A stretch of DNA of 61,368 nt, the filler included, from Sluysia triapertura (Eukaryota): the NCBI GenBank assembly GCA_046118255.1. It is 5 parts of 5 records of this genome, joined end to end, with 100 filler letters (N's around TTAATTAATTAA, not from the genome) between each part and the next. Parts side by side here need not be neighbours in the genome. Positions count along the whole stretch, not along the records: positions 37,831 to 50,015 come from JBJNIA010131071.1; 4 more parts are not named here. One strand, written 5' to 3'. The number at the start of each line of letters is the position of its first letter. Position 1 is the first letter of the stretch. Below are positions 1 to 61,368 of this stretch, one piece after another. The translations under genes and the position numbers were made by a program. The notes under the pieces are model-generated. The model was not told the origin of the DNA and did not search any database. It was given only the letters and a program-made list of their open reading frames with translations.

Positions 1-157
1 ACTTGATGAGAAAATTTACAACGTGGCTTGCTTACGGTAAATAGTAATATGTCACACAACTTAGCTCACTCAGATGTTTATTTGATTGCCGACGTATATG
101 CAGTTGTCGCCGTAGTTTGTGCAAAATGTATGTGGTACGACTTGAGCAACCTTACCC
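1..157 (-). mobile_element. Left end (TIR plus subterminal region) of a pogo/Tigger-like DNA transposon, truncated by the window edge
   Basis: 1-157 is a diverged reverse complement of 14754-14910. It ends in TIR GACTTGAGCAACCTTACCC followed by TA (158-159). Confidence 0.85.
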
Positions 158-1066
158 TAATAATAACTTTAATTTATTTTATAACAATGCTTAATAAAAT
201 TATTGTTAAGATAAATCAAAAATGATTATTTAAAAGATTTATTCAAATTCTTCTTTGTCATTATACATATATAAATTCTGCGTTAGTTTAGATAAACACT
301 GGATAACCTTTAACTTTAAAAGTTCAAACCCCTAACTGATACTGCAGTAACAGTAACTTTACATTTGATGAAATTTAAAAGATTCTACGTCTCGCTTCAT
401 ATCCTTATCCATTATGTATAATAAAATATAATTTCAAAACTATTTAAATTTAAAACAGTATTGGTATTTTTAAGACAAACTTTTAAAAAATATATCGTAA
501 TATAGTTTCAATCACATAATAACTTAATGCAACTAAATTGGTGTTGGAAAAGAAAAAGAACGAAATATAATCTTATGTTTAACTTTAAATTTCACAATTA
601 CTATTACAGTAAATAAGAGGTGTAATATATCAATTTATTCAAAAAAAATTTATACACAAAATGAATAAAAAATATAATTCATAGTTGAATTAAAATTTTA
701 GCACTCTCAAACAAATTAAATCTTGTCAAACTTTAGTGTCATTCCAAATGAATTTGTTAATTCATAATTCGACTTCATAAACATTAAAATTCGTCAAATG
801 ACCGTTACGCTTTGATGTGTCTAGCATCGTTTTTCTCCATAAAATCCTCCATTTTAGTTCTCATGTTTACTCAAATAAGATTTAACTTTCAGATCTTCAT
901 AAAACAATTCTTAAGAAAGCAGTCTTTCATTTGCATGTTTAAGAATTTGTCTCTTCAATACAAATCGTTTATTACCACTTCTACCGCAAATATGAAAATT
1001 CCATAAAAATCTGAATTTAAAAGGTCATATAATTTTTAAATATGGCAAAAACAATGCATCACGGAA

Positions 1067-1086
1067 GTTCTAGAATGTTCTAGAAA
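1067..1086. promoter_or_regulatory. Heat-shock element (4 alternating nGAAn pentamers)
   Basis: gTTCtaGAAtgTTCtaGAAa matches the HSF consensus. The same core occurs at 12585-12609. Confidence 0.55.
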
Positions 1087-1472
1087 TTAGACTCATTTTT
1101 GTATGCAGTACAAAACAAATAATTATCACAAGAACAATACTAGTATCAGTTATATTACTAATAATAATATTAATAGAAATAATAATAGTAAAAACGATGA
1201 TGATACCTTAATGATAAATTTATTATCAAATAGAAATATATTTAAGACTAAATTAACGAAACCTAAAGTGGTTAATTAATTTTTTCGTTCTATTTAACAA
1301 TGATATTTATTTTGTCTATAGTTTTTTCTCTTATATGCTCAAATTTCTCTATAGTAAATTTCACTTTATATATTATGGTCTTATAATGATTATAAATTAT
1401 AAAATTTTAAAAAATTGTATAAAAACAAATCGATAAAATATAGTTATTGGTAATGAAATAATAGAAAGTTAA

Positions 1473-2180
1473 ATGCTACATTCCTTTTGGTTTAATAGTA
1501 AAGAACCCCTCATCACTTTGTCATTATTTGGTGTAACTTTAGTAATATGCTTTGGTTCTTCTATGAATTTAGGATATAATTTGGCGGTATTAAACAATTT
1601 AGATGGAAGAGTAAAATGCTTACATAAAACATATTGCGACATTGATGCAAATATCACAAAGACAATGGAAATGAAAGCCACATCTCTCTATGCTAGTATA
1701 ACAGCAGCATTTACTATATTTGGAACAATAAGTGTTTTTTCATGTGGTATTACGAGAGATTATTTTGGACGAAAAAAGAGTTTAATAATCAGTAATTTTA
1801 TTGGAGTTACTGATGGATCATTCGCAGTTTTAAGCTTTGTAAAAATGAATGTAATGTTTTCGTACATAAGTCGTGCTATGTTATGTATGAATGCTGGATT
1901 AACAAGTGTTATAGTACCAATATTTTTAGCAGAAATTTCTCCAACGTTAATTCGTGGTACAATTACAGCATGTCATCAATTATTAATTATATTTGGTATT
2001 TTTCTTGCATATATCTTAACAGCAAATAGTCCAAAAATATGGCCCATTGTTGTAACACTTCCAACAATACAATCGTTAATATCGTCTATTTTATTGTTCT
2101 TTATTGTCGTCGTAATTTGTCTTGTCTATTTAACATGTTATTTTCCGGAAACTAAAAAATGTGAATTTTATGACATCGTT
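1473..2180 (+). pseudogene. Intronless facilitated glucose transporter (GLUT/SGTP-like, MFS) copy with an in-frame deletion of about TM7-TM11
   Basis: Motifs CFGSSMNLGYNLAVLN, DYFGRKKS and PIFLAEISPTLIRGTITACHQLLIIFGI. TM6 (WPIVVTLPTI..ILLFF) runs straight into TM12 plus PETK (2145-2156). The ORF reads on to 2567 through unrelated low-complexity sequence. Confidence 0.85.
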
Positions 2181-4639
2181 ATAACCATCGCTGATGATTC
2201 TTACGATGGGAGTCTGTACGATGAAGAAAAAGGAGAAAGGGAAGAAGCTATAGACTTTGTTGTTCGAAGTATGCAATTTATGTTAAATGTTGATAACTTT
2301 GTTTGTTTGTTGTTTATTTTACTCTTATTTGAAAAACTATCTCTAATATACCTTATATTAAATGTTATTATATTAATAAACCTTGTAGTTTATTTTAATA
2401 TCTTAATTAAGTGTTTATCGTTAATCATTTCGGGCCTTAAGCCCTTTTTATTAAATTTAAAATTAAAGTTGATTTCTTGTTTTATTCTGATTAAAGTTAT
2501 TTGTTTAAATCTAAATAATCAAAAAATAAAAAATAAAATTGAAAAATTATTGCCCTCCACACTTTAATTAGATATTAATATACAAATAAAAATGTTCAAT
2601 TAAGAGATAAATCTCCCATTTTTTGAAGATAACTCTTAGACAACTATTGCGTTTAATCATACACATTTTCTTGACAAGCGTATCTAGCCAAATTGTATAG
2701 TCATAATTTAATAAAATATCTGAACATATAATAAAAGTTAATTTTCATAGTAATCAATCTAAATCATACATAATAGATCATTTTGGATCTTATATAAAAC
2801 ATATAATCTCGTTGAAATTAGCGGACATTCAATCAAAAAATTAACTTTGATCTCCCTAAAAGCTTCCAATACTCTTTTACACTGACATCTATGTATCGGC
2901 CCTTCAGTGTACAGGCCCTCTATCATAGAGGATTCACATAAACACATGAAGAAACATTATAAATTAAATATTTAAAAGTTTTTCAAATTTTCACATAAAA
3001 TAAACTAACAATTTATTAAAATTAACAATATATTTCTTTGATAAATTCGTCTCAAATAAACTGTTAAGAATCAAATTATTGAAAATCGAATTCAAATTGG
3101 TAAATCAAGATATTAGAAAAATCAAATTTAAAAATCAAAATCTAATGATTCAAATGTTATGTGATGTCTAACAATGAATAATGTAATGAATATTTTTATG
3201 TATTATGTAATTTTAATTAATTATATGATTTTAATTATTAAAATGTTTTAATTATTAAATTATCATAATTGTCAAATTTTATTTTGGTTTTTAAAATTAT
3301 TACTATAATTTTTGGAATTATTATTTATTACTTTTGAAATTTTTATTAATATTTTCTTTTAATCAATTTAAAGATCGAATTTAAAAATAGTAATAATCGA
3401 ATTTAAAAAGAATTATTTGTCAAGTTTTTAGTGGATGAAAGTTGATATAAATAGTGCAATAATAAAATTTTAATAATATAAAGAAAATTTTTAAAAATCT
3501 TATTGGACTATTTGTTCGATTAATTATTTCAAGATAGAAGATTAACTATTTCACAAGAAGACTAATTTACTGTTTAAACATTTTGATCTTTGGTTAATTA
3601 AGAAAGTGAAGACCACAATATTGAGCTACTGAAAACAAAATTTTTACATTTTTAAAACATCGTTAGTTTTTATTAGATTAATTTTTGAACAATTTAAATA
3701 AATTAAATAATAACATCAATAGTAAAATTTATTTACAACTTAATTTAAAAACGAATATTAATTAGAATATTAATTCTTAATAATTGATTCTTATTTCTGC
3801 ATATTTTTGTACACTTGTAATAAATATCGAATTATATTATTGTAAAAATTCTTTTCGATCAATTGACAGTTTATATATAATTATATTGAAATTTTGAATT
3901 GTTTAAACGCATATACACTCGTTTTTGATGTTTACATTTAACATAAAATTCCATAAAAACTTATTAAATACGATATAAAAAGATCTACTAAGCATAAAAC
4001 TGACCTCCGAATTTTTTCATGGTCTTTTAGTAAGTCCAGTATCATAGAGAACTCATTTTATAATATACAAAAACTTTATAAAATAATAAAGTAATTTTAA
4101 TATAAACAATCTAAAGAAGTTTTACATTTAACAACTAGATAGAGATTGTGTCACATATAATAATCAAGTTTTATTAACTAAGAAATTTTTACAATAATGT
4201 CTAAATTGTAATAGCTTATTTATATCAGTTTTCTCAAATAAGGTCATTTGACATGAATGCTAAACTACTTTATTTGTGACTAATTTGTATTAATAATGAA
4301 ATGATGTAAATGATGATTATAATAGTATTAATAAATAATAATACACTAGATTTAATAATAATAATAATAACACTTTTAAATAAATATTTTTAATAAAATA
4401 ATACTTTTATAATAATATTGTAATAAATGACTAACTACTTGATATGCATCAATGTGATTACCATCAATATGTTTATTAACAATAGTAGATGTGTGTTACA
4501 ACTATTTTTATTTAATATTTTAATTATTGATTTATACTAATTCTGTATTCAATTACTGATTAATTTATTTGAATTACCTTTGGATTTTTTAATTTTAATT
4601 TTTGGAATTAATTAAAATTTATTTGGAATCAAATAACAA

Positions 4640-5480
4640 TAAGAAACTAACGTAAGTATTTCTAATGTTTCTATATATTATTAATTAAAAATATTTTCAA
4701 TAAAATTTGTTTTAATTATTAAAAATAAATATTATTTGGTCAAGGTTAACTAAACAAGTATATAAGCATTGCAAAAAATGCACAAAAGCCATAATCACAA
4801 TTTTAATACAATCAATTTTTTAAAGTATTTTTATTGGCGCAACTTATTTGGACAAAACTGTTGAGATACAATTGTCTTTTTACAATCACAAAAAGGATTT
4901 TTTGGCCAGAATCTTATCATTTATATAAAATAATTACGTTAGTTTGTTTCGTTAAGTTTAGTTACAGTAAGTATCAACGTAAAATCAAGGCAAATTATAT
5001 TTTTGTAATATTTTTTAGAAACTTATAATAGTTTCATTGTAAAATATATTTTAAAATATTGTTTAAGAATTAACTAAAAGTTAATTATCGTACTATACCT
5101 ATTGATATTTATATGTTTTTGTATCATGCTAAGTTATTCATTTGTAATTTCCGAATATATAAATTATTTGAGAATTTCTTGTTATTAACGATTAACTTCC
5201 ATAGTTTTAATTTTATAAATCATTACTATAGAATATAAATCTGAAACCGCAAAATCATTTGTTTTAAATCCTTTTCAGAGGATTATTGTAAACTATTGAA
5301 ACAAAATAAATTAAATACCTCCAGACCTTAATTTTAGCCAGCGAGCATTTTACAATTAAGCAAGCACTAAGGTATCTTTCTTAGTCTAATAAAATCTTTT
5401 CAATTGAAAGAAAAACCCAACGGCTAGCCCTAACTGGTAAGCCTAGTACGTTGGTGAACTCACGTATAAGCTTTACTTTA
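4640..5480 (-). other. Conserved structured non-coding element, copy A (homologous to 36388-37155 and 50130-50380)
   Basis: Shared blocks: AACGTA(T)CTAGnCTTACCnnTTAGGGCTAGCCGTT and AAGATTCTGG (with copy B), TCCAA..CCAA and ACCTTGA (all three). 17/18-bp inverted repeat at 4644-4661/4928-4945. Confidence 0.6.
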
Positions 5481-5879
5481 TTCTATAAGCCTTAAACAAA
5501 AAATTTTACAATATTAACAATATTATTAATAAATATTGATTAAAATATTGAATAACAACTATTTTTCTTAACTTTCCTAAAATATATACACACAATACAT
5601 TAACTACATTTTTGTAATACATAATACATTATTATAATTAGCATTACTAAAGCAAAACCGATATTAATCAATCAAAAAAATCAATGTTTACATCATTAAC
5701 CCAATATTTTTTGCGACCGTGAACGTGCTAATGCAATTAAAGACTATTATAACATCTAAAATTTTTATCTTTACTCTTTATTTATAAATCAATAATTGTG
5801 TAATTTTTATTAGATTTTGTGTAATAAAGTTTTTTGAATTTATTATTCATAATAAGTTTCGAGATTAAAGATGAAGCAT

Positions 5880-6442
5880 TTACTGATAATTATTAATTTA
5901 TAAGTTACAGGAACGTCCACTATATATTGTAAGTCGTTTGATGTAACCGTACCCTGCTCACAAATATTCTGGCGTAGGTTAAGTGTTAGAAAAACCACAA
6001 CACAAATAGAAGTGATAATAAAAAAATAAATCAATAAATAAAACTGAAGAACTTGATAATATACAAACAAAATAAATAAAAATAGTTTCTGAAAAATGTT
6101 TCACATATATTATAAATGTTTAATTAAAGATTTTCTCATTTATGATCGTGTAAAACATAATTCTATAGAATGCTACTTAAAGCTTTGTTATCTATAGATT
6201 AATGATGCATGCATATCACCCACCCAAACTTTCTATGTAACGTGCGATTGGTAAAATATAAAGATATTTCAATTAAGTGTATCTTGTTATTTTTAATTTC
6301 AACTGGTAGCAAGTGAAACAATGAATGTGTTTATGTTAATACAACAAACATTTATTATATCCAATTAATAAAATGTGTTCTTGCAAAATAAAATTCAAGT
6401 CCAATGTACTTAAATCAAATCATGACAATATTACTTACTACA
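5880..6442 (+). mobile_element. 3' part of a putative LTR (family also at about 12585-13250, 43534-45018 and 58378-59400)
   Basis: Shared motif ACCCTGCTCAnAAATATT at 5951-5968, followed about 490 nt later by terminal ...TTACTACA (6442). Spacing is the same in the 43.5-kb and 58.4-kb copies. Confidence 0.45.
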
Positions 6443-6568
6443 CCCCCATACCTTTACAATCAATTACAATTACACACACACGCATGCAAACACACACAAT
6501 AGATTAATTTTACTATTTCAAGGATTTATATTTAATTAAACATACTCCTCAACTCGAATATAACTTAC

Positions 6569-6850
6569 CAATATTGTTACTAATTGGTGTTGTTCCTGTA
6601 AACTCGATAGTAGGTTGTATGTTATTGGTTGTTTGATATAAATGAATAATCAACTGAAGATGACTCATTCGAAGTTCATGTTCCATACAATTACTGCTAC
6701 TATTTTTATTACCAATGTGTGATTTATTTGAAAAACTCAAATTGGCACGTGTTGTCAATATAACGTCTAATAAATGACTTGCTTCACCCAAAGTCGACAC
6801 ATTTATTTCAGTCGGTCCTTTTGCTTGAATACAACTATTATCTGTTGATT
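6569..6850 (-). CDS. KIF26: Kinesin motor-domain exon, KIF26/kinesin-11-like (switch I region)
   Basis: AG acceptor at 6851-6852 and GTAAGT donor below 6569. EINVSTLGEASHLLDVILTTRA...RMSHLQLIIHLYQ resembles KIF26 AAFFLDAAIASR...RNSHVFFTLHIYQ. Splices in frame to exon 10308-10502. Confidence 0.75.
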
Positions 6851-8483
6851 CTAAATTTAGAAATAAAAATAATAATAGTCGTAATAATAATTATAATTAT
6901 AGCAGTAATGGAAATGATAATACTGCCCCAATTTTACAAATTTACTATTAATGTAGTGTAATTTGATGATGATGATAATAATAATAATAATATATTATAT
7001 AGCTCATTACATTTAATAATCTCTACTGCCATAATAAATATATTCTGGAAAAATAGTATGTTAGGGTATCTTTGATTTATTTATTTGGTCAAGTCGTCGG
7101 ACAAAATTTTGAAATTCAAGTTTGTCTTTATTCGTGAATATTTAACACTAAACATGCCACGACCGTTTCTAGTTTTAGTTTAACAAAATACTATGGAATT
7201 GTATTGCTTTTTTACCATATTATATATGTGCAAACAAATTATGTTAAGATTAAAGATGTACATGAATAAGAAAATTAATAAAATTTTTAATTAAAATTAA
7301 TTAAACAAAATAACAAATAATGGATCTTTATTAAAACAAATGGACTATTATTTTATCAATTAATAATGAATAATGGATTTTTAAAAAGAGTAATAATTGT
7401 TAACCAATTGTTTTGCATTCAGACAAGGTAAATATTCAAACAAAAATAGAGAAAAAATCAGTTAAAAAAGAAAGATTTTTGTGGAAAAGATTATTTCATC
7501 AAGTGGTCGTCCATCAATAAAAAGTATTGACAATAAAATCAAAACTGTAATTCGTTTTTGATAAGTTTCTTATATTCAAGTAGTAAGTTAATTTGTATTA
7601 GAAATACCTCTACTTACGTAAATTCTCATCTTTAAGTTGATTCTTAAAACCAATTATAAAATTCTTTTTTTGAAATTGATTAATTAGTAAAAAAATAAAG
7701 CTTTAAAACTTTATTTATTTTTGTTATTAATTATTAACATTACTAGAATTGTAAACTTTGTGCATCATATTTACATTTTATATCGGAATATTTTAATAAA
7801 TTATAAAAATTAAAAATAATAAAAATTTGTACTTTATCGTTTGCGTATTAAATGAGGAATTTCGTTAATTAAGAATTAATAGACCCTTACATAAGGAGAC
7901 TATAAATAGACGGACCCAATTGAAATTGAAATTAAATTTATTTTGCAAGAAAAACCTCAGTAATTATTTTATAATATATTATGAATAGGTATGCATCAAT
8001 CCTTGGTACTTTTAGTGCTAAATTAATAAAACTAAGTCTTAAGAGATCAAATTATTTATAATTCTATTTATCCTTCTTATAAGAACAGAAAGAAGCCATC
8101 GTTTAATCAATTAATAAGACATAATCTGTCCAATAAAATTCATCATCATATTTTTTATATATAATCTTATCAATTTTTTATTATCAATAATAATTATAAA
8201 ATAGTAATAATTATTATATTTTGAAGCACAAATTATAATAATTACTGATAAAACAGCAATATTAATAATAAAACACGGAATTTTAATTATCATCTTATAA
8301 ATTCATACCTAGGTTTATATGAGTATTATTTAATTATATATACAGTATAATGAAAAATGTGATATAACGTTACAATATATTTCTCATTAATTCCCAGGAT
8401 AAAATAAATAGCAGAAATATAGATAGAGAATAAAGCGTTATATATTTACTTCATTTAAGTGAAATTAATTTGAATTAATAATG

Positions 8484-8527
<44 letters not shown>

Positions 8528-10307
8528 TTTATCAAATAATTTTATATTTCCAGTTGTGATACTGTATAAATTTATTATGTCAATACACAAATACCAAACA
8601 TGTCACAATTCTCTTACCCTCATTTTCTATATATTGTCACACAATTCATACATCAACTTACACCAATCCTATAACATTCATTCAGAATCAGGTTCAGCAT
8701 TCATTTCACAAATTTTACAATCCTTATTACAACTACAGAAACCGCAGTAGTAAAACTTTTGATCATATATCCTATTTCATCATTAAAAGAACAACATCAA
8801 TGTATCATTCTGTAACATGCAAATGCAAGCACAACCATATCTTTAACATCCTTAACAATTTACCCTTTCCACCAACACTCCAAATCAATCATTATAATAA
8901 CAATCACAATATTAACGATAGTTACATACATTTATTATTAATTATATCATCAGTCGTAACTTAGCTCAATCTAGTAAAGACTTACATAATTATATTATTA
9001 AAAATCTTTTGATTGCATTAAAGAAAATTAGTTATATATTAATACTAAAATTAAACACATCATTTTAGATCATAAATAAAATTTGAACATTAATCTATAA
9101 AACAAAAAGCCAATTATTATTTACCTTCAATTTTCCATATTTATTTCTTTAGATGCTGACATCTTTGCGCTGGCCCAGTGTCATAGAGGACTCATGTAAG
9201 GTATACTAATATAAGAAAGCAAAATTTTCACAACTGGATTGCTAAGAGTTTAGTATAAAGAATGCCATGGTCATAGTTATTATTATGACGATATTAGTGC
9301 AAGTACTTGTCAAGCCATAACCAAATGGAAAAAGATCTAAATCCAACATTATCACTGAGCAATTGTTAGAAAGTGTTTCAACAAATCCGATTTCGTGATA
9401 CAAAAACATTTACTAAGTTGTTAAACTAAAATTAAATTAACTCCGCATTTTACTAGCCCTAATATTAATTACGTGTTGTTTATCTTTGTTGTAAGTTATT
9501 TGTTGGGTAGATCTTTCCCAATCTGATTCAAGTTATAAAATTATGCACTTCTTGGTTGTTGTAAAGATAACACCAAGTACAATGAGATATAGAAATGTAA
9601 TGCAACAAAGACCGCATGAGTTTTTTTGTTAGGCATTGGGATTGAGACAAAGTAGAGTTCTTTACAGAGGCAAAATGAGACACAAAGCAAGCATTCAAAT
9701 TACCGCAGACATAAGAACTATAAATCATCTTGGAAAGTATTTTAATCATATGATACCAAGCTTTATTCGTATTGAGTTATAAAGTAAAATTTCAAAATTG
9801 TAAAAACCGTTCTGTAAAATTCATGTTGCATCGTAACGATTTACCAACCTATTGAACGAATGTATCACTATACCTGTCTAGGTACCTTGCACATACACAC
9901 ACACACACACAATATTACAAATTAGATATCGATTATTGACCAAATAATAAAAGTTAATATAAGAATAAATTAAGAAAAACACCAAATTAATTTAACAAAT
10001 TCAATAATTTTTAAACAGTCTCATAATTTAATACTTACGTTTTGGTTATAATTAATTCTAATAGTAAAAGTTGAGTAAGATATACAGTAAGAAATTGACT
10101 TATTAACTTAAATTTAAAATAAAACAAAAAGGTACGATTTGCTAGTTCTGTGCATAAAGTTATTATTTTAGTTAATATCTAAATAAGATCTAAATCATTT
10201 GTGTTAGCAATAATCTAATTTGTTTTAGAAAGATTACATTAAAGAAACATGCATAACTCTAACTTCTAGTCAAAATAAAATTAATTAAAAATAAATTTTA
10301 AATCTAC

Positions 10308-10502
10308 TTCTTAAATCCTGTAAAATATCAACAATAAGACCCGTTCGATTAACCACAACAGCTGATATAGTGATTCTGGATGAGTGTGTCGATTGTTGTT
10401 GATTTCTTAGTTCTAATAATCGATAAACAAGTGCTATAGCATGTGGAATGACGCCAAGTTCGTTGAAATCTTTATCACTGCCCACCATTGTTTTCGTCTT
10501 TC
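10308..10502 (-). CDS. KIF26: Kinesin motor-domain exon, KIF26/kinesin-11-like (P-loop end)
   Basis: CAG acceptor and GTAG donor. GKTKTMVGSDKDFNELGVIPHAIALVYRLLE..SRITISAVVV..IVDILQD resembles KIF26 GKSYTMIG...LGIIPCAISWLFKLI..SVRVSAVEV..LRDLL. Confidence 0.8.
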
Positions 10503-11873
10503 CTGCATGATTACATGAAACATTTAATTACTTTTGAAAAAGCGAGATAAAATAAAATAATATAATTATTAATGTATAAACACATAAAACAATTGTATAG
10601 ATACAATCGTCGTTTATTCTTGTTTTTGGATATTAATTTTTTGCACTATGTTTTGTCTTTGTTTGTTGAAACTGAAATCATATAAAGGTCGATATCATGT
10701 TACTATTAATCATTAAATTGAAAACAAGTAATCAATTACAAAGTTTATACTAAATAATGACAAAAAATACACTACATTGAATTAAATGACAATAAAATAC
10801 GATTTATTTGTTATCTGGTTTAAAGTAATACTTATCAAGTATTACAATAGTCATACAGTATGATCGTGTATTAATCCTTATTACTCCAATCGACAGTTCG
10901 CGTTATACATATACAGCGTCTTTTTTAATCACTTCAAATTTAATAAAATTTGTTAAGGATTAACTGAAAAAATAACATGATGATCACGGTGAAGTTTGTC
11001 ATGTAAACTTAAAAGGGTATTACATTCTTATCCACAGAACAGCACTCTTACTGTCTTGGGTGCAAGCTTGTAATATTGTTTAGTACACTAGTCAACAACA
11101 CATCAATCAATTAAACAAGAGACATTCTTTTAAATTTATCTTATTGTTATGTTAGTGTGCCGCGACAAGAAAAAGGTTGACAACCTAAAGCAATAAAATA
11201 TTACAAAAATTAAAATGGAAATAAAATGAAGTCAACTTATAATTTGATAACATATTATAAAACCTTGAAATAATCTGAAAAAACATTAGCGAAGAATAAG
11301 TGGCACATGATGTTGAAAAATTGACAAATTTGAAAATACTAATTCGATTAATAAATATGTGGAATGGTTGACATGGATGTGGAAGTGTGCGTGGTGAAAA
11401 AGACTTAAGGGCCTTAAAAAAAGATTAATTTCCTAAGATTGAAAATAAGACCAGAACAATAGAGGTTGGTAAATGATAAAAGATTTATTTACAGACAACA
11501 GAGGCAACTAAAATAATTTAATTAATGAATAAAGTTAGAAATAAATCTTAAATATTGTTTCAAAGGACTGCAACCGGAACATAATTGAAAAATAAATAAT
11601 TATTTATAGTGTTTCAGTATTTGAACTACGTGAATAAAAATCACTAACACGAAAATTATCTTAAAAATTATTAAATAATGTAAATACATTCTTCAGAAAC
11701 TTAGTACCGATTATTTATTTGTCACCCTTAAAATTGATAAAACTTGATAAAGTGTAATTGTTGAGTAAATTTTAGGATAAATTAGTATTCATATCCAATT
11801 TTAACAATGCACTCAATGAAAATGTAATTAATATCAGATAATAGTTCTTTATGAGATTTATTATCTTCTGATT

Positions 11874-11973
11874 NNNNNNNNNNNNNNNNNNNNNNNNNNN
11901 NNNNNNNNNNNNNNNNNTTAATTAATTAANNNNNNNNNNNNNNNNNNNNNNNNNNNNNNNNNNNNNNNNNNNN
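11874..11973. other. Artificial contig linker (N44-TTAATTAATTAA-N44)
   Basis: Identical 100-nt spacer with stops in all six frames, present four times in the window. Confidence 0.97.
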
Positions 11974-12584
11974 TTAATTAATTTTTTTATATTAAGTCAT
12001 AAGAGAATAAATAGGCTGATATTGAATAGAATGTTACTGTGAATCTATGATTTCTGCACATTATAATAATTTTGAATATTTTGACGGCATTTTAAAATAT
12101 ATTATTATTTTTAAATTAAACCGTAGAATCTTATGAAAATCAAAATAAAAACAATATAAATTTAGTTACTGGATAGTATAACATATTGATGGATGAAGGA
12201 AATTCGTACAATAACGTATCATAAATTAGAATGGCATGAATATCTATTGATATCACTTTTTTATTAAATATTTACAAAAAATATGCAGGAATTTGGATAT
12301 ATATTTTTTTCACTATGTACATCGAGGAATGAGTAAACGAATCCTTCGTCTTTCAAAAAAAGTTAATATACTTCAATTCAAAATGATTAAAACAATCTTT
12401 TTAACTTACGGTTAATTTATGAATTTAAAATTAATAGTAAAAATGTATCATCATTAATATAATTTTCATAATTATTATTATTAGGCTGTCATCACAACCC
12501 ATTAAAATCACAAAAATACATTAAAATTATTTAAAAATCATTTAACATTCTTTAGAAATCTTTGAAATCACTTTAAAAATAAAG

Positions 12585-12673
12585 CTTCTAGAATGTTCTA
12601 GAACATTCCATCGATTTTCATTGGCTGATGACTAGTATATAGCTAGCATCAGTATAATGAAAATCGCCATTTT
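12585..12673 (+). promoter_or_regulatory. Compact Pol II promoter: 5-pentamer HSE, reverse CCAAT, TATA, YY1/Inr-like motif; probably an LTR promoter
   Basis: TTCtaGAAtgTTCtaGAAcaTTC (12586-12608), ATTGG (12620), TATATA (12636), and CGCCATTTT (12665, 29 nt after TATA). The LTR-family motif follows at 13146-13164. Confidence 0.6.
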
Positions 12674-13399
12674 GGATTTTGTACTGTTTTGCAATTCAAC
12701 TAGTGGACAATCTTCGAATTATATACAAAATTCCATGTTTAAATTAATTTATTTTTATTAAGTAGATATTGATTGTGTAAAAAAATTAATATCATAACAT
12801 CCACCTAATATCAAAATCTCTTTAATAAAGTGTAGGTTTTCCGATATATTGAGGGTCAAAATACAGGATAAACTATCATTTATTTATCAAATACTAATTA
12901 TTAGCTTTAACTTTAATTTTATTAAACTTGATCTTCATCTTAACTTTGTCATTTTCCTGATCTTGTAATCAATTTATATTAATTAATTTTTTGTAATAAG
13001 AATTTTTGGATTCACATTTTGGTTTCATTTGTTGTATAATAATTTGAGCCCTTATTTACTATCGTTAAAATTGTTAAATAGAGTTATTACCTTGTAGGTA
13101 ATTTTTAACTTATTAGTTACAGACATAAGATGTTTACTGTAACTGGACCCTGCTCAAAAATATTAAGTTAAGTGTCATTATTAAGGATCTTCAATATTTC
13201 TGATAAACATTCAATACTATCTCTGAATAATTTATTGTCTTTTGATAGGAAGAATTATTATCCTGCTTTTTAGACAACGCTCTTATATTTGAATATCATC
13301 CTTTCAATAACTGATACATTTATCTGAGCAAATGATAGTCTGATAGCACCATGCCAAGACTACATGGTGAGTGTATGAATTCCAATACAAACCTGTCAA

Positions 13400-13960
13400 T
13401 CTATTCTTAACTGAATTTTTTCATTATATCCGTGAATTTGATTTTGCGATTTATTAATGTCTCTCGAACAATCTAATTGCTAACAATAAATATCAGCAAT
13501 AATTCCATTATTATACATTGCAGAAGCCTAATTTTTGTTTGGTTACTGACACTAACCAATCCACATGATCAAAAGATGTGCATAATTCTTATCTGACCAA
13601 CGAACTCGATATCGTCGAGATAATTTATGTAAAACCCAAACACTAGCCAAACAAATGGCTTTGAAATGAATTTCAATAATTTTAAAACAATTGTGTGATA
13701 TTTGGAAAGAATTTGTCCAATGAAAAATCAACTTGGAATCATTTAATTAATCATTGCAAAGATCGTTGCCTAGTTCATCAGGACAAAGAAACTGTTTTTT
13801 TAATCGAAGTTATTTGCTCTGTATACAAATATTAGTGGTAGTCGCTGAAGAATTTGATCCACGATGCAATTAATGTAATATTATGTCTAATGTAAATGTC
13901 TTCAAAACCCATTTCACAAACGGTGAATTACAAAGATAATGTAGCATTGAATAATTTATA
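13400..13960 (-). mobile_element. Degraded mariner transposase remnant
   Basis: Frame-shifted pieces IRHNI..RGSNSSATTTNIC, IHFKAI..SVWVLHKLS (WVPHEL-like) and IIADIYC*QLD. Confidence 0.55.
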
Positions 13961-14753
13961 AAATTACTTCTAAAATCTAAGAAACATTTTACTATTTAAT
14001 TTAGCGAATGTTGTCAGAATAATTTATATAAAGTGATTAATTTAATTATGAAAAATATGTATTTAATAAATAGGTGTAGTAATTGCTTTTATTGTAGGTC
14101 AGAATTTTGATATTTTAAGATTCAGCAATGTTTCTCATGTTCTAACAAAAATTATAATTTGGTTAATTCGAAAAAAATATAAAATTATTTATCTTCAAAA
14201 TCAATTATCCTAAAATTACTAAGCCTTTTTTTACTTAAATCTTACTAAGCTTTTTAATAAAAGTCAATTGTGTGAAATTACAACTAAATCAAATGTACAA
14301 GTTTAGAAGAGATTATTTCATTGTTTGAAATTTCGCAGCTTCCTATTACAAATTTGGCTTAAAGATTGTCAAACAATGATTTAAATGGGGATAAAATTGA
14401 AATCTAAGATATATGTAATTATATCTGTGTTATCAAAATATTTGTTTTGTTTTAATGTTTTATTTAGGAAAAATTTAAATTAATATGAAATATATTGAAT
14501 ATAAATAAATAATAAAGTTTTTATACAATGACAAAATGAATATTCATCAGAAATTAAGAATCAATATCAAAAATTTAATTCTGTAGAAAATGGTAAATCA
14601 TAAATCCTTAACATTTTTAATTCATATTAAAAACCTAATGCATATCAATATAAAAAAATTAACAGAAGAATTAAAAGGTCACTTGACTTAGTTTCAAGTT
14701 TTTAAGCATTTGTAGAAGCTTTTCAGGTCAGAAAAACTACTATTCTAAAAGTA

Positions 14754-15595
14754 GGGTAAGGTTGCTCAAGTCGTACCACATGCATTTTGCACAAACTATG
14801 TCGACAACAGCATATACGTCGGCAATTAGATATACATCTGAGTGAGCTAAGTTGTGTAAAAGTAGGGTATATACCGTAATCAAGCCACGTTGTAAATTTT
14901 CTCATCAAGTATATTTCAATTTTCTTATAATTTTCTGGATATGTTTGGTAGTTAATCTTGCAAGTAGATTATTGCTAAATTTATGTTTCATATTAAACAT
15001 AAGTTCAGTAGAATTTACCTAATCATTTGGTCGAAACGAAATTCGATTCATTTTATTCAGTAGAATTTACCTAATCATTTGGTCGAACGAAATTCGAATC
15101 ATTTTATTCAATATTAAGTGAATAAAGAAAAACAAATTGCAGGAAATAAGTGGTATTAAACTTCATGAAGGATAATCCTTGTTTGTTTTTACGTACTGCA
15201 GAGGCAACATCGATGGCCACAGCCAAGGCTTTCAATAAAGAAAATGTTTATGGATTCTTTGATAAGTACGAATCTATATTAAATGAATAGAACTTCACTG
15301 CTAACCAGATTATAACGTTGATGAAACAGGATTGTCCACTGTTCACAAACCATCCAAAATAATTGCTCAGAACGGTTGTACGACTTAGGCTATAGGTGGT
15401 ACGACTTAAAACAAGAAATAAGTTTTAAAGAATTAGTTTCATTACGTGAAAGCATATAGATTATTCTAATTTAGTTATAATACATAATATCAGTATTAAG
15501 AACGTGTTGAGTAACATTTAATTTCTATTTATTTGATAAATCCTAAGTTTTATACAGTTCTTTCCTTAAGGAGTAGGACTTGAGCAACCTTACCC
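14754..15595 (+). mobile_element. Internally deleted pogo/Tigger-like (DDE_1) DNA transposon
   Basis: 19-bp TIRs GGGTAAGGTTGCTCAAGTC with TA on both sides. Internal remnant LRTAEATSMATAKAFNKENV...YNVDETGLSTVHKPSKIIAQ. Internal tandem duplication of about 52 bp at 15004-15110. Confidence 0.92.
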
Positions 15596-17396
15596 TATGT
15601 TAAGATCCTGAATCCGATAAAATAAATACGTGGAATATTGAAATATGATGCCTATTGTTTTGCTAAATTTATCTGTAATCTTGTTTTGGTATTTAATGTT
15701 AGGCTTAATGCATGATAAACGTACCAAGTATTACCAATTATTATTAATCTCGTAATTAAATAACAAAAATTGTGTTAATAAATTAAATTAAAAAAATAAT
15801 TAAGCAATTGTTTTATTTGAATGATCCATTAATGAATCGACTAAAAATAAGCGATTCAGACTAGAAATTAGAACAACAATCAGGAAATCAATCACAATTT
15901 TAATTGTTGCATTGAAAGAAACTGAGAAAATTGATTTATGTATCAGATGTTTTTAATAGAAAAAGTAGAAGAAATCTTTTATTTACTTTAATAATATAAA
16001 TTCAAAAAGTTATTAATTAAGAAATTGTATTTATGATTTTGATATTTATTATAATACATTTTATATTATAATTATAATTATTTTCATTTTTAATAAAATA
16101 GTTGTGGTGGCCAACCTATCACCTTATAAATTTTATTTTATCATCACACAACATAATCACCCTTCACAACATTTCATAACACGTCAGACACAAAATTTAT
16201 GACATCAAAATCATATTCGTCATCCAAAATCATTAACACATTAAATTTTACTTAAAACATTTCAACCTATAAGTCATAAAATCAGAATTACAATTTATAC
16301 CTTTAATTACCAATACATTTAAAAATTTACTTAAAACAATTTTATTCTCTATCTCGTGACATTAAAAATCACAATCACATCCTAAATCACAAATAAACAC
16401 CTTCAAATCAAGACAAAACATTTTCAATTCATAATCCGTTAATATTCAATCTCTAATACCACTGAAAACATTAAATGAATATTTTGAAACCATTTTTAGA
16501 CATTGTAATCAAAATAACATCCTTTAAACATTTTTGTATCGATCTTTTCTTTCAAACATTCTCTTATCAACTCTTCTATAAATAAGATAGTTGTAATTGC
16601 CGAACAAATTTCTTTTAAATGAAATAAGAAATATAACCAATATTCCAAAAACATTCGAAGAAAGAAATGAAGTGTCCACAGAATCAAAAAAGAAAAGAAC
16701 TAGAAATAACTTTTATTAGAAGTATTAAGCTAAAAGGATTTTAATTTTAATCATTTTTTAAAGATTAATTTTAATACGTTAAGAAAATAGTAAATTAAAA
16801 AGAAAGATCATGTTATTGCATTTAAAATAGTTTGTGTTTAATTAATTCAACATTTTCATTATTTCACCGTATTCATGAATATAATCATTATCATTTTAAT
16901 CGATTTTATTATTATCATATTGATATTAATAATTAAACAATTGTGTGAACATATTTTAATAACTGCCAGCGGTTGACAGTTCTAATTAGACAAAACCACA
17001 TTGATTATATTTGCTGTCAACTTCTGACAATCGTATAATGAAAATCTCATGTTGACACAAATGTTCAACATTGCCCAAATCGATTTATGCATGATTGGAC
17101 AGTTAATCAATTTTCTTTACTTGTATACACATTGCAATTAGAATTTTATACAACACACTTAAAATAACTGGTCCATTGGTAGTGAAAAATTCTGGTGTTA
17201 TGAGATCATTATAAGGTGAATATTTTGAAGTTAAAAAAATATATAAAAAGCGATTATTAATAACAATTGTTTGATTTAAAAATCTTTGTTAAACGATTTA
17301 GTTTCAATAACTGTTATTCAAGAATTCGAATTCATTTCAAACCTATTTTAAATATTATTTACACCAAACTTAATTTTTTTATTTTTCTTTTCAAAT

Positions 17397-18071
17397 ATGC
17401 AACAACCGGCCAAGCATCTAAAAGATTCAAGTTATATCAAGTATAATAAAGTTGTTGAAGTTATGTTATCAACCGATCGAAAACACTTACAAAATAATCC
17501 TTATCAAGATTTACCACAATTTATTGGCTTTGGACTAACTTTCAGTGCTCCTCATATGTATTCTTATCGATTGAACTTATCGATATTTGTTCTTTATCTT
17601 CAAATCGCATATTAAAGTTTCTAGATCAAATAAATGCTGGATATGTTCCTAGTAGAAAATTCACTCAATTGTTTCATGATTGTCAAATAAAGTTATTCAG
17701 TAACAATTATCTCAACATCTCTTATAATATTCTGATAAGAATAGATGAACATATGAAGTTCTTCATCGATGTTGACTCATATAATGAAAAATAAGATGAT
17801 GCAATCAGTTGAACACACAACAAAAGTTAAATTTAAAACTAACAATAATCTTCAAACTCATAATTATCATTCCCGCTATGTTAAATTCGGCTTATGTTTA
17901 CATGGTACAAAGCAAAATAGAAAATGTTCCAGATTCGGCACAAATGCCTTCGAAATTGAAGATGTTTTCGGTTTGGTTTCAGATGTCATCAATCATCATC
18001 GCAGAATTCGTGATTTAATACTATCTGTGGCAACATTTCCAGTTTACACCACTAACGACTACAACATTAAA
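17397..18071 (+). pseudogene. Decayed ORF of unknown family
   Basis: Overlapping protein-like frames (ELIDICSLSSNRILKFLDQINAGY..., ...EDVFGLVSDVINHHRRIRDLILSVATFPVY) broken by frameshifts. No recognisable motif. Confidence 0.35.
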
Positions 18072-18834
18072 GTAATTTCGATTTACATTTTTTTGATCCT
18101 ATTATTACTCGATTTATATATTTATACTCTTAATTTATTTAGGAGTTTTATAATGCCAATATCGAGGTATACACAGGAAACAATTAGTCCAAAAACAAAA
18201 TTTAATTTTAAATGTTGTAGAGTCTAAAAAAATTAATCTAATGTTTGTCCTATTTTATTTTTATTTCATGAATAATAAATTAAACGAAAATTTAATCAAA
18301 TGTCATAATAATTTTGTAATTTTTGAATTTTTTACAATGTTACCTAATAAATATCAATTAAATCAAAATTTTAAAATTATAACTATACTTCAACAACATC
18401 TATCACAACAAGAGTTAATGATATAAACAGATAAATGACATGTTTTTCACTATATTTAAGTTTGGAATACCATGGTGCAGTTGAAATTATGCTGTGCCCT
18501 ATAGAATAATATAAACATCGAAAAATTAATGCGAAATGGCAGTATAATTATAGATATTTATAGAAAATATTAATCTTATGTAGAATATTCGAGAGATAGA
18601 AATCTAAATTCAATAGTATTCTGATCAAAGAAGCTTGAAAATATAGAACAATTCGATTAAAGCATCTGGAGTTTCAACTTTCTAAAGCATAAAAAAAGTA
18701 AATTACTTTGGAAGATAATTTTTATGAATTAATAAATAAATTCAGTCATTAATTTTTTTAAATCGTAATAGTATCACCTATCAAATATTACGTAAATAAT
18801 ATTATAAACAAAAAGTTAAAAATGCGAAACAAAC

Positions 18835-19102
18835 CCGTGACTTTATTAAAAGTGTGAAAATTAATCAATGTTTCTTCACCTTCACCAGCTGTATTGATTG
18901 GAACAATTTTGACAATATAATGTTGGTATGGTTCTAAACCAAACACTGAAAAAGTGTTTTTAGGATAATCTACCCGAGAATCATTTGGACCCGGATAAAC
19001 CCGACCCCATTTGATTTGATAATACAAAGGTATGGCATTGTCTGGATGATCCCAAGATAATTCAAAACTATTATTTGTGGCAACTACTTTCACATTTTTA
19101 AC
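18835..19102 (-). CDS. DCC: Fibronectin type III exon of a DCC/neogenin/frazzled-like netrin receptor
   Basis: CAG acceptor. LSWDHP..YYQIKWGRVYPGPNDSRVD..FSVFGLEPYQHYIVKIVPINTAGEG resembles the fourth FN3 of DCC ([34 protein letters not shown]). Donor position is approximate. Confidence 0.75.
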
Positions 19103-20022
19103 CTGTTAGCATATAATAAAATTATTAATAAACTACATGTTTTTATTAAAAAAATCGCTTAAATCAATCTGGATTCTGTGTATTTGTATGAAACATTAAA
19201 AGTTTATAACTTATTTTACTGAGACAGAGAGCTATCCATTTTGGATGGAGAATAGAAAATAGAGTGAAAAACATTTACATATGCTACTTAAATACATTAC
19301 TGGTTTATTTATTTCACAATATTGAAGAAATATCAGTAATTGCTTCAAAAATCAATAATATATTTTGATAATATATTTTCAAAATTTCTTCCCTGTTTTG
19401 TACAAATTCATCTTTTACAAATATCAGAAAAAAGAAATAATAAAATCGTTGTATTATTTGTCTGAATGGGGAATATCAACCATCTGATGTTTTAAGTTAT
19501 TAATTTGTACAATAATAATAATAGAATAAAATACAGAATAATTATAGCACAATAAGAACAAGATAAAGAATAATAATAATAAAATAATAAAACTTCTAAA
19601 TAATGATTATATTTAAAATTTAAATTTCTGTCTTAGTTTAGTAGGAATGAAGATATCAGAATGAATAGTTGTTTATTGTAGATAAATTGTTTGTGTCATT
19701 GGCATGTTTGAAAGTTTGTTGCTATTTTGAGTCTTGACACAAAGAAAAAATGTACAGTGATTATAAATTAATTCTCCTTCGTAGAATAAATAATAAATCA
19801 TACCTATTTTCTGTAATTAAAGCAGTGTGCAGCCTACTGGCACGTTACGCTAGTGAGAGTTCTCGTTAATGAGGATCGTTCATGTTTGCTGCTTTATTTT
19901 AGCTTATGTGCTCATCAATCAATCGCTTATGAATTGTTAATTCTTTGTAGGTTAATTAACAAATATCTTCCTGAGTTAAAAACAACTTGTTGAATTTATT
20001 TTATTTTTAAATACAAAAGTTA

Positions 20023-20167
20023 GATAATGAAAATGAAAAATCGAATTGAAATTCAATAGATTTTGAAATATATCTATTTATTGTCAGATATAATATTATT
20101 TCGAGCTCAGTGACTTAGGTTTAATACAGTAAAGTATATTGAAACAAAAGTAATTTTTATATGCTAA
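20023..20167 (+). repeat. Dispersed repeat of about 140 bp; direct copy at 20962-21105
   Basis: AAAATGAAAAATCGAA..TTCAATAGATTTT.AAATATATCT..TAGGTTTAATA..AAGTATATTGAAAC is present in both. Confidence 0.8.
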
Positions 20168-20272
20168 TATATAATAATATATAAATAATATAACAAAATA
20201 ATATAATATATTATATTATTATAAACACATTTTGTAAAATATCCATCAAATAAATATAAATATAAATGTAAC

Positions 20273-20532
20273 CTTATCTAATTTCCTAGGACTGAGATCA
20301 TAAAGAGGAAGTTTTAGTGCTGATCGATTTGTAATCTGATTATGATTAATATTTGTCATCATATTATCACTATAAGTAAAACCATCTCTAATATTTGGAA
20401 CAAGGGATTCTTGGTCATATACATTAGGATTTTCTTTGGTTACAAATTCTACTGGAGGATCATTGAAAGGTCCAGGACCACCTCTAGTTACTGCTTGTAC
20501 TTTTATTAGGTATTTAGTGCTTGGTGTCAAAC
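20273..20532 (-). CDS. DCC: Preceding FN3 exon of the same DCC/neogenin-like gene
   Basis: CAG acceptor and GT donor. GLTPSTKYLIKVQAVTRGGPGP is an FN3 C-terminal half. Splices in phase 0 to the 19102 exon. Confidence 0.75.
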
Positions 20533-21183
20533 CTGCATAATAATGATTATTATTATGATTATTAAAATCAATATATTAATTTATTTATTTGTACTTTGAA
20601 ATAAAAGATTTCACTGATTTTATGGTCAAATCACAGCTATCACATATTTACACTGTTTTGCTCTTATTTAAGGAAATTGCAGAAACCCACTTTATGAATA
20701 TACGTATTTCGATAACACGATTTTTACTATAAACATTTGTAAAATTAAGTTAAAATAACAACTTATTTATTTATGCACACAATTTTGTACTAGTTATTGG
20801 TCTCATTTATCATGATTTTATATAATACAATATTTTCTACTTATCATGTCTGTAACAGTAAGCAATAATATTAATTGTAAATTTCATGCTGAAGTTTATA
20901 ACTGAAAGATGTAACACAATATTGAAATTTATTTAATTATTTTTCAATGTAACAGCTAGACAATAAAAATGAAAAATCGAAATGAATTCAATAGATTTTA
21001 AAATATATCTTTTTATTGTTAGATACATTATTATTTCGAACTTCGCGGTCTAGGTTTAATATAATACAAGTATATTGAAACACAAAATTGTTTTATGTGC
21101 CAATTTTGTGAAATTGAAATATTTAAAAAACCTTAAACTCATTTTATTATTATTATTATAATAAAAATAACTGTTAAATTTGA

Positions 21184-21300
21184 GCCGATAGCTCAGAGGA
21201 AAGCGCACTAGATGTGAAGCGAGAAGACTTAGATTCGGATCCTGTTCAGTCCAGTTTCCGAAATCAATCATTTGATGAACCTACATTTTGTACATCCATG
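21184..21300 (+). mobile_element. tRNA-derived SINE (degenerate)
   Basis: A-box-like TAGCTCAGAGG and B-box-like GATTCGGATCC, then TCATTTGATGA as in the 41.9-kb copy. Confidence 0.6.
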
Positions 21301-21710
21301 TGTAATTAATAAATTCAAGTTTGAATTGTGGAAATATTTAAGAAAAAAGTTGCTAGAACACTGGTTTTAAATTGAAAATTATCTTTTGCCCACAGAAATG
21401 TTTACAAATAGTATTTTATCAAGCATATTGTTCTTTTGTCGAAGTTTTCCGCTTAAATAATGCATTAATTAAATGACACCTTTACTCGAAACGGAGACAA
21501 TTTTGTAATTTGAAAAAATCGATAAAAATACAATAAAATGAAAGTAAATAACTAGACAGACAAATTTTGAAAAAATTGAAGTTAAAGAAAATAATTCGAC
21601 TAATTTAAATATTAGGGAAATAAAAAGAAGCTTCCATTAAAACAAAGAAAAAATATATCTTATTATTTTAATAAAATTATATATTATTATATTATATGAT
21701 TATATGATTA

Positions 21711-21762
<52 letters not shown>
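21711..21762. repeat. (TTA)n microsatellite
   Basis: Direct reading. Similar tracts at 8483-8527, 23455-23520, 40876-40929 and 52096-52160. Confidence 0.95.
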
Positions 21763-21764
<2 letters not shown>

Positions 21765-22149
21765 ATACATTGATAACAATTATCTAATATTTTCGAAAAT
21801 TTGTCTGCAAAAGAATTAATTTAAATAATAAAGAATTTATATATTTTTTAATTAAAATAAATTGCTTTCTTTTACCTTCAAAATCCAAAAGAAAATTTAA
21901 ACTAATTTAAACGGAAATATATTCAAATCATCTAGATGATTTTGAATAATCTTAATAATAAGCTACTTTATATTTGAGCAACTAAAATTAAAATAATTGA
22001 AAATATTTTGTCTTTTTTTTTCATCAAATTGTAAATATAAATAAAATGATTAATAATTGTTTAAAACTTTAGTGCATTTTTGTCTATTATAAAAGTAATA
22101 GAAACATGTCCGATTTTTAAATAATCTATTTTTTAATTTATTAACAAAT

Positions 22150-23311
22150 TCGTAAGATTGAAAAAGACAAATCATTCTTAAGACATATCTTTTCGGATAA
22201 ATAACTCAATTGTGCCATTTATGGCTGGGAAATTTATAGTGAAACGGACAAGCTTTTATGATGCATTCAAATATATTCCTTTTTTATTATTTCGTCGATT
22301 CAACTTAAAAATTTTACAATAAAAAAGCACTCCTTTCGCATAAGTACTTTTGACTCACCATATTGATCCATTGAACGAAACAAATAGTAAACTACAGCAA
22401 CGAGATCTGAATTAATTCGAATCCATAATGATAATTTAATAAATTCTTTGTTTTTTCGACGTTTAAGGTTTCTGTGACTAATTCTCGATAACGATCAATC
22501 ATTATAGCTGTGTAGATCAGAGTTGGTAGATTGACAATCAGGAATCAATCGAAGTGAACTCTATTTTCAAAATGCCGCCAAATACGCAATGAAACGTTTA
22601 TCTAAACACCATTTTTCATTTTCTTTGTTACGGTATTAGTAATAATCCTTTTAAAATATCATACGTCATTAGGGTAATCAATTAAATATTTGTAAATATG
22701 TCATCTTCCTTTTCTTTGATTTCCATCCGAATCAAGTGGTATTTTCTTGTTTATTAATACCTATTAATCTTTCCTAGCAATTTCAAACTCTTATTTTAAA
22801 AAGAAATTTTTCAATAAAATATTTAATTTAAGTTATTAAATGTTTAAGAATGTAATACTCTTTAAAACAAGGGTCTATGCACAATCCAACGTTGAATTCA
22901 CTACAGTGAAATTGTGTATCAGTTCTTCTTTGATCTCATCTATTCGTGTGGCTGTGTACTATGCATTTTCTTCTAGATTGAAACTTTGATGGAAAATGTA
23001 TTTTATTCCGAATTTAATAGGAAAAATAACACGATAAATAATAATAATAATAAATAACAATAATACGATAAAAAGCATTTTATTGATGAAATAACTCATT
23101 TTAAGATAATTGCTAAGACGCATATATGCATCGCCCATTCCGAAAGGATTAAAAAATGCGAATTGATTTGTTTCAACGAAAATCTTTGTGGCATCCAAAT
23201 CTGTGATACCTGGGTAACCAGATCTATCTTTGTTTTAAGCTGTATACATCCATCATTAAACCTTTGCACATCATTCTGCATACATCCACTGTTGCAGTTC
23301 TTTTTCTTCAA
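22150..23311 (-). pseudogene. Decayed ORF of unknown family with one hydrophobic segment
   Basis: Chained frames MKKKNCNSGC.., MDATKIFVETNQF..MLFIVLLLFIIIIIYR.. and YTATRIDEIKEELIHNF.. with many stops. Confidence 0.3.
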
Positions 23312-23449
23312 TAATCGCTATTTTATTGTAATTTTATTAAACATTAAGAGGAAATAATAGTTTTGATAATGTTGAAAATTATATTACAAAAAGGTATATT
23401 GCTTATGAACATCTAATATTGCAATTACATTATTTCAATTAGAAAACAT

Positions 23450-23502
<53 letters not shown>

Positions 23503-24499
23503 CATTATTATTAATATTAATATTAATTAATACACGGAAAAGCACATAAAACAGGTGATTAACATAAAATTTTTATTTTCTAACCTTGTGTTTTCTTAAA
23601 TAGGATATATAAAAATAAATGTAATGTCTCTTAAAAAAGGATAAATTGTTTTACTACTTATTTCAACATTCCTACATAATTTATTATAAAAATATGAGTC
23701 ATTCATTTGGTTTGATGTATCATCTATAAAGTTGTGTAATGAATTCATTTGTTATGCACTTTTAAATAATGAATGTGAGTAAATAATATAAATTTTGTGA
23801 ATATAATTTCGAAAATTAATTTTCTATGTTTAATAAGTTACATATTCATATTTAAGATTGTTTAGAAATAATGATTTTAAAGAATATTAACAAAATATTT
23901 TCAATCATACATAGTTTTAAAAATTTAACTGAAAATCAAAAAAGTTTTGTTTTAAATTTCAAATATAAAATCTTGGTAAAATAAACCTATAAATTATTGA
24001 ACTATTGCACCACGACCTTTAAAAATTTAGTCTTGAAACCATAATAGACTTGAAATAATAATAATAAAATTAATAAAGATTATCTTCATTACAAGGATAT
24101 CTGAGCATAAAAACTTAATTTTGGCACAAAACAGAAAGAAACTTTCAAAAATCACAATTAAAAGCAAAGAATATTAAAAAGAACTACAATTGAATAATAC
24201 AAAAGAATGTCAAATTTATACAAATTGATCGAAATTTTGAAAAACTTAGCAAAGAAAAAGTGCAACATGACACAAAATAATATTATTTATCAAGCAAAGG
24301 ATTAAAAACTCAGTATTGCAGGTAAAACATTAACAAAGATTGCAAAATTAATTTTTACAATTAATGTCATTCTCGATGGTTTCTAGAGGAATCAGAAAAA
24401 TAAAAAGTGAGTATTGGAATTTTAGTTGTGTATTACAGGGTTTTTCAATCCTATAATAACATGTGTGCTATCCCATCTAAACTTTTTTAGAACTCATAT

Positions 24500-24880
24500 G
24501 AAAAGAAAGGTTCTAAAGGTTAATGCAAGAGACTTAAGGTCAAACAATTAAAGAGATACCTTGATCTTTCCAGGTTTATAAGAAAGCGGTTGCAAAAATC
24601 ATTATAACAAAGTGAAGCTAGTGACATTTTTGTGACTAGTGAATAAAAATGGAAAAGAACATCTGGGTCAAGAAATGAACAATTAACAGAAGCTAATCTA
24701 TTAATTTTTAATATTGTAAGCTCTAATAATGCTATAACTCAATAGGAAATTTGATTCATTCTTAAAGAGATTCAATATACTACAATCTCAAGGCCAATAT
24801 CTAAAATGAATATTACAAGAACAAGGCTCTCTCTCGTGCTCGAAGAACGAAATACTATCGAGAAAATTAATGTACCTAAA
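24500..24880 (+). mobile_element. Tc1/IS630-like transposase N-terminal remnant
   Basis: KMNITRTRLSLVLEERNTIEKI resembles the linker before the DDE domain of Tc1/IS630 transposases. Confidence 0.45.
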
Positions 24881-25567
24881 CTTTATAATTTTTTTAGTTA
24901 CATGTTAATATTGATCTGCAGACATTTTAATGTAGGACTACAAAACGCTGTAATTAAATCAATATAATCATTAATTTAAAATCAAAATTACTTTAATAAT
25001 AAAATTGAATCAGAATTACATTGAGTTATATATTAATAGTATTACGTCGTGTCATTTTGGTTAATTTATACTATATTAAAATAGTACTATACTTTAAGCT
25101 TTAATATTAGTGGGTTCTTAACTATTTTTTAATAAATGTAAGTTATAGAAATATTACAATATATTAATTCACTTTCATCGAAATTCATTATCAAATCAAC
25201 ATATATAAATGAAAACAAACAAAATATCCCAAAACATTTTACTAATCAAAAACACAAAATTAATAAATGCACATAAACTTCATAAATAAAAATATATGAA
25301 TGCACAAATAATAGTTGTATTTCTGAAATCAAATTTCATTGCAGGAAAACTGCACTTTGGAAAGTAAATCATTTTTTACGATTAGATTGTGGATTTATTA
25401 TGGTAAACTTTGATTAAGATGTAGCTTGAAGTCGTATTTCTTTAGAATATTTATTTTCATTTGGTAGGAAGTATTAAAAAGAAAGACTATTTTTCATAGA
25501 CACAATGATATTAACAGGTACATTAGTAATAATACAAAAACTAGAACACTGATAAAAGTTCTATATT

Positions 25568-25667
25568 NNNNNNNNNNNNNNNNNNNNNNNNNNNNNNNNN
25601 NNNNNNNNNNNTTAATTAATTAANNNNNNNNNNNNNNNNNNNNNNNNNNNNNNNNNNNNNNNNNNNN
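25568..25667. other. Artificial contig linker
   Basis: N44-TTAATTAATTAA-N44. Confidence 0.97.
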
Positions 25668-26965
25668 AAATGATGAGTTGTGTTGAATTTTGTGAGATGA
25701 GTTATAGTGAATGTTGTGTGATGAATTGTGATTGATACCGAATGACGAGTTCCCTACACTCTATTTAATAATATAAAGATGCAACATAATTTTTGGTGCC
25801 TCCAGTTATTTTAATTTGAGATTCAGCGTTAAACACATGTAGCTATATTATTTAATTTTTTTATTTAGAAAAGTATAATATTGTTGATTTTGGGTTAGTA
25901 TATTTACATTGATTATATAATAATAAATATTTTTTAGGATTTTTACTTTTTCGGAAATATTGTTATAAATTACGTTTTAAGGGCCAATTATTTTTTAGGA
26001 ATTTGGGGAATTAAATAAGTTATTTTTTTGAATTTTAATAAATTATGATACATTTTTTAGACCTGGTTAGTATTTTATATATTCTACAATTATATTTACA
26101 ATAAAAATATAATTATAATTATGTAATTTTTTATAATTATATCGCGAATACGAGTGCAAATATTTCTTTTGGATACTTATATATCAGTCAATATCAGATA
26201 AGTTCAAAATTTTGCGGTTGGGATGAAGCCAGATAATGTGAAAGAGATAGAGCTTTGGATACCTACCATAATTTTTGGAAGAAAAAAGTATGGAATGGGC
26301 TGATCTAATTAAGGAATTCAAAAATCAATTAGTTACTAAGGATACACAATTTACAAATAGTAGAAAATTCATGAACTTAGTAACTCAGTATATTTTTTGA
26401 CTTGAAGCAGCTGGCGTTAAAGGCCTTTCAAAATTTTAATCACGACCAGAGTTGTTAATTTCCGATGCTACGACTTTGGAAGATATTCAATCAAAAGCCA
26501 CGAAAATAGAATCTAGAATATCCGTTATTCTATACAAAGCTAGTTTTATGGTTTCTGATATTGAATCAAAAGAACGTCATGATATTAAAACATCCACTTC
26601 AACAACTGAAAATACTTATATACCTAAAGTCAATTTTTTGGATGGACGTGGCATTAGACAGCGTTTTGGTAGAGGTGATAGAAATTCCAATGGTGCACGC
26701 GGAAGATCACAAACTATACAAAAGAGAAGATCGATATGATCGCCGATAAAATGTAACAATCAATTTTACAATGACAATATAAATTGGAGAAATAGAACCC
26801 AATTTAATAATGAAAATAATTCTAGGAAAATGGTTCAATTTAAGGAAGACATTGTATGTTATTATTGTAATGAAAAAGGAAATATACGGCCAGAATGCAG
26901 ATTATTACTTAATAAAACTAATTTGTTTAACGGGCGAAATGATCAGAAACCAAACAAATGATAAG
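25668..26965 (+). mobile_element. Gypsy-like LTR retrotransposon 5' part: LTR end, PBS and decayed gag
   Basis: LTR-like end ...GATGCAACA (about 25786) and PBS-like TGGTGCCTCCAG (25794). Gag-like ATTLEDIQSKATKIES, an RG-rich tract, and zinc knuckle CYYCNEKGNIRPEC (26857-26898, H replaced by N). Confidence 0.75.
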
Positions 26966-29328
26966 ACATAAGCAAATAATACCTGAACGTAATTTTTACA
27001 GAATAAAATTTAATTTCCAATGTCAAATTCTATAAATTTAGTAATAATTAATAATAATAAATTTTCTAAATTATAAAAATAGTATGTGTAATTTTAGCTG
27101 AATTTGAACAATAATTTTATGCACAAATTATATTGATTTAGTACAGTTTTATTGACAATTTTATCGGTGAACAATAATCTAATAATTTAATGGATATATT
27201 ATATTTATTTTGTTAAACTTTTATTCGTTATAAATAATTTTGTTGGCTGAATTTAAATATTTATTTAAATCACGGAATTGGAGCCATACATATTTTCGAG
27301 TATAAGTACTGCGGAGAAGATATAAAAATTTAGCTATAATAATTTCATTTAAGGTGACATTACCTTCAAATTAGAGAACTTTTCAATTACTGGGTTATTT
27401 ACAAGAAAAGAACAATTGATATCGCTTATCATCATAAAAAAAGGTTATTGTTTAATATCAGCCTATATTAAATATAAATTCATTAAAATTTTGTAAATTT
27501 TTAAACTTATTGACATTTACGATATTAATAATTACTTGCTTGAAAAATTTTTGTGTTCATTTGAATAATTTTCACAAAGCGAATAAGAGGGATTGGGAAA
27601 AGATCTGAGATGTTAAGATTGTAACTTACATTATTAGATTAAGCAGAGACGAGTATTCAACTCATTCTCTGAAATAAAAAGACATTTAATAAATTAAAAT
27701 CAATAAAATAAGATAAAGCCGAAACTAAAAGTGAAACTTCATCAAATAATTAGAATTTCCAATTTGATAAAGGCTAAACTTAGAGATATTTTAGAATTTA
27801 TAATACTTACAAAAGAAATAGAAATAGAGTTATCAATTTTCATATAAATATATAACGAAAAGTTATTAAAAGTGCCTCAGTTTGATGTTATTAAGAGTAA
27901 ATTTTAAAAGGAGTTAAAGACTAAATTTAAATTGATTAAAATGTGATTGTAAATCGAACCTTTTATAAATTTTTAGATTTCAATATAGAAGTATACTCAA
28001 ATAACAAAGGTATATCCGGTTCTATCAATTTGAAGAATATAAAAACGGCGCTAAAGCTAATTATGGTTCTTGATGTTGCACAATGTTTAAAATGGTTATC
28101 GATTTTATAAACAAGTAATGAACAGCCAGTATCTAAACTGGCTATCGATAATTATAGTTCCCGGTATTAATTTTCTTCTTTACAATTTATATCGAATGAA
28201 ACTGGGTACACTCTTCATTTGCTGGTAGAAAAGTAACCACATGAATAGCAGAACATGATTTTAATAAATATAAATTAAAAAACTAATTCTAGTAGACGAA
28301 TACAATGACTAAATAGCCATAACTAAAATATAGAAGAAATATATGTAGAAGAAATTGGCTATATTATTACAAAAATACAAATTAACCTTGTAGTGGAAAT
28401 TGCATAAATGATAAACTTAATTATAGAATAAAATTATTGTCGACAAAGAGTGATTTTTTAGTAACAAGGAAACCAAAAAATAAAAGAAAGTGGAAATTTA
28501 TGAATTAGACTCCAAGATATATTATTTAAAACAGTTATTTTGTTATTTAACATTAATAATGTATATATTTTTATAGATCAATAAATATTTATTTAGTTGG
28601 AATAATAATTAATAAATTTTGGAAACCTGAACACGACCAGTCGCTGCAATTCATTAACTGGTAAGTTCAATGTGTAAGATGATTAAATATATTTTTGAGT
28701 AAATTATGTAAGGCTCAGTTAGATTCGGTACGGGTATTTATAATGTGCTCTTCCATTCCTAACAACAAAGACAAGTTAGAAATTAACCACGATAAATTGA
28801 TAATATTTTAAAATTAAACATAATTCAAGTTATGTAGAATCAATTTCGAATGAATTATCTTTTTATTACAATATCATCACATGCAGTTAATATCAGAGAC
28901 CGAATTTATAATCATTATGGTGATCCAAAACATTCACATATCATTCCAATATCAAAAATATAAATTTAGTAAACAATATATAATAAATTCATATTCAATT
29001 GTCCATCACCTTATTCACCAATCACTCCCATTACTACTTTTACTGTTACGACTATCACTACTTAATATTATTTTTATTTTATTAACACCTTTATAATTCT
29101 TATTGTAATTTTTATTATCAATATTATTCATTTTCAATTTTAAATAATAATAGTAGCTAATCTACTCACTATTATTAATTTTATTTCCATCATCACTCTT
29201 TTCATTTCTACTCAATTCATATGTAAGCCAATGAATTTCATCTATTATTTCGTCATTCATTAACAGTTTCATGTTATTATCTTATAATAACTTTATTCAA
29301 ATCATTATATATAGCATACTTAAAAAGT

Positions 29329-29790
29329 TATGAGTGAGCTATGATGAAAGTGAAAAAAATGATCAAGAGCATATATAGGTAAAGCATTTAGTAGACAGCA
29401 ATAAATTACGTCGATATAAGATTTATAAATCTAATATTGTTTTATCTTTTAGTGACCAAGTTAATAAACTGTGCATGTGGACAAAGTATTATAAAACTTA
29501 TAGATCTAATGTCATTTTATCTTTTAGTAATTTAGTTGATCAACAATATCTGTGCACAAACAAAGCTGAAATTAGTCCAGCCTGGATAAATAGACAGATA
29601 TTTCTCAGTTTGATTTTTAAATTTTATGTTTATAAAATATAATATAAAGTTTTGTTTGTTTTTTAACAAATTATTTTGCAAGAATTAACTGATGAAGAGA
29701 AACACGTACCACAAAAGAGCGTTTCACTTTCAGGAGTAACGGAAAGAGACAAACCAAGAAGAAAGAGTTGTAAGAGAATTATTTGAGCCA
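29329..29790 (+). pseudogene. Small multi-exon gene remnant with a tandemly duplicated intron/exon unit
   Basis: GT..TTTTATCTTTTAG introns repeated twice (acceptors at about 29452 and 29527). Last piece reads ELTDEEKHVPQKSVSLSGVTERDKPRRKSCKRII. Early stop after the ATG. Confidence 0.3.
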
Positions 29791-30795
29791 TTCTTAAATA
29801 ACTATCATTAATAATACATTAATGAAAAAATGTACCACCACATCCAACGAAAGAAGTAATCAATTGGAACTAACTTTAAAAGTGCGCGCTTCTAAATTTC
29901 TCCGAAATATGGTTAAAATATACATTGAGAAATAATTAATGTAGTAACATAAACTGTCACTTTTAAACAATTTAAATATTAAAATCCTATAAGGGAACCC
30001 ACCAGTAGTTCACAGGCGGACATAATAATTATATTCTGTTTTGCGTATATCTAAGGTAGGACCACAAATTTTTCTTTTACGAGTATAATCCTTATAAATA
30101 AAGATTAAAAATTTAAAATGACCAAATGCACAAGGATAACAAATACAATTATAGGGAAAAACAAAACTTTCCTATTTAATCTGATGTATAAATTATTTTT
30201 ATATTTATAAATTTTGATTAACATAATTAATCGCATATTTTATTTGAATTGTTTTGAATTCTTATTAGCATCTTTATTATAAAATCATTTCGAGTATGAA
30301 AAATAATTAACTTAATTTATAAATAAATAGAAAAAAACATTTAAAAACTCACTAGAAACTGAATTATCCACCATTATTAATAATTAATTTTCTTTAAACA
30401 AATTTCATTTAAAATTAATTTTGGTTTTCGCCAATTTGATCATCATTGTTACATCATTATTATTCACAAAATCTGTGTACAACACTGGCAAAAATAAAAA
30501 TAGTAACTTGTTTTGATTGGATATAATTATATCACACACAAATTCAGATGTAACTAATTTAAAGTTTTCTTTCTGTTATTGTGTGTATGCAAAATTAATA
30601 TCGTGATTAATTTTTTACACACAAAAAAGTATTGATTTCATAATTATTGATAAATAATACTAAAAAATAAATTATCTTACGACATAAGTTTGAGTATCGT
30701 GACAGAAATTAAATGAATAAAAAGTGTGTTCCATAGAACACATTTAATTTTATTAATTATTAAAAATTATATAGACATTAATTTAATCAATTTCA

Positions 30796-31589
30796 TGAAT
30801 TCTAATGCTACTTTTTTAAAAAATGTAAAAATGCTAAGTAATAGCAATAATAACAGTCACGATACCTTAAAAACAGTATGTTCAAATCCAACAAATTTGC
30901 TTTCTAAACCTCAAGAATCTTTCAAAAAACGAATAATGTTTTTATTAAATAATATGTCTGATCAAAATATATCAGAATTAACTGAAGGAATGATAAATTC
31001 TTTTGGTTACAGCAATGAAAGATGGATTGCTAAAGTACTGGTATTTCGTTGCAAAATTGAATCCAATTTAATACCACTTTATACTAAATTTATAGCTGAA
31101 TTTTCGAAACATTCAAACACCATTAATGATGTAGTAGTTGAATTATTAAAGAAAGAAATTGATGCTATTCTCTGTGGCAAAACTATTGATATCAAACTTA
31201 TGAAACATTTGAAAAATATGGGCAATTTTCTGGGCCGTTTAACGATTGCTAAAAATATTCACATTTGTATTGATTTGAAAGATCTGTTGCGCGATTCTTA
31301 TCAAGATTTTAACGACAGTGTTGAATTTTTGTTGCCATTTGTGTGCAATGTTTTGAAAAGCATACGATATAGTGAATCAATAACCCGCACTCACCCGTGG
31401 GCTCAAGAAATATTGTCAGTTTTGCGCGAATTATACGACTTATCGAACAAAATGGCAATTCAATTCGAAATTGAATTATTATTTAATAACTTAGAGTGTT
31501 CCATTAATGATATTAAGCCTGCATTTTATTTGAGACATGATCCCAAGCGAATGCATCCATATAACAATCGTTTTAAAAGAGGACAATAA
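30796..31589 (+). CDS. CNOT1: Stand-alone CNOT1 CAF1/DDX6-binding MIF4G-domain protein (intronless, 264 aa from ATG 30796; alternative ATG 30831)
   Basis: Colinear with the CNOT1 middle domain: PQESFKKRIMFLLNNMS (PPENIQEKIAFIFNNLS), WIAKVLVFRCKIESNLIPLY ([21 protein letters not shown]), LKNMGNFLGRLTIAKN (LKNLGHWLGMITLAKN), LLPFVCNVL (VVPFVAKVL), HPWAQEILSVLRELY (NPWTMAIMNVLAELH), QFEIELLFNNL..INDIKP (KFEIEVLCKNL..INELKP). Stop at 31587-31589, AATAAA at 31620. Confidence 0.9.
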
Positions 31590-32039
31590 TCTAAAAATAT
31601 TTTGTTTGAAATTAGTATTAATAAAGGTTTTTAGAAAAATTTATATTTTATTAACAGCTAAGTTACGGAAGATTATTTATGGCTTGCACATAATAATTAA
31701 ATCAAATGTTAATATTTAAAAAGGGAATAAAATTAAGTATGGGAATTCAGCTACATTTTAAAATAATATCTATTTCATTTTAAAGTACATTTATGCAAAT
31801 AAATTTGTTTTAAAACATTAAAATATAATCAACCAATTAAAAGTATAAACGTATTTGCTGCATTTTACCAAATTTTTAATTTTAACTATAATTTTACCTA
31901 TTGTTTTTAATTTAATTTTATTTTTAAAATATAAAATGATTTTATTTGCATTTTACCTAAGAATTTTAATTTTCTACTTAAAGGTGTTATAAAAAGCAAC
32001 ATAGTTTTAACTTAATAATTCTGTTAATATTACCTTTAT

Positions 32040-32192
32040 GAATGTGTCGTGGTTTATATTCTTCATATCAATTGTTGTTAACGCACATATTGAAGAGGAA
32101 GATGATGAGGAACCAGTGTTTGAGCCTATAAATTCATACGACTCTAAAGAGATTTTTCAAGCTGCAATTGTGGTTAGAAATTTTCTAATTTA
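32040..32192 (+). mobile_element. Tigger/pogo transposase C-terminal remnant
   Basis: IVVNAHIEEEDDEEPVFEPI..SKEIFQAAIVVRNFL resembles the acidic C-terminus of CENP-B/Tigger proteins. Confidence 0.4.
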
Positions 32193-33999
32193 GTTTTTGA
32201 ATATTCAATATTTTATTAAAATTTAACACTTTTGTCATTTTTTACTTATTAATATCTAATTTATAAATAATTTTTATAAATCATGAAATGAAATTATGAT
32301 AATTCATGCATTCTAAATTTGTTTTATTTCTATAAGAGAACTGCATTGGACTTCTTAATTTTGAGTATAATTTATAAAAAAATGAACAATGCTTTTTAAA
32401 TTTGTAATTTCTTAAACGATATTTAATAAGTTCGCAAATGCATGCATTTGGTCTATGTATGCTTAAACTGAACAAAAAGTACAAAGTAAAGTGTAAATAT
32501 TTTACTTGGATATATTGTATTTTTGACATTTCAAGTTTCTTTGTACTAATTTCTAGGCGGAGATCTTAATAAATAAATATTTGTAAATTTGTTGTTTGCA
32601 ATTTAATTTTCTGTTAAGTTTTGATTGGATCATTTAAAATCATAAAATTATTTACTAACTAAACAGTTTAATTTATAATTTAGAGTTGCGGTGGATGACG
32701 CCTTAATTCAATGCCGGAGATCAAACAATTTATTTATTCAGATTGTCCACTTTTGTAAGTGTCACTATGTCTTATTAATTCTGTGATTTAACTATTGAAT
32801 ATTTATTGATTAAAACTTTACATTATTTTTGTAATTTTTACAAAAATGTATCTCACATATTGCTTAAATATTAGTACGATTTGTTTTTTTCAGTATTTAA
32901 ATAAATTTACACGGAATCATAAGATGATTTCTTTTCTATACATATACTTAATTTTAAGTAACATTAATGTTTTTCTGTTTATTTCAGTCATAACGTGAAT
33001 GTGAAGTTGATCTCTGGTGCTGACCCAGTTCTTTATTTGTTAAATGAATCCAAAAAATATGTTGCAGTAAGTCTACAATATTTATTACACAAATTTAACG
33101 TAAAATTAAAAATTTAACTTCGACAAAAGTAAAAATAATTTCACTTTTCATATTTCTTTAATTGCATTTGAGTCAAGTAAATGGATTAGAAATTTTATCG
33201 CTTATCGAATTAAAATTAATCGATAAGGCAAGGTAACTTTACAAATGGATTAATTCATGTAGACTATTTTGTAATGTTATAGTCCAGAGGTGCCCATAAT
33301 TAATTAAGGTTTTGCGAGCCAAATTTTATTCGATTAATGGAGTCTGAATGTTTTTTCTTATACTTCACTAACGCAAAATGTTATGAACGAGGGTTCGCCT
33401 ATAATGACTAATAACTTTACAGTAGGTATCCCTATACGATTTTTCTTAGAAATTTCAATGACATACTAAAGGGTGAAGAAAATTTCAATTTGTCAAATGC
33501 ACAACTTTTATGATTATATCCTAATGTTCAGTTTTATTCCTATTTTACAGTTAGTGCTAATTTCCTTTTTATTTAGCTTTCTTAAGCGATTACTTGCAAA
33601 AAATGCAAATTTAGTTCCTTAATGTAAAGGCAATAGAGGTAATTTCTCTGTGAAAGTGACTAAATAAAGGCTTTGTAAATATATATGTAAAGTTATTAGT
33701 TAATATTACATTACAATATGTTAAATTAGGAAAGTTTATTAATTTATTAATGAATTTAATAAATTTATTTTTAATCCATCTTGAAAAATTTTATTAAATC
33801 TAAAAAAACTAAATTCTATAACATATATTATCAAAAATTTTGAGTTAAATATTAAATTGCATGTATTTTGATACGTGCTGAGTCTGTTCGGTTGTGGAGT
33901 CCTGAAATATAAATGATAGGATAAAAGTCATTATCATAAATAAAGATAATTACAATTACTTTAAGAGAAAGTTTACTAACTAAGAGTTAGTGTTTTCGT

Positions 34000-35830
34000 G
34001 CTGGAAACGAAGTGCTTGAACTTGTTACAACAATAACTTGAACGTAATGACGTTAATAGATTGTGTACTCTTTGTTTTGCGTTCGTCTACTTCTCGTTTA
34101 CTGCAGTTCATTTGGTAGATGTTTTGGAGTTAATAGTTTAAAAATTAAGTTTTTTAAGTTTTTAAAATTATGGTATGTTGAATTGAAGCACATTAAGTTA
34201 TAGGAATTTAAATCACCTTTACAAAAATTATAAATATATAAAATATTGTTACAAATTGTCTGATAAAATTAAAATAACGGTTTCTTCCGGAATATTATTA
34301 CGTACGTAATAAATTAAACAATAACAAAAAATTTTATTACTAAAATTATAATGCATAAATTTTATGACAAAATTTATTGAAATATTAAAGTTCCTGTATT
34401 TTCGTACGTTTCCAGTAATTTCAAGTGCAGATTCTTTCGGTATTGTTTTGATCGTCTTTATACTGTAACTGACCTTGGAGATTGTTGGAATCCAATTTGT
34501 TGTGGAGATAACTGCTTTGTAAAGAAACCAATAATTCATCTTCTTTGTTTGGCAGGTAGTATGGACAAGACCTGCCGAATTTTATGCAAGTGCCGGAAAA
34601 AATTAAAAAAGTTCCATTAATTTTGATTCACCAGAATCATCCCTTGTATTCACATCTAACACAAATTGATTCTTCTATGAGTACACATTTTTTTACTCGA
34701 ATTCATTTCTAATTCAGGATGATTTCTAAAACGCCTGATTACACTGTACGACATACAAAAACTTGTATACTCTTCTAATACATCTTGGAAATATTTAAAC
34801 ATTTTTGTTGTAGGTGAATAATAGTAAGATTTAAGCATTTCATACTTAAGGATTTAATACTTGATTTAGCAGATTTAAGTGTTTCTGTATCATTAGGGAG
34901 AATTGTATCATTTAAGTTTTTATTCATATTGCTTATGGGACTTGCTGATAGATGTAAGTTATTGAAAATTGTACTACTATTTCTATGAAAAATGTTTGAA
35001 ATCATCATTGCATAATAAATTAGGTTAATTCGATATATATTATTCCCTCGGTATTTGGATTCAGAAGTCATGAGTTACAATTTATTAGCAAAAATAGCAT
35101 TTCTTTCATCGGTTGGAAAATATATTACTTTATCTAACTTTGATACCAAAAGATACTGATGTCCATTATGAAATTCCAAAACATCTACGCTTCGGTTCTC
35201 AAATTAGCTACCTTTATAAATGGATTACCTTTATGATTTGATAAACGAAGTAGGATTTCATCATTGACAACGTTATGTTTACATTCAGCATAGTAATTGT
35301 AGCACTTCATATTTTTGAATAAATCCATCTGGTTATCTTGATCTTCGTGATGTGCTTGATAGTTAATAATTTTATTTAAAAATGAGTCATTTTCAATTTC
35401 AAACATAAAATTAGTTTTAATCGCGTTCATGTACGATTTGATTTTCATTGTTTTAATCATTTACATTCTTATAATTGTTATTACATGAATAAGTCTTATC
35501 ACTACTGTTACTTACTAATTTTGTCAAAGAATTTGAGTAATAATTTTCTTTACTAACTAACCCGATATCATCTTGAATGTATTCATGGGTAGATGAATGA
35601 TGTTCAGTAACAGGCACAATTAAAATTCTTGATGAAAATGGTGCATTACAAGAAGTAGTAGTATAAATATAAGCACCAACATAGTTTAGATCATTACGAA
35701 AATAAACTATGCTGTTATTGAAATGATTATGAATTCGTGATTTTGATTCTTTTGGAATATATAACATTATTAATGTTTATATCGCGTTGAAACTAATTTT
35801 TACAATAATGGAATTCTTCAAAATTTTGTA
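34000..35830 (-). pseudogene. Decayed intronless ORF of about 600 codons, Cys- and N-glycosylation-site-rich (env/viral glycoprotein-like)
   Basis: ORFs 35453-35767, 35185-35460, 34775-35071, 34656-34838 and 34249-34539 chain by frameshifts. Several NxS/T sites (NNS, NSS, NDS, NDT, NFS, NIS) and scattered Cys. No splice pattern seen. Confidence 0.5.
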
Positions 35831-36387
35831 TTATAAAAAATTTTAACTCGCTACAATTGTAATTTTAAATTATTAATCTCTTGTTTTTTATTGTCTAAAA
35901 TTTTAAACTTTTTTAACTTGTTGAGACTAAATTACTAAACGTGTGTAATTAACAATTTTTTGTTGTGTAATATACCATATAATATCCATGTAATAAAAAA
36001 GATAACCTATAATAATTAAACTAACGAAAAAATTTTTGTAATAAAATTTTTATAATTTATAAATAAAATAAAAAATTAAAATAACAGCAATCCAACCAAA
36101 ATTGTAAACAATCAAATCCAAATTAAAATCAAATAGAAACAAAGTTGTAAATGATCCAAAGAAGTTATACCAAAATTATAAATTGTAAAATTAACTTTGA
36201 AGTATTATGTTAATATTCATTAATTTTTAAAACCTAAAATTCATTTAATTTAAATTTGTTTAAAATAAAAATTATTCCAAAGTAAAATTAAAATCATCAT
36301 TATGATTATAAAGCTTTGATCAATTTAATAGAGTTAGTATAAATTTAATAATGCAAGAGTTTTTCTTAACTCAGTCTTATAAAAAAA

Positions 36388-37155
36388 TTTATAGCGAGTC
36401 CCACTAACGTATCTAGTCTTACCTTTTAGGGCTAGCCGTTTGATTTATTGAAAGAATAATTTATAACTACTGGGGATTTTCTTAGTGTATTTTCTTGATT
36501 TCTTACTCTCGTTTAATTGCTTAAGATTTTTGAGTTATATAATTACCGAAATTCTTATAAACGATTTTAATTTGTAGTTTTATCCGGTTCAGAATTAAAT
36601 AGAACCGTATCAATCTTAACAAAATTCAAAGTCACAAATCACAGTTTAAACGTATTGAATAAAATTAGTGGTTAAATACAATAATAATAAAATAATAGAT
36701 ATAAAATGATATAAAAGTTATAGGATTTTCTATAAATGAAAATCTGTCGCAATAAGATTTTAGGAAGGATTTTGCTCTGCTATCGTTTTATTGGATAGAG
36801 AAAATATGTAATCATTTATGTATAGTTTACTTGACAAAATAAATGTTTGCCGAAAAAACTTTCTAAAAATTAAAATTTTCAGTATTATTATGCAAAAATA
36901 TTCTTCTATTGATCAAAAGATTCTGGATTCTTCAAAAGTAAAGTCGTGGTTGTAAAGTTTGTGTCCAATATCCGAAACCAAATTAAATAATCTTTTTTCA
37001 AAAGTACTAAAATTATTTTGTAGTTGAAAACAAAATTTAAAATCAAAATTATGTGAGATTAAAGTTTTTTAGGTTATGTATTTATACTGTGAGTTTCGAC
37101 CTTGAAGGTCGAAATTCAAACAAAATAAAAGAAAATAAAAATGTTTTTCGCATTT
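36388..37155 (+). other. Conserved structured non-coding element, copy B
   Basis: Hairpins at 36406-36440, 36469-36486 and 37091-37117 (TTTCGACCTT-G-AAGGTCGAAA). Long-range stem 36890-36902/37140-37153. TATAAA (36338) and TCAGT (36371) lie just upstream. Confidence 0.6.
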
Positions 37156-37730
37156 CAAAAAAAAGTAATAATTATTAAATAATAATTTAGATTATTAAAT
37201 AATTAAAACTTTTAAATAATGATAATTCTTTAAAAATTAAATAATTCCTTTAAATAATAAGAGAAAATTTAAATTAATTCTTAAAATTGATTAACGAAAT
37301 AGATTTATAAAATTAATCAATAAAATAGATTTATTCATAATCAATATTTTTACTATTTTCGGTGTGTGAGTTTTATTAACATTTAACAATATATCAATAA
37401 AGTTTGTAATCTATTATTTACAACATAAAAATATTTACAATAACAGTTAGTTTTAAATTAAAATAAAATAAGTAATCATTTTAAAATGAGATTCTATAAA
37501 GACAATATAACATTAAATTTTAAGAACTTAAAGATTATTCTAATATGAGAGTTAAAATTTTAATAAATTGAATAAAACAAATTTACAATTAAAAATTAAT
37601 AACATTATTCCTGATCAAAATTAACTTAAATTAAAGATTGAAAGAATAATGTTATGAATTTGTTTATAAATTATAAATGTTTAAATTTGATGTATCGAAT
37701 TTAAAAGCATTATAATCGAGAAAAAGCATA

Positions 37731-37830
37731 NNNNNNNNNNNNNNNNNNNNNNNNNNNNNNNNNNNNNNNNNNNNTTAATTAATTAANNNNNNNNNNNNNN
37801 NNNNNNNNNNNNNNNNNNNNNNNNNNNNNN
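37731..37830. other. Artificial contig linker
   Basis: N44-TTAATTAATTAA-N44. Confidence 0.97.
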
Positions 37831-37975
37831 TTTGGATTGATTATCGTTGGAATACAGAAGACATTTTTGGATTGATTATCGTTGGAATACAGAAGACATT
37901 TTTGGATTGATTATCGTTGGAATACAGAAGACATTTTTGATTAATAGTTGTTGGAATACAGAGGAAATTTTTGGA
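37831..37975. repeat. 35-bp tandem minisatellite, 3 perfect units plus 1 degenerate
   Basis: TTTGGATTGATTATCGTTGGAATACAGAAGACATT repeated head to tail. The array runs into the contig end. Confidence 0.95.
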
Positions 37976-38701
37976 TCAAGATTTTGGTTTTAAATACATA
38001 GTAAGCTATTTTTGTTAGGCTTAAAACAATTATTCAATTGTTTCAATTTTCCACTTAAAATTATTCAATTTTCACACTCAAGTATTAAACTTGAGTTAAA
38101 CTCAACATAAAATCTACTATAATAAAAATTAGAAAAAACATTCTAATTATTGAATTTTATTATCACTATTATTATAATTATTATTTACATTTTGTATACA
38201 CCGTATTTTTGTACTAATTGTTGTAGTCTTATATTTTAAATAAAACTTCATAGGATACGATACGTATCAAGTATTTGTTGTTACTTTATAAAAGAGAAGG
38301 GAACCATTTAGTTAATAAAACAAAAAATTTGTTGATAATTTATAGTAAATTGAAAAAAGACCCTCCATTTAAAGTTTAAGAATATCCTTCCGTAGTTTTA
38401 ATTCACAAACCAATAGCCAAGTCTTCTTTACGATTTAAATCTTGAGTTATTGGCGAACCCGGTAAGAATAACAAATTCATAATTGTTAAAATAAAGAAAA
38501 ATATTGAACAATATCATAAAATACATATTTTCAAATACATAATTTGTTTATTATAAATAAAAGATAATTTAAAATTTTAATGCATTATTTTCTGAATGAC
38601 AGTTTTTGGCTTATGGCCACTTTATTTACTTTTATTATAATTAATATAAAATTAGAACTATTTTTTAAAATTTCTTTAATAGCATTATTAGAAATTAATT
38701 A

Positions 38702-38788
38702 TAAAAATTTTAATTATAAACTTATGAAATATAAGTAATAAATCATTAAAAATTTTAATTATAAACTTATGAAATATAAGTAATAAAT
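38702..38788. repeat. Tandem duplication with a period of about 45 bp
   Basis: TAAAAATTTTAATTATAAACTTATGAAATATAAGTAATAAAT occurs twice. Confidence 0.9.
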
Positions 38789-39343
38789 TTATAAAATACA
38801 ATGATTTTCTGTAACATTTTAAATTTCAGTATACAAATTATTACGAAATTATTTTTTTTGAAAATTTAACCGAAATGTGAATAATTACTTGCAGTGTGAT
38901 CATTAAATTAAATAAATTTAACTAAGTTTATTTCAAGCTTTATTATAACGGAAAAATTTTAAATGATATACAGTTAAACTTAAAATACGAAAGATTTTTC
39001 TTATAGAATCAGATTTTTAATTATGCTATTTTAAATATGAACGATAACAAATTGTCAATTTGATTATAAATATTTAATATTAAAGTTTGTTTAAATTAAT
39101 TTTAATTAATGTACTTTTTGACTATTGCCACGCTTAATTTTTAAATGTTTCTTTTTAAAAATATATTTATCATAACTTTTGTTCAATATTTCTTTTTTAT
39201 CTGATAAAAGATTATTTTTAATTTATTTTGTTGATATTTCATTATATAGACGGTAAGAAACTTTTGATTGATAATTTTTGTTCCTGATATTGTATTACTT
39301 ATTTACTATATATTAAAAATATTGTTAACTTAAAACAAAAGTA

Positions 39344-40873
39344 ATGGATGTGGCAAATTCAACTCTAAACGTGACACTAAATGTGAGCTCAACAGCTAAT
39401 ACTACTAAAACAGTTGAGGATCCGCAAGGATTATTTATAGCATATTTTAGTTTATTTATGATGGCAATTTTACCTATTTACATTGGAGCTGAAAAATCTT
39501 TGGAACGACTTTTGCATCAAAGGGTTTGACATTTATATTTTTTAAATATCATTTTAGAAAACTGGTATTAATACTGCAGAAATATTGTCTGCCAGTGATG
39601 CTGCTAAATTTCCGCTATATGCTAGTGTTGCTTTATTCGTATTATATATAATTTTTTGGGTTTGTTTGGCATTAAAATCATTTTATTTAAATTGTAGGTG
39701 TTTTCAAAAGAATACATTAATATGCTGCTGAATTCTTATTTTCTCATTCTAGGCGCATTTGCATTATCAAATGTAATAAAGTAGGATGTTTTTAATGTTT
39801 ATATATAATTAGTTCTTTATTTATAAAACATATGCCGGATTTATTTCAAAACTGTGATTTTAAATTTATTTTGTTACGTCAAGATGATCACAATTCTCAG
39901 TTGACTAATGAAAAAGTTGATATGGATAATGAAAAAAATAAAAGTAAATATTTAAAATTAAATATTAATTTTAATTTACTATTTGTTAGATATAGAATTT
40001 GAGTATTCATTTACTCGTAAAGATCTTATTGGCTTTGGAATTTCAGTTTTAATTAGTCTTTGGTATATACTTAAAAAGGTAATCATATCTTTTCGATATT
40101 TAACTTAATTTCAGCATTGGATTGCTAATAATTTAATTGGGTTAGCATTTTCTGTAAATGCTTTAGAATACATGCATTTGAATAAAGTTGTAATTGGTTG
40201 CATTTTATTGGGTGGATTATTCATTTATGATATTTTTTGGGTATTTGGTACCAATGTAATGGTAACAGTTGCTAAATCATTCGATGCTCCAATCAAATGT
40301 AAGTATTTTTCGTTTTAGTAGAATATTCTATTTTTGTGTAGTTTATAATTTTAGTTTTCCAACTTATTTTAATCACAAATATTTCATTTCATCTCTATTA
40401 AATTCTTTCAAAAATAACCCTCATTTTATGTCCAATTTAAGTTAATACTGTACATTACTTTTTATCTCAAACACGATTTTATATATGGAAAATAAGGCCG
40501 AAAGTCTAAAAAAACATCTTAAAATAAAGCGAGGTTAAAGTATCAAAATATAACAAATTTTTATTTAGTCCGATAATAACACCAGCATTATATATGTGTG
40601 TCAGTTATCTTCAGTGATTCTAAATAATCTTCGCCGGCAATTTAATCAAGCTTAATGCGTAGCTAAATTAATCCAATAGGTTGAAGCGGATGGTTAAGTA
40701 ATTTCAGTGTAATAATTGTTGATAAACAATGCTTTTTTATCTTTCAGTGATTTTCCCACGCGATCTAGTTGTTACTGGCTTTGCGTCCAGTAATTTTGCA
40801 ATGCTAGGTTTAGGAGATATCGTAATACCTGGTATTTTCGTGGCTCTTCTTTTGAGATTTGACTATAGGTTTG

Positions 40874-40930
<57 letters not shown>

Positions 40931-43456
40931 CTATAGATCAAGGTTGGCCAAACTGTGGCTCGCGAGCCACATGCGGCTCTTTGAAGGATTATTTGTGGCG
41001 CTCGATAAATGTACCCGAGATCCATTTTCATTTTTCTGTTATTATATTTTAAAAAATTATTGTCGTTCGGTATGTGTTTCAAAATGTATTTAAAATTACT
41101 GACAACAAATGTAAAGACTAAATGCAACGTTGTAGCAAATTTCATTGCTGTCCAAGTTAAGAATGATATGACTCATCGAAAACTGCACGAACGAACTTAA
41201 ACATTGGCCCGACATAAAAGTCAGTAATCGATCGACTTCAGACCGATTTTGAATTGCAACGGACATTTGATATTGTGCTCTGGACTCCGTATTTAATTGC
41301 GGCTCGTGAAAAATTTCAAATTTTGAAAAATGAATCGCATTATCAAGGAGTTTGGCCACCCCTGCTATAGATCACTTTTAAAGCGGTTTGATGTAATGTA
41401 GAATTTTTGTGACTTGGCTTTGATAATATACTAGCAGAATTATTTTTTTACATCCCGCTACAATTCTGATTCTGTTATACAGGTTTTTGTCGCGATACGT
41501 CTCATTTGTGCTATTTATTAACCTTAATTGACATTATCACATATTAATTCCTCATATTTTGGGTATTTCAACTTATTTCTAATATGGTGCTAAGAATATT
41601 CGAAATAAACTGCGTGACATGTTCAAATAATAAATATTCACTTTTGATTCTGATATTTATATCCAATTTTGTAATACAGTAAAATAATTAACTCAAACAT
41701 AAATGATATTAGTACGATAGTACTGTTGCACTTCAATAAATGTAGTGACCGGGCCCTCTTACCTTACAGTTGTTCGGTTCGATGTTCTGACCACTAAGCT
41801 GATAGTAAATTGTACTCTCATTAATCTAAATGGCATATCTCAGCCAATTCAATAGTGCTTGACCTCAACATGAGGGTATTTGATATGTGGCTCATCATAA
41901 ATGACCGGGATTCGAACCCAGGCCCTCATATCTCACATCTGAGTATTTCGATGCTCTGACCACTAAGCTATCAGCGCCATCTATCAAATTTATATTATTA
42001 TGTCAATTATACTATCGTTAATCTAAAAGGCACTTTAGGCCATACCCTAACAGTACTATTATTACTAGTAGTATTACTCTAATAATGCATATTACGCGTT
42101 GATTTACGCAGACTATATTGGTGATTTATTTAGCAAGTGATGCTATGTTTAAGACTATTTTGTTATTATTCTATTTATCAGACAGATTTATCTTCAGGTA
42201 TGATGTCATACTTTTGCTTTAAGTTATTGATCTAAGTATTGTTTACTTACGTTTATTAAAAATATAATGATAATAATAATTTTGTGTGGTGCCCAAGTAC
42301 CGTTTTTGTATGAAATATGAATGCAAATTTTGTGGTAATACATTATCTAATTTTTGAGTTTTTATTTAACTAATGTCTTAGATGAATTTGATGTTAATAA
42401 TTCTTCGTTATATTTGAAATCTTACTTTAAATTATATTTGTTTTATATACTCAAAACTACTGGTTTAAACAAAATATTTGAAATTTAAAATATTAACGGA
42501 TTTACAAATAATTTTTGGGTTTATAAAAAGATTTTTTGTTAAATTTTAAGTGGCGTGCCTCAAGCATTAATTTATTTTATTTTATTTATTTATTAATTTA
42601 TTTAAAATTTATACATCTTTGTTTATTAAGTTTTGGAAATATTAGATCTTGTTTTAATTGATTTAATTTAATATATTAATCAGTCAAGTCATTGTTAGGA
42701 TGCGCCTTATTTTACACAAAGTTTATTTTTTAGGATGCTCCTTATAGGCCGAAAATGCGGTAAATATTAAAATTTAAAAAATATTATTAGCCTAAAACGC
42801 CCATCAAAAGGTGGTCGTTTGGGAAAATGTGGCAGAATGAAAAAACGTAAGTGAGAAATGGTAGATATTTGGTGAAACTTTCTACGATGAATCGTAAAGC
42901 TATGACTTTGCAGAAGCAGTTAGAGACTTGCGGAATTCACGTTAGTGTCAGAACAGTCAACCCAGAAGAAAGCCTAAGTAGACAACACCAGTATTAATCA
43001 GTGAAAGGTTGGCATAGGTGGAGCAACACCAACATTTAACTGAGCAAGACTGGAGTCAAGTGTGTTTTAGTGTCGAGTCGTCTTTTCAAGTATTGGATGA
43101 CAAGACCACCTTTGTAAGAAGGAGATAATTATTATTTGAGAACGAGACGACCCTAAGAAGAAAGCCTAAGTTTACACCAAGCATTTAACTGAGGATGACT
43201 GGAGTCAAGTGTGTTTTAATGACGAGTCCTTTCAAGTATTGGATGACAAGACGGAGATGAGAAGGAGACCTAATGAGGAGTTTCAAATATTATTTTTTAT
43301 TCATTCATTTATCTATAATCATTTATTATTTATTATTTATATTTGGAATTCAGTCAACAGAAAGGTAAAAGAACGTATTTTATTGCTGGATATCTGGCTT
43401 ATATTATCGGTTTGGCGACAACTATTATTGTAATGCATATTTTTAAGCATGCACAG
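39344..43456 (+). CDS. HM13: Signal peptide peptidase (HM13/SPP, presenilin-type aspartyl protease), exons 1-8; final PALL exon(s) not found on this contig
   Basis: Exons 39344-39523, 39558-39659, 39698-39780, 39813-39943, 39990-40078, 40115-40298, 40748-40868 and 43354-43456, all GT-AG and in frame. Motifs HWIANN, LFIYDIFWVFGTNVMVTVAKSFDAPIKL, MLGLGDIVIPGIFVALLLRFD and MHIFKHAQ. Confidence 0.96.
40939..41364 (+). mobile_element. Non-autonomous hAT element (Charlie/SPIN-like) in SPP intron 7
   Basis: TIRs CAAGGTTGGCCAAACT / AGTTTGGCCACCCCTG, a perfect 8-bp TSD CTATAGAT (40931-40938 and 41365-41372), and subterminal GGCTCGCGAGCC palindrome. Confidence 0.93.
41745..42035 (-). mobile_element. 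Tandem tRNA-derived SINE units
   Basis: A box TAGCTTAGTGGTCAGAGC and B box GGTTCGAATCC (41908-41918). Second head GCTTAGTGGTCAGAACATCGA at about 41780-41800. Block GCC(A/T)TTTAGATTAA repeated at about 42030 and 41834. Confidence 0.75.
42790..43285 (+). mobile_element. Tc1-like transposase remnant with internal duplication
   Basis: PRRKP..HLTEQDWSQVCFSVESSFQV and HLTEDDWSQVCFNDESFQVLDD..RRRPNE match the Tc1 WxxVxFSDESxF motif twice. Confidence 0.8.
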
Positions 43457-43533
43457 GTTGGTATTTTAATTGATCATTAAGTTTTAACCTTATTTATATT
43501 ATTTTTTAATTACTTATAGCAATTACATAAAAT

Positions 43534-45018
43534 TGTACAGTAACTCTTATTATATATGTTCAAAATGGTTTACAGACTATTGTGTATCAAAAATTAAGTG
43601 TGATAAATCACATTAAATAAATAATGATAGGTAATAAATTCTTTTAAGTCATTTATTTAATAATTTTATAACTACAAGTAGATATTGATTATCCCAGTAT
43701 ATTTTCTCCTAATACCAGTTTTCTAGTTTCACTGATTGGTGGATATTATTTGAGTTCAGTCTGTTGATTTGCCGACACTTTCTTATATAATACATTTGTA
43801 ATTGTTTTGTGAAATATTGATTACTTTTAGTTTTTCTATAATCTTTGCAAGTTCAAACATTAAGTAGGATTACGAAAAATATCTTAAAAAGATCTAAATA
43901 ACCCATAACAAGTCTATAGGCAGAACCGAACCTAAAATCCACAGTGAATTTTTACGCAATTAAGGGCTCGTCCACAGAATTTTGTTAACAAATTTTTACT
44001 TATTTACTTAACAATTATAAATTTTAAACGGGTCTGTTTGTAGTCTACGGTTTATAACGTAAAGTGGACGTATTTACAGAACTGACTGCGAATAAGTGTT
44101 CCCTAGTCTTGTCAAATAAATATTATGAATCTTTTGTTTTATAAATTTATGTTCTTAATCGTTTCTTGAAATCTTTTTATTAGGTTAACTCTAAACATAT
44201 TTTTAAACTAATAAGTCAATTAAAATAATGCAAAAATTTATTAATTACAAAAAAATCGTTGATTAATAAATATAATAACAAGGATATCCAAATTATAATA
44301 CTTGGATTGTTAAAAGTTGATACAGATTTTAAGTAGAAATTTAACGCTAAAAATATCAGAGCATTGAAACTTAACAATTATTATCTTGCTTTAACGATAT
44401 TATAAATTATGATGATTTTTTGTCTGGAACGTTCCCGATTCTAATGTATTTTCCCAAATCGCGAAGTGATGTCAGTTCGAACAGAAAACTGCTGCCAAGA
44501 TTAATAATGAAAATCTTTTCTTGTCGATCAAATAAATTTTAAATCTTCGGGACCACTAATTGTGTATCCTTCGTGAAATATCCTTTAATTAACTTAGCGC
44601 GCAAAATTTTTGAAACAAAATATTTGAGTCTTGTGTTTTTTGTCATCTTTATATATTTTTCTATTTCAACATTATATTCCAGCAATTACAAATATCATAA
44701 ATTATTAAGGAATCCAGTGAATGCAGATATAAATTATTAAATAAAAATTTTTGATGTGAAATTAATTTGTTTTTTATACTAGTAATAAAATATATAATAA
44801 AATTCAGAGAATTATTGTATATCATTTGTACTGATAAAAATAGAAATATTTAATTAAATATTTATACATTTATACTGATTAAAATTATATTCAACTTGTT
44901 ACATTATTTTTAAAAATAAAAAAATATATCTATTTTTATTAAATACATTATATACATTTAAAAATACATTATACTTAAAAATTTAATACATTATTAAAAA
45001 TTCAATACATTATTTACA
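43534..45018 (-). mobile_element. Putative 3' LTR (about 1.5 kb) of a large LTR retroelement in SPP intron 8
   Basis: On the minus strand a purine tract GATAGGGAAG precedes TGTAAAT (45018). The candidate end ...ACTGTACA (43534) gives TGTA...TACA termini. Contains a degenerate HSE (44422-44440) and the family motif GACCCGTTTAAAAT (44021-44034). Confidence 0.55.
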
Positions 45019-45099
45019 ATACTTCCCTATCAGGGAAGATTCGTCCTGAATCACAGAATAAAATTAATAATCAGTAAAAGAATCAATATTAGTCAACGT

Positions 45100-46395
45100 T
45101 GCTATCAACAAAGCCAGTTCGATAAAGATGGCTGGATGATGAATGATAGCAGTTTTTCTGGTCTAATTGCGAATTCCGTTTGGCGGAAGAGATACTAACG
45201 GGAATATGATTCGGATTTGGAGGTGAACTGCCCAACCATTTGTCTACTTGATCAAAAATATTTTAATATGATGGCTATGTTGCTGAAATTGAATGCTCTT
45301 GATGCGATTGGTTTGTTTTGGTAGAATATATTATACCACTTGATGATGAGTTATTAACCAATGATGTGCCAGGTGTCACAAGAACATCAGAGAATAGTGA
45401 AGGAGGAGGAAGCGAACAGTTAGGAATGAAAGACGTGTCCTTTACTCTAATAAAATCGAGAAGGGAAATCAATTCAAAAGCCATACATGAACATGTCATT
45501 TTAAGGATATAGATGACGTGTGAAAAGTAGAGAAGGCGAAATGTTTGACGACCTCGCGATATTGGGTCCGTAGTGGAATAAGACAAAAGATTATGATTTG
45601 TCAAATTAATAACGCCTTTAAGCCAACCAAAGGATAGTCGATGAGGCAAGGATTCAAAGATACCAAGATTTTATCATTAAGGTGCCCCAAGAAGAATGGC
45701 CTCACGTCATCTATATCCTTATCCTCAAGGTTGTCAGTGTCCTTAATATCCTGGATATCGCGGACAAAGTTCTTGATACGCAAGCGTGGCTTAATATTAG
45801 TATCAGAATGTTATTTCTTGCAATAAGGGACGCAACTGAACTGCGTAATATGTAGTCGGTTTAGGAAATCGAAAGCGCAGGAGTAAGCAATAAAAACTAA
45901 ACGTTAAGGGTGGAACATGCGTGAAAGGAACACCGCTGTTCCAACGTTCCATATTAACTGCTCCAGAAACGACTGGTAATCTGTGATAAGTAGTGGGAAT
46001 AATAAGGCAAAAGAAGTGGGGAATTCTGCACCTTCGATGACAGTATCACTATTCCTATGAAGATTGGATACGTAGAGTGAAGAGAAACTATGTACCCTCG
46101 TCAAATAAGGAGTTCCCTTGTCAAGGAGGGTAAGTTTAATGACACCACGAGCCACAACTACATAGAAAAACTTGATATAATCTAGAATATTCGTTGGACC
46201 ATTTAATGAAATGTGAGATTTTTCAGGTGTGAAGGCGAAAATACGTGTGGCGAGGTTAAGATCCAACTCAGATTTCAAGTTGTTAGGGGGTAGATACAAA
46301 ATTAGGAAAGAAGGCAGGTGTGATGTTCTCGTGTCAAAACTTGTCGACGTACACGTAGAAATTCTTTTGTTGGTTGAGGATCTTCGCTTCCATTA
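45100..46395 (-). pseudogene. Decayed accessory ORF (about 430 codons, unknown family) just upstream of the PPT
   Basis: Higher GC than flanks. ORFs 45904-46299, 45601-45783 and 45275-45649 chain through stops and frameshifts. Ser/Pro-rich tail. Confidence 0.55.
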
Positions 46396-46544
46396 TACTA
46401 AAGTAGTAGGTGAATCATAAAACAAAATTGTACAAAGCAAAACAAAAACCGAATAAAACAAAAAAATAAGTATATAATTTTCTAATTACAAAACTTGTTT
46501 ATACATTTGTATTATACGATTTTAAGAAAAATTTATCGTATTTT

Positions 46545-46946
46545 CTTTAAGAATGGGTTAGTCGGCTTAGTAGTACCATTTTTGCTAACGTTTTGTATTT
46601 TGTAAAAATGTTTGAGTTGGCCTCTACGTCTATTTCTTTTTTGAGATCTTGTCAAGTTCGGAATTATGATTGGAGGCGGCCTAACCAAACCATTCTTAAT
46701 AAGATTCTTTTTATCTGTAATAGGTTGATAAATATCAATACCTGGCTACTCAGGTATTATGCATTTGATTGTAAAAGTGTAAGATCTTCGAAATGTTTAT
46801 AATAAATATTGCACTCAACAATAGTAGTCCTACATAGAAGGTAAAGGTGACAAAGAGGTTGTAGACACAAGAAAAATGGAAGCGATGGAATCAAGGTGTC
46901 GTCCTGGAAAAATATTTTCTAATTGACCTGAGGCAAATAGCACATG
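46545..46946 (-). pseudogene. Decayed small membrane-protein ORF
   Basis: Hydrophobic LFVTFTFYVGLLLLSAIFIINI, followed after a frameshift by RPPPIIIPNLTRSQKRNRRRG. Confidence 0.4.
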
Positions 46947-47426
46947 TTGAGTTTTTTTTACTAAAACAATAAAATATAAGATAATAAGTAATTAAGTGAT
47001 GCTAGTAATTTAAATCAAAAACTTAAAAAAATAAAAATAAGTAGATAATTTATGTTAGTTTATGACTCGAAATGGATGGTAAACCATCATAAACAGTCAG
47101 TTACACAATCCTTATTATCACGCATGGCCAAATCTGAATGTTAGAGCCATCACATATGGTCAGATGTGAAATATGTTAACAATTTATATTTTAATGAAAA
47201 AATGAGCCTTATGCCTAATAAACAGATAGAATTTTGGGATGATGAAATTTATCGTTATTGTCATTAATAAAGCTATTATTAAAATACAGTTACCAATTGT
47301 AATGAAATTACTGTTGGATTTTATTAACGATGGATACCTATTATTGATAATCAGGTGATGCACAATACAACGAAATATATATGTAACGTCATAACGTCAC
47401 ATGTGTTCACTGAATTGGTATGATTC

Positions 47427-49360
47427 TTAAGTAATTGTCGACTTTACTTGTGTTATTTGCCATTCTCCATAAATAAACGGCGCTTTATTATTTGTAGCGT
47501 ATTCGTAAATTGGATGTGGGAATATTGGCATACCCGGTGGAATCGCATAATCACATTCGATGTGGAATTGTATATGGGCAATCGTCATTATTATTATTCT
47601 GTGGCAGACAAGGATATCGACATCTATTTTGCACAAACATAATAATCGTTAACACTACTATAGCAAGAGCGATTACGAACAATATTGCTGATACTATTAA
47701 TATTACCAACGCCGAATCGCTCCGCAATATCTCCAGTATTGTTAAATATTGTCTTTCTTTTAATTCAAAATGCAAATATTTCGATGAATGACGAATTTTC
47801 ACAACATACCGTGACAGGATATTTCAAGTCATCACAAATATAATTTTCATATATAATCCAGGAACTAAAATTAAATCTAGCAAGTTTCAGACATGAATAT
47901 TATTTGGCATGAATATTATTGTCTAATATTTTAACATTTACTTCGTTATCCATATTATGAAATTCAAAGCATTCTGTCCTAAAAGAATGTTCACGGCGTT
48001 GAACTACTGTAATTATTGTAATTAAAATTAATGGTATAAAATTTTTATTACTCGTAAGGATTTTTATTTTTCTGTCTATTTGAAACAAATAAATTTAATG
48101 TTCCTAATTTTTACTGTTTCCATTTTGTTATATGATGTAAAACTGATTGTGCAATTGGTTACTTTTGTATTATGAAAAGTTTTCATCGTTTTAAAAGTCC
48201 GTAAGCCTAATGTTATAATTAAATTAGTTTTATTAATTATTGTTAAATTAAAATTTAAGGTCAAAATTCTTCAGTTCTAAATTTGGGGTTGTCAATTGTT
48301 TCATATATATAATTGTGGTTAAATGACACTTGAAAAATTGTTTAACGTCATTAAAATGAATTACTTTATAAAAATTGATAATAATTATCTTGAAAATGAC
48401 TCCTTTATGATTTAAAATTTTATATGAAATACGTTTAATTTGATTACAAATATTCATTTCTATTAAAAAGAAGTCGGAGACAACAAATACGAATTTATTT
48501 TTCTTTATGTTATATAATAATATGACACAAAGATTAAAATTTGTTAAAACATTTAGGACATTGAATGGAACGTTTGCATTTCGGAAGTAGGTAACTTTCT
48601 TCGGCTGTGGAATTCTAAAATAAAAAGGATATTTTATTTGTCGAATATAAAAGATAAAATTTACTTTAAGTTCGAAATCGCCAATAAAGCTATAAAATTG
48701 AATATCTTCTATTAAGGTAGCATAGTTCTTATTACATGTCAAATTGTCTAAATCTTTAGCATCTTGAATAGCCATTATTAGATTGTTTACACGTTCTATA
48801 TGATCAAAATTATCATTGGCTTTAATATCAATATAGCGAATTTCATTGATGGTATGGAACAAATTACACGATGCTCTGTATTTACTGCAATGACCTAATT
48901 TGTTCGATTGAAATGGACATTAAGCAGTTCGAGATAATTTATTTTTGCATTGGCTTGAAGAAACATCAATTAAAGGTGTGATTATTGAAGGAGCATGATT
49001 GTTTACGAATAATCTGCTGTAATTTTACTATGAAGTACATAGACATTGTATGAATCAGGATCCGATAGAATTATGCTAACTGTCTTACATGTATCATTTG
49101 TGAAATCATATTTATACACATGACCTTCGTTAAGGTAACTAGGAACACTTGGTGGATAAGGTATAACATAAAATTTAACCACTAAGTCGGAAGCCAATTC
49201 TAAATTATTAATTTCTTTTAAAATTATATGTAACTCAACCACAGGATTACGATACATCTTGAGCATTTTTATATTACTATTCATTTCTTTTGTAAAATGG
49301 GTTAAAGATTGTACAAATCAAAGAACATTTGAAGAAGAAAACGCGTTATTCTTCATTAAA
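47427..49360 (-). pseudogene. Decayed type I membrane glycoprotein ORF (env-like, about 600 codons)
   Basis: ORFs 49003-49284, 48248-48862, 48076-48264, 47900-48088, 47551-47802 and 47427-47636 chain together. Cys-containing ectodomain with NxT sites, TM SALVILIVSAILFVIALAIVVLTIIMFV, and a tail with YTIP, YAIP and IYEY. Confidence 0.6.
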
Positions 49361-50015
49361 TTTTTGACGTATGTTTGATGTTCTTCAATTTGCATAATAT
49401 ACTGATTGAAATTGATTATTTTATTTAGAGATATTAATCCACTATTTACAACTATTTTTAGTGATTCTGATGAACAAATAAAACTTTCTGACTCTTGAAT
49501 TCCTATCAGAATGCAATGTGATGATAAGCCCGATTCTATTTTGTTATTTTGTTGTTAGGATTCATTTAGTTGCTCCGTTTCCTTTACTTTAATTTCATCG
49601 TCATTAAAATTATTATTTGTATGACAAAATGATTTATTCAAAGCAGCATTTCCGTAAAGTTTTGCTTAACTTCAATCGTTAATTTTGATCGAATGATTTC
49701 GTTCATTATAATCTATGGTAGGTAATTAAGCCAAAGTAGTCGATTCTCATAAATGATAATTAATTGAATAGGATTTGTTGGTAATTATAATTTTTTAATT
49801 TTTACTGAACCACATTATGATATCTATGTTGATTGGACGAGCAATCACTGTAAGTAAAATTACAATGCAGAGATAGACTTGATTGGACGCCCAATTAACT
49901 GCTGCATTAACGTCGACGAAGTTGTAAGCATGTATGCTTGTCACCATGCTGCTAAAAAGAATTGACGTAGAGAAATGTTGACAAGCAAAATGATACCATA
50001 CGCTTGGAAACGGTC

Positions 50016-50115
50016 NNNNNNNNNNNNNNNNNNNNNNNNNNNNNNNNNNNNNNNNNNNNTTAATTAATTAANNNNNNNNNNNNNNNNNNNNNNNNNNNNN
50101 NNNNNNNNNNNNNNN
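50016..50115. other. Artificial contig linker
   Basis: N44-TTAATTAATTAA-N44. Confidence 0.97.
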
Positions 50116-50129
50116 TCCTAAAATAAATT

Positions 50130-50380
50130 AGACTAACGTGACTGTGTAAAAATTTTTATAGGATAAATTATAAATTTGACAAATTTCTTCTTCCAAATTG
50201 TGTACCAAAGATTTATAAAAAAAATTTATATTATCAAAGTATGATTAATTGTGAGAGCTTTATTAAAAAATCACTTTATTATATATTGTTTTAGCCTGAC
50301 CTTGAGAGGTCAAGTTAAAACAAATTGAAAAGTTTAAAAAATAATTTAAAAATTAAATAATTTCTCTACAGTCACGTTAT
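50130..50380 (+). other. Conserved structured non-coding element, copy C (3' domain only; cut by contig start)
   Basis: Perfect 12-bp stem TAACGTGACTGT (50134-50145)/ACAGTCACGTTA (50368-50379) enclosing TCCAAAT..CCAA and hairpin 50286-50323 (GACCT-TGAG-AGGTC core). Confidence 0.6.
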
Positions 50381-51039
50381 AAAATTCAACATAATATTTA
50401 AAATTAAACTATTTAAATTAAAATTATAAATAATATTTAAATTATAAAATTTAGTATCATACTTTTTATAAGAATCCTATTTTTTCTTTTTTTACAAAAA
50501 ACCAATAAAAGTTTTAAATAAAAGTTTTAATCAAAATCCAATCAAATATCAATAAATACATAAATTATACACAAATGTATTAAAGTTCAAACTGATTATT
50601 TTTATACAAATATATTTAAAAGTACACAAATGTGTTAAAGTTCAAATTGATGTATGTTCTTTCTCCACAAATCTCGTAATAATAATAATAATAATCAATA
50701 AAATCACAAATCAGTCACATTATTTTCTAATTATTTACTTAATATTAATCCCAATTTTACGCCACGCGTTTCACAAACTCTATGTTGCAAACTCTCAACA
50801 CCATAACACACATTTCTAGAGCATGTCACTTGTTTTGGTTTTTATTTTTTCTTTTTTCATTTCTATTCGATTAAAAATTATGAAAAATAGAAATTGCTTA
50901 TTCTACTATTAATTTCTCATGAACTCGAACATATATATTAATAATAATAATAATAAATAATATTTCGATATATGTGGAAATAACTTATTCAAATATTTTC
51001 ATATTGACAAGAACTCTACTGTAACACAAAAGGATTACC

Positions 51040-51670
51040 CAAGAATATCGAGTCATCATCAACACGTAATATTAAGTTTATTAATTTTCTATAATTATAA
51101 TTACATTTTATTATAAAATATTGTTAATGTTCACATTTTTCCATAGTCTTCTCGATCACTAAGTGAAATTCTATTGGTAAGTTTCTATAGTTGGGTTAAT
51201 GAAGTGATTATTAAATAACACAAATACTATTGATAACAATTAATAAAATTGAAATTAAATAAAAATATAATAATCAATTAAATGAGTTTAAAACGTCCAC
51301 TTAAATATTTTGTTTGTGAAAAACAAGTGAATAATTTTAAAATTTAAATATGTTTAATAAATTAAATTAGCATAAAATATAATCAGGAACTTAAAATAAA
51401 ACAAAAAGGAAGCTGAATCTAAAACTTTAAACAATATAAAAATAATCATATTATGAGAATCTTATTTTGGACGATATATTAAAACATTAGTTTGAAAATT
51501 ACATTAAGATCACAAATTAGGAGCCTTTTTAAGTGTTATTCTAAATATTTAAAAATAAATTCATTACTTTTCATTTTATATAAGTACTTCTGACTTTGCA
51601 TTCCAACAAGACAGTTGACACAATTTATTTATCGTATTCTCAGTAGCAAATTAAAAATTTATTAATATTC
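51040..51670 (+). repeat. Dispersed repeat; diverged copies at 55225-56100 and (partial) 51915-52060
   Basis: AATATCGAGTCATCAT..., ATAGTCTTCTCGATCACTAAGTGA, AAAACAAAAAGGAAGCT and GTATTCTCAGTA.AAATTAAAAATTTA occur in the same order in both long copies. Confidence 0.85.
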
Positions 51671-52094
51671 AAAAACTTTTCTCTGATTAATTAAAAACAG
51701 TTAATAATGAAAATAGTATACCATTATTAAAAAAATTTAACATAAAAAATATATTTATATACATTAAATAAAAAATTAAATTTGTGTCACTTAAAATAAT
51801 AAATAATTTTTCGATATCTATTATGATTATTTTATATTGAATTTTATTTTGTGAAAATTTTGTGAAAGATTTTTATTTTTAAATTTTATATTTAATTAAA
51901 ATTTATTCATATTAATTTAGGGCATGAACGAACATGTAATATTAAGTTTCTTAATTTTATACTATTAGAATTATATTTTATGAATAAACATTATCAATGC
52001 TTACATTTTACGTAGAAGCCCAGATCAATAAGTGAAGTTGCATTTGTTAGTTTCCTTGTATATTATAGGATTTTGGGTACAGAAATTATTGTGA

Positions 52095-52127
<33 letters not shown>

Positions 52128-52249
52128 TAATAATAATAATAATAATATTAATATTAATATTAATAACAGTGATGCATGAGTGTAAAATTTGCAAATACGA
52201 TTTTATAATGTTAATAATAATTTTAATACAATGTGCAATGTGTGTATTG

Positions 52250-53175
52250 TTCTAATCCAATAATACACGAAGTGGGACATCCTTTAATAACTAAGAAAGT
52301 GCTTATCACTTCTATTTAGAGTATGGGTAAATCAGGTCCCACTGAATCGACCCGATAGTGATTCGAAGCATATTATTGCGTAAGTATTAGCTGCATCAAT
52401 AAGTGCAAGAATTAGATTGACATTACTTCTTTTGATATGTCATACGTTGTATTTATCGATGTTGGGATTTCCTAATGTCATTAAGTAGTTTCTTTTGTGT
52501 CTTATATAAATTAAGTAGTTTTGACCATTGCCAAATTGAAACAAATATCGAAATTATGGTCCACCTAAATTGTAAACTTATGACTATAATTACAATTTTT
52601 ATCAGATTAATGTGACGATATCATGTAAGATATCATAGTCACCGTATATCCCGTATATATCTTTATCCAAATTTAAAATTACGTTGTTCCACCAGAATAG
52701 GAATCCAGACTGTTACTTTATAAGGTGCCTGATAATCGTTGTTTACAAATGACAGGTTAATTTTCACGGATTATTTTTATCTCGGAATTTAGATATTTAA
52801 CAATACCATAGATGATATTATTATTAAGGAGAATTTTATAGAATCGAATGATTTGTATTTTCTTCTGACTGTTGGAATTCATGTGTTTTAAGAGTAAAAT
52901 CAATGTGAACAACTCTCTGCTGATGGTTCATATTGGTAATGGATATATTATACTGACGATGAAGTCGTAGTTATTAAAATTGATTATCACATTGGAATTG
53001 GGTATATTGTTGGCTATCGCCTCGAAATTCTGATTTGCAGAAATAAATCTCTGTATTTATTTATTTGGATGGTTATTTCATTTGTCCTTAATGAAAAAGT
53101 AAGGGGTGTTACCAAATTTCTTAAATAAACTCACGTTATAATGGCAAACAAAAGTAAGGTTTGCAAATTCCATCT
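52250..53175 (-). pseudogene. Decayed second extra ORF downstream of the Gypsy integrase
   Basis: Protein-like frames (FISANQNFEAIANNIPNSNVIINFNNYDFIV.., SGFLFWWNNVILNLDKDIYGIYGDYDIL) with stops. Starts right after the PPSY ORF. Confidence 0.4.
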
Positions 53176-53208
53176 TCGAATATTAAAATTATTCTGCTGT
53201 GCGAGCGC

Positions 53209-53790
53209 TAGGTTTCTTGAATACAGTGGGGCGTTTCAGTGTTATTTGCTGATTCTTCATAAGAGGGAGGTTTGTTATTTTGTAGATGGAAAATTTTCCA
53301 ACTTTATCGAAATAGTAATAAAAGTATCAATAAAAGGGTGAGTAAAAAAAGTTATGAAATTATCAACATTGAAGTAAATAATGATTCATGTAATACCACT
53401 GAAGTGGTCGTAATCATATCTGGATTTGAATATTGTAATAGGAGAATTGTTCTTATTCCTAATTGTATGAGAATTCCTAATTACATTGCAATAGCATGTT
53501 TTAGCTTTGTGCTCAACGCAATGGATCGAAAATCTTGGTTTATTTATATTGAGATAAACTATATTTGTAATGATTTTGCACATGTGTTGGTAGCATGACG
53601 GTTTACGATAAAGTGATGCACTTGCAGAATTGTTCTTGAAGTAAACAAAATGAAAATAATTATCTATTCTAAATTTCGCGGGAGATTCTTCGTACCATTT
53701 TGCTTTATGCATTTGCAGTGATGAATTAGTTATTCCACAAGATGATTAATAGTAAAAATAAAGAAATATTCTTTAATCCTTTGAAACCAA
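53209..53790 (-). pseudogene. Decayed single-pass membrane ORF with PPSY motif downstream of integrase
   Basis: Cys-rich part (53386-53712) shifts frame into SMLIIS*LFLLTLLLILLLLFR*SWK..NKPPSYEES. PPSY at 53259-53270. Confidence 0.5.
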
Positions 53791-53869
53791 TATGGTTTTT
53801 ATTCTCCTTGCTTGTGATAAATATATTCTACCATTTCCTTTAGACGTAGGTTATATGGGGGTTCATTTG

Positions 53870-55150
53870 CACCTACTTTTTGGCATTCATAATTTTAGTT
53901 TCCTTAGAATTTCCACTGGTTATCACTACTATATAAGTAGGTCAATAGCGATAATTTCATATGAACCATTAAATGGTCTATTCAATTTAGGTGATTGTCC
54001 TTTTGTAATTACAAAGTCAATAAATCAAGATTTTATCACCAGTTCTAAAGTTACGCGGTTTGGGTTTTTTATAATATTCTTTCATATTTCTTGATTGTTT
54101 TATATTTAAACCAGTTTTAATCTATGCTTCATTTAATCTGGATTACAGTATATCTAGATAGTCTGAGGCTTCCACATATTGTGATTTTGATCCAGTCCAA
54201 TCTAAATCAATTAACATTCATTAAATAAAGAGGCATTTCTATAAGCGAATATACAAGGCTTTATGTACAAGTCCCAATCTTTTTGTTTAGAATTTACGTA
54301 AGATTGTAATTTATTCATTAGTGTTTTATTGAATTGCTCTACTAAAACATCTGTTTGTGAGTGATGCGGTGTGGTATATATTCTAGTAGCGAAGAATTTT
54401 GTGACACCAGTTAGCGTCTCGCTTACGGAAAATTTTTCCTCTATCAGTGTTCCATATAGGTATATTATTTCTTTCACAAATAGTTGTGGTACCACATCTG
54501 TTTTTGAGCCTGTATAGGAAAAGATTCAGGCCATCTTAGTTGATCGTCGGAAAATACAAGTATATATTTATTTCTTCTACATGTAATTGATAATGATCCT
54601 AAAATATCCATTGATGTGATTTCTATAGGACTTGTTGTTTGTACACATACAGCAAGTGTTGCCCATTGTTAACATTATTTCTCAGTGCCTTGCAATAATG
54701 TTTTTGTTCAATTCTTTTTAAGGTTTTCTTGTGGGTAGGTGGTCTCCCTAATTGTTCATAGTAATATTGGATCATCAAGGCAACTCTTCTTGTTTCTGGT
54801 ACTACCTTTCGTTGCCTTTCCTTTGCTACATATTTTAATAGATTATTTTCAAGTTTCCAGTTGGCAACTAATTCATTTGTTATTTCTCTGTCTATAATAA
54901 ATCGATTCTGAGTTTTGATTCTGTACCTTCTCTTTGCACTTGTGCCATTGGACATATTCTCGTTTTTTATTATACACTCCTTTCCTTTAAGTTATTTCGA
55001 TATCATATTCAGCTAGTGCGAGCTCCATCTAACTAATATACTGGTTACAATTCTAAATTTTCTTAAGTACGTTAAGGATTTATCATCGGTGTATAAATGC
55101 TGTCTGAATTTTTTCAAAACATAGGTGATTGCTAAACATTATTTTAATAA
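53870..55150 (-). mobile_element. Gypsy/Ty3 pol remnant: RNase H end and integrase
   Basis: CLAITYVLKKFRQHLYTDDKSL (RNase H); QLGRPPTHKKTLKRIEQKHYC (zinc-finger region); TTPHHSQTDVLVEQFNKTL..WDLYIKPCIFAYR (catalytic core); PKLNRPFNGSYEII (GPY/F). Confidence 0.9.
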
Positions 55151-55402
55151 GAATTTTGACATATCAGAGAAAGACAATATAATGGTTATTTTTATTTTTA
55201 AATGTTTCATAAAAAAATTTAGGGCACCCCAATAATATCGAGTCATCATAAACATGTAATGTTACTTATTAATTTTCTATAATTAGAATTATATTTTATT
55301 AATAAACATTATTAATGTCCACATTTTCAATAGTCTTCTCGATCACTAAGTGAGGTTGCTTTGGTAAATTTCTTTATATTACTACTGTTGGATTATAGTT
55401 AA

Positions 55403-55588
55403 CACGTTTGCAACCAGCGTTGTATCAGCGTCGCACATATGTGGCGTGTCTACATTATCAGTTTTCGATAAGGTGTTGTACTAGTTTTTTGCAGTTAAAA
55501 AATTCAATGCGATTTAAAGTCATTTCATTTGAAAAATTTCCATAGGCTGTGATATGATATTTTCTTCTCAAGCTCTGGTTGCGAACGT
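55403..55588. mobile_element. piggyBac-like MITE nested in the 55.2-56.1 kb repeat
   Basis: TTAA-CACGTTTGCAACCAG ... CTGGTTGCGAACGT inverted repeats. Absent from the sister copy at about 51200. Confidence 0.65.
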
Positions 55589-58377
55589 CATGATTAAATA
55601 ACACAAGTACTACGATAATAATTAATAAAATTGAAAATAAATGGAAATATAAGAACTAATTAAACAAATTTTAAATATCCACTTAAATATTTTGTCAACT
55701 ATTTTGTAAAAAACAAATAATGGAAAATTTTAAAATATGTGTTTAATAAATTATTGACACAGCAATTAGCATACAGTAAAATCAAAAACTAAAAATAAAA
55801 CAAAAAGGAAGCTTAATAATAATACAAAAATAATCATATTATGAAAATCTTATTTTTGATATAATTTCTAATTATAGAAGCCATATTAAAACATTTATAT
55901 GAAAATCATATTAATGTCACTAATTAAGGGTCTATTTTAATATTTATTTAGAAAATAAATTCTAAATTCACTCGGAAAGTATTTAAAAATAATTTCATTG
56001 CTTTTTTTACACAAATACTTCTGTCTTTTGTGTTTCAACAAGAAAGTTGACAAAATACATTTATTGTATTCTCAGTAATAAATTAAAAATTTACTATTAT
56101 TCTATACTACAAAATGAATATCATTCGCCTATGTCAAACGATTTATACCTTTACTGGAGACGTACCTATAGGATTTTATTACTTGAAGTATATTAATTCG
56201 AATTTGTTTTTCGAGCTATGCGCATTAAGTATATCTTCTTACTTACATTCAATTACTTAAGTAATTTATTTTCTCATTAAAATCTTTTAGAGTTTTATTA
56301 ACTTAATCTCTTTTGGTTGTCATTCTTTTATCAATGCTAAAACGCTTTAATTATCTATAACTTGCTGCTAACTTTATCAATAAGAAAGCTAAAAAGTCTT
56401 CCTAATATTTATTAAGACGATGTAATAGTTCAAATGTAATGGAACAATAAAATAACTAATTAAATAAAAATGGCTTGATATATTAAATCCAGTACTTAAT
56501 ATTTAATTAAATAATTTAGAAATTGATTTCGTCCGTAATTAATATTTTAGAATTAAAATATTAATGTATTTTTTAATGGAAAAATGAATGAATTCATTTA
56601 CTTAATGGACCACAAAAGTATTTCAATAAACTTTTTAATTTATCTAATGGATTTTCTATTTATTTAATGGATGTTAAAATGAAAAATAATTAATTTTTTA
56701 ATGAAAATAATTTATAATGGATTTAATATATTGCAAATGGATTTTTAAATGGAGTATAAAGACAAAAACATAAAATATAAATTCAATAGATGGTAACGAG
56801 TTTTGTTAATCGCGTGTAATATTTTACAACTGGATAAAGCTTCGACTTGGTTATTTGATATCCAATCATTTGAGAAATTAATTTGGTTCGATTATTTGGA
56901 AGATTAATTTAAAAAATTTTATTTGGTATTTCAATTGGCTGAACCAGATAAATGCATATTTTATCCATGATTTTGTTAAAATACGTAAGTTTTTGTTACA
57001 TAAGTTCTCTTTACTTAAATGAGGCACAAACTAGACTTAAAATCTAAATAACTTTTGCGCTGGCTTAACCATTTATAAAATCACTACAAAATACTAATGA
57101 AAAAACCCATACTATTTTTTGTATATTGTTTTATTTTTAATAGTTCCTGAATTATGATTCCATTATCTTAACTGTTGTACGTTATGTTGAATAAAAATTT
57201 CATATTAACAAATTATTTGTTTTGAACTATCTTGAAAAATTTATGGTTAATTATATACTTTTGTGTGTTTACATGAGTTCTTTGTTGGAGATTTAGATTT
57301 AATGTTAAAATCATGACTTCCTAATTTTTAAAATAGAATTATAGAAGAAAAGTAACTTCACTATGAATTTAGACAAACGATATAATCATAGAATTTCTTT
57401 TATAATTCAACATTATTAATGATTTCTCAACAAACAATGTCACATCACAAGAAATACAGAAAAACTTATCTGGGACCAGATAGCTTAATTTTGTATATTG
57501 ACCATTTCATTCTATAAAAATCTTTGATTAAATTTTTAAATTAAAAGACTTTTGAGAAATCACTGATTAAGGAGAAAAATATCTGAAAATGAATTAAGAA
57601 ATTAAATTGTTAATATAACTTTATGGAATGATTTTAAAATCTCCAAATTAAGTGATAGAGCGTCCAAAATAACACATTGTTATTTTAGTTGTATACGAAT
57701 TTAATGAAGTTATAATTTCAGTTTGTGCAAATTGAACTGAATTTGGCACACTAGCGCTAAGCATTACTAACTGAAGCTAATGTGAAACAAATCATCCATC
57801 GTCCCCAAATAAAATCGTGGGCTTCTCATTAAAATAGTGTATTCCATCCTTAGTAGCTACTTCTAAATTATTCAGTATTAAGCAATTATTCCGACGTTTT
57901 CGTTAATCAAAAAGAGATCTAGTGCTTCTTATCTAATTTTATGGAGTTTTGGACTACAATATATGAAATTTTCGTATAACATAAGCATTTTGTATAGCTA
58001 ACAACTTCAGATTGACTTTGTGGTACACCATCTTGATAAGCTGTGAAATATTTGTTACTTTGGTAAAGTGTCACCAATAAATCGTCAAACATATCTTCGA
58101 ATTTTGAAATAACTTCAGTAATGGCTAGAGATCACCAACATATTTATTTCGACGAGGAATAGATTGTTTTGTTTTTAGCATTACTGTTGAAGCAATTGCA
58201 CAATATTTTCACAATACCTTGCATGGTAGAGAGTTAGGACAAAGTTAGAGTGAGAAAAATAGTTATGGTAAGATAATTAAGAGATGTTGAGGGTTTTTTT
58301 TATAGAAATTTCATTTTTGATTAAATTCTAAATTCTTAATTATTAAAATTTAATATATTAGGTTATTTATGTGGTTG

Positions 58378-59400
58378 TGTAGTGGAAAATTTTAAATGAA
58401 TGAGTTGGGTCAACACATTTACTACATATACAATATGAACAGTGAATATTAATTCATATTTCGTATTTGGTATTGAAAATTTGTTTTATTATTAATTTTT
58501 TTACATTATTAACATGCAAACTCAAAAGCGGAAGAGGTACGATTAAACTGTGGAAACTAAAAGTAACTTATTAGAATGAATTATTAATGATAAGATATGT
58601 TCTCCGAATTGCCTTTCATTAAATTATAACTTGTAGCGTGGTTGCGTAAATAATTCTCGAAGTTCTGAGATTTCGTTTAGATTTCAGATTTAAATAAAAT
58701 TACACTTACGTAGTGAACATTTACCTAAAGCTCATAACTAAACCTTATAATTTAATATTCACACTATATCATCGAATCCCTTTCGGCATTATATATTTTG
58801 TCGGATCATTGCTTATCCGTGATTATTTGGAAACAAAGTATAATAAGAAATTTGTTATGTCGTAGAAATATCACTCTTAACCTACAAAAAATATTTTTTG
58901 AGCAGGGTCTCGTTACAGTAAATGTCTTATGTCGTAAAGAGGGTGTTACTGTGAAAGCTAATACTTTATCAAAATAACAATACTTCTTAATGCTCAATAC
59001 TTAATACTTAAGAGCTTAATACTTAAATGCTCTTCATTGACTCAAAAATTGAATAATTTAATTTACAACTCTTAGTAAAAGGTTTATTCAACGAAATGAA
59101 ACTAATATTTTAATTTTTTTATTTTAGAAAAAATGAATAAATAAAAGTATTAATAGCAAGAATTAAGTATAAAAGTGTAAAATGGACAATAATTTAAAAT
59201 TAAAGTTCCGAGGGCGTTTAATATCATAACTTTAATATGTTAAGTAAGAGTTTAACCCTCTATATAAATTGGACCAAAAGATTAAGAAATGGTATCGATG
59301 ATGGCTTGAGAGTTGTTTTCAAATATTCATTGGCATTAGAGTTGGATCACCTCAGAAATATTATTGTTAATGGTAGGAATTGCAACCGTTCGGGAAACTA
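58378..59400 (-). mobile_element. Putative LTR copy (same family as 43534-45018)
   Basis: 58890-58937 is a close reverse complement of 13117-13164 (GACATAAGA..TTTACTGTAAC..GACCCTGCTCAAAAA). Degenerate HSE at 59389-59396. Candidate end ...ACTACA at 58378. Confidence 0.5.
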
Positions 59401-61368
59401 ACTTTTTAAGTAAAAATGAAAATTTTAGTTTAACTTGAGTCGTTATAAATAATATTTTCAATTACAATCTAATAGCGATTCTGATATCTAAAAGTTTATT
59501 GTTAATTTTTCCATGTTGTGTAATTCCTAAAATGTGTTTTGTTGGATCTCAGAGTTTTATGAAAATCAAAAAAATTTAAAGTAATTTATTGTAACCTTAA
59601 TCAAATATTTATTTAAATTGCCTTTTTGATTTTTAGATTCGCGTAAACTGAATTAAATAATTTCATTCCATATTTATATGCCATTTCAAAAGTAAATCCA
59701 TGAGGATTGCAATAAAGATTAATTAACTATTTTGATATGCAGTAATCAAATGATATTTTAATTAATTTGAATAAAATATATATTTAATTATACATTCATT
59801 AATGATATTATTTTTATAAATATTTTCATTTATATATTCATTATCAATTAATATATTTTTATAGAATAACAAAAATGAAAAGCCAGAGTAATGTTAATTC
59901 TGTAAGTTTTTAAAGATTATATTAATAGTTTAAATTATTCTTCATATTAATCTTACTTTTAGTGTTCTAATTCTATTCGCTACTATACTAGAATACTATT
60001 AAAATATAGTATTTATCTATTAAAAAATGTGTCGGCAATACAAGAAGGAGTTTATGGATGTTTTCATAAATACATATATTTTGCGATACATTTAATTTAA
60101 ATTTGTAATTAGAATACTCTGAAATCTTGGTCCATTATTTTTTCTGCAATGTAATTTAAATAGCTTGTATATCGACTAGAAAATCAAAAAGTAATAGTAC
60201 TTTCTTAAATTATTGCATTTTTCTAAGTATTCCATTTAATCTATTCTATTAATCTTAAGCAAGCTAAGATTATTGTACATCACTTATTTGCGCTTTCGTA
60301 GCATTGGAGTATAAATTGCTGTAGGTGAATAATCAATCCAAACTCAGTGCAAGTTTTAATATATTGAACAATGCTTTAAATAATAATAGTAATGATAATC
60401 ATAATCATAATAACAATAATAATAACAAAATGAAATAATGAATGTATTATTTAGTTGACACTAAACAATTTTCAAATGAAAAAATTAACTCTGCAGAACA
60501 ATTTGACGAAATGTCATTAATTTTATTGTATTATAACTTGTTTATTTGGTTGAAATCATTTTACCAAATATATAACTTGTTCTGATATTGATGTTTCAAA
60601 TTATCAAACTGCTACCTACACAAACTCTAGCCATAATTCGATTTTTAGCTATTATTTCTAATGTGATATTTACTAAAATAATTTATTTTTTGCAATATAA
60701 CTAATTAATGAAAGGCTTTATTAATTTTTCACTTTCCTTTTCCTATTTCTTTTTGTAGTTATTTAATTATTAATTAATTAATAATTCCTACTAAGATAGT
60801 TTAATTTTTCAAAAATCTAACTTTTAATTGAGTTAATTAACAAGTAATTAATTAAGTCATGCTTGTTTAAAAATCTTTTGAACCTTGTAATGTGTTAATG
60901 TATTGTTTATGTATTCGTGTACATCTTCTGATACGTCTCACTTATTACCGCCCTAATATGTTATTATATTGTATTATTTCCAAATTTTTCCAATGAGAAT
61001 TAATTTGAAATTCCATATTTTAATGAAAATGGAAAAAGCATATTAATATAGCTCTTATTCTTATCGAACAACAAAATTTTTTGCAGGGTTTGGCTATTAA
61101 GCACGACTTAAAACCTGTAGTCGGTAACTAAAAGCGATAATTGGTAACGTGTAATGTAGATATCAACTTCTTAACCTACTTAGATTATTTTAAATTTGTT
61201 TTTTATTCAATTGAATGTCTAGTCCTATCTTTATCAAAGACATGATCTGTCTTTAATTAGGTAAAGCTTTAATAACTTATATGAGAAATTCTTCAGTAAT
61301 TTACTTCAGTCGTTTACAATAAACACCAATACAATTAACTTTTAATAACTAAACAAATTGTTATATAT

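Follow-up and report, generated by a model that had tools for sequence, protein, structure and literature searches.

A multi-copy, partly structured non-coding repeat element in Sluysia triapertura, possibly an RNA module of a retroelement-like family

What is the non-coding element of about 0.8 kb that occurs in three diverged copies (A, B and C) in the DNA of Sluysia triapertura analysed here, and is it built to act as RNA? The window, by which we mean the whole analysed stretch of 61,368 nt, consists of five contigs joined via spacers, with a G+C content of ~25%; it carries intron-split animal genes (kinesin, fibronectin III, signal peptide peptidase) and, elsewhere, decayed pieces of retroelements. 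A preliminary description had proposed an undescribed large structured RNA of a mobile-element family. The arms and motifs claimed for A, B and C were all located where they had been quoted, and the three copies lie on three separate contigs (Table 1). Our analysis supports a non-coding, multi-copy, undescribed and partly structured repeat element, without a match in Rfam. The claim of a large well-ordered RNA was borne out in part, and least in copy B: order is found locally, in H1, in the closing stem of A and C and in the 3' hairpin of B and C, but not in the whole.

Table 1. Positions, along the window, of the three copies, their parts and the features next to copy B
Feature	Position	Strand	Remark
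Copy A, entire	4641..5526	-	upstream block, 5' motif, H1, H2 and closing stem; without adjoining element ORF
Copy A, 5' motif	5463	-	
Copy A, H1	5454-5417	-	
Copy A, H2	5385-5366	-	
Copy A, closing stem	4948-4928 with 4661-4641	-	
Copy B, entire	about 36338-37153	+	
Upstream block of B	36338..36393	+	weakly common to A; 8/1000 controls align equally
5' motif of B	36392..36399	+	pairing with 3' arm possible
H1 hairpin of B	36404..36442	+	two internal loops; conserved family core
H2 of B	36469..36486	+	short hairpin; two A-U pairs of A are G-U in B
First half of middle of B	36493..36640	+	weak colinear similarity to A; 9/1000 controls equal
Closing stem of B, 5' arm	36890..36902	+	starts with a motif resembling the element's 5' end
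TCCAA-N9-CCAA of B	36964..36981	+	
13-bp hairpin around ACCTTGA in B	37090..37118	+	counterpart in C; not formed in A
3' arm of B	37140..37153	+	partner 36890-36902 or, more weakly, the 5' end
Copy C	50116..50379	+	3' domain only, truncated by contig start
Copy C, closing stem	50134-50146 with 50367-50379	+	
Copy C, hairpin	50286-50323	+	
Broken ORF beside B	34252..35776	-	several frames; divergent from B; multi-copy in run X1
Second copy of B's 5' 8-mer	35846..35853	-	back to back with the first; about 75 nt upstream of broken ORF

The relationship between A and B is clearest at their 5' ends. The 5' block is homologous (blastn E 1.2e-5; nhmmer E 1e-4 to 2e-4), and, judged by sequence comparison, it is beyond doubt that the first 100 nt are common to both copies. 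When the A/B alignment score of each segment was set against those of 1000 composition-matched pieces of the window, an equal score was reached by 8 controls for the 60 nt upstream of the 5' motif, by one for the H1 segment (B itself not being excluded from that control set), by 44 for the H1-H2 segment and by 9 for the 150 nt after H2. The second half of the middle (about 250 nt) showed no A/B similarity (361/1000 controls equal), nor did the sequence downstream of the element (529/1000) or that beyond the 60-nt upstream block (500/1000 and 943/1000). These scores thus place the start of the unit about 60 nt 5' of the 5' motif and let it fade in the middle, the first half of which folds differently in A and B, no helix common to the two being found there. 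Comparisons of the flanks gave low-complexity matches only.

Further downstream, the 3' domain keeps the same order and lies at a similar distance from H1 in A and B, and it holds a 10-mer unique to these two copies. Copy C is joined to the family by an ordered composite motif, TCCAA..CCAA..ACCTTGA, which was selected post hoc; its three occurrences in the window are those in A, B and C, against two occurrences in 300 simulated windows. The preliminary description had given the first part as TCCAA-N7-8-CCAA; the motif is indeed present in all three copies, but its spacer measures 10 nt in A, 9 in B and 8 in C, so that the pattern as worded matches C alone. Over the whole 3' domain sequence similarity is weak (pairwise z = 1.6, 3.1 and 1.7), and the stem arms were not aligned by MAFFT. 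A sliding scan over 2444 windows with A and B as query placed C sixth among the non-self places, and the other two scans left B and A outside the top 8. A covariance model of H1 made from the two copies found nothing beyond them in the window (best other E 0.39), and none of nine further inverted-repeat units of the window resembles all three 3' domains.

The abundance of the element is seen in contigs of a sequencing run, X1, possibly the window's own source, which were placed on 33800-37730 at 80% likeness; for the variant places, 40 of 408 are listed, and summed depth does not equal copy number. H1 is covered by 64 contigs at 36405 and by 92 at 36441; among the listed places there are 9-28 in the body of B and 4-24 on the ORF beside it, and the mean depth is higher again at 37100-37231. 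The contigs turn loose on both sides of the hairpin, 49 of them before 36402 and 43 and 44 behind 36446-36447, and those loose before 36402 enter A-rich sequence, T-rich on the other strand. The occurrence of H1 in 64-92 contigs with unlike flanks therefore marks a dispersed repeat family in which H1 is the fixed core. At 36405 and 36441, where a pair is broken in B, most of the X1 depth reads as in A, and B thus looks decayed. The neighbourhood of B, including the broken ORF, is multi-copy in X1. The joints from 36345 to 37537/37586 end in a high-copy repeat, and one of their sides is just 23 letters long. Just 3' of B, 37364-37730 is a distinct, very high-copy repeat, with more than 100 X1 contigs at several places. 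A single sequencing run was listed with the element and none of RNA; pattern scans gave 0 matches in viral contigs and 0 in metagenomes, and shorter 5' patterns gave 21 and 37 matches, with the hairpin in 0 of these 58. The literature searched held no description of the element, though repeat libraries and supplements, which lie outside that scope, could already list it.

Within the conserved 5' H1 block of ~54 nt, H1 folds with z of -2.5 (A) and -2.4 (B) on the strand claimed in the preliminary description and of -1.3 and +0.2 on the opposite strand; 28 of the 30 cells in the A/B pair table are paired, and a G-U is kept. At the same time, 0 of its 15 pairs changed on both sides. H1 is, then, a real conserved hairpin on the claimed strand, but one without compensatory changes. 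In the short hairpin H2, two A-U pairs of A are G-U in B, but at position 36474 all 14 X1 contigs differ from B, breaking one pair in that register. Copy B had been said to start after TATAAA...TCAGT, and both sequences are present in B (36338 and 36371), but neither is kept in A; what A and B have in common is the TATA-like CTTATA.AA, about 24 nt from the 5' motif in A and 16 nt in B. The 5' motif of A reads GTGAGT, which resembles a splice donor and makes it a putative one, and CTTAC, the complement of the 5' motif, lies inside H1 in both A and B.

The 3' domain was said to be closed by a long-range stem of different sequence in each copy. Compared with 900 controls anchored on the two motifs, a closing duplex of equal strength was found in 0.3% for A and 0.2% for C, and 3 of the 13 pairs changed on both sides between these copies; the stem of B, in contrast, is at background, since 53% of the controls were equally strong. 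The stem of A and C reads TA-ACGT...ACGT-TA, and B is without TA-ACGT ends. The hairpin around ACCTTGA, supposedly always enclosed by the stem, is strong in B (z = -5.0) and C (-6.8) but absent in A (-0.5), which retains its base; between B and C it shows double changes at 3 of 12 pairs and a kept G-U, assuming one indel and with the register set by hand. ACA stands at the hairpin base in all three copies, a UGAG loop is found in C only, and the unit runs 30-65 nt further. Besides the internal arm, the element's 5' end is a possible partner for the 3' arm. This second pairing amounts to 8 bp in A, where this is the best of all downstream places, and to 5 bp plus 2 in B, where it ranks fifth; the best partner of A's 5' end in the region of C is C's 3' arm. 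Between A and B, the six pairs of this duplex include one double change, two single changes and one break.

Do these parts add up to one folded RNA? The full-length fold of B has a z of -0.5 on both strands, no better than shuffles, and that of A a z of -2.2 in sense and -3.4 in antisense (22 shuffles each throughout). A consistent strand for the G-U pairs had been taken to point to RNA rather than DNA. In favour of the claimed strand are a G-U to A-C ratio of 10:2 in the homologous helices, a count which leaves out the hairpin row of A (2 G-U, 1 A-C) and concerns helices chosen on that strand, and the z of H1; on the other side stand a ratio of 10:8 in a strand-neutral survey and the 3' domain, whose z in each of the three copies favours the opposite strand. 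The notion of a conserved, covarying structure likewise keeps its double changes in the A/C stem and the B/C hairpin but finds none in H1; with two to three sequences compared, these covariation figures are counts, not a statistic. Perfect inverted repeats of 12-19 bp, 100-400 nt apart, number six in the window, against a simulated mean of 1.4 and maximum of 6 in 40 runs.

As had been claimed, the element is undescribed as far as Rfam 15 goes: no family lies over it, the best E being 4.6 for B and 8.4 for A. The whole-window search, the sole one covering C, gave one tRNA-like match at 41902. This match (41902-41973), where ARAGORN calls none, lies in 41716-42060, two tRNA-like pieces inside a 13-bp inverted repeat that look SINE- or MITE-like. 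IRES, ribozymes, 7SK, RNase P/MRP, snRNA and introns gave no Rfam 15 match at gathering score, and resemblances to the dicistrovirus IGR IRES, 7SK, the P3 domain of RNase MRP and the U1 5' end, and to pistol and HDV ribozymes, Y RNA and mitochondrial rRNA, fall below Rfam score. A hammerhead retrozyme or Penelope pLTR is rejected by 0 matches to the CUGANGA core on both strands of A, B and C, and a polymerase III RNA (7SK, SINE) by runs of at least five T, of which A has 5 and B has 4, together with the missing Rfam match. The element resembles animal telomerase RNA in the TTAGGG of H1 and in the UGAG loop plus ACA at the base of C's 3' hairpin; unlike it, the element has many copies and the loop of B is not a CAB box. 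We reject it, given that the folded strand offers no template, CCCTAAC (A) or CCCTAA (B) being present only on the other strand and inside a stem. Neither PMC8480181 nor PMC2770079 found a telomerase RNA in flatworms.

The reading we favour, with a probability of about 0.4, is that the dispersed non-coding family represents a folded RNA leader or terminal module of a retroelement-like mobile family, with B as a decayed copy. Transcription would start just 3' of the TATA-like block, and the splice donor would be the 5' motif, which the RNA itself could mask, as the recurrence of its complement inside H1 and in the 3' arm suggests. The 3' arm might pair now with the internal arm, closing the 3' domain, and now with the 5' end. 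A protein of the element or of the host may bind H1 and the 3' hairpin and handle the unspliced RNA for export or packaging. The sequence between the structured parts drifts freely. A sharp core with unlike flanks fits a cis-element kept across diverged subfamilies; the multi-copy neighbourhood of B together with the decayed retroelement pieces of the window, and the double changes in the A/C stem, the B/C hairpin and the A/B 5'-end pairing, argue for the leader, and the 10:2 ratio and the z of H1 favour the claimed strand. Against it count the absence of covariation in H1, the stem and fold of B at background, the conflicting strand evidence, a 5'-end pairing of only 5-8 bp that ranks fifth in B, and the fairly common inverted repeats of the window.

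The analogy behind this reading comes from the HIV-1 leader, in which, according to PMC4974535, a hairpin masks the major splice donor. Retroviral and LTR-element leaders are, like the element, non-coding, several hundred nt long and equipped with a GUGAGU-type donor with masking complements nearby (PMC4974535), and they share with it hairpins with a palindromic 4-mer and long-range pairing; the likeness drawn here to the HIV-1 leader concerns features. Unlike in these leaders, no primer-binding site, LTR pair or downstream gag was found for the element, and its nearest ORF points away. No primer-binding site, gag or pol was found beside any of the three copies; inspection revealed no target-site duplication or LTR pair, in contigs that are short, and no TGG-type primer site at either end. 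Where LTR termini would read TG...CA, the element's ends form an imperfect inverted repeat of 5-8 bp.

The LARD-type non-autonomous retrotransposons of cereals are multi-copy, lack coding capacity and have a conserved internal secondary structure, and they resemble the element in all three respects; but the element is much shorter, comes from an animal, and showed no LTRs, primer-binding site or polypurine tract. As for a source lineage, the giant, env-bearing Burro elements of planarians (PMC6431247) are a candidate only if the host is a triclad flatworm. The preprint bioRxiv 10.1101/551184 has no bearing on the element. An IRES, offered earlier as one function, is unlikely on the claimed strand, where no frame of at least 68 codons follows A or B within at least 570 nt; at C only a low-complexity frame of 87 codons lies downstream. 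On the opposite strand only B has an ORF beyond it, broken and about 600 nt on.

Could the same features belong to DNA rather than RNA? A non-autonomous DNA element, Helentron/DINE-1-like or composite with a MITE-like inner unit, is the most serious competitor, though we think it improbable. H1 would then be the terminal hairpin of single-strand DNA, and a transposase would read the closing stems as inverted repeats. The high copy number with a conserved end block would suit such an element, as would the TA-ACGT...ACGT-TA of the closing stem in A and C and the further short inverted-repeat elements in the window; and the T-rich strand of the sequence entered by the contigs that turn loose before 36402 is what Helentrons prefer, to go by PMC4067079. 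That paper also defines DINE-1/HINE elements by subTIRs of at least 11 bp at both ends, and describes them, like the element, as of high copy, non-coding, with a terminal hairpin, an internal inverted repeat and a T-rich side. Unlike them, the element lacks an 11-15-bp subTIR pair, its internal repeat is far from its partner and its hairpin is long and interrupted; membership of DINE-1/HINE is rejected on the subterminal repeats, which reach 5-8 bp only. More generally, a DNA element sits badly with ends joined by no subterminal inverted repeat of 11-15 bp, with an internal repeat 220-280 nt from its partner instead of 3-22, with A/B similarity extending about 60 nt beyond the supposed end, with the internal loops and kept G-U of H1 and with a B that is without TA-ACGT ends.

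Somewhat less probable still are stand-alone genes for a multi-copy structured ncRNA of about 760-820 nt, made by RNA polymerase II, with its 5' and 3' ends paired, and spread by retroposition. The TATA-like block directly upstream of A and B speaks for such genes, the unit ends can pair with one double change, A is solitary and without an element ORF, and there is no downstream reading frame. Body length and sequence, however, drift strongly, half of the middle being unalignable; the fold of B is no better than shuffles, the spacing from TATA to motif differs between A and B, the T runs listed above count against polymerase III, and known large ncRNAs do not match. A bolder variant, which we hold to be quite unlikely, is a new class of large structured RNA: an RNA of ~0.8 kb with its own polymerase II promoter and many copies, its splice-donor-like 5' end masked by switching of the 3' arm. 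Such an RNA would spread as a non-coding parasite or be an ncRNA in the service of the element that encodes it, and a partner mRNA would start back to back with it from the same 8-nt motif. That only the 54-nt H1 block is real, with the 3' domain and C as look-alikes from AT-rich, inverted-repeat-rich DNA, is quite unlikely: the modest ranks in the sliding scans, the pairwise z values of the 3' domains and the background stem of B would agree with it, but the composite motif, the order and distance kept in A and B, their exclusive 10-mer, the stems of A and C (p about 0.003 and 0.002) and the pair-preserving changes between copies do not.

What depends on the answer differs with the reading. 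Few large structured RNAs have been catalogued from the mobile elements of invertebrates, and a short core fixed across dozens of diverged flanks would offer a ready deep alignment for a new RNA fold. It would also point to the cis-signal that a mobile lineage cannot lose; a stand-alone RNA, if true, would be a new ncRNA class, and the end of a DNA transposon, if true, an ordinary unannotated repeat.

Lastly, we turn to the surroundings of the copies. The ORF beside B does diverge from the element, but its earlier label as env-like is not sustained: it has no Pfam family, no homologue among 343 candidates of 183-583 residues and no hydrophobic segment, its best 19-residue mean being 0.9 compared with 3.5 for the membrane anchor at 47554-47823 in contig 4. 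Copy A has no neighbouring ORF of this type. B's 5' 8-mer occurs in the window only at 36392 (+) and 35853 (-), and A is without such a partner. Long-range stems of 17 and 13 bp lie downstream of the broken ORF (33405-33702 and 32712-33019) and are unlike the element's 3' domain. Frames that look env-like by inspection, without Pfam support, are present in contigs 4 and 5.

In contig 4, whose ORFs match nothing in viral contigs, PDB or Atlas, a decayed gene row at 45000-50015 (-) consists of a long frame with a membrane anchor and a Cys-rich tail, a short basic one and a third with one relative (P0005, E 6e-5), for which arenavirus nucleoprotein and RNase T-type exonucleases come up in Atlas as weak leads only (0.75-0.76); by its sequence, the row looks like a virus-like element. 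Within its coding frame, a perfect 19-bp inverted repeat (45502-45520 and 45703-45721, 182 nt apart) forms the window's strongest long-range stem, and one of its arms overlaps copy A's starting 7-mer. The integrase remnant of contig 5 is enclosed by a pair of repeats, and copy C lies about 650 nt outside this pair. The direct repeats at 51038-51670 and 55228-56102, 71-85% identical, flank integrase and env-looking remnants and are possibly the LTRs of a deleted gypsy element; the second of them contains, at 55404-55588, an insert of 185 nt whose inverted ends measure 14 bp. An intronless sugar-transporter frame (1473-2564, +; 364 codons, PF00083) converges on copy A, and 30717-31589 (+) is an intronless stand-alone gene for a CNOT1 CAF1-binding domain (E 1.7e-42), for which only two relatives of similar length were found.

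Follow-up and report, generated by a model that had tools for sequence, protein, structure and literature searches.

Vertebrate retroviruses provide the best-known examples of complex genomes with accessory genes. Among LTR retrotransposons, extra ORFs are known from planarian Burro, bdelloid Vesta and TelKA, and plant Retand. The sequence-only reading of the present locus took additional ORFs beside env to be unusual, a premise weaker than stated (PMC5408684, PMC6431247, PMC7264820). Burro (GYPSM1), as described in PMC6431247, comprises giant gypsy-like LTR retrotransposons of dugesiid planarians, with env homology and with domains linked to ubiquitination and apoptosis, namely AIR1 (with a RING Zn-finger), MATH, Ubi2/SUMO-like, BIR and BCL2, all of which lie in frame within a single ORF1 polyprotein of 4,873-5,140 aa, env being placed between gag and pol; the Burro of D. 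tigrina has an additional upstream accessory ORF. The bdelloid elements TelKA, Vesta and Juno carry varied 3' ORFs, among them an F-type env of 600 aa, small TM proteins and captured enzymes (PMC5408684, main text). A recent metazoan-wide survey treats three-ORF elements of up to 10 kb, with env assigned by HHpred and structure, and its Platyhelminthes members have gB-type env only, upstream of pol in GAG-ENV-POL order (PMC13524379). Limited as it was to such elements, the survey could have missed longer 3' cassettes with an unrecognised glycoprotein.

Here we describe a locus within a 61,368-nucleotide window of the Sluysia triapertura genome (GCA_046118255.1), assembled from parts of five contigs. 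An intron of the signal peptide peptidase (SPP) gene holds, in antisense, a decayed, repeated, intronless cassette that we read as the likely 3' end of an old LTR retrotransposon of the Gypsy-like kind. Its family would have had three to five extra ORFs, one of them for a predicted membrane glycoprotein and another for what is likely a RING-H2 ubiquitin ligase with a membrane anchor (Table 1). The evidence is one decayed, truncated copy. It resembles Burro in its large extra coding capacity and would do so in a putative domain of the ubiquitination kind and a possible env likeness, whereas its ORFs look separate and stand at the 3' end by a 1-kb LTR, not in one polyprotein (PMC6431247). In the 5 kb visible there is no giant ORF1, no env between gag and pol, and no Pfam match to the Burro-type BIR, MATH, ankyrin or BCL2 domains. 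Like the bdelloid elements, it would be an invertebrate LTR element with varied 3' ORFs; the captured enzymes there are GDSL esterases and DEDDy exonucleases, and the word "RING" is absent from the main text of PMC5408684.

Table 1. Features of the cassette and its surroundings (positions in the window)
Feature	Position	Strand	Basis or remark
SPP host exon	43354..43456	+	Pfam Peptidase_A22B E 6.2e-7; translation
Single-copy host intron	43457..43975	.	contig depth between 13 and 31 save for one bin (77); 43,199-44,023 is an unbroken contig of depth 13.3
LTR-like segment, ~1.04 kb	43983..45018	-	TGTA start at 45,018; far end ~43,976-43,983; CA end candidate 43,983
Two small hairpins and short PPT-like purine tract directly before TGTA	45019..45053	-	folding; depth
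Last ORF, ~430 codons, 4 stops, at least 1 frame break	45092..46392	-	stop/frameshift cost
Perfect 18-bp inverted repeat, arms 45,503-45,520 and 45,703-45,720	45503..45720	.	inside last ORF, beside frame break
Decayed ORF with hydrophobic stretch, RING-H2-like motif (46,944-46,867), Pro-rich and basic tail	46536..47015	-	stops, frame breaks
Possible further small ORF, 133 codons, 2 stops, TM-like stretch at 47,306	47217..47615	-	
Decayed predicted type I membrane glycoprotein, five frame pieces, ~750 codons	47551..49794	-	stop/frameshift cost; C-terminal TM helix and short tail
Stop-free hydrophobic fragment at contig end	49798..50013	-	in frame with first glycoprotein piece, one stop away
Artificial contig joint (N44, 12-base spacer, N44)	50016..50115	.	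identical joint four times in window

The host gene and the limits of the repeat

The cassette lies, antisense to SPP, in the intron that follows the eighth SPP exon of the contig (exon count read from the sequence). The insertion had been placed 77 nt after this exon, and the exon end at 43,456 does fall 77 bases before 43,534; the repeat, however, starts ~520 bases after the exon. Contig depth, a rough indicator only and taken from one run that may be the source of the window itself, is that of single-copy DNA across 43,450-43,929 (13-31, with one AT-rich bin at 77), which makes the TGTA...TACA LTR of 1.5 kb first proposed too long, its end at 43,534 failing. Depth rises to 316 and then to 1,331 across 43,930-44,049, with the repeat edge near 43,980. 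Within the LTR-like segment, depth is 1,331-1,611 at 43,990-44,109 and 71-341 at 44,110-45,009, with loose ends behind 44,081 and 44,087; the middle of the segment is less widely shared than either end, and much less so than the end block 43,98x-44,090. The CA candidate at 43,983 fits the depth edge without being unique: over 12 bases it agrees with the inverted LTR start at 8, and three sites in the single-copy intron do at least as well. The segment is not depleted of stops (45 of 200 shuffles).

At the other side, the part of contig JBJNIA010131071.1 stops at 50,015, an end that the minus-strand cassette reaches, and the bases past the joint are not contiguous with it. Because the contig ends there, pol, gag, a second LTR, PBS and TSD are not visible. 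The SPP PALL exon that was expected beyond the insertion was looked for within the window and not found.

Coding signal and copy number

The decayed intronless minus-strand coding sequence proposed for this region proves real over 45,092-50,013, as judged from stop depletion against shuffles and from its repetition in the genome. The longest stop-free frames, of 223 and 162 codons, were reached by none of 300 block shuffles, and the stop-plus-frameshift cost is 46 on the minus strand as opposed to 78.5 on the plus strand and at least 75.5 in 100 shuffles. Stop depletion goes far past shuffles in two of the three cassette parts, namely the glycoprotein (cost 19.5 vs a shuffle mean of 47.1) and the last ORF (7.5 vs 17.5), neither cost being reached in 200 shuffles; it is not significant for the RING interval at 46.4-47.55 kb, which 33 of 200 shuffles equal. 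Contig depth over 45,157-50,015 is 238-3,485 per 407-base bin, as against 13-26 in single-copy contigs. The best frames of the present copy hold ~2 stops per 100 codons, plus frame breaks, and it therefore cannot make the proteins.

Up to four tandem ORFs had been counted. Several decayed ORFs do stand, with their number uncertain: the hydrophobic fragment at 49.8-50.0 kb may be a separate ORF or the signal peptide of the glycoprotein, and the further frame at 47,615-47,217 (no PDB match below E 1.4) is possibly a separate small ORF, or else belongs to the RING protein as its lumenal and TM part. The absence of any gag or pol motif was confirmed, the Pfam gag, pol and env families being unmatched in the ORFs and read-through frames scanned, which form part of the six frames.

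Elsewhere in the window, on another contig, decayed frames resembling RNase H and integrase, with weak Pfam matches (E 0.024 and 0.09), are followed by further ORF-like frames (5 of 200 shuffles); post-pol ORFs thus seem to occur in this genome.

The junction with the LTR-like segment

A PPT had been proposed next to the TGTA...TACA-bounded segment, and a purine-rich tract indeed abuts the TGTA at 45,018 on the minus strand. The tract is short and impure (10 purines in its last 15 bases), and upon folding it forms one arm of a perfect 7-bp hairpin. The arrangement by which Ty3/Gypsy elements are recognised, a PPT directly before a TG-starting 3' LTR, is accordingly present, with a short tract. 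The bin 45,010-45,069 has a depth of 10,173, with flanks that are unlike on both sides in other contigs: the 43-base double-hairpin block with the PPT (45,011-45,053) is common to very many otherwise different repeats. Loose ends occur in other contigs at 45,011, 45,020, 45,052 and 45,053; nine contigs remain in agreement as far as 45,011, which is eight bases inside the LTR, and in the row of loose ends at 45,020 the LTR-start tetranucleotide is found again within one base of the same place. Rfam gives no match, and the hairpin/PPT motif none in viral contigs; five metagenome-contig matches, all in bacterial-looking coding DNA of 53-64% GC, were rejected as chance. A hairpin before the PPT presumably occurs in Gypsy elements, a feature that no paper documented in our literature search, in which subscription journals and Repbase reports were thinly covered.

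Terminal hairpins are typical of Helitron-type ends, and it might be argued that the region is a mosaic of separate repeats, in which the block 45,011-45,053, instead of being a PPT, terminates a rolling-circle (Helitron/Helentron) or other DNA element. The hairpin arm formed by the purine tract would agree with this, as would a depth that varies strongly along the region, between 21 and about 11,000. Yet the window holds no matching second terminal repeat, the LTR-start tetranucleotide is kept beside the tract in other contigs, and a one-strand coding signal runs through both long ORF regions, all of which makes such a mosaic very improbable indeed. Pfam scans returned no transposase match, and neither end motif has a second copy in the window, the other end being missing.

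The likely alternative to that mosaic, the 3' end of an LTR element with extra ORFs, as proposed at the outset, is upheld by the repeat status of the cassette, by the conserved hairpin/PPT/TGTA junction, and by the last ORF, whose end at 45,092 lies about 40 bases before the block. Depth reaches 6,000-11,000 at 47.6-47.77 kb, of an order of magnitude like that of the PPT block; a single large related family containing both would be consistent with this. At 45,070-45,249, between the last ORF and the block, it is only 21-43, and hence no second copy is shown to link the cassette to this LTR. GC content is 38-41% in the last ORF vs 24-33% in the glycoprotein, a gap that could reflect separate origins.

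Large glycoprotein, small RING protein, protein of about 430 codons: this order and these sizes are virus-like. Together with tandem intronless ORFs that leave little spacer and a cassette-LTR link near single-copy depth, they bring up the alternative that the cassette derives from the genome of an unrelated virus, for example from the glycoprotein and nucleoprotein block of a negative-strand RNA virus or from a RING-bearing part of a DNA virus. An LTR element would have captured and amplified this piece, or it would lie beside a solo LTR, and its genes would not serve the element as accessory genes. The last gene that belongs to an element usually ends right at the PPT, however, as the last ORF does here; no viral family is matched in Pfam or PDB; the 162-codon frame has no phmmer match among 1.84 billion representatives; and the 223-codon frame has none in viral contigs. 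BEL/Pao and gypsy elements are reported to have captured Chuviridae-like glycoproteins (PMC13524379), which speaks for the virus piece; on balance we consider it distinctly unlikely. The last ORF likewise has no relatives in Pfam or among PDB sequences, and its single-sequence AlphaFold model has a pLDDT of 34; an NAD_binding_4 assignment (ESM Atlas, score at most 0.86, low recognition) was rejected as chance.

The predicted glycoprotein

The glycoprotein had been read as a type I membrane protein of ~600 codons. Its TM helix is borne out at 47,709-47,653 (hydropathy 3.48; 25 consecutive codons with a pyrimidine at position 2), while the frame pieces span about 750 codons. Seventeen Cys and seven sequons were counted in four of the pieces, and the predicted protein thus has the generic features of an Env, a C-terminal TM anchor and a Cys-rich glycosylated ectodomain. 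Two of its motifs bear some likeness, by eye, to F-type env. No relatives were found in Pfam, PDB sequences or a word-index protein search, nor any Pfam or PDB match of the F class (baculovirus/paramyxovirus F), decay lowering the sensitivity in each case; there is also no family match to the HSV/gB class and no usable match in the ESM Atlas, and the single-sequence AlphaFold model has a pLDDT of 30. The R-x-K/R-R site is absent from four of the five frame pieces, those four having been scanned. With that, with no match to a fusion-protein family or structure, and with pol, a paired LTR, PBS and TSD beyond the contig end, the labels "possibly enveloped" and "endogenous retrovirus-like" first attached to the element are conjectural.

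That env features of this kind are generic is a warning given in section 3.2 of PMC5408684, and the furin site and fusion peptide that it reports for the TelKA env were not found in the glycoprotein pieces scanned. As in the three-ORF env-bearing elements of PMC13524379, a predicted env-size type I membrane protein with Cys and sequons stands near the 3' LTR-like end; here, on the other hand, at least two ORFs follow it, and neither F nor gB is matched. We would put an Env-like surface or fusion protein at slightly less than an even chance.

Likeness of the glycoprotein to ORFs at 33-36 kb or 52-54 kb was not above shuffles; the one piece that did beat them (0 of 100) had its TM helix aligned with a microsatellite translation. 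An HTH-like reading in another frame at 47.72 kb was ruled out, codon-position bias marking the TM frame as coding.

The RING-H2-like ORF

What had been described as a small TM protein with a basic tail does have a hydrophobic stretch and a basic tail, but a RING-H2-like motif, broken in this copy, had been missed. Of the eight zinc ligands that a RING-H2 ligase has in C3H2C3 spacing, the first CxxC and the HxFHxxC share one frame, with a stop inside the motif, and the last pair lies outside that frame. Over the full frame, Pfam zf-RING_2 gives E 0.25, and after trimming zf-RING_11 gives E 0.0034, scores that fall short of the Pfam cut-offs; the best PDB match after trimming has E 0.004, with 10 of the 13 matches being named RING/E3 proteins. 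A generic RING motif arises in 18 of 1,000 shuffles. No PA or other lumenal domain was detected in the region by Pfam or PDB, and a REV match on the basic tail (E 0.012) was put down to composition. The RING-H2-like domain, putative as it is, strengthens the idea of accessory genes.

The best RING matches in PDB are cellular (ZNRF3, AMFR, RLIM, RNF38 and one plant protein), and the ORFs are without introns, as opposed to the many short introns of the neighbouring SPP gene. Both points would suit an LTR element in which template switching had incorporated processed host mRNAs, one for a TM-RING-H2 ligase and one for a membrane glycoprotein, as passengers without a role for the element, and LTR elements are known to transduce host genes (PMC7264820). 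Such transduced ORFs, by the same account, occur in one or a few copies, whereas the cassette ORFs stand at tens to hundreds of times single-copy depth. Moreover, PDB RINGs are mostly cellular, so that a cellular match is expected regardless, and the glycoprotein and last ORF match no cellular family; we regard host passengers as highly unlikely.

Large DNA viruses use membrane RING ligases, and with these, as with the cellular RING-H2 ligases ZNRF3, AMFR, RNF38 and RLIM, the cassette ORF has in common CxxC...HxFHxxC preceded by a hydrophobic stretch; its motif differs from both in being broken and inside a repeat. Our literature search, with subscription journals and Repbase reports thinly covered, found no paper on an LTR element bearing a 3' RING-H2 ORF or a 3' glycoprotein-plus-RING layout.

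Possible mechanism and significance

As the 3' end of a Gypsy-like element, the cassette would have belonged to a family that multiplied through reverse transcription, its plus strand primed from the purine tract and its copies integrated by way of TG...CA ends; gag-pol would lie beyond the contig end or be supplied in trans, and expression of the 3' ORFs would depend on splicing or on RNAs that start internally. By analogy with the RING ligases of large DNA viruses, the RING protein might, tentatively, ubiquitinate host membrane or defence proteins. A bolder reading, which we hold to be on the unlikely side, is that of an enveloped Gypsy-like ERV lineage of invertebrates with a complex genome. 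Downstream of pol, such a lineage would encode an Env outside the recognised families, a membrane RING-H2 ligase of its own for clearing away host surface or defence proteins, and one more protein, of 430 residues; if true, this would be a retroelement with an E3 ligase as a stand-alone accessory gene. If the family were confirmed, invertebrate LTR elements would gain a new candidate for env and a ubiquitin ligase that they encode themselves, and whether such elements counter host defence with proteins would become testable.

Coding content of the minus-strand cassette

Between 45,019 and 50,015 the two longest stop-free frames, of 223 and 162 codons, both lie on the minus strand, and neither was equalled in block shuffles (0/300 for each). 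When stops are counted and frame switches allowed, the minus strand costs 46, as against 78.5 for the plus strand and a mean of 88.5 for shuffles (lowest 75.5, n = 100). The glycoprotein region costs 19.5 versus 47.1 in shuffles and the last ORF 7.5 versus 17.5, with an equally low cost in 0/200 in both cases, whereas the 46.4–47.55 kb interval (17 versus 19.9; 33/200 as low) is not significant. The tandem ORFs of the sequence-only reading are thus upheld by stop depletion in the first two regions but not in the third. Non-coding controls behaved as expected (45/200 for the LTR-like segment, 141/200 for one intron of the signal peptide peptidase, or SPP, gene). Across twelve hand-picked frame pieces, 30 of the 1,567 codons are stops, versus 0.067 stops per codon when the three minus frames are taken together; the present copy of the cassette is dead.

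Features of the cassette in the reading direction of the minus strand
Feature	Position	Strand	Description
Hydrophobic fragment	50,013–49,798	minus	stop-free; in frame with next piece, one stop between
Predicted glycoprotein	49,794–47,551	minus	~750 codons, five frame pieces
Small TM-like frame	47,615–47,217	minus	133 codons, 2 stops, TM-like stretch
RING-H2-like ORF	~47,015–46,536	minus	hydrophobic stretch, RING-H2-like motif, Pro-rich basic tail
Last ORF	46,392–45,092	minus	~430 codons, 38–41% GC

The hydrophobic fragment, being in frame and one stop from the glycoprotein, is an ORF of its own or else a signal peptide; with the small TM frame likewise ambiguous, the ORF count is three to five. 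The type I membrane glycoprotein proposed earlier retains a strong TM helix (47,709–47,653), in a frame confirmed by 25 successive codons whose second base is a pyrimidine, but its span exceeds the roughly 600 codons claimed for it. Four of its five pieces were counted, giving 17 cysteines and seven sequons, and the R-x-K/R-R site is absent from these four. By eye, a pair of aromatic-Pro motifs, each with spaced cysteines after it, may recall F-type env. The last ORF contains a perfect 18-bp inverted repeat (45,503–45,520 / 45,703–45,720) adjacent to a frame break.

For the glycoprotein and the last ORF, nothing usable was returned by Pfam, a word-index search, PDB sequences, viral contigs or the ESM Atlas, nor did phmmer find a usable match for the 162-codon frame among 1.84 billion representatives; single-sequence AlphaFold models reached pLDDT values of 30 and 34. 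Because decay and frame breaks cut search sensitivity, these blanks prove neither novelty nor absence.

A RING-H2-like gene

Where the sequence-only reading saw a small TM protein with a basic tail, the hydrophobic stretch and the basic tail are indeed present and a RING-H2-like motif can now be added, although the interval is the one lacking significant stop depletion. A 340-codon frame matches zf-RING_2 (E 0.25) and two other RING families in Pfam, and a trimmed 77-codon frame matches zf-RING_11 (E 0.0034) and three more, all below the Pfam cut-offs and with optimistic E-values, since the trimming was chosen after the first RING match had been seen. Ten of the 13 PDB matches are named RING or E3 proteins (ZNRF3, AMFR, RLIM, RNF38); of the others, the two best (E 0.004–0.005) align via the same Cys/His pattern and one is an unrelated transporter. 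When the region was shuffled 1,000 times, a generic half-RING pattern arose in 18 shuffles and a motif-fitted pattern in none; a six-frame reading of the whole window has a single occurrence of the fitted pattern. The motif is broken, with a stop inside and its last ligand pair outside that frame; from this sequence pattern, its identity as a RING is very likely.

Repeat status and the boundary of the LTR-like segment

Depth was summed over contigs of one public DNA run, possibly the source of the window itself, placed at 80% likeness, and is a rough guide only. Contigs identical or near-identical to the window set a baseline of 13–26, and bins over 45,157–50,015 range from 238 to 3,485; individual positions at 47.63–47.65 kb come close to 11,000. 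Single-position depth over 47,200–48,050, centred on the TM helix, is 2,400–11,000, some tenfold that of the rest of the cassette, and could be the trace of a highly abundant family, either a related or a deleted one.

In 60-base bins, depth is 13–31 over 43,450–43,929 (one bin of 77), so that 43,534, earlier taken as the LTR end, falls inside single-copy intron. Depth then rises to 316 at 43,930–43,989 and 1,331–1,611 at 43,990–44,109, and the computed repeat edge lies at ~43,976. If the TG/CA terminus is at 43,983, the LTR-like segment would measure 1,036 bp; this end matches the inverted LTR start at 8 of 12 bases, a score equalled by three intron sites.

Depth is 71–341 over 44,110–45,009, 10,173 at 45,010–45,069 and 21–43 over 45,070–45,249. 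The 43-base block at 45,011–45,053 contains a pair of small hairpins, one of which has a short purine tract as an arm, together with the initial bases of the LTR; it is common to other contigs, which diverge on both sides. Nine contigs agree up to eight bases into the LTR, and a row of loose ends at 45,020 recovers the LTR-start tetranucleotide within one base. This is the pattern expected of a PPT/attachment junction common to many LTR families. Plant Gypsy elements may carry a similar GGAC-loop hairpin ahead of the PPT, for which the literature searched offered no support. That the region is a mosaic with a Helitron-type end is very improbable. Counting against the junction reading, the near-single-copy depth at 45,070–45,249 means that no other copy was seen joining the cassette to the LTR-like segment; a captured or adjacent virus fragment would be a separate source for the cassette, and we consider it unlikely.

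Host gene and neighboring contigs

The window joins five contigs through four artificial N44/12-base/N44 spacers, and the cassette occupies the right-hand end of one of them (37,831–50,015), so sequence past 50,015 is unlinked to it. This contig carries an AT-rich SPP gene with many short introns, three of whose exons match Peptidase_A22B in Pfam (E 9e-10, 3e-21 and 6e-7). Translation places the end of the last exon seen at 43,456, in agreement with an exon end 77 bases before 43,534; the PALL exon, which the earlier note proposed to look for, was not found within the window. The intron before exon 8 holds other high-depth repeats (42,845–43,280 and 40,940–41,310), with an 82-base piece duplicated at 43,026/43,174. 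The repeats and the SPP gene evidently belong to a eukaryote whose genome is rich in repeats; that it is a planarian is an assumption, and one search meant to place the host gave no match.

Another contig (50,116–61,368) holds, at 55,200–52,500 on the minus strand, decayed frames that resemble Gypsy RNase H and integrase (E 0.024 and 0.09 in Pfam, unsupported by the PDB); after them come a small ORF with a TM stretch and a PPxY-like motif, and another ORF-like frame. Stop depletion is equalled in 3/200 shuffles for the pol part and 5/200 for the post-pol part, and these frames suggest that post-pol ORFs occur in this genome; the tests run detected no homology to the cassette. Diverged direct repeats of 71–85% identity (51,038–51,670, 51,931–52,061 and 55,228–56,102) flank the pol region and are old LTRs or another dispersed repeat. 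Elsewhere, ~2.1 kb of decayed coding sequence at 35,830–33,700 (minus; contig 25,668–37,730), with strong stop depletion (0/200 shuffles) and no Pfam match, is possibly another mobile-element cassette. An intronless 290-codon ORF at 30,717–31,589 (plus) holds the CNOT1 CAF1-binding domain alone (E 1.7e-42) and, presumably far shorter than full CNOT1, is a truncated paralogue or retrocopy; an intronless sugar-transporter ORF at 1,473–2,567 (plus) covers the first half of its Pfam model only (E 8.5e-23).

Comparison with known elements and proposed explanation

In the Burro elements of planarians, domains related to ubiquitin and apoptosis are part of a single giant polyprotein, as is env, which sits between gag and pol (PMC6431247), a layout with which the visible part of the cassette is at odds. 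A metazoan survey, filtered for three-ORF regions of ≤10 kb, describes Ty3/gypsy elements with F-type and gB-type env and, for flatworms, only gB-type env in GAG-ENV-POL order (PMC13524379). In bdelloid elements, ORF3 may encode env, a small TM protein, an esterase or an exonuclease (PMC5408684); plant elements often have additional ORFs downstream of pol, ahead of the 3' LTR (PMC7264820); and Gypsy elements are abundant in planarians (PMC11410931). Searches of an incomplete literature showed no LTR element in which a RING-H2 gene comes after a 3' glycoprotein.

The repeated, intronless cassette, coding on a single strand, stops ~40 bases short of a PPT-like junction, beyond which lies a repeated segment of 1 kb. 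That its frames are retrocopies of host mRNAs carried as passengers is quite unlikely; the cassette is probably the 3' end of an LTR retrotransposon, whose copies would be made by reverse transcription and then integrated. Of the earlier description, the decayed minus-strand ORFs with a TM glycoprotein stand, the LTR boundary is corrected and the RING-like gene is new. The glycoprotein might, with confidence a little short of even, be an Env-like surface protein. Viral membrane ligases offer a model for the predicted TM-RING protein, which by this analogy could tentatively ubiquitinate host membrane or defence proteins, and the product of the last ORF would, at a guess, be a soluble regulatory or RNA-binding accessory protein. 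A bolder reading, an enveloped invertebrate retroelement encoding its own E3 ligase, is doubtful. Ty3/Gypsy, the errantiviruses and Burro were considered as families for the element, which in its manner of working is like a complex LTR element bearing accessory genes.
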